Source: a phage
Sequence record: PZ445502.1
Length of the DNA: 50,979 nt
Direction: 5' to 3' (one strand)
Below are positions 1 to 50,979 of this stretch, one piece after another. Under the pieces are notes generated by a model, which made no database searches, was not told the DNA's origin, and saw nothing but the letters and a program-made list of their open reading frames with translations. Both the position numbers and the translations under genes were made by a program. Within the stretch, counting starts at the first letter, position 1. Every line of letters begins with the position of its first letter.

Positions 1-1569
1 ATGATCATATGGGAAGATTTGACGGCAGCGCAAAAGCGAGCCATTAAAGAAATCAGTGAGCATTCATTCGAAAAGATGATCAGAATCTGGTTCCAGTTAT
101 TGCAGGGGCAAAAATTCCAGAGCAACTGGCATTTTAGCTTATTGTGCAGTGAGGTAGAGAAGATCATCAATGGAGAGTCGCAGAATGTGATTTTCAATAT
201 TACGCCAGGTAGCGGCAAGACTGAGATTTTCTCGATCCACATGTCACCCTACGCGTCATTGAAAAGCCGGAAGGTGAGAAACCTTAACCTTTCGTTTAGT
301 GATGGACTTGTCCAGCAAAACAGCAACAGGATAAAGGAGATTATCGGTTCTCCTGAGTGGCAAGAGCTATGGCCAGGAAAACTGGCAAAGGCGAGTGCAA
401 AAGATCTCATAGTTACGGATGGCGGCAAGGTTAAATTGCAAGTTAACTCACGATCTATTGGCGGACAGGTAACGGGTTTGCGTGGCGGCTATATGGACGA
501 TGGTTTTACTGGTATGCTGGTTCTTGACGATCCAGACAAGCCGGATGATATGCTTTCTAAGGTCAAGCGTGAGGCGATCCACATGAGGTTAAAAAACACA
601 GTGCGATCGCGTCGAATGAAAGACACTACGCCGATTGTTATGGTGCAACAGCGACTACACGTTAATGATTCCACCTGGTTTATGCTTAATGGCGGGATGG
701 GTGGTATTGAGTTTAAAGTTGTGAGTATTCCGGCGCTGGTTACGAAAGAATACCGCGAAACGCTTCCTGATTGGTTGAAGCCTGAATTTGATCGTGATGT
801 TCTGTCAAGTAAGCCAGTGATGATAGATGGCGTTGCTCATTATTCATTTTGGCCTGCAAAGGAAAGCGCGGAGGAATTGCTTGCATTGCGGAATGCAGAT
901 CCTTACACGTTCGCCAGCCAATACCAACAACAACCAATCGCGCTTGGCGGCAACGTGTTTAAAACAGAGTGGTTCCAGTATTACGGCAGAGGCGAAAAAT
1001 GCGCACTTCCTAAACCGGATCGCTTTGAATACACATTTATTACTGGAGATACAGCACAGAAGGCCGGAGAGCTTAACGACTATTCAGTTTTTTGTTATTG
1101 GGGGATGTATAAAAATCGCGTTTACTTCATTGATGGCATTCGCGGCAAGTGGGAAGCGCCAGATCTTGAATTAAATTTTATTGCCTTCGTTAATCAGTGC
1201 TGGAAGCGCAATAAGGAGTGTGGCAGCTTGCGACGTATTCACATTGAGGATAAGGCCAGCGGCACGGGTTTGATTCAGGGGGCCAAAAAGAAGATCCCGA
1301 TTGATATAAATCCCGTTCAGCGAAGCAATGACAAGGTAACGCGAGCAATGGACGCCGCGCCAGTAATGAGGGCCGGACGTGTGGCACTGCCAGAAAATCA
1401 TCCCATGCTGCCTGAGATACTGGCAGAGGTTGCAGCATTCACTTTTGATGATTCTCATCCCCATGATGATATTGTCGATAATATAGTTGATGCTGTTAAC
1501 GTCGAAATGAATTTGGCAGACGATCCGGTAGCAAGGATGAAAAAGCTGGCTGGTCTACGCAATAAATAG
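1..1569 (+). CDS. terL: terminase large subunit
   Basis: 522 aa; Walker A-like ITPGSGKTE and Walker B-like MLVLDDPDKPDD; first gene of the structural module; ATG at window position 1. Confidence 0.85.
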   Translation: MIIWEDLTAAQKRAIKEISEHSFEKMIRIWFQLLQGQKFQSNWHFSLLCSEVEKIINGESQNVIFNITPGSGKTEIFSIHMSPYASLKSRKVRNLNLSFSDGLVQQNSNRIKEIIGSPEWQELWPGKLAKASAKDLIVTDGGKVKLQVNSRSIGGQVTGLRGGYMDDGFTGMLVLDDPDKPDDMLSKVKREAIHMRLKNTVRSRRMKDTTPIVMVQQRLHVNDSTWFMLNGGMGGIEFKVVSIPALVTKEYRETLPDWLKPEFDRDVLSSKPVMIDGVAHYSFWPAKESAEELLALRNADPYTFASQYQQQPIALGGNVFKTEWFQYYGRGEKCALPKPDRFEYTFITGDTAQKAGELNDYSVFCYWGMYKNRVYFIDGIRGKWEAPDLELNFIAFVNQCWKRNKECGSLRRIHIEDKASGTGLIQGAKKKIPIDINPVQRSNDKVTRAMDAAPVMRAGRVALPENHPMLPEILAEVAAFTFDDSHPHDDIVDNIVDAVNVEMNLADDPVARMKKLAGLRNK

Positions 1570-1585
1570 CACTAATTGCTAAAAA
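1565..1585 (+). promoter_or_regulatory. variant copy of the conserved intergenic motif (AATAGCACTAATTGCTAAAAA), followed by TATATAAT and a hairpin
   Basis: overlaps the terL stop TAG; 4 mismatches to the consensus; -10-like box only ~8 nt downstream, so it does not fit the usual spacing. Confidence 0.4.
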
Positions 1586-1596
1586 GTTATATAATC

Positions 1597-1624
1597 AAGG
1601 CTGGATTTTTCCAGCCTTTTTTAT
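1597..1624 (+). terminator. rho-independent terminator-like hairpin between terL and portal
   Basis: AAGGCTGG-attttt-CCAGCCTT followed by a T-run. Confidence 0.5.
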
Positions 1625-1639
1625 TATGGAGATTTGACG

Positions 1640-2932
1640 ATGAGCGAAAAAACAAGGCTAGTTAAGGCCGATGGATACAACGAGATTTTCAAGGGTAGTA
1701 AGGGCAATGGGCGTGTAGAGTTGCCTTTCTTTATGCAGGGGTTCGAATACACCACGCACGCTGATTTTTACATTCGCGACGGCCTAGCAAAACGAATCAT
1801 CGACGTTGTTCCAGAAGAAATGGTGACGCCTGGATTTAATATTGATGGCGTGGAAGATGAGGAAAGTTTTAGATCTTTGTGGGATGAGAAGCGACTAAAC
1901 GATAAAATCATTGATGCGCTTTGCTGGTCGCGTCTTTTTGGTGGCGCTGCAATCGTGGCAATCGTCCAGGATGGCAGGGCGTTAAAGTCACCTGTAGCGC
2001 CCGGTGCAATCCTTGAAGATGTTCGCGTTTACGATCGCTTTCAGGTTCGCGTAGAAAAGCGCGAAACTAATCCACGCAAGGTGCGATATGGCGAGCCGTT
2101 AATTTACACCATTTCACCTGGTGCGGACTTGCCAGAATATCAGGTTCACTATTCGCGAGTCTGTATTATCGACGGTGAGCGGCTACCAAATCAGCGACGT
2201 CAATCAAATGATGGGTGGGGTGAATCGATCCTGAATAAGCGACTAGTTGAGGCCATTTGTGATTATAACTACTGCGAAAACTTAGCAACTCAATTGTTGC
2301 GACGTAAGCAACAGGCGGTATGGAAAGCTAAAGGTCTTGCTGATCTTTGTGATGATGATGATGGTGTTAACGCTGCACGTTTGCGCCTTGCTCAAGTTGA
2401 TGATGAGGGTGGCGTAGGCCGCGCGATCGGCATTGATGCGGAAGATGAGGAATATGATGTTTTAAATTCTGATATTTCCGGCGTCGATTCATTCCTGGAA
2501 AAGAAGATGGATCGCATTGTATCTCTTTCCGGCATCCATGAAATCATCCTCAAAAACAAGAACGTTGGCGGTGTTAGCGCGAGCCAAAACACGGCGCTTG
2601 AAACCTTCTACAAGCTGATCGATCGAAAGCGAAAGGAAGAATACAAACCAATCCTTGAATTTCTGATCCCGTTCCTGATTCAAGAGGAAGAATGGAGTAT
2701 TCAGTTTGCGCCGTTAAGCGTTCCCAGCGAAAAGGACCAGGCCGAGATCTTGAACAAGAATATTGATTCTTTGAGCAAGGCTATTGACGGTCAATTCATG
2801 GATGCAGATGAGGCACGCGACACATTGCGAGCCATTGCGCCTAACGTTAAACTAAAAGACGGCAATAACATTAAATTACCTGAGCAGGACGTAGAGCCGG
2901 AGCCAGGAACAACCGAGGGTAACGATCAATGA
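1640..2932 (+). CDS. portal protein
   Basis: 430 aa immediately after terL; GGAG 9 nt upstream of ATG 1640 (track begins at TTG 1634); acidic C-terminus. Confidence 0.75.
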   Translation: MSEKTRLVKADGYNEIFKGSKGNGRVELPFFMQGFEYTTHADFYIRDGLAKRIIDVVPEEMVTPGFNIDGVEDEESFRSLWDEKRLNDKIIDALCWSRLFGGAAIVAIVQDGRALKSPVAPGAILEDVRVYDRFQVRVEKRETNPRKVRYGEPLIYTISPGADLPEYQVHYSRVCIIDGERLPNQRRQSNDGWGESILNKRLVEAICDYNYCENLATQLLRRKQQAVWKAKGLADLCDDDDGVNAARLRLAQVDDEGGVGRAIGIDAEDEEYDVLNSDISGVDSFLEKKMDRIVSLSGIHEIILKNKNVGGVSASQNTALETFYKLIDRKRKEEYKPILEFLIPFLIQEEEWSIQFAPLSVPSEKDQAEILNKNIDSLSKAIDGQFMDADEARDTLRAIAPNVKLKDGNNIKLPEQDVEPEPGTTEGNDQ

Positions 2933-3684
2933 TAGTGAAAGGCGTCGTTAAACAATGGCGCTTTCCTGAGGCAAGCGAGCGGCAATTGCGCCGCTCAATT
3001 CAGGAGGCGATAAGGGATCTTGTTGTGCTGATGCGCAGCAAAACAAAGGAAATGAAATTTGACGCGGACACCGAAGAAATCAACGCCGCAGAGGATGAGA
3101 TTAGTAGCTTCGCGTTAAAGCTAATAGCTGGCATCGCCGCATCACTTCCGGCTATCGGTCTTGCTGTTTATAAATTCAACTCGAAGCAATTTATTAACGT
3201 AGCCAAATCAACGGGAGGCAAGTCAAATTCAGCCGTTATCATTCTTATGGCTATTGGGGCCAATGCGAATGAGAGTTGGTATAGGACGCTATACGGTCAA
3301 TGGCATGACATGACGATCGCATCTCTTCAAAAGCTATTTGGAAACATCGTGTCTGACTGGTCAACCAATATTAGATTGGCAAACTTTCGCGGAATGAGAG
3401 ATAGCCAGGTTAATGAATTGGCTGGTAAGAGGTTCGCAGTGTATAGCTCTTGGGGTAAGACAAGGGCGGAAAACATCATAGGCGCTTGGAATAGTAGACT
3501 CATGCGCCAGCGTCTTTATGATTCAAAAGTAACTCATTATTTTTGGCATGGTATGCTTGATGACAGAGAGCGATTGCAGCATGTACAATGGGAAGGTAAG
3601 CGCATTGCGCTAGATTCTGAACATGATTTTCCTGGTGAGCCTTTCGGTTGTCGTTGTTGGGCCATACCAGATTGGAACAGTTAA
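2929..3684 (+). CDS. head morphogenesis / minor head protein
   Basis: 251 aa; ATGA start-stop overlap with portal; position typical of an SPP1 gp7 / Mu F-like gene. Confidence 0.5.
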   Translation: MIVKGVVKQWRFPEASERQLRRSIQEAIRDLVVLMRSKTKEMKFDADTEEINAAEDEISSFALKLIAGIAASLPAIGLAVYKFNSKQFINVAKSTGGKSNSAVIILMAIGANANESWYRTLYGQWHDMTIASLQKLFGNIVSDWSTNIRLANFRGMRDSQVNELAGKRFAVYSSWGKTRAENIIGAWNSRLMRQRLYDSKVTHYFWHGMLDDRERLQHVQWEGKRIALDSEHDFPGEPFGCRCWAIPDWNS

Positions 3685-3694
3685 GAGGTATTAA

Positions 3695-4810
3695 ATGAAG
3701 GCAAAACAAAGATTTGATAGCGCCAAAGTAAAGGCGCACTTTGATGATAACGGGTTTTTAGTTGATCGCCCTATCGTGGCGCGAATTGGTTTACAAGTCT
3801 ATCAGACTCCTTTCGGTGAGCGCCGAGAATTTCGCCCTGCGTCAGAAGTATTCAAGGCCGACTCGCTCGCCACCTTTGCAGGGAAGCCGGTCACGGTTGG
3901 TCACGTCACGGTAACGCCAGAAAATGCCGAAAAGGTTGTGGTTGGTTCTTGTGCTGGCGCTGGTGTGCCTAACGGGATCGGCGTAGAGGTTCCGTTAAGC
4001 ATTTACTCAAAACGAGCAATCGAAAGCGCAAAGAAGCGAGACACGGCTGAAATTTCAGTTGGTTATACATCGGTTGATATTGATAAACCAGGCTGGGGCA
4101 ATAATAAAACTGGTGAGTATGTTTTCGATGAGGACGTTAGCGAAGACTGGAAACCTGATTCTCCTGATTGGGTTAAGTTTGATGCAATCCAGACTGAAAT
4201 CAAGGTAAACCACATCGCGCTAGTTTTCCGAGGTCGAGCTGGCATTGCAAAATTAAACCTTGATAGCCAGCAAGATTTTCCGTATAGTGACGACGTTATT
4301 AACAACAAAGAGGATCAAATCATGACTGTAAAAATTAAACTGGATGGCGCTGTAGAGTTTGACGTGCCGAAAGCGGTTGCGGATCACATTGAATCACTGA
4401 AAGCTGATACCAAAGCTCAGAAAGAAAAGGCTGACAGCCTTGAAGCTGAGCGAGACGCACTGCAAACCAAAGTAGATGGCATTCAGGATCAGATTGATGC
4501 CGCAGTCAAGAAGGCCAAAGAAGATGCCGAGCAATATGCTCAATTAGTGGCAGACGCTAAAGAGTTAGGCATCAAGTGCGACGGCCTGGATGCGAAAGCA
4601 ATCAAGGTTGCATACATCAAGGAAGTTATGGGCAATGACGTTTCTGATAAAACTGATGCCTATATCGAAACAGCTTTCGACATCGCCAAAAACTCTGATA
4701 AAATGGCGGCGCAGCGTAAGAGCATTAAAGGTGACTCTTTCGCGAATGAAAAGCAGGATGACGCAGGTTCTAAGCTGAATCCTAACGCTCGTTTTGAGAA
4801 ACTGAAATAA
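3695..4810 (+). CDS. putative head scaffolding / maturation protein
   Basis: 371 aa; C-terminal coiled-coil-like K/E/A/D-rich region; located between morphogenesis gene and capsid genes. Confidence 0.45.
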   Translation: MKAKQRFDSAKVKAHFDDNGFLVDRPIVARIGLQVYQTPFGERREFRPASEVFKADSLATFAGKPVTVGHVTVTPENAEKVVVGSCAGAGVPNGIGVEVPLSIYSKRAIESAKKRDTAEISVGYTSVDIDKPGWGNNKTGEYVFDEDVSEDWKPDSPDWVKFDAIQTEIKVNHIALVFRGRAGIAKLNLDSQQDFPYSDDVINNKEDQIMTVKIKLDGAVEFDVPKAVADHIESLKADTKAQKEKADSLEAERDALQTKVDGIQDQIDAAVKKAKEDAEQYAQLVADAKELGIKCDGLDAKAIKVAYIKEVMGNDVSDKTDAYIETAFDIAKNSDKMAAQRKSIKGDSFANEKQDDAGSKLNPNARFEKLK

Positions 4811-4822
4811 GGAGTAATTAAA

Positions 4823-5332
4823 ATGGCTAAAATTGGAGCAAGTTATTTTGACACTATGGCGCGTGCGCTTCCTGGTCAGGTATCCGATACTTCGGCATAT
4901 AACATCGACGGCGCTTGTGTTCTTGACAAGGAAGACGGCATCCCAATCCTGGTTGGCGTGGCTGTTAAGCTAAAAGGCGTTGACTCAATGGGTAATAAGC
5001 TGATCGACGCTATTTCTGGTAGTGGTGATGTTCCTTATGGCGTTGGCATCCGTTCGCACTTTCAAACTACGGCTGATAATGGACGAATGGTTTATGAGGC
5101 TGGCGGCGGAATCAACGTTATGACAGAGGGCCGCGTTTGGATGGTTGGCGATGATACCGACAAGAGCAAAAAACCATCGTATCGTGAGCCTGTAAAAATT
5201 GATGAAAACACTGGCAAGGTGAAAAGTGCTGGCACTATCAATACCAACTGGATTTACACGGGAGATAAAACCACATTTGGAACTGGCGATGATGTGTTGA
5301 CTTTGTTTGAAGTTCAGGTCTTCCCAAGCTAA
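4823..5332 (+). CDS. head protein, paralog 1 (possible decoration protein)
   Basis: 169 aa; strong SD; shares an N-terminal YNIDG-containing segment with the next gene; terminator follows. Confidence 0.4.
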   Translation: MAKIGASYFDTMARALPGQVSDTSAYNIDGACVLDKEDGIPILVGVAVKLKGVDSMGNKLIDAISGSGDVPYGVGIRSHFQTTADNGRMVYEAGGGINVMTEGRVWMVGDDTDKSKKPSYREPVKIDENTGKVKSAGTINTNWIYTGDKTTFGTGDDVLTLFEVQVFPS

Positions 5333-5337
5333 AATTA

Positions 5338-5362
5338 AGGCGCTCGCTTGAGCGCCTTTTTT
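5338..5362 (+). terminator. rho-independent terminator
   Basis: GGCGCTCGCTTGAGCGCC hairpin followed by TTTTTT. Confidence 0.6.
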
Positions 5363-5382
5363 ATTATGTAAGGAGAAATGAA

Positions 5383-6165
5383 ATGGCTAAAGATTATTCA
5401 TCTGTTATGGGTCTTTCTTGCCCTGGTTGTTTGGTTGATTCTACTCGCTACAATATTGATGGAACTGGCGTTTGCGGATCTGAGTCGATCATTGCTGGCA
5501 AAGTTGTTTTCTTCAAAGAGAGAGTGGAAGGTTATAACATATTTGTTGATCATAAAGAGTATGATGCTGTGGTTGCTGGTGTTGCTATAAGGAGCAATAT
5601 CACGACAACGGTTAACGAGGAAGACGGATACTCTGACTATAAGGAAGGAGATTCTATCAATATTTTAACAAGAGGGGTTGTATGGTGCTTAACTCAAACG
5701 ATTGAGTCTGCGCCTGAACATGGCGATCTTGTTTATGTTAACAATGATGGTTTTGTAGCAAAAAGTGATGGCGATGAAATCGTCGATGGCTGGATTTTTA
5801 CTGGTGACTTCTACAAGTTTGATGAAACAATGAACATAGTCGGAGTCAGAATAACGCCGCTTCATCATAGAAAATACCTTCTTACTGGTGCGATCATTGA
5901 GGCCGAAGATGGCTACATAGAGGGAACAGAGACGATTAATAACGTTCAATTAAAGGTAACGGTTGTTCCTACTTGGGCTGATGACAAAACGGGTCAGTGG
6001 ACAATTACAAACGAGCAAGATCCAAAGGTTGCCAGCGTTAGCCGTACAGGTCTTGTTGTTCCTACTGGTGTAGGAGGCAGAGTTAACGTCAACTGGACTG
6101 CTAATGATGGTTCTGGAGTTGCTGACCAGTTTGATATTGTATTTACGAAAACCGCTGGCGAATAA
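5383..6165 (+). CDS. head protein, paralog 2 with Ig-like C-terminal region (possible decoration protein)
   Basis: 260 aa; N-terminus similar to 4823..5332; C-terminal beta-rich T/V/G segment. Confidence 0.4.
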   Translation: MAKDYSSVMGLSCPGCLVDSTRYNIDGTGVCGSESIIAGKVVFFKERVEGYNIFVDHKEYDAVVAGVAIRSNITTTVNEEDGYSDYKEGDSINILTRGVVWCLTQTIESAPEHGDLVYVNNDGFVAKSDGDEIVDGWIFTGDFYKFDETMNIVGVRITPLHHRKYLLTGAIIEAEDGYIEGTETINNVQLKVTVVPTWADDKTGQWTITNEQDPKVASVSRTGLVVPTGVGGRVNVNWTANDGSGVADQFDIVFTKTAGE

Positions 6166-6192
6166 CTAATAGCATAAAAAAACATTGCACGT

Positions 6193-6209
6193 TTAACAAA
6201 AAGTGCTAT
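6193..6209 (+). promoter_or_regulatory. conserved motif, opposite orientation (TTAACAAAAAGTGCTAT), upstream of the major capsid gene
   Basis: exact core match; followed by a hairpin with T-run and then GGAGG before ATG 6256. Confidence 0.45.
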
Positions 6210-6215
6210 CATCTA

Positions 6216-6241
6216 GGCCGTTACATTTAACGGCCTTTTTT
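6216..6241 (+). terminator. hairpin plus T-run between motif and capsid gene
   Basis: GGCCGTTACATTTAACGGCC followed by TTTTTT. Confidence 0.45.
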
Positions 6242-6255
6242 ATGGAGGAAGCAAA

Positions 6256-7227
6256 ATGGCTAAAAAATACGATGAATTAGATGCTACCATTGTAGCAAAT
6301 CATTTACAGGTTCAGGGCGTTAAGGGTGATGCTTCTGATATGGGTATTTGGACCGCTCAGGAGCTACACAAGATCCGTTCAACGGCATACGAGAAAGAGT
6401 ATCCGGCAGGTTCCGCACTTCGCGTATTCCCTGTAACAAACGAGCTTTCTGATACTGATAAGACTTTTGAGTATCAGACTTTTGATAAGGTTGGCTACGC
6501 GAAAATTATCGCCGACTACACCGACGATCTGCCGACTGTGGACGCGCTGATGACTTCTGAGTTTGGCAAAGTGTTCCGCCTGGGTAACGCTTTTCTGATC
6601 TCCATTGATGAGATTAAAGCAGGTCAGCGAACTGGCAAGAGCCTGTCAACTCGCAAGGCTAACGCTGCGCAAAATGCGCATGATCAGTTGATTAACTTCC
6701 TGGTGTTCAAAGGTTCCAAGCCTCATAAGATCGTTTCCGTTTTCGATCACCCTAACCTTACGAAAATTGTTTCTAAAGGATGGATGAGCCAGGATGGAAA
6801 CACCAAGTTCCCTGATGTGGCAAGCGATGAACTGGAGGCCGCAATCGAAACGATCGAGGAAGTAACAAAAGGCCAGCACCGCGCGACTAGCATCCTGATC
6901 CCGCCGTCCATGCGCAAAGTCCTGACGGTTCGAATGGAAAATACCACTGAAAGTTATCTGGAATACTTCCAGAAGCAAAACGGCGGCATCACTATCGACT
7001 CTATCGCAGAGCTTGAGGATATTGACGGCAAAGGTACTAAAGGTTGCTTGGTTTACGAAAAAGATCCAATGAACATGAGCATTGAGATTCCAGAAGCGTT
7101 TAACATGCTTCCGGCGCAGCCAAAAGACCTTCATTTCAAGGTTCCTTGCACTTCCAAGTGTACTGGCCTTACGATTTACCGTCCGTTTACGATGGTGCTT
7201 ATTACTGGCTTGAAAAAGTCAGTTTAA
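6256..7227 (+). CDS. major capsid protein
   Basis: 323 aa; GGAGG SD; flanked by strong terminators; size and position fit an HK97-fold coat protein. Confidence 0.65.
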   Translation: MAKKYDELDATIVANHLQVQGVKGDASDMGIWTAQELHKIRSTAYEKEYPAGSALRVFPVTNELSDTDKTFEYQTFDKVGYAKIIADYTDDLPTVDALMTSEFGKVFRLGNAFLISIDEIKAGQRTGKSLSTRKANAAQNAHDQLINFLVFKGSKPHKIVSVFDHPNLTKIVSKGWMSQDGNTKFPDVASDELEAAIETIEEVTKGQHRATSILIPPSMRKVLTVRMENTTESYLEYFQKQNGGITIDSIAELEDIDGKGTKGCLVYEKDPMNMSIEIPEAFNMLPAQPKDLHFKVPCTSKCTGLTIYRPFTMVLITGLKKSV

Positions 7228-7237
7228 TTAGATAACA

Positions 7238-7266
7238 TGGGGAGCCTTAAGGGTTCCCCTTTTTTA
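7238..7266 (+). terminator. rho-independent terminator
   Basis: GGGGAGCCTTAAGGGTTCCCC hairpin followed by TTTTTT. Confidence 0.65.
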
Positions 7267-7283
7267 TTTATGGAGTACACAAA

Positions 7284-7550
7284 ATGAGCAAAACTTTAAA
7301 ACTTAAAGTAACTGGCGTTTGCATGATTATTATGGACGGTAAGCGTTATCATCCTGGTGATGAAATTGAAATTGAATCAGATCGCATTAATGATTCCGCA
7401 ATTGAATACCTGATCGCTCGCGGCGATGTGGAAGTTAAAGACAATTACGAAATTAACGAGCAAATCAAGGAGAAAGCGGAGAAGAAGCGCAAAAAAGATC
7501 CTACCGAGGGCAAGAGCCGCAAAGAGCTAGAGGATGGCGGCGAATATTAA
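7284..7550 (+). CDS. hypothetical protein, lysine/glutamate-rich C-terminus
   Basis: 88 aa; SD-like sequence upstream. Confidence 0.4.
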
Positions 7551-7594
7551 TAATTGGGGCGCTTATGCGCCCCTTGTCATATCTGGAGAAAAAA

Positions 7595-8014
7595 ATGGTA
7601 GATGAATTTTACACAGACGCTGAAATCGTTCAGCAAATCGTAAAGTTGGCCCCACCAATGCAGCAGGTTGATCCCGATTTAATTGTGGCATGGATTGAGA
7701 TTGCTAAAGAATTTGTTTGCAAAAAACGGTTTAAAAACTCATACCCGAAAGCGGTTGCGCTTTACACTCTTCACCTTATGACCTTAGACGGGGCAATGAA
7801 ACAGGAAGGTGAAAGCGTAGAAAGCTATTCCCGCCGCGTTGCCTCGTTCACTCTGACTGGTGAGTTTAGTCAGACGTTTGATCGAATTTCTTCCGATACA
7901 AGCGGAAAGCAGATCCGACAAACGCCGTGGGGCAAAATGTACGAAGTGTTAAACCGTAAGCACGGTGGCGGCTTTGGCCTTGTAACTGGATTGCGCCGGA
8001 GATGTTGCCGATGA
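7595..8014 (+). CDS. head-tail connector / head completion protein
   Basis: 139 aa from ATG 7595 with GGAG upstream; track start 7565 lies inside a hairpin; gene order. Confidence 0.45.
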
Positions 8015-8385
8015 ACTACAATGAGATTGCAAGAATGGCTACGGCTGGGATTAACTTTTTCAGCGACGCTAACGGTATGTTTAAGTGCATCACGCAGCAG
8101 GGAGGGGTTGAGATTATCGGCGGAGAGGAAGTTACCAAGCCGGAGATTTCAGTGATGATAAAGGGGCTTGTTAGATCCCCGAAAGCTAGAGAGGTTGACG
8201 GTGAAACAATCAGAGTAACAGACAAGTTGGGGATATTCACCAATGAAACTGAGATCAAAAATGGTTATCAGATTGAAATTGATGGCGATCGTTACGTTGT
8301 CGTTGAAGCAAGACCAGTCAGGCAGACTAACATCACGGCAGCTTATCGTCCGATATTAAGGAGGATTGCAGTGCATGGCGGATAA
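8002..8385 (+). CDS. head-tail adaptor / neck protein
   Basis: 127 aa; overlaps upstream gene; gene order. Confidence 0.4.
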
Positions 8386-8818
8386 TTATAAGATCAGGGA
8401 ATTTCACGGTGATATAAGCAGGTGGATTGATTCAGTAAGCAGCGGCCTTGTTGATTGCGTTGAAATGTTCGCGACAAACGTCCACGAGGATCTTGTAAAG
8501 CGTTCGCCAGTTGATACGGGCCGATATAAAGCTAACTGGCAGGTAACAGCAAACAAGCCGCCGCTATATGCTCTCAATCAATACGATCGCGATGGTAGTA
8601 AAACCATTGCAGAAGGCAAGCGAGCAATATATGCAATCATGCGGGGCGGTGGCGCGGTGCGGTCAATCTATTTTTCAAACATGCTTATTTACGCCAATGC
8701 GCTTGAATACGGGCATTCAAAACAAGCGCCGTCCGGCGTGCTGGGAATCGTGGCGGTAAAGCTGCGATCCTATATGACTAAGGCAATAAAGGATTCGAGG
8801 GCAAAAAATGCACTATGA
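8366..8818 (+). CDS. neck / tail component (HK97 gp10-like)
   Basis: 150 aa; gene order; overlapping starts. Confidence 0.4.
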   Translation: MQCMADNYKIREFHGDISRWIDSVSSGLVDCVEMFATNVHEDLVKRSPVDTGRYKANWQVTANKPPLYALNQYDRDGSKTIAEGKRAIYAIMRGGGAVRSIYFSNMLIYANALEYGHSKQAPSGVLGIVAVKLRSYMTKAIKDSRAKNAL

Positions 8819-9209
8819 TTTAATGTTAGCGGCAAGAAAGGCGCTGTCGGCGGAATATGAATCACGATTCAAGATCGCCTATGAAAACGTTGATTTTGTT
8901 CCGCCTGGTGATGGTTCGATGTGGTTAAAATTTGACTACATGGAAGCCGACACAGATCGCATATCTCTTGATAGAAAATGCGTTTCTTATATCGGATTGG
9001 TTCAGGTTGGAATTGTTATGCCTCCTGGCGGCGGCACTGATAAAGCGCGTTTGCTGGCTAAAGAGATTGCGAGATTTTTCTATGATGGTAGAATGTTTGA
9101 AACTGGCTATATTAGCGAGGGGGCAAACGTCCACGCATTACTAAAAAGTGAAACAGGTTGGTTCTTACCGATCCGTTTCAGTGTTAGGCTTGACACAAAG
9201 GAGGAATAA
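8808..9209 (+). CDS. tail completion / tail terminator protein
   Basis: 133 aa; directly upstream of the major tail gene. Confidence 0.4.
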   Translation: MHYDLMLAARKALSAEYESRFKIAYENVDFVPPGDGSMWLKFDYMEADTDRISLDRKCVSYIGLVQVGIVMPPGGGTDKARLLAKEIARFFYDGRMFETGYISEGANVHALLKSETGWFLPIRFSVRLDTKEE

Positions 9210-9211
9210 TC

Positions 9212-9874
9212 ATGCACTTGCCTAATGGTTCTCAAATTTTCATCGGCGTTAATATGGGTGAGCCAATTAGCGCGACTCAAATCAGCAATGCTGATAATCC
9301 TGTTTTTACAACCGAAAACACTCAAAGCATCAAAAAAGGCGCTTATGTTCTTATTGAAACATCTTCTTGGGGCAAACTTGTTAGTCGAGTGCTTCGAGTT
9401 AAGGAAGTATCAGATAATGCAAGTGTTACTCTTGAGGGTGTTAGCACTAAAGATACAAACGTATTTCCAGAAGGGCAGAACACAGCAACTTTCCGAGAAG
9501 TGAAATCTTGGGTAGAGGTTCCTTGCGTACAGGATCTTGCGCAGGACGGCGGCGAGCAACAGTATTACACTTATCAGTGTTTGGCTGATGACCAGGAGCA
9601 GCAGTTACCGACCTACAAGAGCGCGGTTTCTCTTACCTACACTTTCGCTCATGAATATGATAACCCGATTTATCCGATCTTGCGCGAGGCTGAGGAATCC
9701 GGCGACGTAACCGCTTTGCGTATGTACGTGCCGAAAGCTAAAGAGATGCGTTGCTGGGCTGGCGTATTGTCTTTTAATGACATTCCGCAAACCACTATGA
9801 ACGAAATGGAAACTGTTTCCCTTTCTGTATCTCTGAAAGGCCGATTCACGTTCTTACCTTCCGACGTTAAGTAA
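9212..9874 (+). CDS. major tail protein
   Basis: 220 aa; AGGAGG SD; followed by a strong terminator and then the chaperone and tape measure genes. Confidence 0.6.
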   Translation: MHLPNGSQIFIGVNMGEPISATQISNADNPVFTTENTQSIKKGAYVLIETSSWGKLVSRVLRVKEVSDNASVTLEGVSTKDTNVFPEGQNTATFREVKSWVEVPCVQDLAQDGGEQQYYTYQCLADDQEQQLPTYKSAVSLTYTFAHEYDNPIYPILREAEESGDVTALRMYVPKAKEMRCWAGVLSFNDIPQTTMNEMETVSLSVSLKGRFTFLPSDVK

Positions 9875-9878
9875 AACA

Positions 9879-9900
9879 AGGGGCGTTGCGCCCCTTTTTT
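9879..9900 (+). terminator. rho-independent terminator
   Basis: GGGGCGTTGCGCCCC hairpin followed by TTTTTT. Confidence 0.65.
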
Positions 9901-9942
9901 CATTCCTGTAAAATCAATCTATCAAATAAATTAATTCCACTT

Positions 9943-9959
9943 TTAACAAAAAGTGCTAT
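9943..9959 (+). promoter_or_regulatory. conserved motif, opposite orientation, directly upstream of the SD of the tail chaperone gene
   Basis: TTAACAAAAAGTGCTAT followed by AAGGAG and ATG 9974. Confidence 0.45.
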
Positions 9960-9973
9960 AAGGAGATCTTAAG

Positions 9974-10291
9974 ATGGCAAAGATGAAACTAACGTTAGGC
10001 CCACTGCCTGATTTTAAGCTGCCTGTTTCTTTCGTGCTTCCAAATGGTGATGAGCAAGTTATTGTTTTTACCGTGCGCCACAAGAAGGCAAGCGAAATTC
10101 ACGAACGATACACGGCAGAAAAGCCGATGAGCGACGTAGAAATGATCACCTTCCTTGCTTCCGGTTGGGATCTGGAAGATGAATTTAACGAGGAAAACGT
10201 TGCTAAATTGCTGGATTATTACCCGTCTGCGTCATTATCGCTGACTGGTCATTATATGAAAGCACTTGCGGGGCAGCGGGTAAAAAACTAA
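9974..10291 (+). CDS. tail assembly chaperone (G-like)
   Basis: 105 aa immediately upstream of the tape measure gene; ends in a slippery heptamer. Confidence 0.65.
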   Translation: MAKMKLTLGPLPDFKLPVSFVLPNGDEQVIVFTVRHKKASEIHERYTAEKPMSDVEMITFLASGWDLEDEFNEENVAKLLDYYPSASLSLTGHYMKALAGQRVKN

Positions 10292-10608
10292 AGCGGGCGG
10301 TTTACCTGTTTTACCTCAAGCCGCCAACTGACGCACAATTAGAGGCCGTCGGCCTATCCCGTTCAGACTACGAAGGGGAGGAGCCGCCGGAGGTAATTTT
10401 TGATGAATCAATGTTTCAATCTTGGGATCTGTTTTGCGCTATGCAGACGCAATGGAGATCGACTAGCGGCAGTGTGTATGGGTTCGACTATAACGTTTTG
10501 CCTATGCTTTTTGACATTTACAAGATTGAGGATCGGGAGATGGCGCTAAATGATTTGCGCATCATGGAACAAAAGGCGCTAGAAATGATTCATTCAAACA
10601 AAACATAA
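9974..10608 (+). CDS. tail assembly chaperone GT-like fusion made by -1 programmed frameshift at A_AAA_AAC (about 10282-10288)
   Basis: the -1 frame is open from about 10207 to 10608 and overlaps the end of the G frame; slippery heptamer sits just before the G stop. Confidence 0.5.
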
Positions 10609-10628
10609 GCGCCGCGAGGCGCTTTTTT
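10607..10628 (+). terminator. terminator-like hairpin between GT and tape measure
   Basis: GCGCCGCGAGGCGC hairpin followed by TTTTTT. Confidence 0.45.
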
Positions 10629-10647
10629 AATATCTGGAGGTTTTAAA

Positions 10648-13329
10648 ATGGCTGAAAAATACGCTGGCCTAACGCTAGGCGTTGACGTGTCGCAGGTCAA
10701 CAATGCTGTTAAATCATTGCAGCAATTCAAGAAGGCAAACGACGACGCAAAAAAAAGCGTTAATGAATTTGTTGATTCTGAGGTTGTGGCGCGACAGCAA
10801 GCAAAACAGTTTGCCGAAGAACTGGCGCGCCAGAAAGCAGAATTTAAGAAAATCCAGGAGTCAATTGATCCCACCGCGTCAAAGATGGATAAGCTGCGAA
10901 AGGCAGCGACACAGCTTGATGCGCTATGGAAAAAGGGCATTGTTCCTGATGAGACTTTTTTTGAGCTTGGATCAATTCTTGAGACGCAGCAAAACAAGCT
11001 GATCGCAACAAAAAAAGCGATGACGGAGGAAGGCCGCGCGGCGCTTGAGGAATCAAAGAACAAAGCGCGTGCAGCGGAAGAGGCTAAAAAATTCGTCCAG
11101 GCTTTGCGTGAGCAGGAAGAAGCAGCCGGAAAAAGCAAGTCTGAATTGCTGGAAATGAAAGCGGCACAGCTTGGTGTTAGCCAGGAGGCAGCGCCTTACA
11201 TCGCAAGGCTGAAAGAGCAGGAAAAGCAGATCCAAAAACTTGGAATTTCTACGGGCCAATACAAACAAGCAATGGCGCAATTGCCAATGCAGATCACAGA
11301 CGTGGTGACTTCACTTGCTTCTGGAATGCCTGTTTGGTTGGTCGCAATCCAGCAGGGCGGACAGATTAAGGATTCTTTTGGTGGCGCATCCAATGCTTTA
11401 AAAGCGTTGCTATCTTTCCTGAATCCGGTAAACGTGGCGTTTGGCTTGCTTTCCGGTACGCTGGCAATTGCTGCATATAATGCCTACAAAACACAGACAG
11501 AGTTTGAGGCAATTAAAAAAACCGTTCAGGAAACAACTGGCTTGACTGGTGATTTTGCCGAAAAGATTGCTACCGGAATACAGGAGCTTTCCGACAAGAC
11601 AGGCGAAAGCGCCGAAGATCTTGCAAAGGCTTACATCACTACGAAAGACGGCGCGAGCGAGGCGATTAAAAAACTGGTTGACGTTGGCATGACTTATGAT
11701 GACGCAAAAAAGAAAGTCAACGAGTACAAGGGCGCGTCTAGCTTTGTCAGCTTGAATAACGAAATTGCAAACCACAAAAACAAAGTCCTTGAGTTGGGCG
11801 ATTCGTGGTATGAGGTTTTGAAAGCGAAGCGTGATTACGCTTCCCCGTCCGGCGGCCTGTTAGGTAAGGAGCTTGGCTATGTTAACCCTATGCTTAAGTT
11901 TGCACTTAACACTTATGAAGACATTGGAAAGGTCGTAAAAGATGCGAATAAGGACATGGCGGAACGAGCGGAGCGAATCGACAAAGAAAACCTGGCCTTA
12001 AACAGAGTGCGCGCAGCACAGGAGGCTTTAAACAAAGCTATTGAGGATCAGAAAAATGTGGCGCGTTCGGCTGATGAAGAACTGAAAAAGCGCGCGGCTG
12101 AAAACGTGGAGTTTAGGCGCAAAGAGCTTGAGGAAATCAAGAAGCAGGAGCAGAAAAAGAAAGAGGCTAAAGGTGGAATAGTTCGCGGCCCGACTGAGCA
12201 GCTTGATAAAGAGTTGTACGTTTTAAAAGCGCAACTGGAGATGCTTAAAGAGCATCGCACTGTTAACGATGTTATTTCTCGCCAGCGTAAATCATTATGG
12301 AGTATCGAAAAGCAGATCGAGATCCTGGAGGAAGCGCAGAGCAAGCGTAAATTGACCGGAGCGGAACAGGCGCTACTAAACGAGCAAAAAGCCGTTCTTG
12401 AAATGGCAAGGCAAAAAGCGGAGCTAGGGGATCAGATTGTTTTACAGGAGCGCAAAAACAAGCTGGAGCAAGATAGCATTAAGTTTATCCGTGAAACTCA
12501 GGCGGCTATTGATGTGCTTGGCCTTAAGCAACTTGGCTACACTGAAAAGCAGATCGAGCGTGAGCTAGAGTTACGCAAGCTGCGCACCGACTACGAGGCG
12601 CAAGGCGGAAGCGTTAGCGATGAAGTTTTTCAGCAAATGGAGGCGAAACTTAAGCAGTATTATCAGACACAGGATGAGGTTCAAGGCAACTGGTTGGCAG
12701 GAGCAAAAAACGCATGGGAGATGTTCGCGCAAGATGCAAACAATGCATATGGCAATGTTCAGCAGATCGCAAGCGAGGCGTTAAACGGCCTTACAAACCA
12801 ATTAGCGAATTTTATCGCTACTGGCAAGGCAAACTTTAAAGACTTCTCGACGGCTATCATCAAAATGATTATTCAGATGATTACGAAAATGGTTGTCTTT
12901 AATGCGTTATCTGGCCTGATGGGTGGTCAAACCTGGACGATGGGGAGCTTGCTTAAGAATATTGGCGGATTTGCTGGCGGTGGATACACTGGCGACGGCG
13001 GGAAGTATGAGCCAGCCGGAATTGTCCATAAAGGTGAATTTGTCATGACGAAGGAGGCGACGCAGCGTATCGGGGTAGGAAACTTGTACCGCATGATGCG
13101 AGGCTATGCTAACGGCGGCGTTGTTGGTAGTTCCGGCTATACTGGCGGTGGCGCTGTAACTGGTGGAGCACCTCAATTTAACATCGGCGGGATTGATGTT
13201 AGCATCACTAACGGAAACGATCCGAAGGGCATCGAAACTGGTGTTAAGATGATCTTTACTGATATGATTAAACGTTCCTGTATGCAGGGCGGCGAGGTTT
13301 ACGAATTTGTTATGAGCAAGCGAGGTTGA
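10648..13329 (+). CDS. tail tape measure protein
   Basis: 893 aa; long coiled-coil-rich K/E/A/Q stretch; Gly-rich C-terminal region; position after G/GT. Confidence 0.85.
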   Translation: MAEKYAGLTLGVDVSQVNNAVKSLQQFKKANDDAKKSVNEFVDSEVVARQQAKQFAEELARQKAEFKKIQESIDPTASKMDKLRKAATQLDALWKKGIVPDETFFELGSILETQQNKLIATKKAMTEEGRAALEESKNKARAAEEAKKFVQALREQEEAAGKSKSELLEMKAAQLGVSQEAAPYIARLKEQEKQIQKLGISTGQYKQAMAQLPMQITDVVTSLASGMPVWLVAIQQGGQIKDSFGGASNALKALLSFLNPVNVAFGLLSGTLAIAAYNAYKTQTEFEAIKKTVQETTGLTGDFAEKIATGIQELSDKTGESAEDLAKAYITTKDGASEAIKKLVDVGMTYDDAKKKVNEYKGASSFVSLNNEIANHKNKVLELGDSWYEVLKAKRDYASPSGGLLGKELGYVNPMLKFALNTYEDIGKVVKDANKDMAERAERIDKENLALNRVRAAQEALNKAIEDQKNVARSADEELKKRAAENVEFRRKELEEIKKQEQKKKEAKGGIVRGPTEQLDKELYVLKAQLEMLKEHRTVNDVISRQRKSLWSIEKQIEILEEAQSKRKLTGAEQALLNEQKAVLEMARQKAELGDQIVLQERKNKLEQDSIKFIRETQAAIDVLGLKQLGYTEKQIERELELRKLRTDYEAQGGSVSDEVFQQMEAKLKQYYQTQDEVQGNWLAGAKNAWEMFAQDANNAYGNVQQIASEALNGLTNQLANFIATGKANFKDFSTAIIKMIIQMITKMVVFNALSGLMGGQTWTMGSLLKNIGGFAGGGYTGDGGKYEPAGIVHKGEFVMTKEATQRIGVGNLYRMMRGYANGGVVGSSGYTGGGAVTGGAPQFNIGGIDVSITNGNDPKGIETGVKMIFTDMIKRSCMQGGEVYEFVMSKRG

Positions 13330-13682
13330 TAATGAAGCTGGATCAGTTTAAGTGGTGCACGCAGGTTCAGAACGGTGGCGGGTCCATGACGTCATCAAAT
13401 AACGATCGAGAGATTGCATTCGGTAACGGATACACACAGGTAGCATCTGGAGGCTTTAACACAATCCGGCGAGAGTTTAGCATTGTTTACGCTGGGCTTG
13501 ATTACAGAGATGTTGTCAAGTTCCTAAATGAGCACAGACTAAAACCTTTCTTGTGGATCATGCCTGATGGAAGCCCTGGATTGTTCAGAGTGAAAAGCGG
13601 TAGCGTCGGCCTTACTCCATTGTCGCCAACCGTTCAGGAAGTAAAAGCCACTTTTACGGAGCAATTTACATCAATGCAGTAA
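13326..13682 (+). CDS. minor tail protein (lambda gpM-like)
   Basis: 118 aa; ATGA overlap with the tape measure gene; gene order. Confidence 0.6.
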   Translation: MIMKLDQFKWCTQVQNGGGSMTSSNNDREIAFGNGYTQVASGGFNTIRREFSIVYAGLDYRDVVKFLNEHRLKPFLWIMPDGSPGLFRVKSGSVGLTPLSPTVQEVKATFTEQFTSMQ

Positions 13683-13684
13683 TT

Positions 13685-13711
13685 TAAAGCCGCCTTTGTG
13701 CGGCTTTTTTC
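13685..13711 (+). terminator. rho-independent terminator
   Basis: AGCCGCCTTTGTGCGGCT hairpin followed by TTTTTT. Confidence 0.55.
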
Positions 13712-13744
13712 TTGATGTTACAATGAGCAAAAAGGAGGTAGAAA

Positions 13745-14506
13745 ATGGCTAATAAAGAATCAGGTAGAGTTGAATTTGAGAACTGCCTACAAAGTTTGTA
13801 CCCAGGCGAAATTATAACGCTTGTAGAGATTGACGGGACGAAGTTCGGAGCAAATATTTACCGATTTCACAATGAGAACATCTCTTATACTGCCGAGGAA
13901 TTAATGCAAGCGCAGCAAACCGGAATCTTGCCGCCGAAAGATATTATTTTTCAGGGTGATGTTTACGGAGCGCGGCCTTTCGGTGTGAGCGGGATTAACT
14001 TCACAAGTAACGGCAGGGCAGATAAGCCTCAGCTTATAGTGTCAAACCTTGACAGCAGGGTTAGCGCCATGATCAGAAATTACAATGGCATGATGCAAGC
14101 AAAGGTGACTTTCTGGATCACGGCAAAGGAATTTATAGGAGAAGGCGGAGCAATCAAAGATGGCGCTTACAGAAAATTGGTTTATTACATTGAGCGACCA
14201 AGCCAGTATAATAGAGAGGTGGCGAAATTTGATCTGACATCGCCTTACGATATGGATGGATTAATGATCCCGCCGCGCATCACTCAAAGCGTTTGCTATT
14301 GGGCGCAAAGGGGGTGGTACAGGAGCGGAAAGGGTTGCTCTTATAACGGATCGGCAATGTTCGATAAAGACAATAATCCAGTAACAGATCCATCACAAGA
14401 CTATTGCGCAGGAACTGTAACGGCTTGCAAATTGAGATTCGGTCAGCAAAACGAGTTGGATTTCGGCGGTTGCGCGGTGGCGTCACTGCTACGGAGGAAT
14501 CAATAA
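13745..14506 (+). CDS. minor tail protein (lambda gpL-like)
   Basis: 253 aa; Cys-rich C-terminal segment; gene order. Confidence 0.65.
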   Translation: MANKESGRVEFENCLQSLYPGEIITLVEIDGTKFGANIYRFHNENISYTAEELMQAQQTGILPPKDIIFQGDVYGARPFGVSGINFTSNGRADKPQLIVSNLDSRVSAMIRNYNGMMQAKVTFWITAKEFIGEGGAIKDGAYRKLVYYIERPSQYNREVAKFDLTSPYDMDGLMIPPRITQSVCYWAQRGWYRSGKGCSYNGSAMFDKDNNPVTDPSQDYCAGTVTACKLRFGQQNELDFGGCAVASLLRRNQ

Positions 14507-15237
14507 TGATTAGTGCAAAAATTAAACTTGAAATAATGCAGCACGTTAAAGAGGAATACCCTAAAGAGGCTTGCGGCGTCATAACTCAAAAGTCACGGGT
14601 ACAGAAATATCACCGCATAACCAACGTGCATGACGATCCAGAAAATCACTTTGAAATGGACGCCGTAGAATACGCTGAATCGCTCGACAAAGGCGAATTA
14701 ATCGCGGTGGTGCATTCCCATTGCGGGGATGGTGCTAGTACGATACCGAGCGCGCACGACTCATGTATGTGCGATGAAATGGGTGTGTCGTGGATTATAG
14801 TGTCATGGCCCGAAGGTGATATGAGAATTGTCGAGCCGCAGGAGAGGCCGCTTATCGGTCGCCCGTGGTCGCTGGGGTCGTTCGATTGCTGGGGTCTTAT
14901 CATGGCATGGCATAAACAGCACGGAGTAGTATTGAATGACTTCCGAAAGCCTTACGAGTGGTGGAAGTCAGAATATGGTGAAAATCTTTACCAGGATAAT
15001 TATTTGAAAGAGGGATTTGTTGAAACTAACGAGCCTCCAAAACCTGGTGATATGGTGATTATGCAACTATCATCACCAGTCTGGAATCATGCGGGAATTT
15101 ATTTGGGTAACAACCAGCTATTACATCATGCGTTTGGAAAGCTATCTCGCATCGACTTGTATTCTGGATGGTATCAGGAGCACACTGTAAAAATTTGTCG
15201 ACATAAGGATCTGAAATATGACATTGAAAGTAATTAA
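14506..15237 (+). CDS. tail assembly protein (lambda gpK-like, JAMM/MPN plus NlpC/P60-like)
   Basis: ATG 14506 with GGAGG upstream, TAATG overlap with the preceding stop; HSH..D metal-site-like and Cys/His motifs. Confidence 0.65.
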   Translation: MISAKIKLEIMQHVKEEYPKEACGVITQKSRVQKYHRITNVHDDPENHFEMDAVEYAESLDKGELIAVVHSHCGDGASTIPSAHDSCMCDEMGVSWIIVSWPEGDMRIVEPQERPLIGRPWSLGSFDCWGLIMAWHKQHGVVLNDFRKPYEWWKSEYGENLYQDNYLKEGFVETNEPPKPGDMVIMQLSSPVWNHAGIYLGNNQLLHHAFGKLSRIDLYSGWYQEHTVKICRHKDLKYDIESN

Positions 15238-15814
15238 GCTATCTGGTTCCCTGGGGCGTAGATTTGGCGTCTTTCACAAAATGGCGGTTGACTCATACCC
15301 CGAAGCAATACGTGCGTTATCTTCCCAGGTTGAAGGGTTCAAAGACTACATGCAAAGCGAAGTAGGATCGCGCATGAAGTACGCTGTATTCGTTGACGGT
15401 AAAAACGTTGGTCAGCATGATGAAAAATCATGGAAGTGCGCGCGAGAGGTTCGAATAGTTCCCGTTCCAACTGGTTCTAAGTCCGGCGGCCTGTTTAATG
15501 TTGTTCTTGGCGCTGCAATTATGGCCACTGCGTTCTTTACTGGTGGTGCAAGTCTTGCTGCTATGGGCGCTTTTGCATCTTCCGCATTTATGATGGGTGG
15601 TGCTATCGCGCTTGGCGGTGTCATGCAAATGATCTCGCCGCAGCAGGGAGGAATGAAACTGCAAAGCCAATCAGCAGAAAATAAGCCTTCTTACGCTTTC
15701 GGCGGTGCTGTAAATACCACGGCGGCAGGTTATCCGGTTCCTTTGCCATATGGATATAGGACAGTAGGCGGCGCAATCTGGTCGGCTGGCAGCTACGCAG
15801 AAGATAAAGCATAA
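15218..15814 (+). CDS. tail assembly protein (lambda gpI-like)
   Basis: 198 aa; Gly/Ala-rich hydrophobic C-terminal half; gene order. Confidence 0.6.
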   Translation: MTLKVIKLSGSLGRRFGVFHKMAVDSYPEAIRALSSQVEGFKDYMQSEVGSRMKYAVFVDGKNVGQHDEKSWKCAREVRIVPVPTGSKSGGLFNVVLGAAIMATAFFTGGASLAAMGAFASSAFMMGGAIALGGVMQMISPQQGGMKLQSQSAENKPSYAFGGAVNTTAAGYPVPLPYGYRTVGGAIWSAGSYAEDKA

Positions 15815-15845
15815 AAAAATACCCGCCTTGCGCGGGTTTTTTTGT
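15813..15845 (+). terminator. rho-independent terminator
   Basis: ACCCGCCTTGCGCGGGT hairpin followed by a T-run. Confidence 0.55.
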
Positions 15846-15892
15846 GCATTTATAATGTGCAAACCAAGAAACAGCACAAAAGGTTAAAAGTC

Positions 15893-18800
15893 ATGGCTAA
15901 ATATATGATAAGCGGCAGTAAGGGCGGAAGCAAAAAGCCATACGTGCCAAAAGAGATGGAAGATAACCTGATCTCGATAAACAAGATTAAAGTTTTGCTG
16001 GCTGTATCTGATGGCGAGTGCGATCCAGATTTCACGTTGCGCGATCTTTATCTTGATGATGTTCCGGTTATTGCCAGCGATGGCACTGTTAACTACGAGG
16101 GAGTTACGGCTGAATATCGACCGGGTACGCAGACGCAAGATTACATCCAGGGTTTTACTGACACATCAAGTGAGGTGACAGTTGCAAGAGATATTACCGG
16201 AGACAATCCTTATGTTATTTCTGTTACAAATAAAAATCTATCTGCGGTAAGAATAAAGATCCTGATGCCAGTAGGCATAAAACAGGAGGATAACGGCGAT
16301 CTTGTTGGCGTAAGGGTTGAGTATGCCGTAGATATGGCTATTGATGGCGGTTCTTATAGCGAGGTTATGAGAGATGTAATTGACGGCAAGACAAGATCAG
16401 GATACGACCGCAGCAGAAGGATTGATCTTCCTAAGTTTGATGAGCGCGTTTTAATCCGAGTAAAGCGACTGACTCCAGACAGCACATCTTCAAAGGTAAC
16501 TGATAAAATCAAGCTGCAAAGTTACGCTGAGGTTGTTGATGCAAAATTCCGTTATCCTCTGACTGGCCTTGTATTCGTAGAATTTGACAGTGAATTGTTT
16601 CCTACGCAAATCCCTAACATTTCTATAAAAAAGAAATGGAAGATTATTAATGTGCCAAGCAACTATGATCCAATATCAAGAGAATATCACGGGTCATGGG
16701 ATGGGACTTTTAAAAAAGCGTGGTCAAATAATCCCGCTTGGGTTCTTTATGATCTGGTGACAAATCAGCGTTATGGACTTGATCAGCGAGAGTTAGGAAT
16801 ACAGATCGACAAGTGGAGCTTATACGAGGCGGGCGTTTACTGTGATCAGAAAGTTCCAGACGGTAAGGGCGGTACTGAGCCTCGCTACCTATGCGATGTG
16901 GTGATTCAGAATCAAGTTGAGGCTTATCAGCTAATCCGTGACATTTGCTCAATCTTTCGCGGAATGAGTTTTTGGAATGGTGAGAGCTTATCAATCGTGA
17001 TTGATAAGCCACGCGATCCATCATACGTGTTTACTAATGAAAACGTCATCAACGGTGATTTTCAGTACACAACCGCAAGCGAAAAAAGCATGTACACGCA
17101 GTGTAACGTGACGTTTGACGACGAACAAAACATGTATCAGCAGGACGTAGAGGGTGTTTTTGATACTGAGGCGGCATTACGATTTGGATACAATCCAACA
17201 AGCATTACAGCGATCGGGTGCACACGCAGGAGCGAAGCGAATCGTCGCGGTCGGTGGGTTTTGAAAACAAACCTTAGAAGCACTACTGTAAACTTTGCTA
17301 CCGGACTAGAGGGGATGATTCCATCAATAGGTGATGTTATTGCTATCGCTGATAATTTTCAGAGTAGCAACCTAACGTTAAACCTATCGGGCCGAGTAAT
17401 GGAAGTTTCAGGATTGCAGGTTTTCGTTCCGTTTAAGGTTGATGCTCGCCCTGGTGATTTTATTATCATCAACAAGCCGGACGGCAAGCCAGTTAAGCGC
17501 ACGATCTCAAAGGTTAGCGCAGACGGAAAAACCATAGAGTTAAATATTGGATTTGGTTTTGATGTTAAGCCTGATACTGTTTTTGCGATTGACCGTACTG
17601 ATCTTGCGTTGCAGCAATACGTTGTGACAACTATCAGCAAGGGTGATGACGAAAACGAGTTTACCTATTCAATCACGGCTGTGGAGTACGATCCGAACAA
17701 ATACGACGAGATTGATTATGGCGTAAACATTGATGACAGGCCGACTTCAATTGTTCAGCCTGACGTGATGGCAGCGCCTGAGAACGTTAAGATCTCATCT
17801 TATTCTCGCGTCGTGCAGGGCGTTAGCGTTGAGACTATGGTTGTTTCATGGGATAAGGTTCCTTACGCATCGCTTTATGAAATGCAGTGGCGAAAAGGTG
17901 ATGGTAACTGGCTGAATACGCCGCAGACCGCTAACAAAGAGATAGAGGTAGAAGGGATTTATTCAGGCAACTACCAAGTAAGGGTGAGATCCGTTTCTGC
18001 AAGCGGTAACGCTTCCCCGTGGTCAAAGATTGCAACCGCCACTCTGACAGGTAAAGTTGGCGAGCCAGGAGCGCCGATTAATCTTACGGCTTCTGATAAT
18101 GAAGTTTTTGGCATTCGTGTCAAATGGGGTATGCCGGAAGGATCAGGCGATACGGCTTACATTGAGCTTCACCAATCGCCAGACGGAACGGTTGAAAACT
18201 CAAGTCTGCTTACGCTGATTCCATATCCTCAATATGAGTATTGGCATAGCACGTTACCAGCGGGGCAAGTTGTATGGTATAGAATCCGCAGCGTTGACAG
18301 AATAGGCAACGTTTCCAGTTGGACTGACTTTGTTCGCGGTATGGCGTCAGATGATGTTGAATCTGTTTTGGGCGACATTCTGGACAAGATTTTTGATACA
18401 GAAGCTGGTCAAGAAATCAAAGAGAACGCCATAGACAGCGCCAATAAAATCAAAGACCAGGCACAATCAATCATACAGAACGCGTTGGCAAATGATGCAG
18501 ATGTGAAGTGGACGCGAGTGCAAAACGGAAAGCGCAAGGCTGAATATGGTCATGCTCTTGAGCTTATCGCCAATGAAACAGAAGCGCGCGTAACTCAAAT
18601 CGAAGAGTTAAGGGCATCAATTGATGGCGAGATAACATCAAGCATCAAGACAGTGCAGGAGGCAATTGCCACTGAATCAGAGACGCGAGCGACTCAAATT
18701 CAGCAGCTTGATTCTAAATTCACAAAAGAAATCGACGGCGTGCGCAAGGATACTTCTGCAAGCATTAGCGATGTAAGGCAGACAATCACTAACGAGTCAG

Positions 18801-19471
18801 AAGCGCGCGCTCAGGCCGTTCAGCAGCTTGACGCTAAGTTCACGAAAGAGATAAACGACCTTGACGGAGTTATCAAAACAGAAGTCGAGGCTAACATCTC
18901 AGAAGTGAAACAGGCGATCGCCAATGAGACAGAGGCAAGGGTTCAGGCTGACCAGGCATTAACAGCACGATTTGGCGACGTTGAATCTGCATTGGTTGAA
19001 AAGTTGGATTCTTGGGCGAGCGTTGATTCAGTTGGCGCTAAATACGCTATGAAGCTTGGCCTTACTTACAAAGGCCAGCAATACAGCGCAGGAATGGTGA
19101 TGCAGCTTTCGCAGGGTTCATCCGGCCTTATCTCGCAAATTTTGTTTGATGCTAACAGGTTCGCCATTATGACTAGCTCTACTGGAGGGACTTTTACTTT
19201 GCCTTTCGTGGTTGAGAATAATCAGGTTTTCATTAATAGTCTTTTGGTTAAGAACGGTTCAATCACTAATGCGATGATTGGTAATGTGATTCAGTCAAAC
19301 AACTTTGTTCAAAACCAGCAAGGATGGAGGCTTGATAAAAACGGAATCTTTGAGAATTACGGATCAACGCCAGGAGAAGGAGCTACTAAATTCACCAATG
19401 AGGGATTGAAGGTAAAAGATGCAAACGGAGTATTGAGGGTTGAAGTCGGAAGGATTACCGGAAGCTGGTAA
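15893..19471 (+). CDS. central tail fibre / host specificity protein (lambda gpJ-like)
   Basis: about 1192 aa from ATG 15893 (track begins at TTG 15842); fibronectin-III-like segments; four ~33-aa repeats near the C-terminus; last gene of the tail module. Confidence 0.8.
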   Translation: MAKYMISGSKGGSKKPYVPKEMEDNLISINKIKVLLAVSDGECDPDFTLRDLYLDDVPVIASDGTVNYEGVTAEYRPGTQTQDYIQGFTDTSSEVTVARDITGDNPYVISVTNKNLSAVRIKILMPVGIKQEDNGDLVGVRVEYAVDMAIDGGSYSEVMRDVIDGKTRSGYDRSRRIDLPKFDERVLIRVKRLTPDSTSSKVTDKIKLQSYAEVVDAKFRYPLTGLVFVEFDSELFPTQIPNISIKKKWKIINVPSNYDPISREYHGSWDGTFKKAWSNNPAWVLYDLVTNQRYGLDQRELGIQIDKWSLYEAGVYCDQKVPDGKGGTEPRYLCDVVIQNQVEAYQLIRDICSIFRGMSFWNGESLSIVIDKPRDPSYVFTNENVINGDFQYTTASEKSMYTQCNVTFDDEQNMYQQDVEGVFDTEAALRFGYNPTSITAIGCTRRSEANRRGRWVLKTNLRSTTVNFATGLEGMIPSIGDVIAIADNFQSSNLTLNLSGRVMEVSGLQVFVPFKVDARPGDFIIINKPDGKPVKRTISKVSADGKTIELNIGFGFDVKPDTVFAIDRTDLALQQYVVTTISKGDDENEFTYSITAVEYDPNKYDEIDYGVNIDDRPTSIVQPDVMAAPENVKISSYSRVVQGVSVETMVVSWDKVPYASLYEMQWRKGDGNWLNTPQTANKEIEVEGIYSGNYQVRVRSVSASGNASPWSKIATATLTGKVGEPGAPINLTASDNEVFGIRVKWGMPEGSGDTAYIELHQSPDGTVENSSLLTLIPYPQYEYWHSTLPAGQVVWYRIRSVDRIGNVSSWTDFVRGMASDDVESVLGDILDKIFDTEAGQEIKENAIDSANKIKDQAQSIIQNALANDADVKWTRVQNGKRKAEYGHALELIANETEARVTQIEELRASIDGEITSSIKTVQEAIATESETRATQIQQLDSKFTKEIDGVRKDTSASISDVRQTITNESEARAQAVQQLDAKFTKEINDLDGVIKTEVEANISEVKQAIANETEARVQADQALTARFGDVESALVEKLDSWASVDSVGAKYAMKLGLTYKGQQYSAGMVMQLSQGSSGLISQILFDANRFAIMTSSTGGTFTLPFVVENNQVFINSLLVKNGSITNAMIGNVIQSNNFVQNQQGWRLDKNGIFENYGSTPGEGATKFTNEGLKVKDANGVLRVEVGRITGSW

Positions 19472-19500
19472 AAAAAGGGGGCATAGCCCCCTTTAATTTT
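19470..19500. terminator. bidirectional rho-independent terminator between convergent genes
   Basis: AAAAAAA-GGGGGCATAGCCCCC-TTTAATTTT. Confidence 0.65.
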
Positions 19501-20113
19501 AATCATAGTGTGATGCATTTATAACCAAAACAGATGAAGCGGTGTAAATACCAACAGGTCCAGGAGTTTGTGCAACCTGCCTAGAAAAAGAGTAGATCCC
19601 GTTACCATACGCGGCAGCTTGAGACTCAAAAATCATGAATCCACCTAAAGCCGGATTAGGAACAGAGTTTAATGCTGTCAGTGATGGCATTATGGCGCAA
19701 GGATAGCCCATGTTAACATCAAATGCGATCCCGCTTACTCCTACTTGCTTTGCATCTAGCGGCCTCATTTTTCCATGATAAACCATTTCACCATGAGCAT
19801 TATAAAACGCTATGCCGTGACTACCTGGGGGAGTCACCATATTACTAAAAGCATAAACAATAACCTCACCCTGATTATCAGATCTATCAAGTCTTATTGC
19901 GTGCCTTCCACCATTGTTAAATTGCGTGAATGATATGTATGATTTAGCGGTCAATCTAACAAAGAAAAAACATACCCTATCAACAGGAATTGACGAAGTA
20001 AAAACGGTTCCGGTATTAGCAGATATTACGGCCCGATCAATTAGATTAACTGGAGTGAAATCTGGACTTAACCATAACGATCCGTCTGATTTTTTTATAC
20101 TCATCCCGTACAT
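19499..20113 (-). CDS. hypothetical protein (candidate receptor-binding accessory protein)
   Basis: 204 aa from ATG with GGGGGTGA SD (track begins at TTG 20125); sits between the gpJ-like gene and the lipoprotein gene. Confidence 0.45.
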   Translation of the reverse strand: MYGMSIKKSDGSLWLSPDFTPVNLIDRAVISANTGTVFTSSIPVDRVCFFFVRLTAKSYISFTQFNNGGRHAIRLDRSDNQGEVIVYAFSNMVTPPGSHGIAFYNAHGEMVYHGKMRPLDAKQVGVSGIAFDVNMGYPCAIMPSLTALNSVPNPALGGFMIFESQAAAYGNGIYSFSRQVAQTPGPVGIYTASSVLVINASHYD

Positions 20114-20115
20114 TA

Positions 20116-20394
20116 TCACCCCCAAAAAGTATATATATATCTTGAATCAGATCCAGAAAGCCCACTCCATGTAACGGTGTCGCCACTCACCCCTAAGTTT
20201 GGTGCGCCAGGGTCGCCACCACGCCAGGAATTCATGCCAACATATATTGCTTTCAATGATTTACCTGGCGGCCTGTTTTGGTAAGTCTTGCTACCTGATG
20301 GCTGAGTGAATTTATCAAGGAAGAAAACAGGCGTTAAAAGTCCTGTAACTTCCCTTCCTCGATCGTCATATATTGCATAACCATATTGCGCCAT
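20116..20394 (-). CDS. hypothetical protein
   Basis: 92 aa; GAGGTG SD; in operon with the lipoprotein gene. Confidence 0.45.
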   Translation of the reverse strand: MAQYGYAIYDDRGREVTGLLTPVFFLDKFTQPSGSKTYQNRPPGKSLKAIYVGMNSWRGGDPGAPNLGVSGDTVTWSGLSGSDSRYIYTFWG

Positions 20395-20663
20395 TAATTA
20401 CACCTCAAATCAATAAATTTACTTTCATTTTGCCAACGGTTGATAAATTTAACTTCTTTATTGTCAACGCTCAACCTGTATTGCTTTTGGCTGAATCTGT
20501 TTTCGCGGACTGCATTAATTTTGACTTCATGGAATCCGTTAACAGGGAATGTTTTAACGTTAAATTTTGCCGTGCAATCGATCTCCTTGAAGTTGCCAGT
20601 AGGCGACGCTGCGCATCCTGTCAGAGCGGCTACAGTGGCGATAACTGCGATTAACTTTTTCAT
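20394..20663 (-). CDS. small outer-membrane lipoprotein, Cor/Llp-like superinfection exclusion candidate
   Basis: 89 aa; signal peptide with lipobox LTGC; AAGGAG SD; next to the tail fibre region. Confidence 0.55.
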   Translation of the reverse strand: MKKLIAVIATVAALTGCAASPTGNFKEIDCTAKFNVKTFPVNGFHEVKINAVRENRFSQKQYRLSVDNKEVKFINRWQNESKFIDLRCN

Positions 20664-20694
20664 CTTTATATCTCCTTAGTTGTTGTTGTTTTCA

Positions 20695-20740
20695 ACTATA
20701 CACGATCTTGGGCATCGCGTTTAGCAAAAAGTGCTATTTG
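20695..20740 (-). promoter_or_regulatory. motif-class promoter (motif, ~21 nt, TATAGT) reading toward the lipoprotein operon
   Basis: minus strand reads AATAGCACTTTTTGCTAAAC then 21 nt then TATAGT. Confidence 0.5.
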
Positions 20741-21105
20741 TTATTTTTTGTTTTCCGGTGTTATCGAATTTAAGACGGCGTAAATTTAGCGCAAATTTTA
20801 TCCAACACAAGAACAATAAACAATCAATAAAATAGATATATACATATAAAATCAATAGTTTATTTATTTATGTATGTATATTTGTTTTTTCTTGTTGTCT
20901 GCGTTTCTTGTGGTTTTGGTTGTTTGTGGTGATTTTTCTTTCTGAGTATCTGTATGTGCCATCATTCATGTGTATGTATATAATCCGGCGTATCTGAGAG
21001 AACAGGGGAACAAGAAAAATAACACATATTAATCATTAACTTATGAGTCAAATCTGTTTTCTTGCCATCTGAGAACGTTTAGAAAACAGAAAAAACAAAA
21101 CAGCT

Positions 21106-21134
21106 ATTGACTAAATCAACCAAATGGCTACAAT
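21106..21134 (+). promoter_or_regulatory. sigma70-like promoter (TTGACT-N16-TACAAT)
   Basis: near-consensus hexamers at canonical spacing about 30 nt upstream of ATG 21165. Confidence 0.5.
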
Positions 21135-21164
21135 GCACGCATAAAGCAACAAGGAGCATTAAAG

Positions 21165-22220
21165 ATGAGTGATTTTAACGCCTACACTAGCGAAGAAATG
21201 AGCAACGAGCTTTATCATGATCCTAACGCGTGGACGGCTGAATATGTCAGCGGTTCCAGCCTGGCGGAGATTTACAGCACTTGCCCGGCGTACTGGAAGT
21301 ACAAGCCGCGCCAGGAAACTAAAGCACTTGTTTTCGGTACGCAGTCGCATACCAACTTTGAAAGCAAGGAGCTATTCGAAAAAACATATCGCCGCGCACC
21401 GTCGCAGGATGATTTTAAAGATCTGATCACTAGCCAAACGGCGTTAGCATCAAAGCTGAAATCTTTTGGCCTGAAAGGTACGACGGGTAAACAATACCCT
21501 GAATTACTGGAAATGCTGTACAAGTGCGGCGAGGATCTCAATGTGTGGTGGCTTATCGAAATGATGGCAGAATGCCAGGCCGCAGCGGACGGAGTGCAGT
21601 TAATAGACGCTAAAGATTATGATGCCTGTGTAGCGATGCGGCGCGTACTTGAGGCCATACCGGAGCATAACGCTTGCATGAACAGCCCAACCGCGCAGCG
21701 TGAAATGTCAATATTTGGGATCATCAACGGCGTAAAAGTAAAAGTGCGTCTTGATCACGTTGACGTAAACAAGGATGTAAAGGCAACAATCATTAACGGT
21801 TACGACGAAAAAGGCAGGCCGATTTATGAAGAAGTCACCTATCCAGAAGCGGTGATTATCACTGACTACAAAACAACGGTTAGCGCAAATCCGGTTGACT
21901 TCCAGCGCCTGGCTTACAATCACGGCTATTATCTTAAAATGGCTTTGCAACATGACTTATTCAAAAAGGCGTATCCAGACGAGGAAAGGCCAGTAATTGT
22001 AAGATTGCTTGCGCAGGAGAAGAAAGAGCCTTACTTGCCGCTTGCTTTCCGCATGAATATTGAGCAATTGAAGATCGGGCGCATCCAGTACATGAGCGTG
22101 ATCAACAAGTTCAACGTTTGCCAGCAGTTAGATGAATGGCCTTCGTATGCAAACGGACAACCAGAAATTGATCTTGATACTCCTGATTGGGTTCGTGCTC
22201 AATTCAGGCAGTATCTGTGA
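21165..22220 (+). CDS. putative recombination exonuclease (PD-(D/E)XK-type)
   Basis: 351 aa; ITDYKTT-type motif; first gene of an exonuclease / annealing protein / SSB block. Confidence 0.5.
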   Translation: MSDFNAYTSEEMSNELYHDPNAWTAEYVSGSSLAEIYSTCPAYWKYKPRQETKALVFGTQSHTNFESKELFEKTYRRAPSQDDFKDLITSQTALASKLKSFGLKGTTGKQYPELLEMLYKCGEDLNVWWLIEMMAECQAAADGVQLIDAKDYDACVAMRRVLEAIPEHNACMNSPTAQREMSIFGIINGVKVKVRLDHVDVNKDVKATIINGYDEKGRPIYEEVTYPEAVIITDYKTTVSANPVDFQRLAYNHGYYLKMALQHDLFKKAYPDEERPVIVRLLAQEKKEPYLPLAFRMNIEQLKIGRIQYMSVINKFNVCQQLDEWPSYANGQPEIDLDTPDWVRAQFRQYL

Positions 22221-22292
22221 CAAACTAAACAAATAGCTAAACTTTTATAATGGTTGGTGATATAATTCACCAACCAGATAACGGGAGAATGA

Positions 22293-22949
<657 letters not shown>

Positions 22950-22950
22950 T

Positions 22951-22977
22951 AAACGGGGCGCTTGCGCCCCTTTTGTC
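22951..22977 (+). terminator. terminator-like hairpin
   Basis: GGGGCGCTTGCGCCCC followed by TTTTGT. Confidence 0.45.
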
Positions 22978-22992
22978 ATAGGAGAAAACAAA

Positions 22993-23445
22993 ATGCACGT
23001 TATTACAGGTGAGATTCGAAAAGAGCCAAAAGTAAAGCAAATGCCTAACGGCAGCACGCTATATGTTATTGAGCTTTCCGAGCGATACAAAGACCGAGAA
23101 GGAAATTGGCAGTATACAAACTATGTGTTTTTCTTTAACGCGAAAACAGACGGCCTGAATGGTTGGTATGCCGAGGCGTTCCAGGTAGGCAAGGTTGTTT
23201 CTGTTTCCTGCGATACCTTGCGAGTTGAAACGCGAGAATACAACGGAAAGATTTACAGCACCGTGCAGCCTGGCGGATTTGCAAACTTGCTATTTAGCCA
23301 GAGAGGTGAAAGCCAGCAACAATATCAGCAGCGAACGCAAGGAGGCTGGGGGCAACCACAACAGCAACAGCAACAAAATACTCAACAGCAGCCGCAGCAA
23401 AGCAATCAGCCTCCGATTGACTTTGACGATGATATACCATTCTGA
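22993..23445 (+). CDS. ssb: single-stranded DNA-binding protein
   Basis: 150 aa from ATG 22993 with GGAG upstream; Gln-rich linker; C-terminal tail DFDDDIPF as in E. coli SSB. Confidence 0.85.
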   Translation: MHVITGEIRKEPKVKQMPNGSTLYVIELSERYKDREGNWQYTNYVFFFNAKTDGLNGWYAEAFQVGKVVSVSCDTLRVETREYNGKIYSTVQPGGFANLLFSQRGESQQQYQQRTQGGWGQPQQQQQQNTQQQPQQSNQPPIDFDDDIPF

Positions 23446-23449
23446 TAAC

Positions 23450-23480
23450 AAAATGCCCCGCATATGCGGGGCATTTTTTA
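23450..23480. terminator. bidirectional rho-independent terminator
   Basis: AAAA-TGCCCCGCATATGCGGGGCA-TTTTTT between convergent ssb and fibre genes. Confidence 0.65.
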
Positions 23481-24215
23481 GTCTAACGTGGTTGGTTTGT
23501 TTACCAGTGCCGCTACAACCGCTTTTAGCTCGTCAATTTCTTTTCTCATCTCATCGTTTTCCGCTTTCAGTTTCTTAACGTGGTGAATCAGTGGAACAGT
23601 TAGGCGGTCATACATAACGCCTTCCGCCACCATGCCATTACTTGAAGCAATGGCAGGATCTTCTCCTTCTTGCAGCGGTCGCCAGTGAACGTACTCCGGA
23701 GCAATTTCTCCAACCTCTTCCGCGATTAGCCCGTACCATCCCCAATCTTTACGGTCGCTTTCACAAGTTGACCGATACCACACAGGACGCATTTCAAGCA
23801 TCAGATCCGCATATTCATCAATAACCGATTCTACGCTGCGCTTATAACGAGAAGAGGAAGTTGAGCGTAAAACTTGCGACACTCCAGCATTTGGATCAAG
23901 CCATAAGTTTGCTGATTGAGCGGTTGTGTTAATATTAAATAAATAAAATGCATCGTTACCAGTTAGGGGGTAAAAACTCCCACTATACCTTCCGCTACCC
24001 AACTCGGATGATAGATCAGTTTGTTTTAGATACGGTTTCAACTTATTGTCAACATCAGCAGTTGATGCTTTTCCTGCAACATCCTGTTTTAGTGTCGAAA
24101 CATCACTTTTCAGCTTCGTTATATCACCAGGAATAGTAGCAACATCCTGTTTTATCGTAGAAACATCATTTTTCAGCTTCGTTATATCACTAGGTATAAC
24201 AGTGACTGTAGCCAT
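23478..24215 (-). CDS. short tail fibre with C-terminal intramolecular chaperone (peptidase S74-like) domain
   Basis: 245 aa; two tandem 21-aa repeats at the N-terminus from a ~63-bp DNA repeat; C-terminal region resembling the self-cleaving fibre chaperone domain. Confidence 0.55.
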   Translation of the reverse strand: MATVTVIPSDITKLKNDVSTIKQDVATIPGDITKLKSDVSTLKQDVAGKASTADVDNKLKPYLKQTDLSSELGSGRYSGSFYPLTGNDAFYLFNINTTAQSANLWLDPNAGVSQVLRSTSSSRYKRSVESVIDEYADLMLEMRPVWYRSTCESDRKDWGWYGLIAEEVGEIAPEYVHWRPLQEGEDPAIASSNGMVAEGVMYDRLTVPLIHHVKKLKAENDEMRKEIDELKAVVAALVNKPTTLD

Positions 24216-24227
24216 TTTCCTAACTCC

Positions 24228-24506
24228 TTAAGCCCATTCTCTAATCGGCTGATCTAACTCAACCACGTAGCCGTTAAAAATTACGGCATCAAACTTATCA
24301 TCAATGATTCGCACATTGACGAAATAGCCGTCGTTCTTTCGCGCAATCTCATCGCCATCGTCAGATCGTGCAATTACTGTGTAAGTATTGCCGATTACAT
24401 CGAGCAGGATTGCATCCTGAATGGATTCGTTTTCGTTCCATTCAATTTCTTCCAGAAAGGCGGAAAAATCCGCCTTGTCTAAAAATTTCAGTGTTAAATC
24501 ACGCAT
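24228..24506 (-). CDS. hypothetical protein (possible fibre assembly factor)
   Basis: 92 aa from ATG 24506, TAATG overlap with the stop of the upstream fibre gene. Confidence 0.4.
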   Translation of the reverse strand: MRDLTLKFLDKADFSAFLEEIEWNENESIQDAILLDVIGNTYTVIARSDDGDEIARKNDGYFVNVRIIDDKFDAVIFNGYVVELDQPIREWA

Positions 24507-26482
24507 TATACAATTTCCCCCAATTGATGATCTGTTAGTGCCTTGTGCCATATACGGAAGTTTCTAACGTGCCCGAAAAGATGGCGTTCGCCCGTAGTTG
24601 TTTGTCCGCCAATCCTTATAGTAGCCGTTGATTCTATGTATCTCCATTCCGTTTTTGTTTCGCTTGATATTCTGGCATTACTTACACAGCAATTATTGTA
24701 ATCACTCTTTACTCTCATTCCCATGATCATCTTTTTTAGTTTTGCATTCTCGTAAACCCTTCTGTTTGATCCACCTATATCGCAATAAGGGAATCCATCA
24801 TTATCGCCCTCGGCAGATCCGAAAGCAAGAATAATTGCCGCACCAGATTGATGACCTACAGTATCAAAAACACGAGGCGCAGCATTTGGCGTTATACTCC
24901 AGTTTTTATTAGCTTCCACAAGAACTGTAAACGGCAAATTGTAAAGGTTGTTTTTTATTGGCACTGAAACCATATCGCTTGCCCTTGTTACTGGATTTTC
25001 TTCTGTAATTATGAAAGAAGAGGCACAAGATCCTCCCTCAACTTGTGGAGTTGCAATATAAATGTAATCATCCGCGCCAGTGCCCACTCCTTTTGCCGGG
25101 GCATACTGAACCATTCCACCTATCATATTTTCTGTATCAAGTGCCTTAATTGTCGCCTCAAAAAAGATCCATTTGCTTGCTTCATCTTTAACAGCCCTTG
25201 CAGTAATACGATTTGCAGCGACGCCAGTTTTTTCAATTGATAAATCTGTCAGATTTACGTAAGCATCACCCAAAAATGCATAAGCAGATCCATCGTAGTT
25301 TTCAAATCGTAATCGGCATCTTAAATTTGGAGTCCCACTTTGCGCCCTGCATGATATGGTTACATACTTTTCATTTCCTGTTACATCAAAACCTCTACTG
25401 CCGGAAACGGTTACTATGTTAATCGCTGAAGTTTGCCCTACCATTTCTGGTTTTAATGTAAATTTTGCGTACTGGAATCCGAAATTATCCACACCTGATC
25501 TAGCTAAGATCATATTTGATGACTTGTTCCATTTTGAAGGATTGACGCTATTTATAAGAAGGTTTGTTCTTTGCCCCTCAATGAGCAGACCATCCTTTTC
25601 AAATCTAGGTTCATCAATAGCAGCATTAGTAAGCACCCCAGACTTATTAATGTAAGTAGCGGTTGATGCGCGTTTAAACTTAACAATCTTGTCACCTGGC
25701 ATCGTGATCTCATCGTCACCTATAACAATCTTTTTATATGACGGAGAGAATCCGGTGATCATATCCAGGGAATCATTAAACGGTATCCACACGTCCGGCA
25801 ACGGTTGCAATAAATCTTTGTAAGGTTCTGCGGCCTGCTTTGCGTATTCCTCCGCTTGATCTCGCGCACTTTCAGCTCCTGCCTTTGCAGTGTTCGCAGC
25901 GTCACGCGCGGATTCAGCGCCTTTTCTTGCAGTTTCAGCGCCAGTCTTTGCAGTGTTTGCAGCGTCGCGCGCGGATTCAGCGGCAGCCTTTGCAGTGTCA
26001 GCACCTTTCTTGCTATTCTCTGCATTTGTTGCGCTTGTCTTTGCGTTATTCTCGCTAGTTTTAGCTGCCTTCTGGCTTGCTGCGGCTGCGTCAGCATTTG
26101 TCTTTACGTCTTCCTGGATCTTCTGTAGCTTATCCCAATCAAAATCCTTGATGATCTCAATAAATCCAGCAAACTCCGATTCCTTCCCCTGGTAATAACG
26201 CAACGTTTCCGCTACGTCTTGCGCAAGACCGTCAACCGTTAACGAGTCATGAAGCAAGATCAGGTAATTTGTCTTCTGTACTACCGCGCCGCCAGTAGTA
26301 ATTGCGCGAATGCTTGTATCGCTAATCACTTCTGTAATCACAGCAGCTTGCAAAGGTTGAGAAAGAAAGAAAATAGTTGCACCTGGGCGAATCAAGGTTA
26401 ATTGCTCACGCCATTTTGTACCGTAACCAGTTACATATCCTTGCGCGTCCATAGACGCTTGGCCTTGTCTGTAAATCGCCAT
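24506..26482 (-). CDS. long tail fibre protein with Ala-rich repeat region
   Basis: 658 aa from ATG 26482 with AGGAGG SD (track begins at 26506); N-terminal region with repeated AKxxAExARDAANTAK units; beta-rich C-terminal part. Confidence 0.55.
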   Translation of the reverse strand: MAIYRQGQASMDAQGYVTGYGTKWREQLTLIRPGATIFFLSQPLQAAVITEVISDTSIRAITTGGAVVQKTNYLILLHDSLTVDGLAQDVAETLRYYQGKESEFAGFIEIIKDFDWDKLQKIQEDVKTNADAAAASQKAAKTSENNAKTSATNAENSKKGADTAKAAAESARDAANTAKTGAETARKGAESARDAANTAKAGAESARDQAEEYAKQAAEPYKDLLQPLPDVWIPFNDSLDMITGFSPSYKKIVIGDDEITMPGDKIVKFKRASTATYINKSGVLTNAAIDEPRFEKDGLLIEGQRTNLLINSVNPSKWNKSSNMILARSGVDNFGFQYAKFTLKPEMVGQTSAINIVTVSGSRGFDVTGNEKYVTISCRAQSGTPNLRCRLRFENYDGSAYAFLGDAYVNLTDLSIEKTGVAANRITARAVKDEASKWIFFEATIKALDTENMIGGMVQYAPAKGVGTGADDYIYIATPQVEGGSCASSFIITEENPVTRASDMVSVPIKNNLYNLPFTVLVEANKNWSITPNAAPRVFDTVGHQSGAAIILAFGSAEGDNDGFPYCDIGGSNRRVYENAKLKKMIMGMRVKSDYNNCCVSNARISSETKTEWRYIESTATIRIGGQTTTGERHLFGHVRNFRIWHKALTDHQLGEIV

Positions 26483-26497
26483 TTGTAAAATCCTCCT

Positions 26498-26516
26498 AAA
26501 TAGCACTTTTTGCTAA
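26498..26516 (+). promoter_or_regulatory. conserved motif, directly upstream (opposite orientation) of the SD of the long fibre gene
   Basis: plus strand AATAGCACTTTTTGCTAA; minus strand reads TTAGCAAAAAGTGCTAT then TTAGGAGG then ATG. Confidence 0.45.
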
Positions 26517-26547
26517 TGACAATGCAGATAATAGCATTTTCAAGTGC

Positions 26548-26580
26548 AAAAAAAAACCCCGCATAAGCGGGGCAATACTA
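26548..26580 (-). terminator. rho-independent terminator downstream of primase
   Basis: minus strand CCCCGCTTATGCGGGG followed by a T-run. Confidence 0.6.
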
Positions 26581-26588
26581 GCGGAGTT

Positions 26589-27518
26589 TTATAGCAGTGA
26601 TTCAGGCTTGTAGATTTTTCTTTCTACGCCCTGTTTAAAATTATCGTTAACAGGCATCATTATGTCAAGCCCTCTTTCCTCTGCCGCGATTATCACATCA
26701 CGATCATCTTTCCGGCAGACTACGCGCATTCTTCTTTCTCCTTTATATCTATGCGCAACCATTTCAAGATTTGAAGGAGTAAAACAGGCCCACACCTCTT
26801 GACCAGTTGATAAATGAACATGCTGAGAATCAACCCAATCAAGGCACAAATAGATCGTCTTATCTGTGCTACCTGTTTTAACAACAGATCCGCGCGTGTA
26901 GTCGCGAGCTAAAAACCAATCCTTTCCATCCTCATCAATGAAAAGCACGTTACACATTTCATCATCCAGCCCGTCATCATGCACCAGGTGACAAGGTAGC
27001 GCGTGAATGTATCGACCATCCTTGACGCCGCAATCATAATGACAATCTTCCGGCGGATATATCCCCTCATAAACGCTTAAAGGTGTGCGATCGAATTTTA
27101 ATGTTTTTGCCATCACTTTTTCGCAACATTCATGACTTGCCTGTTTCCCGAACGAGTAACCAGAAGAACGCGAAGCGCGTTTGTTTGCTCTGATCCTGTA
27201 ATCTTGTGGCACTTTTCCGAGGAATCGGCCCAAAATGTTGATGGCCTCGCTGTAAGGTTCGCCAGTTAATTTCATTAACCAACCGATCCCCGTGTCGTTG
27301 CCGCATACGTTGCAGATCGCGCCGCCGTCGCCCTCTTCATTTAGCTTATCAGTCCACCTAAAACGATCCTTACCGCCGCAGTGTGGGCAAGGTTGATGCT
27401 TTTTGTTGAAAACATCGCTATGCAGTCCGCAAATGCTTTGTAGTGCTTCACGCCATAACCCCTTCATATATGGCAAAACATCTTCTTTCTGATAGGTCAT
27501 AAAGTTTTCAGTATTCAT
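26589..27518 (-). CDS. DNA primase-like protein
   Basis: about 309 aa from ATG 27518 with GAGGT SD; zinc-ribbon CPHCGG...CNVCG; adjacent to the helicase region. Confidence 0.5.
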   Translation of the reverse strand: MNTENFMTYQKEDVLPYMKGLWREALQSICGLHSDVFNKKHQPCPHCGGKDRFRWTDKLNEEGDGGAICNVCGNDTGIGWLMKLTGEPYSEAINILGRFLGKVPQDYRIRANKRASRSSGYSFGKQASHECCEKVMAKTLKFDRTPLSVYEGIYPPEDCHYDCGVKDGRYIHALPCHLVHDDGLDDEMCNVLFIDEDGKDWFLARDYTRGSVVKTGSTDKTIYLCLDWVDSQHVHLSTGQEVWACFTPSNLEMVAHRYKGERRMRVVCRKDDRDVIIAAEERGLDIMMPVNDNFKQGVERKIYKPESLL

Positions 27519-27573
27519 GGCAAACCTCAATAAAAAAGCCCAGCAAATATTATCATTTCGCTGAGCCTTATCA

Positions 27574-28050
27574 TTAGCTATTTGTGCTGTTATCACCTTT
27601 GTAGAATCGTCCGCCTGGTTCGTAGTCTGAATTCTTGACTACGCGCAACATTTCGTATTTGTCGCAACGGGTAGTAAGAGGCTTACCGTTAGAATCAAAC
27701 CGCAGATCTGGACGACAAAATGATGCGCGGTATCCTTTGCATCCATTATATTTGTAGTCGTTATGCACCTTTTGTGCTCCAGCGGCTGAAATCATACCAC
27801 GCTTTCGCCATTGGTTAACGACTTGCTGAGATACGCGTAGACGTCGAGCCATAGCAGGAACACCGCCATAATACTCGATCAGAATATCCAAGCGAGATTT
27901 CAGGCTTGCTTTTACCTCATCTCGCAGGATAAGAAATCCGGTTCGGTGTTTTCGTGGCTTTTTGTCTTTACCTCGTCGCGTTCCGTTGTTACCGTTAATA
28001 GTGCGCTTGTCGATCTCACCCGTAGACACCGCAATTCGTGCATCTTTCAT
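27574..28050 (-). CDS. putative HTH DNA-binding protein
   Basis: 158 aa; helix-turn-helix-like segment VPAMARRLRVSQQVVNQWRKRG; GAGGTGA SD. Confidence 0.4.
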   Translation of the reverse strand: MKDARIAVSTGEIDKRTINGNNGTRRGKDKKPRKHRTGFLILRDEVKASLKSRLDILIEYYGGVPAMARRLRVSQQVVNQWRKRGMISAAGAQKVHNDYKYNGCKGYRASFCRPDLRFDSNGKPLTTRCDKYEMLRVVKNSDYEPGGRFYKGDNSTNS

Positions 28051-28061
28051 CTAGTCACCTC

Positions 28062-28105
28062 ATAGCATTTTTTGTTAAAACAGTTTATTGTAATGAGTCT
28101 ATTAT
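28062..28105 (+). promoter_or_regulatory. motif-class promoter (motif, ~21 nt, TATTAT) for the helicase operon
   Basis: ATAGCATTTTTTGTTAAAAC then TATTAT; the same element lies just upstream of the SD of the divergent HTH gene. Confidence 0.5.
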
Positions 28106-28137
28106 ATACTCCAAATGGCATTTTTTAAAGGTTTAAG

Positions 28138-30135
28138 ATGATTCCAAATATCGAAAAACAAATATCAGCGTTAGGCGAGGCAGTAATAAAAAGCATCCAA
28201 GAGCGATTCACGGTTGGCAATATAGTGCCTTATCCTTATCAGTGCGTTGCGTATGCCGAGATCGCAAAGCGCATGAAAAACTATGAGCATCCTTTCTTTG
28301 TTAAGGCTTCTGTGTCGGCTGGCAAAACATTGATGTTTGCGATGGTTGCGGCGCAATGCCGAAAAATGGGATTGAAAATGATGGTCCTTGCTCGCCAGGC
28401 TGAAATTGTTGATCAGGATTCGGAAGAGATCAGCAATCTTGGAGTGCCAAACTCAATCTATTGCGCCGGACTGAAAACAAAAAGCGCATACTTTCCGATC
28501 GTGGTCGGTTCTGAGGGCACTGTAGTAAACGGATTGTTTAAGTCGTTAGGTGATTATGTTCCGCACGTTATCGGTATTGATGAATGTCACCAGGTGGATT
28601 GGGAGGATCTCGCGGACGCGATAGAAAATAATGAATCTTACCAGCAGATGACCACTAAGAAGGATTTGCCAGTGCTGATTGGAGAAGAACAGCAATTTGA
28701 TTCCAATGGCGATCCAATGTTCGGAACAGGACGCACACAGTACACCGTAATAATCATGGAAATGATGCGCAGGTGTCGCGAGGCATACGGGCACGAATTG
28801 CGAATATTCGGTATGACTGGATCTGAATTTCGCGGCGTGGTTCCAATACTGGTTGAAGATAAGAACAAAAAGGGATTCTGGCGTGAGCAGGTGACTAACA
28901 TAGACACAAACTACTTAATCAAATTCGGTTCGGTAGTGCCAACAAACTTCGGCGACGTAGGCGACCTGGGTTATGACCTTTCAGAGTTCGAAGCCAGTAG
29001 CGAGGATGGCGTTTCAGACTTTGACGCTAAAACATTGCGCAAGATGGAAGAAAAGATCCATCAAGACGCAACAATGACACAGAAAATCATGGCTAAAGTC
29101 CATGAGATATGCAAAGACAGGAACGGAGTTTTAGTTACATGCGCAGGGGAAAGACACTGCAAGGAGGCCGCCGCCGCACTGCCGCCAGGCGTTGAATACA
29201 GGATCATAACTGGCAAGACTGGAGATAATCAGCGTAAAGAGTGGCTGAGGGAGGCATACGAGGGAAAAGTAAAATACATCTTCCAGGTACAGGCGCTTAC
29301 CACTGGCGTTAACGTTCCGTTTTGGGATACTTCGGTAATACTGAGAAAGATAGGATCTCTAACATTGCTTATCCAGCTTTTGGGGCGCGGTATGCGACTG
29401 CTTAAGCAATGGCACATTGAGCAGGGATTCAAGAAAAAAGACCATCTTGTATTGGATTTTGCCGGTACTATGGATGAGTTAGGGGATTTGTATTTCGATC
29501 CAATCCTTGAGCAAGCGCAATTCCAAAAGAGATTTACAAACGGGAAAGAGCCTAAGACTTGTCCGATATGTGGAACGCTAAACAGCTTTTACGCTCGCCG
29601 ATGTATGCACGTAGACGATAACGGGAAGAGATGCGAGCATTTTTGGACTTACAGAATTTGCGAGGACCAGGTAGATCCGAGAACGAAAAAGATAATCAAG
29701 CGCGGTTGCGGAACAAAAAACGACGTAGTGGCGAGAGTATGCCGTTGTTGCGATATTTCTCTTGTCGATCCTAACGAGAAGTTAAGCGGTAAGCACTACA
29801 CCAAAAACGATTGGTGCAACGTTAAATCTTTCCGCGTTGATATGACGAAAAACCAGAAAGGAATTATTTTTTGCTATGAGCTTGAGGCCAACGGCGACAC
29901 GTTCAAGGCATACGAAAGATTTTTCCCTGAGTCAGAAAGCAACATTTGCAGGACGATATGGAGAAAAATAGCATTGCAGCACATACCGGATCGCAAGATT
30001 GCTGGTATGGTGGCGAGCTATAGAAATGCGCGTAAAATAATGTCATACGCTCATCACATCATGCCGCCTGTACGAGTAACGCATCGCAAAAACGGCAAAG
30101 GTGAGGATAACATTGCAAAACGGGAGTTTGTTTAA
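28138..30135 (+). CDS. SF2 DNA helicase with C-terminal Cys-rich zinc-binding region
   Basis: 665 aa; Walker A SAGKT; DECH box; multiple CxxC pairs near the C-terminus. Confidence 0.75.
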   Translation: MIPNIEKQISALGEAVIKSIQERFTVGNIVPYPYQCVAYAEIAKRMKNYEHPFFVKASVSAGKTLMFAMVAAQCRKMGLKMMVLARQAEIVDQDSEEISNLGVPNSIYCAGLKTKSAYFPIVVGSEGTVVNGLFKSLGDYVPHVIGIDECHQVDWEDLADAIENNESYQQMTTKKDLPVLIGEEQQFDSNGDPMFGTGRTQYTVIIMEMMRRCREAYGHELRIFGMTGSEFRGVVPILVEDKNKKGFWREQVTNIDTNYLIKFGSVVPTNFGDVGDLGYDLSEFEASSEDGVSDFDAKTLRKMEEKIHQDATMTQKIMAKVHEICKDRNGVLVTCAGERHCKEAAAALPPGVEYRIITGKTGDNQRKEWLREAYEGKVKYIFQVQALTTGVNVPFWDTSVILRKIGSLTLLIQLLGRGMRLLKQWHIEQGFKKKDHLVLDFAGTMDELGDLYFDPILEQAQFQKRFTNGKEPKTCPICGTLNSFYARRCMHVDDNGKRCEHFWTYRICEDQVDPRTKKIIKRGCGTKNDVVARVCRCCDISLVDPNEKLSGKHYTKNDWCNVKSFRVDMTKNQKGIIFCYELEANGDTFKAYERFFPESESNICRTIWRKIALQHIPDRKIAGMVASYRNARKIMSYAHHIMPPVRVTHRKNGKGEDNIAKREFV

Positions 30136-30554
30136 TGGCTATAACTGATAAAGGAGATTATCTTGAGTTTTACGAAAGAGATCCAACCGACACTAGAAAG
30201 GAAGTTAATCACCAGATAGATAGCTTTCAGTGGTTGACTTATGCTCATCCTTACTTGCTGGCGTGGCATACGGTAAACGAGAATGAGAAGTCTAAAGCAA
30301 CGGCGATGATTGATCAGCAGTCCGGCTTGGTTAAGGGTGTAAGCGATTTCATCATCCTGATTGGTTTAAACGGAAAATACCCATTTGCAGCGATTGAGAT
30401 CAAACGAGTGAATAAATCAGGCAAGGGTAAAGCATCACCAGTCAGCGATGAACAAAAGGCTTTTTTGCGTCGAGTTCGCAGCTTAGGAGGATTCGCTGCG
30501 GTCGCCTACGGATTTAATCAGTTTAAGTTGGCTATTGAATACATGCTTAAATAG
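30135..30554 (+). CDS. VRR-NUC domain nuclease
   Basis: 139 aa; acidic/Lys motif IEIKRVNKSGKG...Q..FL typical of VRR-NUC; ATGA overlap with helicase. Confidence 0.5.
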   Translation: MAITDKGDYLEFYERDPTDTRKEVNHQIDSFQWLTYAHPYLLAWHTVNENEKSKATAMIDQQSGLVKGVSDFIILIGLNGKYPFAAIEIKRVNKSGKGKASPVSDEQKAFLRRVRSLGGFAAVAYGFNQFKLAIEYMLK

Positions 30555-30594
30555 CACTTTTTGTTAAAACTTGCGCGATGGATTGCGCCATAAT
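30550..30594 (+). promoter_or_regulatory. motif-class promoter (motif, 22 nt, CATAAT)
   Basis: overlaps the stop TAG; GCGC inverted repeat in the spacer. Confidence 0.5.
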
Positions 30595-30633
30595 TCAATA
30601 ACACGAGATAGCTTTTAATAGCGGAGAAATGAA

Positions 30634-31359
30634 ATGGCTAAAGATATTTTAGATAAAGACACCCATGACGCATTCGTTAGCTTTGAGCAGTTGGAGAGAG
30701 AAACATTTATAGGGAATGCCCTTGCAACTGGAGGCCATTACCAGGCAGTAAAGCCAAATCAATATTATAAGGTAAGCGGCAACCGATACGCTGGAAGCAC
30801 TACGCCGGACGTTGTGCGCGATATGTGGAGCACACCTCAAGAGATCGTGGAGTGGATGGAATCAGAATTTGGCGAATACGATCTCGACGCGGCAGCAAGC
30901 CAGGAAAACGCAGTTTGCGAGAAGTTCTATAGCAAGGAAACAAACTGCTTAAAGCGTTGGTGGGGTAGCAACAAGCACGTATGGCTTAACCCGCCGTACA
31001 GCAACCCAACTCCATTTATCAAGAAAGCAATTGAGCAAATGGAGCACAACAACCAAATTGATGTTTTGTTGCCATCCGACAACTCTACAGCATGGTTTTA
31101 TGAGGCGCAGAAAAACGCGGCTGAAATCATCTGGATCACTGGCGAGGTTTACGAAGAGGGGGGAGTGGAATATTCCCGCACCGGAAGAATCGCCTTTGTG
31201 TCTGGATTGACTGGCGAGCCTGTACAGGGCAACAATAAGGGGAGCGTGATTTTTGTCATGCGTAAACTTAAAGAAGGCGAAGAGCAGAAAACGCGATACG
31301 TTAAGATCAGCGATATTTGTCCTTCTGTTACCGAACGCCGAGCACGCAAACGGAGTTAA
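30634..31359 (+). CDS. DNA N6-adenine methyltransferase (Dam-like)
   Basis: 241 aa; NPPY motif (WLNPPYSNP). Confidence 0.75.
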   Translation: MAKDILDKDTHDAFVSFEQLERETFIGNALATGGHYQAVKPNQYYKVSGNRYAGSTTPDVVRDMWSTPQEIVEWMESEFGEYDLDAAASQENAVCEKFYSKETNCLKRWWGSNKHVWLNPPYSNPTPFIKKAIEQMEHNNQIDVLLPSDNSTAWFYEAQKNAAEIIWITGEVYEEGGVEYSRTGRIAFVSGLTGEPVQGNNKGSVIFVMRKLKEGEEQKTRYVKISDICPSVTERRARKRS

Positions 31360-31363
31360 TACG

Positions 31364-31603
31364 ATGGAAAAAGAGAGAAGCGTTTTACTTAATGAGGATG
31401 GCGAATTTCTTTTATATCGCGCTATGGTGTGCGACTGTATGGAAAAAAATTCGTTCGTTAAGCCATATATTGATTGCGATTTGTGGGAGTTTTCCGGCTG
31501 CCTGGATATGAGTTTTGAGGAAACTAGAAAACATCCTCTTGAAAAATGGCATGAAATAATTGCTAAAGACCTGCAAGAATTTTACGATTCAGCGATCAAA
31601 TAG
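31364..31603 (+). CDS. hypothetical protein
   Basis: 79 aa from ATG 31364, 4 nt after the Dam stop; ends with AAA TAG inside the motif. Confidence 0.45.
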   Translation: MEKERSVLLNEDGEFLLYRAMVCDCMEKNSFVKPYIDCDLWEFSGCLDMSFEETRKHPLEKWHEIIAKDLQEFYDSAIK

Positions 31604-31643
31604 CACTTTTTGTTAAAACGCCCGGCCTAGTGTCGGGCATAAT
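31599..31643 (+). promoter_or_regulatory. motif-class promoter (motif, 22 nt, CATAAT)
   Basis: GCCCGGC...GTCGGGC inverted repeat in the spacer. Confidence 0.5.
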
Positions 31644-31675
31644 TATTTCAACGAAACAAACATGAGGAAATAAAA

Positions 31676-31855
31676 ATGGTAGTATTCGATAAACGCGCTT
31701 TTAATCTTGCTCAAGAGGTGGCAAAAGGTTCAGTGGATGGCGGTTCAAAGGAAGGATTCCAGTTTGATTGGGAGATCGCAATGTTTTTACTGAAAGTTGC
31801 ATACGGTCACGCACCAATTGAACAAGCGGAGGCATATTATAAGCATGAAGGTTGA
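31676..31855 (+). CDS. hypothetical small protein
   Basis: 59 aa, not in the ORF track; GAGGAAA SD; overlaps the next start. Confidence 0.4.
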   Translation: MVVFDKRAFNLAQEVAKGSVDGGSKEGFQFDWEIAMFLLKVAYGHAPIEQAEAYYKHEG

Positions 31856-32087
31856 GCAAGGAAGAGATGCGGTATGGAATCACGCTAAAGAATGCGGTAT
31901 TGCCGACGACATAAAGAAGATCGCGCAATACTTTGATATTGCAGATGTGAGCATAATTAGCGGCGACAAGATGACTTTCCTCAAGGAAAGGCCGCGAAAA
32001 ATGGTAAGAGTTCCAGCAGTTCCAACAAAAATTGATTTCAAAGAGGCAATGGCTAAAATCCGAGAGCCTCGCAAATATTATAAATGA
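31845..32087 (+). CDS. hypothetical protein
   Basis: 80 aa from ATG 31845 with GGAGG upstream. Confidence 0.4.
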   Translation: MKVEQGRDAVWNHAKECGIADDIKKIAQYFDIADVSIISGDKMTFLKERPRKMVRVPAVPTKIDFKEAMAKIREPRKYYK

Positions 32088-32181
32088 GGATAGTTATCAT
32101 GTGGCGCTTGTTTGTTCTACCGTTACCCGTTATCATCGCTGTTACAGTTATGTACCATATAGTGATGAGATAGGTAGCAGA

Positions 32182-33297
32182 ATGAAAAATGTAAAAATTA
32201 CAGATGAGCAATTCAAGATCGAACGGGCGGCGGGTAAGACATATAAACAGATCGCTCAAGAGTACGGAATGAATGTGAGAAGCGTCGAGCGTCGCGCGGC
32301 GCGTCTTGCAAAGCAAGGCCAGGTATCCACCATTGGAGCGCCTGGTTTTGGCGTTCATGGTGAGTCAGTAATGACTGACAAAGAAGGCAACATAATCCTA
32401 AAGTGGACTAAAACCAGCAAGGATAAAGAGCAATTAGAAGCATTAATGCGCGCAGCAATGGAGGCATTTAGCGAGGAAGTTCCGCGATTAGATCCGGTCC
32501 CATTACAGGAGCGCGACTATAACGAAACGCTTTCCTTGTATCCGATCTTTGACATGCACTTAGGCGCTATGGCCCATAAGCACGAATGCGGCGAAAATTG
32601 GGATACTGCCACGGCAGAGCGCGTTATGAATAACTTTATCGACTATGCTTTAATGTGCGCACCGGATAGCGAAAAGGCTGTCATCCTGATTGGTGGCGAT
32701 ATGCTGCATAGCGACGGCCTGGAGGCGGTTACACCTGCAAGCGGTCACGTACTGGATCAAGATAGTCGATATGCAAAATTGGTTTACGTTGCCATCCGTG
32801 CAATGCGACGCGCAATCAATAAAATGTTGTTAAAGCATAAACATGTTGAAGTCCAGATCGTAGAGGGCAATCATGACCAATCAGGAATGATTTGGCTACG
32901 CGCAGCAATGGCGGCAGCATATGAAAACGATCCGCGCGTTTACGTTGATGTTTCCCCTCGCGTTGTGCACCACACGCAATACGGAAAAACTTTCCTTGCG
33001 TACCATCACGGGCACACAGTGCGTAAACCGGAGACTTTGCTAATGATGTGCGCGTCAGATTGGCGGGAGGACTTCGGAAACTCAAAAACGATGTATGCGC
33101 ACGTAGGGCACTGGCATCACCAGACCGTGACAGAAACGTCGCTTGGCATCGTTGAGGTGCATAGCACCCTGGCTGCAAAAGACGCATACGCCGCGCGAGG
33201 TGGCTGGAGATCTCGACGCCGTGCGGCGGTTATCATTTACGACAAAGAGCATGGAGAAGTGGGGCGATTTGTTCACTATCCAGAAATGATGAATTGA
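32182..33297 (+). CDS. metallophosphoesterase (calcineurin-like) with N-terminal HTH-like segment
   Basis: GDMLHSDG, GNHDQSG and GHWHH metal-site-like motifs; N-terminal 70 aa basic/HTH-like. Confidence 0.5.
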   Translation: MKNVKITDEQFKIERAAGKTYKQIAQEYGMNVRSVERRAARLAKQGQVSTIGAPGFGVHGESVMTDKEGNIILKWTKTSKDKEQLEALMRAAMEAFSEEVPRLDPVPLQERDYNETLSLYPIFDMHLGAMAHKHECGENWDTATAERVMNNFIDYALMCAPDSEKAVILIGGDMLHSDGLEAVTPASGHVLDQDSRYAKLVYVAIRAMRRAINKMLLKHKHVEVQIVEGNHDQSGMIWLRAAMAAAYENDPRVYVDVSPRVVHHTQYGKTFLAYHHGHTVRKPETLLMMCASDWREDFGNSKTMYAHVGHWHHQTVTETSLGIVEVHSTLAAKDAYAARGGWRSRRRAAVIIYDKEHGEVGRFVHYPEMMN

Positions 33298-33342
33298 TGA
33301 ATTTTTATTTAAATCAATGACAAATTAAATCAAAAACTTGCA

Positions 33343-33372
33343 AGGGGGCGGCGTTTGTCGCCTCTTTTTTTT
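33343..33372 (+). terminator. terminator-like hairpin plus T-run
   Basis: GGCGGCG..TCGCC followed by nine T. Confidence 0.45.
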
Positions 33373-33442
33373 GTTTAATTTTTTACCATGTGCGTTTATC
33401 ATGCGGTCAATATATTGACTTTAATTAATATGGAGAATAAAA

Positions 33443-33658
33443 ATGAAAGATTTTATTAACGCAGCTACCGCCGGATCTGGCGGTTCATCTATCGCAAGCG
33501 CCGCTACAGGGCAGTTAACCATTGCTATTGCCAGTTTTGTTTTAATGGCTGCATTCGGTGCGTGGGGCGCTTACCTTCGCTGGCGTGATAGTAAAAAATT
33601 CCACGAGGCGATCGAAAAAGGTGATATTCAAAAAGCTATTGAGATCAGGGGCAAGTAA
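33443..33658 (+). CDS. holin
   Basis: 71 aa; single hydrophobic helix; charged C-terminus; directly upstream of the endolysin. Confidence 0.55.
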
Positions 33659-34149
33659 TGAGCATAAAGAACAGGGTAGCGGCGGCGGCCTTTGGCGTTG
33701 CGGTTGCCTTGACTTCTCCACTTCTTGAAGAGATCGAAGGGGTAAGATACAAGCCATACAAAGATATTGCGGGAGTATGGACGGTTTGCGCAGGAATCAC
33801 CGGACCCGATGTTATCCTGGGGAAAACGTACACTAAAAAAGAGTGTGATGCTTTGTTGGCTAAGCATATCCAGGTTGCTAAAAAGGAAGTTGACAAGCAA
33901 GTTAAGGTTTACATTCCTGATAGTATGCGTGCAGCAATGTACTCATTCACTTACAATGCAGGTGTGGGAGCTTTCAGAAATTCAACAATGCTGAAACTCA
34001 TCAACCAGGGGAAATTAAACGAGGCTTGCGATCAGCTTTATCGTTGGACTTATTACCATAACCCAAAAACAGGAAAGCGAGAGAAGTCTAAAGGCTTGCT
34101 TAACAGGCGCAAGGTCGAATACAAATATTGCACAATGGATCTTAAATGA
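33658..34149 (+). CDS. SAR endolysin (T4-lysozyme-type muramidase)
   Basis: 163 aa; N-terminal weakly hydrophobic signal-anchor-release segment; catalytic E-D-T spacing in EEIEG...YKD...T. Confidence 0.7.
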
Positions 34150-34541
34150 TGAAGAAATTTTTACTTACACCAATCGCAATGGCGGTGATCTTGTCTGGAT
34201 GTTCAAGCGTTACGCCACTGACCGGATTAATCGGCAGTAAGCCGGAAATCACAGCGCAGGCTGGCGCGGAGAACGTGAAGCAGACAGTTGGCATTACAGC
34301 AAGGCAGGACGCCAGCACAAAACAGGAAACCACAATAAAGGAATCTGCGGTTGACAAGGTGGACACGTCCAGCAAGAAGGATTTCACAACATCAACCATT
34401 CAGGCCAATACCATCAAGGCAGACAAAATTCAGGTCGTGCAGGGTAATAACGGCAGATGGTACGATCCAGTAATCATATGCGTGGTTGTGTTTCTTGTGC
34501 TGATTTGTCTTTACTGGATAGAAAAGAAAAAGGAGGCTTAA
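34146..34541 (+). CDS. unimolecular spanin (lipoprotein with C-terminal transmembrane helix)
   Basis: 131 aa; lipobox LSGC at the N-terminus and C-terminal TM helix, as in the T1 u-spanin. Confidence 0.6.
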
Positions 34542-34556
34542 CGCCTCCTTTATTTT
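34518..34556. terminator. bidirectional rho-independent terminator
   Basis: AAAAAGGAGGCTTAACGCCTCCTTT flanked by A-run and T-run, between convergent operons. Confidence 0.65.
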
Positions 34557-34780
34557 TATGCGTCGGGCCACATATGGCTTTCGTTTGTTGGCTTGTTCGA
34601 TTCGTCGTACTTCCTTACTTCAATGCTGCAAGTGTCGCCGTATAGTCCTGCAATCTTGCGCTCATTTTCAACCGCCGATTGCTCACTCCAGCCTGAATCC
34701 TTATCGTAAACTGTCGGGATTTCAGAAGAAGATCCATTTGCATGATTGTATACGCGAACTACTAAAAACTTGCTGGACAT
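34556..34780 (-). CDS. hypothetical protein
   Basis: 74 aa from ATG 34780 with AAGGA SD (track start 34831 lies upstream). Confidence 0.4.
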   Translation of the reverse strand: MSSKFLVVRVYNHANGSSSEIPTVYDKDSGWSEQSAVENERKIAGLYGDTCSIEVRKYDESNKPTNESHMWPDA

Positions 34781-34817
34781 AATTTTTCCTTTTTGGTTGT
34801 TTCGTTTCGATGAAACA

Positions 34818-34862
34818 AATATACCCGACACAAGGTCGGGAGTTTTAACAAAAAATGCTATT
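34818..34862 (-). promoter_or_regulatory. motif-class promoter (motif, 22 nt, TATATT)
   Basis: CCCGAC...GTCGGG inverted repeat in the spacer. Confidence 0.5.
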
Positions 34863-35052
34863 CCATACGCTTTACTGTAACCAATAACACACCATCATCA
34901 TTGCATAAAACGTGTTCATTGGTGCTAAAAGCGCGCATATCTGAATAAAGCAGCGTAAGTAACGCATGAATAAAATCCTCATGTGATATTGAATTTACGG
35001 CGCAGTGCTTCAAGATCTTGTCTATTAGCTTTTGCCTGGAACAATTCATCAT
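34858..35052 (-). CDS. hypothetical protein (uncertain; overlaps the upstream gene)
   Basis: 64-aa ORF whose stop TAG lies inside the motif like other genes; overlaps 34979..35374 by 74 nt. Confidence 0.25.
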   Translation of the reverse strand: MMNCSRQKLIDKILKHCAVNSISHEDFIHALLTLLYSDMRAFSTNEHVLCNDDGVLLVTVKRME

Positions 35053-35374
35053 CGCCCATCTCCCCTATTCTAGCCATATCCCTGATCCAGTCGTTGCGCA
35101 TACCATCCAGGCTATACAATTCGAATCCGAAAGGCCGCTTTGACGATCCTTTGGACCAGTATTTTCCGCAGACTCCATCTATATAACCAGCCGTCATCAT
35201 TCTTGCGCAAAATTCCTTAGATGCAAGGCTGGCGAACATTCGCGGCGTAAGTCCGGCGGCCCGTGCGAGCCGCTCACATTCTCTATGCTGATAGATAAAT
35301 TTGGCTATGTGCTGCCTGTTAAACCAATCGTATGACTCACACCATTTATACAGATCAAGCAAAAACATAATCAT
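34979..35374 (-). CDS. hypothetical protein
   Basis: 131 aa; ATGA-type coupling to the upstream NTPase gene. Confidence 0.45.
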   Translation of the reverse strand: MIMFLLDLYKWCESYDWFNRQHIAKFIYQHRECERLARAAGLTPRMFASLASKEFCARMMTAGYIDGVCGKYWSKGSSKRPFGFELYSLDGMRNDWIRDMARIGEMGDDELFQAKANRQDLEALRRKFNIT

Positions 35375-36951
35375 CCCAGCAGTATTGGATTGACAAAAAT
35401 AACACCATTAATCACACAAACATAATTTCTTTCTTCCAGCATTGGCAGTAAGTGCCCTTCTATCCTTTTCATTACGCCAGCCTGACCAACGAAAGGTTTT
35501 ACCTTTCTCGCTGATTCGTACAGGGCGCGAATATTCAGGATCCCTTTGTTAGCCTTGCCGTGCCTCGTGATCAATTCAATCAATTTACCCATTTCAGCAT
35601 CATCACCAGCATAACCAGAAGCATTGGCGGCGCTAATGTATGTTTTGCTCAATTCCTGAAACATGATCAACGCCTCTTGCATTGTTTCCACGTCGATCTC
35701 TTTCGACTTCTGCGGGTATCCGGCAGGATTAAACCAGTTACGGATAACATGCAGGACGGAAGCAAGCCTGATCACCTGTTTATCCATTTTACCCAGCGCA
35801 CCGCGTAACATTGTATGAGAATACTTTCCTCCGTCTGCAAGATGCGGTTCCATATCCTGGCGAGCAATGTTGAGCACTCGCATAGCTGAACGGCTTATTT
35901 TCAGCGATATATTTGATTCGCTCATGATGTTATGCACCAATTGATAATATTGGGCTTTCAATTCAGAATCCACCGCCTCATAGGTAGAATCACCATTTTC
36001 ATCAATGAATGAGCGACGGCCTAAGAATGATTCCTCGCGGACCAACAAAAAACGCTCACTAACACCGATGCCTCGCGAACCAGCGTCCATGATTCCGCTT
36101 ATCGTTTCATCCTGGGCTATAACGCTCATACATCCAAGCGCGCGAAAACTCATATTATTGTCAGCATTAGCACGGGCAATTGATACGTGACCATTATCCC
36201 ACGCCTTAAGCACTAACTCACTGTTAGTCTTCCTTTCGCTATTTGCATAGGTCAAACCTAACAGACTGTTAATACTTGTTGCTTCATCAGAAATTACGGC
36301 AAAGTTACCTTGCTTGTTGTTGATTTTCGCCAAGCCTTCTGGAGTTGTATCTGAAACAGGAAAAGTTATATCACACATTTTTTCCAGCTTTTCCTCCAGA
36401 TCCTCTTTTTCCTGGTATAGAGATTCCATATCAGCGCCGGATCTTTCGCTTTTCATCTCCTTTGCAAGACCTGCCAGCTTTGCCTGTATTTTCTTTCTTT
36501 CCTTGCGGCGTTGCTCGTTGATCTTCTCAACTTCCGCAATCATCGGAGCAATAGCCATGCTGTTGATCGCAGATTTACCAGTTGACGGCGGCTGGCTTGT
36601 AACGACGTAAAGCGCAGTCGGCTGATCGGTTCCGTGATAGTCAACCGTAAAGCGTCCAAGCATAGCGGCAGAAATGCAGCCGATAAAGTGCATGTAAGCC
36701 GATGATTCAGGGAATTGAACGGATCGCGCAATGCTGCGTGATAACTTGCCGACAACATCAATATCATTACCAAGAGAAATAACGGGGTAGCGATCGTGAC
36801 CGCTATTCACATCCTTTACGTCGCCCCAAAAGCTGGACGACTGGCGATAGCCGTTAGCCTGAATTGATACGCGAACTGGTGAAAGGTTCTGGCTTTCAGC
36901 CATAGCGATTATTTGCTGTGGAGTTAATTTGTTCGTTTCTAATGAAAACAT
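35371..36951 (-). CDS. P-loop NTPase of unknown function
   Basis: 526 aa; Walker A SQPPSTGKSA and Walker B-like FAVISDEAT; AAGGAG SD; largest early gene. Confidence 0.55.
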   Translation of the reverse strand: MFSLETNKLTPQQIIAMAESQNLSPVRVSIQANGYRQSSSFWGDVKDVNSGHDRYPVISLGNDIDVVGKLSRSIARSVQFPESSAYMHFIGCISAAMLGRFTVDYHGTDQPTALYVVTSQPPSTGKSAINSMAIAPMIAEVEKINEQRRKERKKIQAKLAGLAKEMKSERSGADMESLYQEKEDLEEKLEKMCDITFPVSDTTPEGLAKINNKQGNFAVISDEATSINSLLGLTYANSERKTNSELVLKAWDNGHVSIARANADNNMSFRALGCMSVIAQDETISGIMDAGSRGIGVSERFLLVREESFLGRRSFIDENGDSTYEAVDSELKAQYYQLVHNIMSESNISLKISRSAMRVLNIARQDMEPHLADGGKYSHTMLRGALGKMDKQVIRLASVLHVIRNWFNPAGYPQKSKEIDVETMQEALIMFQELSKTYISAANASGYAGDDAEMGKLIELITRHGKANKGILNIRALYESARKVKPFVGQAGVMKRIEGHLLPMLEERNYVCVINGVIFVNPILLG

Positions 36952-36979
36952 TCGTTAGCTTCTCCTTTGTGGGCCGTAA

Positions 36980-37025
36980 ATTTTAACGGCCCAATACTAC
37001 CCCGTTTTGTCAAAAAGTGCTATTT
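36980..37025 (-). promoter_or_regulatory. motif-class promoter with TTGACA in the motif, 22 nt, TAAAAT
   Basis: minus strand AATAGCACTTTTTGACAAAAC; hairpin GGGCCGTTAAAATTTACGGCCC encloses the -10 box. Confidence 0.5.
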
Positions 37026-37241
37026 GATCCGCTCTATTGCAACCAGAAGTCGATCAGGATGGCGGTCGCTATAGCATTCCCCCATGATCCCATCCTTAAA
37101 CGTAAAGTAAAGAGCCTTATGATATGAAAAACCAATCAGCCAACCTACCGCCGTTTTTTTGATGGGCCTGACTATATCGCCAGGCTTGAAAGTCTTTGTG
37201 GTAGAATTCGTTACTTTGTAACGGTTTTCACTGTTTATCAC
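37020..37241 (-). CDS. hypothetical protein
   Basis: 73 aa; stop TAG inside the motif. Confidence 0.4.
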   Translation of the reverse strand: MINSENRYKVTNSTTKTFKPGDIVRPIKKTAVGWLIGFSYHKALYFTFKDGIMGECYSDRHPDRLLVAIERIK

Positions 37242-37624
37242 AGATATTTACCCTCAAAAAGATAACAGCCGCCAGCAGAGAATCCGACCTCTTCACGGTA
37301 CAGGTTCCAGCGGTCGCCGCACTCATCAAAAACATAACCCGCAACGCTTCCAAGCGGTCGCCCTTTCTCGATCTGGTATCGCTTTCCCTGCTTAAAGTGC
37401 TTTTTGCACGGCATGTTATGATCTACAAACGTGCAAAGAACGGTTTTTGTGTTAATGACGCGGTAATCATCTCGGTTTGCTGGAAGCCAGCGGCTACCCT
37501 TAACAAGCGTCTTAACCTGGAATTCTTCCACCTCGATCACATCATTACTTCCTGCAATCTTCTGATAAACCGTTTTAAATCGGCCTTTCATCAATACGTT
37601 GGTTTCATTACAGATAACATTCAT
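37238..37624 (-). CDS. hypothetical protein
   Basis: 128 aa; overlaps the downstream start by 4 nt. Confidence 0.4.
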   Translation of the reverse strand: MNVICNETNVLMKGRFKTVYQKIAGSNDVIEVEEFQVKTLVKGSRWLPANRDDYRVINTKTVLCTFVDHNMPCKKHFKQGKRYQIEKGRPLGSVAGYVFDECGDRWNLYREEVGFSAGGCYLFEGKYL

Positions 37625-37652
37625 GATCAGATCTCCTTTGTTTGTTCGATGT

Positions 37653-37699
37653 GATTATGCCAGGTTTTTACACCTGGCTTTTAACAAAAAGTGCTATTT
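37653..37699 (-). promoter_or_regulatory. motif-class promoter (motif, 22 nt, CATAAT)
   Basis: GCCAGGT...ACCTGGC inverted repeat abutting the -10 box. Confidence 0.5.
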
Positions 37700-38410
37700 T
37701 GAGTTTGACTCAAAGACGGCGCGAGCAAAGCCGCGCGGAGTGAGGGAGCGGATCATCTTTGTGCGCGATGACTTGCCGCCAGTTTTGGCCCAGCCTGGAT
37801 TATCTTTGTCTTTCTCTTTCGGCAGGATTAAAGCGCGTGGAGGAATAACAAAGCCGTTGCCAGTCCAGAGGCATGTTTTCTTAAAATAGCGATCCCGCGC
37901 CGGAATAATATCAGGGAAGTCGGGATGTTTATCATCTTCCGGCAGATAGCCAGCGTAATCGCACGGATGGAACGTATAATCAGGCTTTCGCCATAACGTT
38001 GACAACTTGCCAACCGGATTTTCGATCATGTATGGAACACCGAAATAATCAGCTATATCAGCCGCGATTCTGCAAGTGTCGGCGGCCTCATCCTGGAAAG
38101 ATGGATTTTTAAGGCGCTTTTTAGCCCAATGGCGAGATCCGCTATTTGCAAGGTCGGTGCATGGTGGGAAGGCCATAATAAAATCAGGATTGCCCCACTC
38201 ATTATTGATTGCCTTAACATAAAAAGCATCATCAATCCAGACGTTAACGTATTCGATATTCTCATGCTGTATGCGCACTGACTGGTAATCACCGTGATCG
38301 CCGCCGTCAGCATTAAAGCAAATGCACTTATAGCCATTATCAGCCCAATCTTTAACGGCTTTACCAGATCCATCAAATAGGGAGAATATTAAACCTTTAT
38401 ACATCGTCAT
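37694..38410 (-). CDS. putative DNA methyltransferase (C5-cytosine-methyltransferase-like motifs)
   Basis: about 238 aa from ATG 38410 with GAGGTA SD; FSLFDGSG, FPPC and ENPVG motifs resembling motifs I, IV and VI. Confidence 0.4.
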   Translation of the reverse strand: MTMYKGLIFSLFDGSGKAVKDWADNGYKCICFNADGGDHGDYQSVRIQHENIEYVNVWIDDAFYVKAINNEWGNPDFIMAFPPCTDLANSGSRHWAKKRLKNPSFQDEAADTCRIAADIADYFGVPYMIENPVGKLSTLWRKPDYTFHPCDYAGYLPEDDKHPDFPDIIPARDRYFKKTCLWTGNGFVIPPRALILPKEKDKDNPGWAKTGGKSSRTKMIRSLTPRGFARAVFESNSK

Positions 38411-38414
38411 TACC

Positions 38415-38639
38415 TCAAAACGGAAAACAGCGCGCACAACCAGGATCGAAATCGCATCCACAATCATTAACAATCATAGTGGGATCTGCAAATATTGCGC
38501 TTGATTCAAGATCCATATCCATATCACCTAAAGCCTCATCAAGAGTCTTAATTTTATATGCCACTTCAAGCGCCGACTCTTTATTTAGTCCGGCATCTTC
38601 TGCCATTTGAAGGCGCTCAAAAAATCCGTCTTGACTCAT
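38415..38639 (-). CDS. hypothetical acidic protein
   Basis: 74 aa; AAGGGG SD. Confidence 0.4.
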   Translation of the reverse strand: MSQDGFFERLQMAEDAGLNKESALEVAYKIKTLDEALGDMDMDLESSAIFADPTMIVNDCGCDFDPGCARCFPF

Positions 38640-38752
38640 CGCATAATCCCCTTAATAACAGCCAAGATAATAGCCAGGCCAGCAGCAGTAACCAAAAAGC
38701 CAACCGCGCCAATAATCGAATAAAAAAAGAAATCAATAGCTTTATCTATCAT
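38636..38752 (-). CDS. small hydrophobic membrane protein
   Basis: 38 aa, not in the ORF track; GAGGTGG SD; single TM helix; ATGA overlap with the downstream gene. Confidence 0.35.
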   Translation of the reverse strand: MIDKAIDFFFYSIIGAVGFLVTAAGLAIILAVIKGIMR

Positions 38753-38764
38753 TTCCACCTCATT

Positions 38765-38786
38765 TAAAAGGCGGCAAAACGCCGCC
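38765..38786 (-). terminator. terminator-like hairpin
   Basis: minus strand GGCGGCGTTTTGCCGCC followed by TTTT. Confidence 0.4.
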
Positions 38787-38793
38787 ATATTAA

Positions 38794-39021
38794 TTAAAGA
38801 GCACGCCAACTTTGAATATAGAAAGCGTTTTCTTCCAGTAATTCTTTTAACTGATCTTTATTGCATTTGCGCACCTTACCTCCTGGATGAATACCAATAA
38901 GATAGCCGCCCTTTCCCTCGGTGATAGTGATTTGGCTAATTCCGCAGGACTTATCAAGTTTTACAGCCACGCGGTGATGAGCGTCAATAGTTGACATAAT
39001 GTTTAAAACTTTTGCTTTCAT
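38794..39021 (-). CDS. hypothetical protein
   Basis: 75 aa ORF. Confidence 0.4.
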   Translation of the reverse strand: MKAKVLNIMSTIDAHHRVAVKLDKSCGISQITITEGKGGYLIGIHPGGKVRKCNKDQLKELLEENAFYIQSWRAL

Positions 39022-39129
39022 TTAAATATCCTCAATTGAAATATGAATGGCGTCGTGCTCTTTTCCCGTCGCCGCCGTAATGGTCATTTGCAACCGCTAC
39101 CATCCAAGCATTTTTGAAAATAAATAGCC

Positions 39130-39342
39130 TCATTTCTTATTTTTCATCTTAAATTTATGGCCCGGAACACCAGCGCCAATATAGCCATCGTTGTATTCCA
39201 TTAAATAAAGGTGAAGACCATTATCTGAAATTACATGAGGATCTTCTTTGAGATTTCCCATTAGTGGATATTCTTTTTCGCGCGTGAATTTCCAAATTGA
39301 GTTATAAGTTTCTACGCATTTAAGTTTTAATTGCTTTGCCAT
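39130..39342 (-). CDS. hypothetical protein
   Basis: 70 aa ORF. Confidence 0.4.
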   Translation of the reverse strand: MAKQLKLKCVETYNSIWKFTREKEYPLMGNLKEDPHVISDNGLHLYLMEYNDGYIGAGVPGHKFKMKNKK

Positions 39343-39623
39343 TATACGATCCCAGCTACGTTAAAACTTACAGCCTTTGTTGCGCCAAATACATAAGCCT
39401 CAACAGCGCCGCCAAATACACGAATTTTACCCTGGCCGTACTGCGCATTCATATTTCGCCAAACCGTTCTATTGGAGCAGAATGCGCTACCAGTCTTAAT
39501 AAGCGTATCCATCTCTTTTCTTAGATCGCGATAGTCAAGCCAGAATCTAAAGGCGCGCTGTTTAATTCGCGCCGCCTTGATTTTTTCTCTTGCGCTATTG
39601 AAATCATTCTTTTCGTATGCCAT
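39342..39623 (-). CDS. hypothetical protein
   Basis: 93 aa; coupled to flanking genes by 1-nt overlaps. Confidence 0.4.
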   Translation of the reverse strand: MAYEKNDFNSAREKIKAARIKQRAFRFWLDYRDLRKEMDTLIKTGSAFCSNRTVWRNMNAQYGQGKIRVFGGAVEAYVFGATKAVSFNVAGIV

Positions 39624-39820
39624 TAAATGATCTCCATGTATGTTTCAAAGCCATTTAACTTGAACAGGCCGTTTTCACATTTGCGCACGTTCCAAGTTAG
39701 CCCTGAGTGGTACGCCTCCATATCATCAAGGTCAATGGTGATTTCAGCACCTTTCTTAAACAAACCTTTTTCGTGAGACTTGTCGCGCTTAACAACTTTA
39801 ACATCAACCTGATTTTCCAT
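39623..39820 (-). CDS. hypothetical protein
   Basis: 65 aa ORF. Confidence 0.4.
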   Translation of the reverse strand: MENQVDVKVVKRDKSHEKGLFKKGAEITIDLDDMEAYHSGLTWNVRKCENGLFKLNGFETYMEII

Positions 39821-39851
39821 CTTTAAATCCTCGTTTGTTGTCGATGCGCTT

Positions 39852-39897
39852 ACTATACCAATCAGCAGCGCATCGTTTTTAACAAAAAGTGCTATTT
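39852..39897 (-). promoter_or_regulatory. motif-class promoter (motif, 22 nt, TATAGT)
   Basis: minus strand AATAGCACTTTTTGTTAAAAA then 22 nt then TATAGT. Confidence 0.5.
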
Positions 39898-40159
39898 AGT
39901 CCAGAAATTCGATTTCACGCTCTCCAGTTAACGGATCTACAAGCCAGAATCCGAGCGGTTCGCCGTGAGCACCGCCATAGAATCCAAGCGCCGCCAGATC
40001 TTCACCTTTAACGAATACCAGGTTTCCGCTGCGGCTTACGTGAGACACGTTAACGATAACCGGAAATGTGCGATCCTTAAATGCAGGCCGCAGGGCGTAA
40101 CACCCGTTATTGAGCAAACGTGCTTTGCGCTTAACTGGAATAGGTGCATTAATTTTCAT
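39896..40159 (-). CDS. hypothetical protein
   Basis: 87 aa; AAGGAG SD; stop TAA abuts the motif. Confidence 0.45.
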   Translation of the reverse strand: MKINAPIPVKRKARLLNNGCYALRPAFKDRTFPVIVNVSHVSRSGNLVFVKGEDLAALGFYGGAHGEPLGFWLVDPLTGEREIEFLD

Positions 40160-40171
40160 GGTTATTACTCC

Positions 40172-40384
40172 TTATCGTAAAGATTTAAAGACGTATAGTT
40201 TATTGCGGTAACTATATATCCGCATTGTTATTTCTCGCAGCGCAATATATTCCTTCCTGTTTTCCGGCAGACTGGCTAGCAACAACAGGCAGTATTTATA
40301 AGCGCGGTCAAGATTCCTTTCCGTGCCCATGCAATATCCCTTATTGCGCCTGGAGCGGTACAGCCATAACAATTTCTTGAACAT
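40172..40384 (-). CDS. hypothetical protein (uncertain)
   Basis: 70 aa from ATG with GGGAGGA SD; the track's longer 132-aa version is rejected. Confidence 0.3.
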   Translation of the reverse strand: MFKKLLWLYRSRRNKGYCMGTERNLDRAYKYCLLLLASLPENRKEYIALREITMRIYSYRNKLYVFKSLR

Positions 40385-40385
40385 T

Positions 40386-40595
40386 TCAGATCCTCCCATA
40401 CAGATCGCAAACTTCATTGATAAAGCAGCGTTGAGACTCTTTATCCTGCTTCTCAAACATCGCACGGCACTCATAGCGGTGATTATGCACGATGACAACA
40501 ACCATATTTTCAGGCGCTGACGGGTGACGCGCGGAAGCGTCGCAGATTGAAACATCCATACCCATCTCACGGGCTTTCTTGATCACATCCAACAT
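40386..40595 (-). CDS. hypothetical protein
   Basis: 69 aa from ATG 40595 with GGAG upstream (track begins at TTG 40619). Confidence 0.4.
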   Translation of the reverse strand: MLDVIKKAREMGMDVSICDASARHPSAPENMVVVIVHNHRYECRAMFEKQDKESQRCFINEVCDLYGRI

Positions 40596-40849
40596 TTTTT
40601 CTTCTCCTGCAATAAGCAAACATCATTGATAAAATCAGCACGGCCCTTAATGTTGCTGATGTGGAACGTCTTTTCAGCGTACAGGCCATTACCTTCAATC
40701 ACGATCATTACGCGAGTCGGTTTATTCACGGGCGCACGAGAAAAGGGTTGGCGCACCGGAAGAAATTTAGTCATCACATCCAGGTTAGAACTGGCGGCCC
40801 TGCAAAATGCCTCCGCCAGATCCAAATCATTTTCGGTAATCACCGCCAT
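40583..40849 (-). CDS. hypothetical protein
   Basis: 88 aa from ATG 40849, TAATG overlap with the upstream stop. Confidence 0.4.
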   Translation of the reverse strand: MAVITENDLDLAEAFCRAASSNLDVMTKFLPVRQPFSRAPVNKPTRVMIVIEGNGLYAEKTFHISNIKGRADFINDVCLLQEKKKCWM

Positions 40850-41121
40850 TACTTCTTGATCTCCTTGCTGATAAATTTCAGCACCTGGCGCAAGAAAACC
40901 TCGTTGTTGATAGTCGCTGGCAATTCTTCTTTCACTTCTTGCGGCAGATAGATATTGCCGTGCCAGGTCAAGCAATCGTAGTTGATACGATAAGAGCAAA
41001 GCCACTCGCAATCGTTATCTGCTTCCCAAATGCAGAGTTGCAGAACATCGCCAAAATCTTCAACAGTCAGATCCAGACCGTGACGCTTAGCGAAATTGAA
41101 AGTGGTTTTGCTGATGTTCAT
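40849..41121 (-). CDS. hypothetical protein, first gene of the minus-strand early operon
   Basis: 90 aa; GGAGA SD. Confidence 0.45.
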   Translation of the reverse strand: MNISKTTFNFAKRHGLDLTVEDFGDVLQLCIWEADNDCEWLCSYRINYDCLTWHGNIYLPQEVKEELPATINNEVFLRQVLKFISKEIKK

Positions 41122-41152
41122 TGCTATCTCCTGTGCGGTTCGTTTCGATGTG

Positions 41153-41200
41153 TGTAATGTACCCGATCAGGTGGCCTGAGTTTTAACAAAAAGTGCTATT
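41153..41200 (-). promoter_or_regulatory. motif-class promoter (motif, 22 nt, TACATT) at the head of the minus-strand early operon
   Basis: minus strand AATAGCACTTTTTGTTAAAAC then 22 nt then TACATT. Confidence 0.5.
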
Positions 41201-41754
41201 TGACGGTTAGCGCCAGGATTGCGATCGAAATAATCAAAAGTAATCATTCGTAATCAAATCACGTCAAAATGATGATTGCCTTTGCAAATTTGATGAGAAA
41301 AGTAATCACGTTTAATCATTGGTTGCAGGGGAGATAGTGAAACCCTCCCCTCTTGCCTCACTTTTTCGCCTGGCTGTCAGTGGTTGTTGTCTTTTGTTCA
41401 CCCCTGTTACCGATTTCAGGCGGCGTGTTTCCGCGCGGTTTTCCGGTGTAGCGAAAACGGAAAAAACAAAGAAAATCCTCTATAATACATTGAAAATAAA
41501 GATTATTTATTTATATATATCTATAATGTTTTCTTTTTGTTCTCACTGTTACAGTGCTTTTTGTTGGTTATGGTGTGGTTGTGTGTGGGTATATATGGAT
41601 AGTTGCGCGCGCGGCGGATTGCATATGTATATATACTTTTTCCGGCGGATTGCGTTAACAGAGTGAACAGAAAAATAACAGCCGCGAAATCAATAACTTG
41701 CGCATGATTTTGTAGTTTTTCGATATTGGTAACGTTTTGAATACAACAAAAACA

Positions 41755-41783
41755 TTGACACGCACCAAATAGCTTTTATAATG
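41755..41783 (+). promoter_or_regulatory. sigma70-like promoter (TTGACA-N16-TATAAT) for the plus-strand early operon
   Basis: consensus hexamers at canonical spacing about 30 nt upstream of ATG 41814. Confidence 0.55.
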
Positions 41784-41813
41784 CGCCAACAGTCAACAAC
41801 TGGAGGAAAGGAA

Positions 41814-42278
41814 ATGGAACAGAAGACCACTAAGGACTATTGCGATTGGCTTCGCGAGCTTGGTCGCCGCCTGGCTAGTGGCGATATTGAAGAGTATAAA
41901 ATGTCACTAATTGACCTGGCCGGAATGTTAAGCGGTGACGACTGCTACAAGATCACGCGCAGTTCATCCTACAGCCGGACCATTATCAACCGCGTTCCAG
42001 AAGTAAGGGCCGCAGGTCGGGTAAGCATCAAGGTAGAGGAAACGGAAGATGATAAATTTTACGTTTTCCGCATGGTCCGCGAATCGAAAAGGAAAATCAT
42101 CACACCCGAAGAATTGCCAGCCATCAAGGCAAGGGCGATCAAAAAGTTTGCCGATCGCATACTGGCAGCAATCCCGAATATCGTTGACCTGGAAGGGGAT
42201 AAACTGGCTGGGGCTTGCGAGGGCGTAAGCCGCTACCAGGATATGATCCGCGAAATCATCAAAGAGGAAGAGCAATGA
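41814..42278 (+). CDS. hypothetical protein, first early gene
   Basis: 154 aa from ATG 41814 with GGAGG SD. Confidence 0.45.
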   Translation: MEQKTTKDYCDWLRELGRRLASGDIEEYKMSLIDLAGMLSGDDCYKITRSSSYSRTIINRVPEVRAAGRVSIKVEETEDDKFYVFRMVRESKRKIITPEELPAIKARAIKKFADRILAAIPNIVDLEGDKLAGACEGVSRYQDMIREIIKEEEQ

Positions 42279-42547
42279 AAAAGGCATTAATCAGCGTTTT
42301 GGCGGCAATGGCATTCCTGACCGGATGCAAAGAAGATGGCGCGCATGTTGGCAATGTGCAGATGGCTAACCCTGGCGATGACTACAGCGTAAGGGAGCTA
42401 TTCACCGCTGACGGTTGCACCGTTTACCGATTCTATGACGATCGCACTGTTTACTTCACCAACTGCAAGGGCGCTACTAGCTGGGAAGTGTCGAAAAGCA
42501 ATGGCAAAGGCACGAAGACAGAACATATGACCGTCGAGACAAAATAG
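42275..42547 (+). CDS. small lipoprotein (second lipoprotein; Llp/Cor-like candidate)
   Basis: 90 aa; signal peptide with lipobox LTGC; ATGA overlap with the upstream gene. Confidence 0.5.
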   Translation: MKKALISVLAAMAFLTGCKEDGAHVGNVQMANPGDDYSVRELFTADGCTVYRFYDDRTVYFTNCKGATSWEVSKSNGKGTKTEHMTVETK

Positions 42548-42587
42548 CACTTTTTGTTAAAACGCCAGGCGCGAAGCCTGGCATAAT
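42543..42587 (+). promoter_or_regulatory. motif-class promoter (motif, 22 nt, CATAAT)
   Basis: GCCAGGC...GCCTGGC inverted repeat abutting the -10 box. Confidence 0.5.
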
Positions 42588-42619
42588 AGCCTCATCGAAA
42601 CGAGATTGAGGAAACAAAA

Positions 42620-42805
42620 ATGGCACGTCGCATCACCAAAGACCTTAAAGTCCTGAACAAAGAAAACGTAGTTAAAATCCTGGTTATCTGGGGCTACAAC
42701 GAAGAAACAGCAAAGCAGAAGGTAGAGGCAGGTTATGACCTGGCTGTAAAAGCAATGCCAAACGACGACGCCAAAGGCATTGCAAACTATGTAGCGTTCT
42801 TTTAA
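42620..42805 (+). CDS. hypothetical protein
   Basis: 61 aa; GAGGA SD. Confidence 0.4.
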   Translation: MARRITKDLKVLNKENVVKILVIWGYNEETAKQKVEAGYDLAVKAMPNDDAKGIANYVAFF

Positions 42806-42820
42806 TTAGCGGGTGAATAA

Positions 42821-43006
42821 ATGAAAACGAAATTAGTCCATAAATCAGAAATCAAGATCGGCGATACTGTGATTCACAACGGCGAGCTTAGAACGGTTGG
42901 CAAAGAGTCAATAAGCCACGATGAATTTATGGGGATCTTGTTGTTCGGTGACTCTTATCGTCTTGGTTACAAGATGGTTGAGCTTGTGGAAGAGGTAAAA
43001 TTCTAA
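42821..43006 (+). CDS. hypothetical protein
   Basis: 61 aa ORF. Confidence 0.4.
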   Translation: MKTKLVHKSEIKIGDTVIHNGELRTVGKESISHDEFMGILLFGDSYRLGYKMVELVEEVKF

Positions 43007-43050
43007 ATAGCACTTTTTGTTAAAACTCAAAAGCGATAACCAGGCATAAT
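43005..43050 (+). promoter_or_regulatory. motif-class promoter (motif, 22 nt, CATAAT)
   Basis: shares CCAGGCATAAT with the promoters near 42543 and 37653. Confidence 0.5.
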
Positions 43051-43252
43051 ACACACATAGACGGGCGGCAAGGATTGCTGCGGGAGAGGAGTAACGCAGG
43101 GGCTTGATCGAAGTGTCAGGATTCCCAACCGTGAGGCCAGAACTATCACACTCGCCACCAGGCAGAACGCTAGATAGGTCACTGAGCTGAGGCTACCGAC
43201 GAAGTGAAGCCCGTCACCAAAGATTAAACGGTTATTTATGTTAAAGGGGTTA

Positions 43253-43435
43253 ATGATGGATAAGATCATCAAAATGAGCGAAGTCAAGCCGGGAATGATG
43301 GTTAAGTTTGCTGGCAAATATCGCCTAGTGCTGGATAACTGCCGCAAAGAGAACATTCTTACCATTCGTGTAAATGGCAAGGCGCAGCTATTCGCCCCTA
43401 GCGCAGATATTGACGTTGAAGTTAGAATTAAGTAA
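43253..43435 (+). CDS. hypothetical protein
   Basis: about 60 aa from ATG 43253 with AAGGGG SD. Confidence 0.4.
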   Translation: MMDKIIKMSEVKPGMMVKFAGKYRLVLDNCRKENILTIRVNGKAQLFAPSADIDVEVRIK

Positions 43436-43450
43436 TTAGGAGGAAACACC

Positions 43451-44344
43451 ATGTTAAAACTTGCTGACATTAAATTCCCGATCACCTTCGAATCTCGCGG
43501 AATTGGTCATTACATTTTTACTGATGAAAAAACATGCCATAAGGTTGATTTGCATAGCTACAAGCGTGCGCCATCAAGCATGGAGATTGATCACTTCATT
43601 GATGCGCATAACAAGCACTACAACTCGCTTAAAGACTACGGCTACGCAATGCCAGGATATACCAGCTTCCACTACAAGCCATACAAGGGCCAGGTGTTAC
43701 CAGTTCGCTCACCGGAACGCGCAGAGATTCCGATGGTCAATATGAAAACCTGCGACTACAAAAAGCTGTGGTGCTTAAGTGTGGACAATATCAAGTATCC
43801 GATCACGTTCCACACAACTGGTAACTCAACGATTCGCTTCACATCACGCGACAATGGCGTTTATAGCGATGGTCAGAAATCAGGGTTGAAAGTTGATTTC
43901 TTTGTCAATGCTCACAACGATTTCAATCCGCACAACGAAAAAGATAAAGTGTACTACGTGGAAGACATTACAAAACACTTATTTGGAGAAACTCCATTCG
44001 GCGGCGGTAAGACGTCAATTCAGCAAATCATTGGCGATGAGATCCACAAAGCGGCTGCCGAAATGAAAGCGCCTGGAGGCTGGCGTATTGACAAGAGCGC
44101 CTTTGCAAATCAAGAAATCGTAACGCAGGGCGCAATTGAAGATATGCCAGTTGCAGCCACGCTAAAAGGAGTCCGGCTTGATGATGGTGTGTGGTTTGAA
44201 GTAACGGCTACACCAAAGACGTTCGAGATTCATGATGACGTTGTTATTCTTCTGCTTCACTACGGCGGCGCAAAAAACCGCACCGTTGCAGGTGAGATCA
44301 GCATCAAGCGCGGAACGATGGTTAAGTGGAAGGTCAAAGTGTAA
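43451..44344 (+). CDS. hypothetical early protein with internal tandem duplication
   Basis: 297 aa; segments around residues 5-60 and 110-165 are clear repeats (IKFPITFESRG... versus IKYPITFHTTG...). Confidence 0.5.
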   Translation: MLKLADIKFPITFESRGIGHYIFTDEKTCHKVDLHSYKRAPSSMEIDHFIDAHNKHYNSLKDYGYAMPGYTSFHYKPYKGQVLPVRSPERAEIPMVNMKTCDYKKLWCLSVDNIKYPITFHTTGNSTIRFTSRDNGVYSDGQKSGLKVDFFVNAHNDFNPHNEKDKVYYVEDITKHLFGETPFGGGKTSIQQIIGDEIHKAAAEMKAPGGWRIDKSAFANQEIVTQGAIEDMPVAATLKGVRLDDGVWFEVTATPKTFEIHDDVVILLLHYGGAKNRTVAGEISIKRGTMVKWKVKV

Positions 44345-44387
44345 ATAGCACGAATTGTTAAAACTCAAATGTGGGGCCAGGTATAAT
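44343..44387 (+). promoter_or_regulatory. motif-class promoter, GAATTG variant (motif, 21 nt, TATAAT)
   Basis: AATAGCACGAATTGTTAAAAC; hairpin TGGGG...CCCCA encloses the TATAAT. Confidence 0.5.
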
Positions 44388-44417
44388 TGCCCCACTTTCA
44401 ACGAAGGAGATAAAACG

Positions 44418-44636
44418 ATGTACATTAGCAAGAAGATGAAATGTGTTTCCGTTAACTATGCTTGCTCTGGCATGTTCAAGCCTGGCGAAATCTATACGGC
44501 GCAAAAACTGAAATCATCAACCGGATCTTTTTACGTGAGCAATAATAAGGGGCATCGCATGTTCCTGAACGGCGGCGAAGGCACTAAGGTTATGGCGCAC
44601 GCTATGGTAATTGCTGAATTTGAGGAAGTGAAATAA
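44418..44636 (+). CDS. hypothetical protein
   Basis: 72 aa from ATG 44418 with AAGGAG SD. Confidence 0.4.
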   Translation: MYISKKMKCVSVNYACSGMFKPGEIYTAQKLKSSTGSFYVSNNKGHRMFLNGGEGTKVMAHAMVIAEFEEVK

Positions 44637-44818
44637 TGGATGATTTTACTCGGCTTGTTCTCGGCTGGATTGTGTTTCTTTTTGCGTGGCTTATCCACTG
44701 TGCGAGATATAAATTCAGACTGAGCTATGATAATTCATTCGTTATGACCTGCTTCAGTATTCCAGGATGGATCATTTTACTTTTGGCTACTGCTGAATAC
44801 ATCCATAAAACATTTTAA
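44636..44818 (+). CDS. small membrane protein
   Basis: 60 aa; two hydrophobic helices. Confidence 0.4.
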   Translation: MDDFTRLVLGWIVFLFAWLIHCARYKFRLSYDNSFVMTCFSIPGWIILLLATAEYIHKTF

Positions 44819-44828
44819 GGATTAATAT

Positions 44829-45368
44829 ATGAAAAAATACACTTTCGAACTATGGGGCAAGAAATACGAATTAATGACCAGCAAGCCGATTGTTATCGTT
44901 GATCTGGATGGTACGCTATCGGACGGATCGCATCGTTTGCACTTGCTGCCAACCGAAAACTTGCACCTTACGGAATCGTGGAGCGAATTTAACAGAGCAG
45001 CCGCCGGAGATTCACCGATTAAAAGCACGATAGCGGTTATTAACGGTTTATGGGTGTCGGGATTTGCCATCGTCATCTTGACCGGACGTAGCGACGAGGT
45101 TCGCTATAAAACCTGCAAATGGTTGAATGAGAACGGTGTGAAGTTTGACGAAATCATCATGCGCCGCCAGGAGGACAACCGAAAGGATACGGTTATTAAA
45201 GAAGAAGCCTTGCGCGCCATTGGCCTGGACAGCATTGTTTGCGCCTTTGACGATTCGCCGAACGTGGTTAAGCACTTCCGCAGCCTGGGGATCACAACCT
45301 ATCAGGTCACGGAATACGACAAGCCACACGCTCACCTGCAATCTCACGGAGTGGAGTGTTTAAAATGA
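44829..45368 (+). CDS. HAD-superfamily phosphatase (5'-nucleotidase or polynucleotide-phosphatase-like)
   Basis: 179 aa; HAD motif I VDLDGTL, motif II ILTGR, motif IV FDDSPN. Confidence 0.55.
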   Translation: MKKYTFELWGKKYELMTSKPIVIVDLDGTLSDGSHRLHLLPTENLHLTESWSEFNRAAAGDSPIKSTIAVINGLWVSGFAIVILTGRSDEVRYKTCKWLNENGVKFDEIIMRRQEDNRKDTVIKEEALRAIGLDSIVCAFDDSPNVVKHFRSLGITTYQVTEYDKPHAHLQSHGVECLK

Positions 45369-45526
45369 CTTGGTTGCTTTTAATCTTTGTCACAAGTTAC
45401 AACTCCGCAGCTATTGAGTCGCAGGAGTTCCACGGCGAATCAAGATGCCAGGAGGCGCGAAAGCAAGTTATTCTCCACATGTCAGATAGTGGGAAGGATG
45501 TAACAGCGTTATGCGTTCGTAAATAG
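45365..45526 (+). CDS. small protein with N-terminal hydrophobic segment
   Basis: 53 aa, not in the ORF track; ATGA overlap with the upstream gene; ends AAA TAG inside the motif. Confidence 0.35.
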   Translation: MTWLLLIFVTSYNSAAIESQEFHGESRCQEARKQVILHMSDSGKDVTALCVRK

Positions 45527-45566
45527 CACTTTTTGCAAAAACAGATTATCGGGCTTGCGGTATAGT
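45522..45566 (+). promoter_or_regulatory. motif-class promoter (TTGCAA variant, 22 nt, TATAGT)
   Basis: GGGCTT...AAGCCC inverted repeat encloses the -10 box. Confidence 0.5.
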
Positions 45567-45597
45567 AAGCCCATAAACAACAAACGAGGATTAAATC

Positions 45598-45861
45598 ATG
45601 GCTAACAAGATTGAGTTTTTTAAAGCGGTGGACGTTATCGACGGCGCGCCTAGCTTCTTTGCCATCCATTCTATTGACGGCAAGGATATTGGGTACAACG
45701 TTATCCTTAGAGATGGAATCTCAAAACTTAGTGACCTGGTAGGTCGAGTTGTGTCATACGGTAAATGTTCACACCCCGATTCGAAACGAGAGCCACGCCG
45801 CCGCGACATGGTAGAGCCTGTTCTGCTTTACACTCTGGTAGTAGAAGGAGAAAATAAATGA
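45598..45861 (+). CDS. hypothetical protein
   Basis: 87 aa; GAGGA SD. Confidence 0.4.
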   Translation: MANKIEFFKAVDVIDGAPSFFAIHSIDGKDIGYNVILRDGISKLSDLVGRVVSYGKCSHPDSKREPRRRDMVEPVLLYTLVVEGENK

Positions 45862-46043
45862 TTTGGTTACTTGCTTTTTTGGTTGTTTTTCTTTACATTT
45901 CAGGCTTGTTTACGTTCCGCGCGTTGGTGAAATATTCTGACGCGACAGACAAAGACGATAAAATCGTTCTCGCTTTCTGGTTTGTTTGGGTGTGGTTAGC
46001 AATTTACGAGATCATCAGAGACAAACAGAAATTTGAGTGGTGA
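45858..46043 (+). CDS. small membrane protein
   Basis: 61 aa; two hydrophobic helices; ATGA overlap. Confidence 0.4.
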   Translation: MIWLLAFLVVFLYISGLFTFRALVKYSDATDKDDKIVLAFWFVWVWLAIYEIIRDKQKFEW

Positions 46044-46098
46044 TTCTTGCTATGGCGCATTCATGCAGTGCGCCATGTTGAGAAAACCTAAAGGGGAA

Positions 46099-46251
46099 AT
46101 GATGCGTAACTTTGAAAAAATCATTACCAAAAAGAAGCGTCGCGGGTACGATGAGCATGTTGAGCTTGTGAAAAAGCAACGCAAGAAGCGCAACGAAGAC
46201 AAGAAGCGCGGGAAAAAATTTAATGCGATTTTTCGCTATGGAGGAAACTAA
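46099..46251 (+). CDS. small highly basic protein
   Basis: about 50 aa from ATG 46099 with AAGGGG SD; Lys/Arg-rich. Confidence 0.35.
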   Translation: MMRNFEKIITKKKRRGYDEHVELVKKQRKKRNEDKKRGKKFNAIFRYGGN

Positions 46252-46443
46252 ATGCAATTGCCACCATTTAACGAAAAAAGCGAAGAGATTGCCAAAACTG
46301 CATGTCACCTTCGAGAGCTTGCCGACATGATAGAGCGCGGTAAGGTTATGATTGTCAATATGACTATCAAAAGCGAGAATAGAAATTTCAAGGTTTTAAG
46401 CGAGACAACAGAAATTACTGTGTTGAAAGCAAGGGGAGAATAA
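46252..46443 (+). CDS. hypothetical protein
   Basis: 63 aa; GGAGG SD. Confidence 0.4.
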   Translation: MQLPPFNEKSEEIAKTACHLRELADMIERGKVMIVNMTIKSENRNFKVLSETTEITVLKARGE

Positions 46444-46445
46444 TC

Positions 46446-47036
46446 ATGAAGCGAGACATTATTATCCTTAATGGGCCGCCTGGTTGTGGAAAGGACACTA
46501 TTGCAGCTTACCTAACGGGCCATCGTTACCCAGCGGTTAAGGCGTCATTCAAACAGCCGATGTTCGATATTGCGTTTTCCATGCTGGGCGTGTACCGATA
46601 CGATGAATTTATGGACCTGTACAACGACCGAGAACAAAAAGAAAGGCCTCAAGTTATCTTAGGCGGCAAGTCACCTCGACAATTCATGATCTGGATTAGC
46701 GAGGATGTAATGAAGCCAGTTTTTGGAGATCACTATTTCGGGCGTCGAATGGTTGAAGAGATTCACGAGATGTACCGAGATTTGGCGGTTGTGATCAGTG
46801 ATGGCGGATTCCCCGAAGAAATCAAGCCGCTCGTTAAGGCGGGGCATGAGGTGCATATTTGCCGATTGCATCGCGACGGCTTCACGTTTGCTGGCGATTC
46901 GAGAGACTACATTGACCTGAGCGGTTATCACTATCGAATCCATCACTATGACTTCCACTTGCAGGACGGCAAGCCGGAACTGGCTGTAAACGAGATCGTC
47001 AATGCAGTCAAATGGAAGCACACACAGATTAAATAG
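46446..47036 (+). CDS. P-loop nucleotide kinase (dNMP-kinase-like)
   Basis: 196 aa; N-terminal P-loop ILNGPPGCGKDT. Confidence 0.5.
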   Translation: MKRDIIILNGPPGCGKDTIAAYLTGHRYPAVKASFKQPMFDIAFSMLGVYRYDEFMDLYNDREQKERPQVILGGKSPRQFMIWISEDVMKPVFGDHYFGRRMVEEIHEMYRDLAVVISDGGFPEEIKPLVKAGHEVHICRLHRDGFTFAGDSRDYIDLSGYHYRIHHYDFHLQDGKPELAVNEIVNAVKWKHTQIK

Positions 47037-47077
47037 CACGAATTGCTAAACGCGGGGTTATCGGCCCCGCTATAATG
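47032..47077 (+). promoter_or_regulatory. motif-class promoter, GAATTG variant (22 nt, TATAAT)
   Basis: GCGGGG...CCCCGC inverted repeat abutting the TATAAT. Confidence 0.5.
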
Positions 47078-47106
47078 CTCGCATCAACAATCAAGAGGAA
47101 ATCACA

Positions 47107-47487
47107 ATGGTTAACATCCGAAAAATCCGCGTCGGCACTAAATTCTTAGTTACTTATGCCATTCCAGATAGCGGAATGAAGAAGGGCCAGATTGTTAAGG
47201 TTGATAGCAAAAGATCCGGAATCCCTAGTATCAATGGCTATCTAATCAATAGAGATCTTGGATTCGACGGCTTCGCTATCCGTGCGCTTGAGGGTATTGT
47301 TGCCACTCTTAAGCGAATCACTAATCATCGCGGCTGCCCAATCAAGACGATTAAAGCGCCAGTAAATTACGGCAAACTGGATAATCGTCGAATCCGCCGC
47401 CTGGCGCGTAACGCGTTAAAATTCCGTGGCGTAGGCGATGATTTCTACTATGGATACAAGAGGATTGCGCGCAATGCTGGGAAATAA
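47107..47487 (+). CDS. hypothetical protein
   Basis: 126 aa ORF. Confidence 0.4.
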   Translation: MVNIRKIRVGTKFLVTYAIPDSGMKKGQIVKVDSKRSGIPSINGYLINRDLGFDGFAIRALEGIVATLKRITNHRGCPIKTIKAPVNYGKLDNRRIRRLARNALKFRGVGDDFYYGYKRIARNAGK

Positions 47488-47586
47488 CAATAACGCAACG
47501 AATCCTAAGCCACCTTTTGATTTTCATTCCGCAATGATTGCGGTATTATCAATGCTACTTTTTCTTTATAGCATGAGGGCGCTACT

Positions 47587-47835
47587 ATGGTTTTTAACGC
47601 ATTGAAACGACTGTTTAAGCCGGAATACCGGATCGTGTTTTGCCGAGACTGTTCTACTTATCATGTGCAGCGACGCAGCTTAGGCGGCAATTGGCACTAT
47701 GTTACAGATGACTTTTTCGGCATCATTGCCACTGAATTTAAGTATTACAGTGATGCTTATATGTACGTGAAGAAGCGCCACCGCTTACGCAAGTGTCGTT
47801 TTTCCGTGCTGATTCACGTTAATGATTGTTACTGA
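47587..47835 (+). CDS. hypothetical Cys-containing protein
   Basis: 82 aa; GAGGG SD. Confidence 0.4.
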   Translation: MVFNALKRLFKPEYRIVFCRDCSTYHVQRRSLGGNWHYVTDDFFGIIATEFKYYSDAYMYVKKRHRLRKCRFSVLIHVNDCY

Positions 47836-47842
47836 GGTTAAA

Positions 47843-48025
47843 ATGAAAACTGGTATTATTATTCTTTTTCTGATCCTTTTCGGCAGTCATTTAACCATTA
47901 ACTACGAGGGCATTATGGCATTTTGGGGCAACTTGATGATGTTTGCCGCTGGTTCGATTGCTGGCTACTCTGACGGGAAAAAGGATGGCGTTCGCAAGAT
48001 GCTGATGGGGCTTAAACAAAAATAA
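47843..48025 (+). CDS. small membrane protein
   Basis: about 60 aa from ATG 47843 with GAGGT SD; two hydrophobic helices. Confidence 0.4.
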   Translation: MKTGIIILFLILFGSHLTINYEGIMAFWGNLMMFAAGSIAGYSDGKKDGVRKMLMGLKQK

Positions 48026-48036
48026 GGGGATCTGAA

Positions 48037-48327
48037 ATGGCAAACAAAACTTACCGCAAACTACTGGTTAACGCTTTTGAAAATATCGCGCAGTGTAACA
48101 AGTGGAACGACTCTAAACACTCGCCAGTCACAATGAAGCGCGCAGGATTCAAAAATGCTCGTTCATGGGCGCGAGCTTTCGCAGCTTGCTATATGCCGGA
48201 TGGCGGACTAGGGGTGATGAACGATTTTTTGATCAACATGATAGAGGAAGCGGCGCGAGAGGATCGACCGCTGACACAGCGAGATTTTGACGACTTCGCG
48301 CGCGATGAGCTTTACTATCTGAGCTAA
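48037..48327 (+). CDS. hypothetical protein
   Basis: 96 aa; AAGGGG SD. Confidence 0.4.
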   Translation: MANKTYRKLLVNAFENIAQCNKWNDSKHSPVTMKRAGFKNARSWARAFAACYMPDGGLGVMNDFLINMIEEAAREDRPLTQRDFDDFARDELYYLS

Positions 48328-48370
48328 TAGCACTTTTTGTTAAAACTTCCGCAAGGGCATTTGGTAAAGT
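48326..48370 (+). promoter_or_regulatory. motif-class promoter (motif, 22 nt, TAAAGT)
   Basis: AAGGGCA...TGCCCTT inverted repeat encloses the -10 box. Confidence 0.5.
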
Positions 48371-48402
48371 GCCCTTATTGAAGCGAAACAGAGGAAAGCG
48401 CA

Positions 48403-48615
48403 ATGAAAATCAAAATCACCAAAATCGACACTATCAACGGCGACGGATCAATCACTCTTGAGCAATGTGGCCTGGTTGTTGGTGATGTGCTGGAAGTTGA
48501 CGGACATTTCAGCGACGGATCTTATTGTGTTATTGCGCCGCGTAACAGCGAGTTTATCAAGGCTGGCGACAATATTAGTGTTAACCATGAAGAATGCGAG
48601 GTAGTAGAAGAATGA
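48403..48615 (+). CDS. hypothetical acidic protein
   Basis: 70 aa; GAGGA SD. Confidence 0.4.
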   Translation: MKIKITKIDTINGDGSITLEQCGLVVGDVLEVDGHFSDGSYCVIAPRNSEFIKAGDNISVNHEECEVVEE

Positions 48616-48875
48616 TCACGATTAACCTGTCAGAGCAGCAAGCGCGCATTATGTTAGCGGCCTTTGGCTGGCGAGATGATGACGGCATCCAGGCAACGGT
48701 TAAAATTCCTGAGCAAGTGGCCCGTGAAGTTTTCAGCCAGCTAGAACACGCATTTGATCCTGCTGGGACTGAGCAAGCGGAAGCTGCCGCATGGTTCGGA
48801 GAGAATGGATACAGAGATCAGCAAGTCGAAAACTGGAAGCGCATAAACGAGACTATGGAGGAATCAGGTTTATGA
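48612..48875 (+). CDS. hypothetical protein
   Basis: 87 aa from ATG 48612, ATGA overlap. Confidence 0.4.
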   Translation: MITINLSEQQARIMLAAFGWRDDDGIQATVKIPEQVAREVFSQLEHAFDPAGTEQAEAAAWFGENGYRDQQVENWKRINETMEESGL

Positions 48876-49186
48876 TTTACATTCACTACTACCAAATCGG
48901 AACTAACGAGAACAAGAAAGAGCATCGTTTCATCCATGATGATTTGGACAAGGCAAAGGCGCAGCAACAGGTTTTAGGAGGTGTCATTCAGGCTTTTGAG
49001 CCTGTAGAAGATATTGAGTACCGCGAGCATTTAAAAGATGTTGTTATTGATGAGATCTCTTGCTTGATTGATGATATGACAAATCACGGCCCTTGTTCCC
49101 CGTGGGAAGATGCAGGATCTGTAACGTGGGATAAGGCCAAAGTTAAGACGCTAAACAACTTCCGAGAGATTCTCGACGGTTTTTAA
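48872..49186 (+). CDS. hypothetical protein
   Basis: 104 aa from ATG 48872, ATGA overlap. Confidence 0.4.
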   Translation: MIYIHYYQIGTNENKKEHRFIHDDLDKAKAQQQVLGGVIQAFEPVEDIEYREHLKDVVIDEISCLIDDMTNHGPCSPWEDAGSVTWDKAKVKTLNNFREILDGF

Positions 49187-49256
49187 TTAAAAACGCATAG
49201 CCGTTAGAGCGCCTAAATCGCATTCTAACGAGCTATTTTTCTGGTAAGGTGATTTA

Positions 49257-49385
49257 ATGGATGAGTACAAACAACCTTCGCAATGGTGCAAAGAGAAGCA
49301 GGAGGAAGCACTTGAGCGCGGAGATGTAGAAGAAGCTATGAACTATTTCAAACTTGCGGAAGAATGGAAGGGGAGAGGATACTGA
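49257..49385 (+). CDS. small hypothetical protein
   Basis: 42 aa, not in the ORF track; AAGGTGA SD; TGATG overlap with the next gene. Confidence 0.3.
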   Translation: MDEYKQPSQWCKEKQEEALERGDVEEAMNYFKLAEEWKGRGY

Positions 49386-49615
49386 TGTTCGGCATGAACG
49401 AGGCGCAATTCAACGCAGCTAAACGCCAGGCTAAAAAGTGCGGCGAGGCAATGAAAGCGGATGTGGAAAAGCGCGGGAAGTATGTTGATGAAGTAATGAA
49501 GGGCATCATTGCAGAACACTACCAGCCAATCGCGCCAATGTTGACGATCACTCAATTCATTTGGCTATGTGGTTACTTGCGCGGACGTTGGGGGAACGCT
49601 TTCGACAGGGAATGA
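49385..49615 (+). CDS. hypothetical protein
   Basis: 76 aa from ATG 49385. Confidence 0.4.
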   Translation: MFGMNEAQFNAAKRQAKKCGEAMKADVEKRGKYVDEVMKGIIAEHYQPIAPMLTITQFIWLCGYLRGRWGNAFDRE

Positions 49616-49777
49616 TTGACAACTCTTTCCTGATTGGTTAGCATGGCGTCGTTTACATAAGAGCGGCTTGGTCCGAACGCGTGACGCGATAGTCACACAA
49701 CAACGGCGATATGCAGGAGGTTTTTGCAATGCAAAATAATCCGTAAGACGTATCGCCTTTTTTAATGGAGATTCAAA

Positions 49778-50011
49778 ATGATCAAATACAAATTAACCGT
49801 TTCTTTCCGTGATACCGTTATTCATCCTTTCCACAATAGCTTTGTTAACAGCTTTACAGTAGAAGCGACAGAGGATCAGTTGGACGGTGACGAAACTTGC
49901 ATTTCTATTGGAAATGTTGCTTACCCGATTCACAACATTACCAGCATTAAGCGTGAGGTTGTCGCTGATGAATTACAAAGTGAAGATGACGATCCGGCGA
50001 ATGGGGCGTAA
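49778..50011 (+). CDS. hypothetical acidic protein
   Basis: 77 aa; GGAG SD; preceded by a leader with a mini-ORF and hairpin. Confidence 0.4.
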   Translation: MIKYKLTVSFRDTVIHPFHNSFVNSFTVEATEDQLDGDETCISIGNVAYPIHNITSIKREVVADELQSEDDDPANGA

Positions 50012-50149
50012 TTGCCAATCCTGCAAACAGGAATATGAATGCGTAGTTGATGCTCTTGATGAACTGGAAGCGGTAGCAAAAGCAAAAGAGCAATCGGGCG
50101 CTAATCCTGAAACACATCAATTTTCAATTAATCTTGTGAGGGCTTTACA

Positions 50150-50374
50150 ATGATCGCATTATCTTTCTGCATTGGTTTTATCATGGCTATCATTATCTTT
50201 TCCGTTGTCATGCGCTTTGCTTATAAGTTCGTGATTAATAAAGGTTGGTACGCTTCTGCAATCTGGAGCGAAAAACAAAAGAAATGGCTTGTCCGTGGTC
50301 AATACCTGATGATCGGCAGCAAGATCCTAAATTCCATTCGAGCCAAAGATGGAAAAGTAAAATATACAGCTTAA
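50150..50374 (+). CDS. small membrane protein
   Basis: 74 aa; N-terminal TM helix; terminator follows. Confidence 0.4.
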   Translation: MIALSFCIGFIMAIIIFSVVMRFAYKFVINKGWYASAIWSEKQKKWLVRGQYLMIGSKILNSIRAKDGKVKYTA

Positions 50375-50406
50375 AAATTACCCGCCGCACGGCGGGTTTT
50401 TTATTG
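50374..50406 (+). terminator. rho-independent terminator
   Basis: ACCCGCCGCACGGCGGGT hairpin followed by TTTTTT. Confidence 0.65.
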
Positions 50407-50452
50407 CCCGTTGTCTGGTATAATCAGGCATCTAACCAAAGGAGGATTAATA

Positions 50453-50979
50453 ATGGCTAAAAATGTTGAGCCTGCTGTAAAGGCATTAAATTTCAAAGAG
50501 TTATACAATAAAACTTATGGCGATATTGTCACGCTAAACAACCGCCACAAGTACACGCCGGAACAGGTTTTTGATATGGCGATCCGCTATTTCACTTGGG
50601 CTGAAGAGAATCACATCCAGGCGGCTGAAACTGCTTCCTTTCAGGGTGACGTGTACGAGAGCAGAGTTTACAAGCCTCGCGTTTTCACGGTTAACGGATT
50701 CAGCTTGTATCTCGGCGTGACTGAGGCTGCCGTAAGCAAATGGCGTAAAGAGCCTGGATTCTGCGATGTGATGGAGTTTGTTGATAAAGTAATTTACGAG
50801 CAAAAATTCCAGCTTGCGGCAAATAACATGATTAACGCTGGATTTATCGGTAAAGAGATCGGAGTAGAGAAGCCAGCAACAGTGAGCGTTGAAGCGAGCG
50901 CGGCAGCTAATGCAAGCATTGACGCAGTAACTGCCGATGAGGTGAAAGAGGCTGTGATTGATATTCTGGAGCAACTTTA
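50453..50979 (+). CDS. terS: terminase small subunit, 3' end runs off the window
   Basis: GGAGG SD; HTH-like segment FSLYLGVTEAAVSKWRK; open to the last base; the final TA plus window base 1 would give TAATG coupling to terL. Confidence 0.6.
   Translation, partial: MAKNVEPAVKALNFKELYNKTYGDIVTLNNRHKYTPEQVFDMAIRYFTWAEENHIQAAETASFQGDVYESRVYKPRVFTVNGFSLYLGVTEAAVSKWRKEPGFCDVMEFVDKVIYEQKFQLAANNMINAGFIGKEIGVEKPATVSVEASAAANASIDAVTADEVKEAVIDILEQL

What the first reader, a model, noticed from the sequence alone, without database searches (positions are those of the whole stretch)
49616..49777. Leader with sigma70-like promoter, a 5-codon mini-ORF with strong SD, and a hairpin plus T-run
TTGACA-N17-TAGCAT near 49616 is followed by GGCGATA-TGCAGGAGGTTTTTGCAATGCAAAATAATCCGTAAGACG-TATCGCC-TTTTTT. 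The stem GGCGATA/TATCGCC with T-run looks like a terminator, and its loop encodes ATG CAA AAT AAT CCG TAA (MQNNP) behind an SD (GCAGGAGG). A translated mini-ORF inside a terminator stem is the arrangement used by leader-peptide attenuators, so expression of 49778..50374 may depend on translation status.
Basis: partly seen in the sequence, partly recalled or inferred. Interest (0 to 1): 0.45.

Follow-up and report, generated by a model that had tools for sequence, protein, structure and literature searches.

The report
Conserved non-coding leader RNA, T1-like phages
The promoter, hairpin and T-run are real, but they belong to a structured non-coding leader RNA of about 113 bases, apparently undescribed and conserved across the T1-like phage family (Drexlerviridae); the 5-codon mini-ORF is an accident of a lineage-specific hairpin extension, not a leader peptide.

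Summary
The window is a complete T1-like coliphage genome (Warwickvirus). The leader-peptide reading fails. The mini-ORF lies in a 17-nt apical extension of the hairpin found in only 2 of 15 distinct hairpin variants. Its start codon is ACG in 3 of 7 Warwickvirus genomes and TTG in one. Substitutions there preserve base pairing rather than the peptide.

The element is a promoter-proximal structured RNA: a sigma70 promoter, a conserved single-stranded 5' end (GUnnACAnAAGAG), two short hairpins and a long third hairpin. All three hairpins show strong compensatory covariation. A covariance model finds exactly one copy per genome, always just after the T1p59 homologue, in T1, TLS, Rtp, Rogunavirus, Webervirus, Eclunavirus and others. 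It matches no Rfam family and is annotated in none of the records inspected.

In Warwick-, Hanriver- and Henuseptimavirus the last hairpin is followed by a U-tract, so it probably acts as a translation-independent terminator or attenuator. That would release a 113-nt RNA, with read-through feeding genes 49778-50374. In other genera the homologous hairpin has no U-tract and runs into an ORF or a tRNA. The function of the conserved core is unknown; candidates are a 5' leader function, a trans-acting sRNA, or antitermination.

The parts
49616..49621 (+). -35 hexamer TTGACA. It directly follows the TGA stop codon (49613-49615) of the upstream T1p59-like gene.
   Evidence: In 47 distinct family members, TTGAC is conserved at -36..-32 relative to the conserved G.
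49639..49644 (+). -10 hexamer TAGCAT, preceded by the conserved CTGATTGG. The G at -15 resembles an extended -10 element.
   Evidence: Counts over 47 distinct sequences: T-13 42, A-12 37, T-8 38, G-15 43.
49651..49763 (+). Predicted 113-nt leader RNA, from the inferred start at G49651 to the end of the U-tract.
   Evidence: The start is inferred from promoter spacing and from conservation beginning exactly at this G (G+1 45/47, C-1 44/47). CM R1 scores it 98.6 bits and CM R2 64.6 bits. It is the only copy in the genome.
49651..49663 (+). Conserved single-stranded 5' segment GUUUACAUAAGAG. The family consensus is GUnnACAnAAGAG(G): an SD-like AAGAG(G) with no conserved start codon behind it.
   Evidence: U+2, A+5, C+6 and A+12 are invariant in 47 of 47 sequences.
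49664..49675 (+). Hairpin H1 (CGG-CUUGGU-CCG; 4 bp in most relatives).
   Evidence: Compensatory changes occur in 3 of 4 pairs in the MAFFT alignment A5 and in 4 of 4 in the CM-fitted alignment A6.
49681..49696 (+). Hairpin H2 (GUGAC-GCGAUA-GUCAC), preceded by the conserved linker GAACG (49675-49679; its G is also the last base of H1).
   Evidence: 4 of 5 pairs show compensatory changes, with 98% of cells paired. Examples: GUGGC/GCCAC, GUAGC/GCUAC, CCAG/CUGG and GCGGC/GCCGC.
49705..49757 (+). It has a 9-bp basal stem (49705-13 with 49749-57) and a 3-bp middle helix (49716-18 with 49740-42). It also has a lineage-specific apical hairpin (49722-36) and a conserved internal loop GUAAGA (49743-48).
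   Evidence: -19.7 kcal/mol. In 15 distinct sequences 96% of cells are paired. 8 of 12 pairs show compensatory changes against 3.4 +/- 1.1 in shuffles (0 of 500 reach the observed value).
49729..49746 (+). Mini-ORF ATG CAA AAT AAT CCG TAA (MQNNP), with GGAGG at 49716-49720. Judged incidental.
   Evidence: Searches show that the start codon is not conserved, even within the genus.
49758..49763 (+). U-tract (T6) abutting the H3 stem; probable intrinsic termination point.
   Evidence: A U-rich tract of 4-9 nt is present in all Warwick-, Hanriver- and Henuseptimavirus variants. It is absent after the homologous hairpin in T1, TLS, Ec_L1 and CRES7.
49778..50374 (+). Three small genes fed by read-through: 49778-50011 (77 aa, no family), 49968-50153 (phrog_2919, T1p56-like) and 50150-50374 (DUF7299). 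The SD GGAG is at 49767-49770.
   Evidence: Only 14 nt separate the U-tract from the ATG, so there is no room for another promoter.
50380..50397 (+). Strong intrinsic terminator ending this small operon. A conserved extended -10 promoter for terS follows it.
   Evidence: (-13.3 kcal/mol, T6).
49385..49615 (+). Upstream T1p59-like gene (76 aa, phrog_303). It is the syntenic landmark for the leader in all genera.
   Evidence: (834 phage records).

Best explanation
The region is the local form of a non-coding, promoter-proximal leader RNA module conserved throughout the T1-like phages (Drexlerviridae).

Proposed mechanism:
- Host sigma70 RNA polymerase starts at about G49651.
- The nascent RNA has a conserved unpaired 5' end (GUUUACAUAAGAG) and folds into H1, H2 and the long H3.
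- In this lineage H3 abuts a U6 tract, so a fraction of polymerases terminate at 49758-63 and release an RNA of about 113 nt.
- The remainder read through and make the mRNA for the three small genes 49778-50374, which ends at the strong terminator 50380-97.
- Termination does not depend on translation. The MQNNP mini-ORF is a by-product of a 17-nt apical extension of H3.

Shown here: the conservation, the structure, the single copy per genome, the fixed synteny, and the non-conservation of the mini-ORF.

Inferred: the start site, termination at the U-tract, and the split between short RNA and read-through.

Unknown: what the conserved 5' segment, H1 and H2 do. My leading guess is a function tied to the transcript's 5' end, such as marking or protecting the leader, or binding a factor. 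The reason is that in most genera the module is simply the 5' UTR of whatever ORF or tRNA follows.
For: - Identity of the window: a Warwickvirus genome, 99.8% identical to vB_EcoS_XY3.
- The intergenic region is conserved in 130 phage records, down to about 70% identity.
- RNAalifold on 16 sequences gives three hairpins.
- H1 and H2 on a MAFFT alignment of 23 diverse leaders: 96.1% of cells paired against 67.4 +/- 2.3 in shuffles. 7 of 9 pairs have double changes. Slid controls fall to 22-51% paired. The CM-fitted set of 42 distinct sequences gives 97.3% paired.
- H3: 96.1% paired, and 8 of 12 pairs have double changes, with 0 of 500 shuffles reaching that.
- CM R2 finds one hit per genome (window 64.6 bits, T1 56.5 bits). 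The hit is always on the gene strand just after the T1p59 homologue, in Tempevirinae, Tunavirus, Rtpvirus, Rogunavirus, Webervirus and Eclunavirus.
- The promoter and the +1 context are conserved in 47 distinct sequences.
- BLAST homology to BEK7 and A16a stops exactly at the end of the T-run, where a different gene follows. The leader therefore behaves as a separate module.
- The H3 stem plus U-tract has the same layout as at least five other hairpin-T6-GGAG-ATG junctions in this genome.
- The mini-ORF is not conserved.
Against: - There are no transcript data. The start site, the 3' end and the termination efficiency are all inferred.
- The -10 hexamer (TAGCAT) is imperfect.
- H3 encloses 35 nt between the arms of its basal stem, which may slow terminator folding. 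The simple terminator scan does not call it.
- The U-tract is short or interrupted in several relatives: A14a has 4 U, Henu7 has GUUUUAAC, and L091 has CCUUCUUUCC.
- In T1, TLS, Ec_L1 and CRES7 the homologous hairpin has no U-tract at all. Termination therefore cannot be the ancestral or core role.
- The shuffle controls do not correct for relatedness of the sequences.
- The function of the conserved core remains unassigned.
Confidence: 0.6

Rival explanations
1. Stand-alone trans-acting small RNA. The promoter, the 113-nt RNA and the intrinsic terminator form an sRNA gene. Its conserved unpaired 5' end (GUnnACAnAAGAG) would be a seed that pairs with a host mRNA, possibly with help from Hfq or ProQ. 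In genera without the U-tract, the same RNA would be released by processing: RNase P where a tRNA follows, or RNase E at the A(A)CCAUUC box.
For: - The layout of promoter, roughly 100 nt of RNA, GC-rich hairpin and U6 is the classic sRNA gene architecture.
- The most conserved part is the single-stranded 5' end starting at +1, as in sRNAs that carry their seed at the 5' end (general knowledge).
- The module stays intact while the downstream gene is swapped.
- In Rtp, JK06, L139 and L152 a tRNA follows, so the leader would be cut off as a separate RNA.
Against: - In most genera there is no terminator, and the first gene's SD lies within about 5-10 nt of the last hairpin, either directly behind the CAUUC box or behind H2. 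That is how a 5' UTR looks.
- No complementary site to the 5' motif exists in the phage genomes. The window has 15 sites with up to 3 mismatches against 13.5 expected, and T1 has none on a sense strand.
- Host targets could not be searched.
- There is no similarity to E. coli sequence.
Confidence: 0.22
2. Cis-acting processive antitermination element, working like HK022 put or a nut site. The nascent H1-H2 RNA, alone or with a phage protein, would modify the polymerase that made it. That polymerase would then read through H3, the terminator at 50380, and the many terminators of the late region.
For: - The + strand late region has an excess of strong intrinsic terminators: 28 against 15.9 +/- 4.5 expected. 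T1's annotation lists 11 between terL and the tail genes, plus one just upstream of terS.
- Five terminators in the window are followed directly by SD and ATG with no room for a promoter. Some form of read-through is therefore needed.
- The element sits next to a promoter, consists of two hairpins, and does not depend on whether an ORF or a tRNA follows.
- In this lineage a terminator sits between the promoter and its genes.
Against: - Every genus has its own conserved extended -10 promoter between the strong terminator and terS. The late genes therefore do not need this promoter.
- CM R2 finds nothing in HK022; the best score is 5.1 bits.
- No boxA occurs on the sense strand.
- No Q-, N- or other antiterminator family was found in the five neighbouring proteins scanned.
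- The TLS and T1 literature attributes the late region to modules with their own promoters or enhancers (PMC11447400).
Confidence: 0.12
3. Leader-peptide attenuator. Translation of MQNNP inside the terminator hairpin would decide whether the terminator forms.
For: In this genome a GGAGG sits 8 nt before an ATG inside the hairpin, and the stop codon lies 2 nt before the 3' arm.
Against: - The ORF lies in a lineage-specific 17-nt insertion, and the ATG occurs in only 2 of 15 hairpin variants.
- Within the genus the start codon is ACG in tonijn, Poky and SECphi27, and TTG in tonnikala.
- The substitutions are compensatory for the helix.
- No conserved antiterminator pairing exists.
- Part of the SD and the G of the AUG are paired in the hairpin; the A and U of the AUG are in its apical loop.
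- The AUG is only 34 nt from the end of the U-tract. That leaves little time for a ribosome to load before polymerase reaches the release point (inference).
Confidence: 0.03
4. DNA-level element, or a trivial juxtaposition. The hairpins would act in single-stranded DNA (a replication or priming signal, or a packaging site). Alternatively, the hairpin is merely the terminator of the upstream early operon and happens to follow an unrelated promoter-like sequence.
For: - Upstream transcripts have no terminator before this point, so H3 would also end the early operon.
- Covariation alone cannot distinguish RNA hairpins from ssDNA hairpins.
Against: - Conservation starts exactly at the predicted +1, at a fixed 7 nt from a conserved -10 element.
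- The element always lies on the transcribed strand.
- G-U pairs are tolerated on the sense strand. U13-G51 occurs in 13 of 15 H3 sequences, and G-U also appears in H2. These would be A-C mismatches on the opposite strand.
- T1's pac end lies about 7.6 kb away (repeat_region 1-2800).
- The promoter is conserved family-wide, so it is not a chance site.
Confidence: 0.03

Closest known systems
Leader-peptide transcription attenuators (trpL, hisL, pheL; ermCL and catA86L for the translational form)
   Same: A short leader lies between a promoter and the structural genes, and it ends in a hairpin plus U-tract just before the first gene. This one genome also has a tiny ORF with an SD.
   Different: The ORF is not conserved and has no regulatory codons. 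No alternative antiterminator pairing exists. The ORF lies wholly inside the apical part of the terminator hairpin. The conserved features are RNA helices and unpaired motifs, not a peptide.
Phage lambda PR'-6S RNA-tR' module (Q-dependent) and HK022 put RNAs (processive antitermination)
   Same: A constitutive sigma70 promoter is followed by a short non-coding transcript ending at a terminator, upstream of the packaging and morphogenesis genes. As in put, two promoter-proximal hairpins are present. The genome also has many terminators to be read through.
   Different: No sequence or structure match to HK022 was found. The stems are much shorter than I recall for put. No Q-, N- or Nun-like protein was identified. 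terS has its own promoter. In most genera no terminator follows the element. Antitermination has not been tested.
Hfq-type bacterial or prophage sRNAs with a 5' seed and an intrinsic terminator (RybB-like architecture; the prophage sRNA DicF)
   Same: It has its own promoter, is about 100 nt long, has a conserved unpaired 5' end, and ends in a GC-rich terminal hairpin with a U-tract.
   Different: In most family members it is continuous with an mRNA or tRNA precursor. No target has been identified, and it belongs to no Rfam family.
5'-proximal SD-like mRNA stabilisers (STAB-SD of Bacillus thuringiensis cryIIIA) and 5' UTR stabilising hairpins (ompA)
   Same: An SD-like AAGAG(G) lies about 9-14 nt from the RNA 5' end with no start codon behind it, and hairpins follow.
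   Different: STAB-SD is described in Gram-positive bacteria, which have RNase J. There is no evidence of 30S binding here. The motif is also kept where a tRNA follows.

Membership tests
Leader-peptide attenuator | A short translated ORF in the leader, conserved among relatives. | tested here: not met
   The ATG is present in 2 of 15 hairpin variants. Within Warwickvirus it is ACG in 3 of 7 genomes and TTG in 1 of 7. Most relatives lack the 17-nt segment altogether.
Leader-peptide attenuator | Mutually exclusive terminator and antiterminator pairings, whose choice depends on ribosome position. | tested here: not met
   I folded four family members with the 3' arm blocked. This gave unrelated alternative structures with no conserved antiterminator.
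Leader-peptide attenuator | Regulatory codons in the peptide that relate to the controlled genes. | tested here: inconclusive
   The peptide is MQNNP (MQYNP in JLBYU41). The downstream genes have unknown function, so no link can be assessed.
Intrinsic (Rho-independent) terminator | A GC-rich stem directly followed by a U-tract of at least 4-6 nt. | tested here: met
   A 9-bp basal stem with 4 G-C pairs at its base abuts U6, and the whole hairpin is -19.7 kcal/mol. The stem is maintained by covariation. A loop over 8 nt keeps it out of the simple scan.
Intrinsic (Rho-independent) terminator | Transcript 3' ends at the U-tract in vivo or in vitro. | not testable with these tools
   No transcript data could be obtained.
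HK022 put-type antiterminator RNA | Homology to putL or putR. | tested here: not met
   CM R2 run over the whole HK022 genome with filters off gave a best score of 5.1 bits, E = 5.
HK022 put-type antiterminator RNA | Acts in cis to make polymerase resistant to downstream terminators. | not testable with these tools
   Only circumstantial evidence exists: many terminators lie downstream.
Lambda nut / rrn antitermination site | A boxA sequence (CGCUCUUA or UGCUCUUUAACAA) on the transcript, next to a boxB hairpin. | tested here: not met
   TAAGAGCG (49658-49665) is the reverse complement of lambda boxA. The transcript therefore carries the complement, not boxA, and the match is absent in other genera (GAGGCGC, GAGGCUC).
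Any Rfam 15 family | A covariance-model match at the gathering score. | tested here: not met
   No match in the window. At E<=10 only one chance-level hit was returned, to snoRNA SNORD26 (12.9 bits against a gathering score of 44, E = 6.6), and it lies over the promoter region. In 9 loci from other genera only tRNAs reached gathering score. A relaxed scan (E<=1) of six of them gave only sub-gathering hits outside the leaders.
Trans-acting sRNA gene | Own promoter, a discrete terminator, and a conserved unpaired seed. | tested here: inconclusive
   All three features are present in this lineage. The terminator is missing in most genera, and no target was found in the phage genomes.

The most novel reading that the evidence does not exclude
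The leader is an RNA-based processive antitermination device of T1-like phages. The nascent 5' motif-H1-H2 RNA, alone or with a small phage protein, stays with the polymerase that made it. That polymerase can then pass H3, the terminator at 50380 and the SD-abutting terminators that punctuate about 20 kb of packaging and morphogenesis genes. This would be a second RNA family, unrelated to put, that reprograms E. coli RNA polymerase. It would also explain how a phage with no polymerase of its own expresses a terminator-studded late region.
Probability: 0.12. Interest if true: 0.8.

Novelty: new variant of a known kind. Interest (0 to 1): 0.55.

Why it matters
T1 is one of the classical coliphages, and Drexlerviridae are among the most frequently isolated phages of E. 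coli and Klebsiella. Their transcriptional control is nevertheless almost unknown.

This structured RNA is single-copy, sits next to a promoter, and is conserved from T1 to Webervirus and Rtp. It is absent from Rfam and from every annotation I inspected. That makes it a concrete, testable handle on how these phages organise early-to-late expression or manipulate the host.

It also has practical consequences. Several GenBank CDS starts are drawn through the RNA and need correcting. The work also shows how a persuasive mini-ORF with an SD can arise by chance in the variable tip of an RNA hairpin.

Tried and rejected
- Rfam at gathering and relaxed thresholds, on the window and on 9 distant loci: nothing but tRNAs and noise.
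- ARAGORN on the window: no tRNA or tmRNA.
- blastn of the region against 5,426 E. coli genomes: no match, so it does not mimic a host RNA at the sequence level.
- Search for sites complementary to the 5' motif: chance level in the window (15 against 13.5 expected) and none usable in T1.
- The idea that the 5' motif is a general phage element. A pattern scan of IMG/VR gave at least 120 hits against 27 for a reversed-motif control. The roughly 35 non-Drexlerviridae hits are ordinary short 5' UTRs, in which AAGAGG is the real SD followed by a start codon. That is about the control number, so the idea was rejected.
- A pseudoknot between 5' UUUAC and the GUAAG loop. It appears in window and vojen when the 3' arm is blocked, but it does not covary (GUAGAC, GUGAAC and GUAAAC occur with an unchanged CCGUAA).
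- H2 loop GCGAUA pairing with the H3 3' arm as an antiterminator. By eye on alignment A1 this works only in some lineages.
- The boxA resemblance lies on the wrong strand and is lineage-specific.
- The 23-aa TTG ORF at 49668-49739 and comparable ORFs seen by eye in relatives are not conserved.
- Pfam and PHROGs on five neighbouring proteins gave only families of unknown function.
- Literature searches for a T1-like sRNA, antitermination or transcriptome found nothing relevant. The exception is the TLS re-annotation (PMC11447400), whose promoter list does not appear to include this promoter.
- RNAalifold on full-length TLS- and T1-type leaders recovered only H1 and H2, because MAFFT could not align the variable middle hairpins.
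Full report
**What the window is.** The 50,979-base window is a complete, circularly permuted genome of a T1-like coliphage (Drexlerviridae, Tempevirinae, Warwickvirus). Region 49200-50500 is 99.8% identical to Escherichia phage vB_EcoS_XY3 and 98-99% identical to tunus, swan01, SECphi27 and others. The window starts at the terL ATG and ends inside the terS stop codon. The finding lies in the 162-nt gap between a 76-aa gene at 49385-49615 and three small genes at 49778-50374. The upstream gene is the homologue of T1 gene 59; some records annotate it 'ipe'. The three small genes are followed by a strong terminator at 50380-97 and then by terS.

**Observation.**
- TTGACA is at 49616-21, followed by a 17-nt spacer and TAGCAT at 49639-44. 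This scores 10 of 12 and is the best promoter-like site in 47-51 kb.
- The stem GGCGATA/TATCGCC extends to 9 bp, at 49705-13 with 49749-57.
- T6 is at 49758-63, GGAGG at 49716-20, and ATG CAA AAT AAT CCG TAA at 49729-46.

On their own these would be weak. Promoter-like sites are not enriched in the region (6 found, 6.8 expected). The hairpin escapes the terminator scan because its loop is too long. It folds into a three-tier hairpin of -19.7 kcal/mol.

**Comparative test of the mini-ORF.** blastn finds the intergenic region in 130 phage records, down to about 70% identity. An alignment of 17 representatives shows the region is highly conserved, but the mini-ORF is not.
- The ORF sits in a 17-nt segment present only in Warwickvirus and in JLBYU41/grams. 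All other relatives read GCAGG-UUUUUA-CCGUAAG there and have no ATG.
- Among 15 distinct versions of the hairpin, only two carry the ATG.
- Within Warwickvirus the RNA is otherwise almost invariant. The three bases that include the start codon read AAU(G) in window, XY3 and mar001J1. They read AAC(G) in tonijn, Poky and SECphi27, and AUU(G) in tonnikala. These bases form the apical loop of the hairpin and vary freely.
- Between window and JLBYU41 the only changes in the apical stem are a compensatory pair, UUUUGC/GCAAAA versus UAUUGC/GCAAUA. This is what turns N into Y in the 'peptide'.
- An IMG/VR relative (L088) has a different apical hairpin, UCCGC-AAG-GCGGA, at the same position and no ATG.
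- Folding four relatives with the 3' arm blocked gives no common antiterminator.

The leader-peptide model is therefore not supported.

**What is conserved instead.** RNAalifold on 16 sequences predicts three hairpins after a 13-nt unpaired 5' end. A covariance model of the whole RNA (R1) hits the window once, at 49651-49763 with 98.6 bits.

The upstream protein has homologues in 834 phage records across Drexlerviridae. I fetched the region behind that gene from distant genera: Henu7, Sazh (Tlsvirus), KP36 (Webervirus), JK06 (Rogunavirus), Rtp, Ec_L1 and CRES7, plus the whole T1 genome. I also fetched 80 IMG/VR loci found with a protein alignment. All of them carry the following, in the same place and orientation:
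- a sigma70 promoter;
- a C followed by a G exactly 7 nt after the -10 element;
- the motif GUnnACAnAAGAG(G);
- a 4-5-bp hairpin H1;
- the linker AAC(G)C;
- a 5-6-bp hairpin H2.

The stem sequences are entirely different from genus to genus. H1 is CGGC/GCCG, GCUC/GAGC, GCGC/GCGC, GCCC/GGGU or GCCAC/GUGGC. H2 is GUGAC/GUCAC, GUGGC/GCCAC, GUAGC/GCUAC, CCAG/CUGG, GCGGC/GCCGC, GUGAGA/UCUCAC or GCCCC/GGGGC.

On a MAFFT alignment of 23 diverse leaders, not fitted to the structure, 96.1% of pair cells are standard pairs, against 67.4 +/- 2.3 in shuffles. Seven of 9 pairs show double changes. Sliding the 3' partners by 1-3 columns drops pairing to 22-51%. A core model (R2) finds one hit per genome (window 64.6 bits, T1 56.5 bits). 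No second copy appears even with filters off. The fitted alignment of 42 distinct sequences is 97.3% paired.

The promoter is conserved in 47 distinct sequences: TTGAC at -36..-32, G-15, T-13, A-12 and T-8. Sequence conservation then begins exactly at the predicted +1. Sense-strand G-U pairs are tolerated. All this points to an RNA rather than a DNA structure.

**The third hairpin.** In Warwick-, Hanriver- and Henuseptimavirus, H3 has four parts:
- a 9-bp basal stem;
- a small middle helix;
- an invariant asymmetric internal loop, (G/A)UAAGA on the 3' side;
- a variable tip.

In this group 96.1% of cells are paired, and 8 of 12 pairs have compensatory changes against 3.4 +/- 1.1 in shuffles. 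A U-rich tract of 4-9 nt always follows.

In T1, TLS-like phages, Ec_L1, Rtp and JK06 the last hairpin of the leader is shorter, for example GCCGC-AGACCCGUAA-GCGGC or GCGGG-AACCGUAA-CCCGC. Its loop ends in the same CCGUAA. No U-tract follows; instead there is a conserved A(A)CCAUUC box and then the SD of the next gene. CRES7 also has the box, but its loop lacks the CCGUAA motif. Contig L244 has both the AUUUUU tract and the ACCCAUUCAGGAG box, which links the two forms.

Webervirus lacks this third module. There H2 is followed by UUUUAUU or AUUUACA and then by SD and AUG.

What follows the leader varies. It is a 77-aa gene here, a T1p57 homologue in T1, Henu7 and TLS, and a T1p56-like zinc-ribbon gene in BEK7, KP36, Ec_L1 and CRES7. 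In Rtp, JK06, L139 and L152 it is a tRNA gene. BLAST homology to BEK7 and A16a ends exactly at the end of the T-run. The leader is therefore a self-contained module.

**Mechanism proposed for this window.** Host RNA polymerase starts at about G49651. H1, H2 and H3 fold. At the U6 tract some polymerases release a 113-nt RNA, and the others continue into 49778-50374 and stop at 50380-97. The 14 nt between the U-tract and the ATG leave no room for another promoter. The three genes are conserved, so H3 must be leaky or overridden (inference).

H3 plus T6 plus AAUGGAG-N7-AUG has the same layout as at least five other junctions in the late region: 1597, 5337, 6215, 7239 and 10607. That region carries an excess of strong terminators, 28 against 15.9 +/- 4.5 expected. 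T1's annotation likewise lists 11 terminators between terL and the tail genes, plus one just upstream of terS.

**Function of the conserved core.** This remains open. The main candidates are:
- **5' UTR function.** The 5' motif contains an SD-like AAGAG(G) with no start codon behind it. It resembles the start of the terS 5' UTR, CAACAAAGGAGG. In most genera the RNA is plainly a 5' UTR. A role at the transcript's 5' end, such as 30S or protein docking, protection or processing, is my leading guess.
- **Trans-acting sRNA.** The architecture in this lineage fits this well, but no target was found in the phage and host targets could not be searched.
- **put-like antitermination.** This is attractive because of the terminator-rich late region. 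It is weakened by a conserved extended -10 promoter just upstream of terS in all seven genera examined. It is further weakened by the absence of any match to HK022, and by the 'transcripton' view of the late region in the TLS/T1 literature (PMC11447400).

**Comparison with what is known.** There is no Rfam family, no similarity to E. coli sequence, and no RNA annotated here in any of the phage records inspected. The TLS re-annotation lists three sigma70 promoters; a text search of its supplementary table did not find this one. Several records draw the downstream CDS through the hairpin.

I rate the element as a new RNA family of a known general kind, a phage leader RNA or sRNA with an intrinsic terminator. 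The original leader-peptide reading is rejected.

**Caveats.**
- All transcript features are inferred from sequence.
- The shuffle controls ignore phylogeny, although the slid controls and the number of independent stem sequences make structure-free conservation very unlikely.
- The homology of H3 with the CCGUAA hairpins of other genera rests on position, on the shared loop motif and on one intermediate sequence. It does not rest on a model-based alignment.

Noticed in passing
window, 22 sites, e.g. 1566-1584, 30551-30569, 42544-42562, 48327-48345: The 19-nt core (ATAGCACTTTTTGTTAAAA) of a 21-nt direct repeat occurs 22 times allowing up to 3 mismatches, against 2.7 expected. Most copies lie in the 26-48 kb early/middle region and point in the direction of transcription. 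The same element is described for phage TLS (PMC11447400), with unknown function.
   Followed up: partly
window + strand: 1597-1618, 5337-5358, 6215-6236, 7239-7259, 10607-10624 (also 9878, 13686, 15821, 19474): The late (packaging, head, tail) region is punctuated by strong intrinsic terminators: 28 against 15.9 +/- 4.5 expected in 1-16 kb. Five of them are followed within a few bases by GGAG and ATG, with no room for a promoter. How polymerase gets through them is unexplained.
   Followed up: partly
window 50414-50424 (TCTGGTATAAT), between terminator 50380-97 and the terS ATG at 50453: An extended -10-type promoter (TGnTATAAT) sits directly after the strong terminator. It is conserved at the same place in T1, Sazh, KP36, Henu7, Ec_L1 and Rtp.
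   Followed up: partly
L073:2095-2168 (Rtp), L072:2203-2275 (JK06), L152:2022-2173 (two), L139:2102-2186: In several genera one or two tRNA genes are inserted directly behind the leader's last hairpin and its ACUCAUUC box, ahead of the first ORF.
   Followed up: partly
L005, L007, L009, L017 (CDS from locus position 730-732); L070 CDS 1863-2072: The GenBank CDS starts of the gene after the leader are drawn through the leader hairpin in G29-2, slyngel, pSf-1 and damhaus, and inside the leader in Sazh. They ignore the conserved SD and ATG further downstream and are probably mis-annotated.
   Followed up: no
phage records MG065636, MG065641, MG065643 and others (L010, L015): About 20 'UNVERIFIED Campylobacter phage' records are T1-like Hanrivervirus genomes that carry this leader. 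The stated host looks doubtful.
   Followed up: no
window 41755-41782: A perfect consensus sigma70 promoter (TTGACA-16-TATAAT) lies at the start of the + strand early gene block that runs up to the finding.
   Followed up: no
window 49668-49739: A 23-codon TTG ORF overlaps H1, H2 and H3 and lies 4 nt after the SD-like AAGAG. It is not conserved in other genera, where compensatory stem changes dominate.
   Followed up: yes
TLS-type leaders, e.g. L096:1787-1900 and L204; T1 L076:7676-7720: Between H2 and the last hairpin, non-Warwickvirus leaders carry an extra conserved AAAUCGG box. They also carry a two-tier hairpin with apparent compensatory changes (GAUUG/CAAUC versus GAUGG/CCAUC; UCGC/GCGA versus UUGC/GCAA). 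The ancestral leader is therefore a four-hairpin RNA of about 115-130 nt.
   Followed up: partly

What the first reader, a model, noticed from the sequence alone, without database searches (positions are those of the whole stretch)
50453..50979. Window ends join terS to terL with a TAATG overlap, consistent with a complete genome
A terS-like ORF starts at 50453 and is still open at the last base, ending ...CAA CTT TA. Base 1 of the window is the A of the terL ATG. Joining the ends gives CTT TAA TG: a terS stop overlapping the terL start, the same coupling used at several other junctions in this genome. The 50,979-bp window is therefore probably a whole circularly permuted or terminally redundant genome, and the pac site is probably in or near terS.
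Basis: inference. Interest (0 to 1): 0.5.

Follow-up and report, generated by a model that had tools for sequence, protein, structure and literature searches.

The report
Complete T1-like phage genome, opened at terL
The two ends of this sequence are neighbours on a complete, circularly assembled genome of an ordinary T1-like coliphage that was deliberately opened at the large-terminase start codon, and the packaging start site is most likely about 9 kb upstream of the small-terminase gene, not in it.

Summary
The ORF at 50453-50979 is 175 codons plus 'TA' and is still open at the last base. Base 1 is the A of the terL ATG, so joining the ends gives CTT-TAA-TG. The ORF is a full-length P22-gp3-type small terminase. 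ORF 1-1569 is the large terminase.

The joined ends match as one piece in 42 Warwickvirus (Drexlerviridae) records, ungapped in 41, and in 8 independent raw assemblies. RefSeq SECphi27 annotates the same 1-nt terS/terL overlap. The window is collinear with SECphi27 around the whole circle, so it is a complete genome. Its origin is a bioinformatic convention: at least four other records start at the same base.

Headful packaging with terminal redundancy is inferred from the family. It cannot be seen in the sequence.

The last part of the interpretation, pac in or near terS, is not supported. In T1 and TLS the mapped pac end lies 8.4-8.8 kb upstream of terS. In MSK a PhageTerm peak lies about 4.2 kb upstream. 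All three fall in a ~700-nt AT-rich non-coding region. The window's counterpart is 41122-41814, and I predict the cut near 41270-41350.

This is ordinary and already known.

The parts
50453..50979 (+). Small terminase gene terS: 175 codons plus the first two bases (TA) of its TAA stop. The stop is completed by base 1 of the window.
   Evidence: sequence. (PF16677, PHROG 606). (P22 gp3, PDB 3P9A, E 1.7e-15, residues 34-144). (the exact 175-aa protein is on record in public assemblies).
1..1569 (+). Large terminase gene terL (522 aa). Its ATG shares its A with the terS stop once the ends are joined. PGSGKT (Walker A-like) and LVLDD (Walker B-like) are visible in the translation.
   Evidence: The same 1-nt overlap is annotated in SECphi27 and called in 8 of 8 independent contigs.
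50968..50971 (+). GGAG Shine-Dalgarno-like motif inside the terS 3' end, 8 nt upstream of the terL ATG. It fits translational coupling or re-initiation.
   Evidence: Read directly. Function is inferred.
50380..50403 (+). Intrinsic-terminator-like hairpin plus T-tract, ending the early-gene cluster just upstream of terS.
   Evidence: T1 has an annotated terminator in the same relative place (8322..8344, before terS at 8396).
50416..50445 (+). TGGTATAAT (extended -10-like, 50416-50424) and AAAGGAGG (ribosome-binding site, 50438-50445, 7 nt before the ATG). Probable start of the packaging/morphogenesis operon.
   Evidence: Read directly. The promoter scan did not list it because there is no -35 match. 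Inference.
1640..2932 (+). Portal gene, next in the packaging/head module.
   Evidence: PF06381, E 5e-76; PHROG 146.
41122..41814 (.). 693-nt, 40% G+C non-coding region between the leftward gene 40849-41121 and the rightward gene starting at 41815. It is the counterpart of the region that holds the pac end in T1, TLS and MSK, and the predicted site of packaging initiation.
   Evidence: same length class, 693-783 nt; same landmark repeat about 60 nt from the left gene; TATATA blocks. (pac ends of relatives).
41269..41351 (+). Best estimate of the pac cleavage zone. ATGATGATTG (41269-41278) is unique in the window. The T1, TLS and MSK ends map by alignment to about 41278, 41286 and 41351. The record of phage XY3 starts at 41337.
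   Evidence: The alignment of diverged non-coding DNA is weak, so this is an inference.
41180..41202 (-). Copy of the family-wide 21-nt intergenic repeat (aaATAGCACTTTTTGTTAAAA). It is the landmark about 60-70 nt from the first leftward gene.
   Evidence: The repeat is described for TLS in PMC11447400.
41755..41782 (+). Perfect sigma-70 consensus TTGACA-16-TATAAT, facing the rightward early genes.

Best explanation
The window is the complete, non-redundant genome of a virulent T1-like siphophage (Drexlerviridae, Tempevirinae, Warwickvirus-like). It was assembled as a circle and then cut open, by convention, at the first base of the terL start codon. That cut separates terS (50453-50979) from the last base of its own stop codon.

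In the real molecule terS and terL are adjacent and overlap by one base (TAATG), with a GGAG 8 nt upstream of the terL ATG. Ribosomes finishing terS can therefore start terL (translational coupling), as at about eight other gene junctions in this genome. terS is the first gene of the packaging/head operon, preceded by a terminator and an extended -10-like element.

The virion DNA is not circular. By analogy with T1 and TLS it is cut from concatemers by the terS/terL terminase, starting at a pac site and continuing by headfuls. This gives terminally redundant, partly permuted linear molecules.

The pac end is most likely not at terS. I place it in the 693-nt non-coding region 41122-41814, near 41270-41350, about 9.1 kb upstream of terS, with packaging running rightward through the early genes towards terS, terL and the rest of the genome.

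Shown: the gene identities, the join, completeness, and the location of mapped ends in relatives. Inferred: coupling, headful packaging in this phage, and the pac position.
For: Join and gene identity.

Completeness: one search shows circular collinearity with SECphi27, with 96.4% of the window covered and junction 20845|20846 equal to 50979|1. Searches show both halves 96-98.5% identical to 50-52-kb relatives.

Convention: searches show four or more records with the identical origin. One search shows BASEL and EC records opened at the terS ATG instead.

Coupling: one search lists the TAATG and ATGA junctions. Searches show GGAG at 50968-50971.

Headful packaging in the family: PMC11447400, the T1 repeat_region 1..2800, PMC9119101, PMC13507304.

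pac location: the TLS record starts at the assigned pac AGATTT, and its HindIII (5876) and EcoRV (2733) sites agree with the published mapping. terS lies at 8792 in TLS and 8396 in T1. The MSK PhageTerm peak falls in the homologous non-coding region. In T1, TLS and MSK the end lies 162, 195 and 221 nt from the first leftward gene, 100-160 nt beyond the conserved 21-nt repeat. By alignment these map to window 41278-41351. The XY3 record starts at 41337.
Against: No reads are available, so neither circular assembly nor physical ends were observed for this phage.

The T1 and TLS pac positions rest on restriction mapping, with a resolution of tens to hundreds of bp. The final TLS base was chosen by resemblance to P22 pac. 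The MSK record is 'UNVERIFIED' and its PhageTerm call was classed 'type unknown'.

The pac-proximal DNA (41200-41420) is conserved only within Warwickvirus, so the mapping from T1, TLS and MSK rests on architecture and a weak alignment.

The origin of XY3's start point is undocumented.

terS belongs to the P22 gp3 family. In P22 pac does lie inside the terS gene, so a pac inside terS cannot be excluded from sequence alone.
Confidence: 0.85

Rival explanations
1. One reading: a complete, permuted genome whose pac site lies within or next to terS, as in P22, Sf6, SPP1 and P1.
For: terS is a P22 gp3 homologue. In P22 the pac site is inside gene 3 (cited in PMC11447400). Two relatives' records start 25-58 nt upstream of the terS ATG (Poky, brachmannus).
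Against: Mapped or PhageTerm-derived ends in three Drexlerviridae subfamilies are 4.2-8.8 kb upstream of terS, in a homologous non-coding region. The P22-pac-homologous segment of terS (50753-50774) matches 9 of 22 bases. The best match anywhere in terS is 12 of 22, and no match in the genome exceeds 15 of 22. Record starts just upstream of terS, or at its ATG, look like annotation conventions: seven records start exactly at the terS ATG.
Confidence: 0.1
2. The window is incomplete. Sequence is missing between its two ends, for example a homing-endonuclease gene such as the one that sits exactly between terS and terL in BEK26 and BEK12A.
For: BEK26 carries a 492-nt HNH gene starting at the terS TAATG and overlapping the terL start. 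This junction can therefore hold extra DNA in this genus.
Against: The joined ends reproduce, base for base, the uninterrupted junction of 41 records and 8 raw assemblies. In BEK26 the terS 3' end (…GAGAAGATATA) and the terL 5' end (80% identity) are altered around the insert, whereas the window has the uninterrupted form. The genome length of 50,979 bp is within the 48.5-51.9 kb range of HNH-free relatives. A window that starts exactly on the ATG and ends exactly one base before it is what re-orientation of a closed circle gives.
Confidence: 0.02
3. The window ends are true physical ends (cos or short direct terminal repeats) lying between terS and terL.
For: None beyond the coincidence of the ends with a gene boundary.
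Against: A physical end here would split the terS stop codon. There is no terminal repeat at the ends. More than 40 independent assemblies read straight through the site. The family is experimentally pac/headful. SU57, a T1-like phage, showed no cos behaviour (PMC7718038).
Confidence: 0.02

Closest known systems
Escherichia phage SECphi27 and other Warwickvirus members (XY3, tunus, JLBYU16, swan01, ExeQuayColi); Drexlerviridae, Tempevirinae
   Same: Same gene order around the whole circle, 95-98.7% nucleotide identity over 96% of the window. Identical terS/terL TAATG junction. Same 693-nt non-coding region, 97-99% identical in its left 290 nt.
   Different: No identical record. The best halves are 98.0% (XY3) and 98.5% (tunus) identical. 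Six short mosaic patches have no megablast match in SECphi27: 5658-6169, 24580-25031, 39160-39337, 43070-43433, 44638-44824 and 45357-45521.
Coliphages T1 (Tunavirus) and TLS (Tlsvirus): pac-initiated headful packaging with limited permutation
   Same: Same genome plan: non-coding region with pac, rightward early genes, terminator, terS, terL, portal. terS DNA is about 67% identical to T1's. Shared 21-nt intergenic repeat. Same architecture of the pac-bearing non-coding region.
   Different: In T1, terS and terL are separated by 24 nt (8920/8945), not overlapped. The pac-proximal sequence itself is not conserved at the nucleotide level. Packaging has not been studied in this phage.
Salmonella phage P22 gp3 small terminase (PDB 3P9A) and its intragenic pac site
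   Same: Homologous terS core, residues 34-144 against 23-133, E 1.7e-15. Adjacent terS-terL genes. Headful packaging.
   Different: The P22 pac site lies inside gene 3. The homologous segment here (50753-50774) keeps 9 of 22 bases. In the T1 family the mapped pac end is kilobases upstream of terS.
Stop/start overlap (TAATG, ATGA) translational coupling in phage operons
   Same: One-base overlap of the terS stop and terL start, with an SD-like GGAG in the upstream gene. Repeated at many junctions in this genome.
   Different: Nothing unusual. Coupling itself has not been tested.

Membership tests
Small terminase, P22 gp3 family (Pfam PF16677 GP3_package) | Sequence match above the family's curated threshold | tested here: met
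   43.5 bits against a cut-off of 29.4. PHROG 606, E 2e-53. PDB 3P9A, E 1.7e-15.
Small terminase, P22 gp3 family (Pfam PF16677 GP3_package) | Gene lies immediately upstream of the large terminase gene | tested here: met
   Met only after joining the window ends. Confirmed in relatives and raw assemblies.
Small terminase, P22 gp3 family (Pfam PF16677 GP3_package) | Binds or recognises the pac site; pac inside its own gene as in P22 | tested here: not met
   Binding is not testable here. The P22-type intragenic pac sequence is absent (9 of 22 at the homologous place). Mapped ends in T1, TLS and MSK lie 4-9 kb upstream. This lowers 'pac as in P22', not membership of the protein family.
Large terminase (PHROG 38; Terminase_6C nuclease domain) | N-terminal ATPase with Walker motifs plus a C-terminal RNase-H-like nuclease | tested here: met
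   PHROG 38, E 3e-107 over residues 4-509. PF17289, 42.5 bits against a cut-off of 22.6, at residues 409-500. PGSGKT and LVLDD are visible. No solved homologue is detectable by sequence.
Genus Warwickvirus (Drexlerviridae, Tempevirinae) | More than 70% nucleotide identity over the genome length to members, with shared gene order | tested here: met
   96.4% of the window aligns to SECphi27 at 93-98.7% identity, collinear around the circle.
pac-type headful packaging (T1/P22 style) | Terminally redundant, partly circularly permuted virion DNA; submolar pac fragment | not testable with these tools
   Needs reads or virion DNA. Family evidence only.
pac-type headful packaging (T1/P22 style) | Assembly closes into a circle with no unique ends | tested here: inconclusive
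   The ends join perfectly and there is no terminal repeat. However, the record has evidently been trimmed and rotated, so the raw assembly state is not visible.
Translationally coupled gene pair | Stop codon of the upstream gene overlaps the start codon of the downstream gene, with an SD inside the upstream gene | tested here: met
   TAATG across 50977-50979 and 1-2. GGAG at 50968-50971. Functional coupling was not tested.

The most novel reading that the evidence does not exclude
The pac recognition element of T1-family phages may be a genus-specific sequence at a fixed place in the large non-coding region: 100-160 nt beyond the first leftward copy of the 21-nt repeat, here about 41270-41350 and including the unique ATGATGATTG. 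It would be read by a P22-gp3-type small terminase that acts about 9 kb from its own gene. This would be a conserved 'remote pac' architecture across three Drexlerviridae subfamilies that has not been defined at the base level. The opposite surprise, that Warwickviruses have moved pac into terS, is also not excluded.
Probability: 0.3. Interest if true: 0.3.

Novelty: already known. Interest (0 to 1): 0.1.

Why it matters
The main value is for bookkeeping. The window can be treated as a whole, correctly closed genome. terS should be annotated as a complete 175-aa gene spanning the origin, not as a truncated ORF. The record's ends should not be mistaken for physical ends.

The useful correction is that the common rule of thumb 'pac is in or next to terS' does not hold for the T1 family. 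Anyone designing transduction, packaging or PhageTerm analyses for this phage should look at about 41.3 kb rather than 50.5 kb. Nothing here would surprise a phage-packaging specialist.

Tried and rejected
1. Terminal direct repeats or assembler k-mer overlap between the window ends: none of 8 nt or more.

2. P22-pac-like sequence (GAAGATTTATCTGAAGTCGTTA, or the 12-mer core) in terS or anywhere else: the best match is 15 of 22, outside terS, and 9 of 22 at the homologous codons. AGATTT occurs 25 times on the + strand and is uninformative.

3. Direct nucleotide homology of the T1 and TLS left ends to the window: only the 21-nt repeat and scattered early genes match. The pac region therefore had to be located by synteny and architecture.

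4. Distant blastn of 41122-41420: beyond Warwickvirus only the first ~80 nt (leader plus repeat) is conserved. No family-wide pac motif can be claimed.

5. Literature search for a base-level pac or PhageTerm coordinate in a Warwickvirus: only 'Headful (pac)' without a position, for two Drexlerviridae phages whose genus I did not verify (PMC13507304). There is no paper describing how XY3's start was chosen. The Rtp genome paper (J Bacteriol 2006) is not held. The T1 genome paper (Virology 2004) was not looked up. That the T1 record starts at pac rests on the record's repeat_region 1..2800 and on my memory of that paper.

6. Record start points as a proxy for pac: starts within the non-coding region are inconsistent (XY3 at 41337, ityhuna ends at 41526, Kalemo ends at 41813). 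Only XY3 agrees with the prediction, so this is weak evidence.

7. terL against solved structures by sequence: no hit. Not pursued by structure prediction because it does not bear on the finding.

Full report
**1. The observation**

The last 527 bases of the window (50453-50979) start with ATG. It is preceded by AAAGGAGG, seven bases upstream. The stretch runs for 175 sense codons and ends in the two orphan bases TA. Base 1 is the A of an ATG that opens a 522-codon ORF ending at 1569. Written as a circle the sequence reads ...GAG CAA CTT TAA TGA TCA..., so the terS TAA and the terL ATG share one base. The two ends share no direct repeat of 8 nt or more.

**2. What the two ORFs are**

- The 175-aa product matches Pfam GP3_package above threshold and PHROG 606 'terminase small subunit' almost end to end (profile positions 4-163 of 167). 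Nothing is missing from it.
- Its core (residues 34-144) aligns to the solved P22 gp3 small terminase, 3P9A, at E 1.7e-15.
- ORF 1-1569 matches PHROG 38 'terminase large subunit' (E 3e-107) and the Terminase_6C nuclease domain.
- A Phage_portal_3 portal gene follows at 1640-2932.

**3. Is the join real?**

I built the junction artificially (last 600 nt plus first 600 nt) and searched GenBank phages.
- In 42 records where this region is internal it matches as one piece. In 41 of them the record span is exactly 1200 nt.
- RefSeq SECphi27 annotates terS 20319..20846 and terL 20846..22414, the same one-base overlap.
- The exact 175-aa protein, which exists only if the stop falls where the join puts it, is on record in 1127 blocks of public assemblies.
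- In all eight contigs examined (ENA metagenomes, Logan run assemblies, NCBI) a 522-aa terL starts one base before the terS end. The 21-mer CAACTTTAATGATCATATGGG spans the join in every one.

The join is therefore certain.

**4. Is the genome complete?**

A megablast of the whole SECphi27 genome (51,811 bp, a different origin) against the window gives one collinear path around the circle.
- SECphi27 1 aligns to window 30632, and 20845 aligns to 50979.
- SECphi27 20846 aligns to window 1, and 51811 aligns to 30686.
- This covers 96.4% of the window at 93-98.7% identity. The only gaps are six short mosaic patches.

Both halves of the window are 96-98.5% identical to many Warwickvirus genomes of about 50-52 kb, and none is identical. 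The window is a complete genome of a new isolate of a well-populated genus (Drexlerviridae, Tempevirinae, Warwickvirus; taxonomy).

**5. Why the window starts exactly on the terL ATG**

This is a convention, not biology.
- ExeQuayColi, MartyMcPhage, Tuinin and MikeNSara begin at the same base or end at the same base.
- Seven other records are opened at the terS ATG instead.
- From my own knowledge, current phage pipelines rotate circular assemblies to start at terL.

The consequence is that terS is split from the last base of its stop codon. It looks truncated in a linear reading.

**6. The junction as a working part**

- GGAG lies 8 nt before the terL ATG, inside terS (50968-50971).
- TAATG overlaps recur at 14504, 20396(-), 24508(-), 30133, 33656, 39625(-), 40851(-) and 44634. 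ATGA overlaps are more numerous still. Seven of these eight TAATG junctions are also 1-nt overlaps in SECphi27's annotation. The exception is 44634, where SECphi27 is divergent.
- The arrangement is the ordinary one for translational coupling. Coupling itself is inferred.
- Upstream of terS there is an intrinsic-terminator-like hairpin (50380-50397 plus T-tract), followed by TGGTATAAT (50416-50424).
- T1 has an annotated terminator in the same relative place. terS therefore probably opens the packaging/head operon.

**7. Packaging mode**

This cannot be read from the sequence. The family evidence is strong.
- TLS shows a submolar pac fragment and a headful series (PMC11447400).
- T1's record carries a 2.8-kb terminal repeat_region.
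- Close relatives of the window 'circularized upon assembly' (PMC9119101).
- Two Drexlerviridae phages, in a paper that mentions Warwickvirus, were called 'Headful (pac)' by PhageTermVirome (PMC13507304).

**8. Where pac is**

It was reasonable by analogy with P22, but the mapped ends in the family lie elsewhere.
- **TLS.** The record begins with the assigned pac sequence AGATTT. Its only HindIII site in the first 9 kb is at 5876 and an EcoRV site is at 2733. [quoted passage not shown] Position 1 is therefore the mapped end. terS starts at 8792.
- **T1.** The terminal repeat is annotated from position 1 and terS starts at 8396.
- **MSK** (Rtp-like). The PhageTerm peak at 36,862 lies about 4.2 kb upstream of terS.

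In all three phages the end falls in a 700-783-nt AT-rich non-coding region between a leftward and a rightward gene cluster.
- The end lies 162, 195 and 221 nt from the first leftward gene.
- That is 100-160 nt beyond a conserved copy of the family's 21-nt repeat.
- It is left of a block of TATATA runs.

The window has the same region at 41122-41814.
- It is 693 nt long, with the repeat at 41180-41202 and TATATA runs at 41512-41632.
- A perfect TTGACA-16-TATAAT sits at 41755-41782.
- A MAFFT alignment, which is weak outside the repeat, maps the three ends to 41278, 41286 and 41351.
- ATGATGATTG is unique in the window at 41269, and the same 10-mer sits 7 nt left of the TLS end.
- The record of phage XY3 starts at window 41337.

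Within terS, the segment homologous to the P22 pac site (50753-50774) keeps 9 of 22 bases. That is no better than 9% of random positions.

My estimate is that the first cut falls near 41270-41350, about 9.1 kb upstream of terS, with packaging running rightward as in T1.

Caveats:
- The relatives' ends are known only to restriction-mapping or PhageTerm resolution.
- The pac-proximal DNA is conserved only within the genus.
- No reads for this phage were available.

**9. Rivals**

- **Missing sequence between the ends.** This deserved a look because BEK26 and BEK12A carry an HNH homing-endonuclease gene exactly between terS and terL. In BEK26 the flanking terS 3' end and terL 5' end are altered, whereas the window has the uninterrupted form base for base.
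- **True physical ends at the join.** This is excluded by the split stop codon, the absence of a terminal repeat, and more than 40 assemblies that read through the site.

**10. Verdict**

The genome is complete, and permutation with terminal redundancy is likely, but the pac placement is probably wrong.
- The feature is already known and ordinary.
- The one point worth carrying forward is the predicted pac zone at about 41.3 kb. A SpeI digest would settle it (about 11.9 kb submolar fragment against about 2.2-2.8 kb), as would read-start analysis.

Noticed in passing
window 6209(-), 9959(-), 20737(-), 26500(+), 28062(+), 30551(+), 31600(+), 34861(-), 37023(-), 37697(-), 39895(-), 41199(-), 42544(+), 43007(+), 45523(+), 48327(+): Sixteen copies (0-1 mismatch) of ATAGCACTTTTTG(T/C)(T/A)AAAAC. 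Many are followed by a short G+C hairpin and then CATAAT or TATAGT about 25 nt downstream. I checked that they lie in intergenic positions only for some copies. This is the '21-base intergenic repeat' of TLS, T1 and Rtp, whose function the TLS authors list as an open question (PMC11447400). The hairpin plus -10-like box downstream may be worth a proper look.
   Followed up: partly
L002 (BEK26, MN158216.1) 2101-2592; also BEK12A: An HNH homing-endonuclease gene is inserted exactly at the terS/terL junction. It starts on the terS TAATG and overlaps the terL start by 35 nt. The terS C-terminus is altered (…LEKI instead of …LEQL) and the first ~120 nt of terL are only 80% identical, as expected for co-conversion around a homing site. 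A second homing endonuclease follows terL in the same phage.
   Followed up: partly
window 41388-41408: Sharp mosaic boundary inside the non-coding region. About 20 Warwickvirus records are 97% identical up to here and then lose all megablast similarity, while about 40 others continue. The left, pac-proximal part is the conserved part.
   Followed up: no
L005/L006 (SECphi27 NC_047938.1) 1-55 and 51757-51811, corresponding to window 30632-30686: The two ends of the SECphi27 RefSeq record overlap by 55 nt. This looks like an untrimmed assembler k-mer overlap of a circular contig, so its stated length is about 55 bp too long.
   Followed up: no
whole window: Marked scarcity of six-base palindromic restriction sites. 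There are none for EcoRV, PstI, XbaI, SacI, KpnI, NcoI or ScaI, and one each for HindIII, BamHI and SpeI, where about 12 each would be expected in 51 kb. This fits restriction avoidance. The genome also encodes DNA methyltransferases (relatives' annotation).
   Followed up: no
database hits, e.g. MG065657.1 'Campylobacter phage C4', MG065687.1 'A136': Fifteen to 21 records labelled Campylobacter jejuni phages match this coliphage family at the nucleotide level. They look like T1-like coliphages, so they are probably mislabelled or contaminants.
   Followed up: no
window 41755-41782 (+): Perfect 12-of-12 sigma-70 consensus promoter, TTGACA-16 nt-TATAAT, 33 nt upstream of the first rightward early gene (41815). 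It is presumably the immediate-early promoter used on the incoming DNA end.
   Followed up: no
window 41220-41320: Cluster of TAATCA / TGATTG-type short repeats (aataatca, gtaatcat, gtaatcaaatca, gatgattg, gtaatcac, ttaatcat) next to the predicted pac zone. T1, TLS and MSK have comparable GATT/AATC-rich repeats at the same place. They may be terminase or host-factor binding sites. Untested.
   Followed up: no
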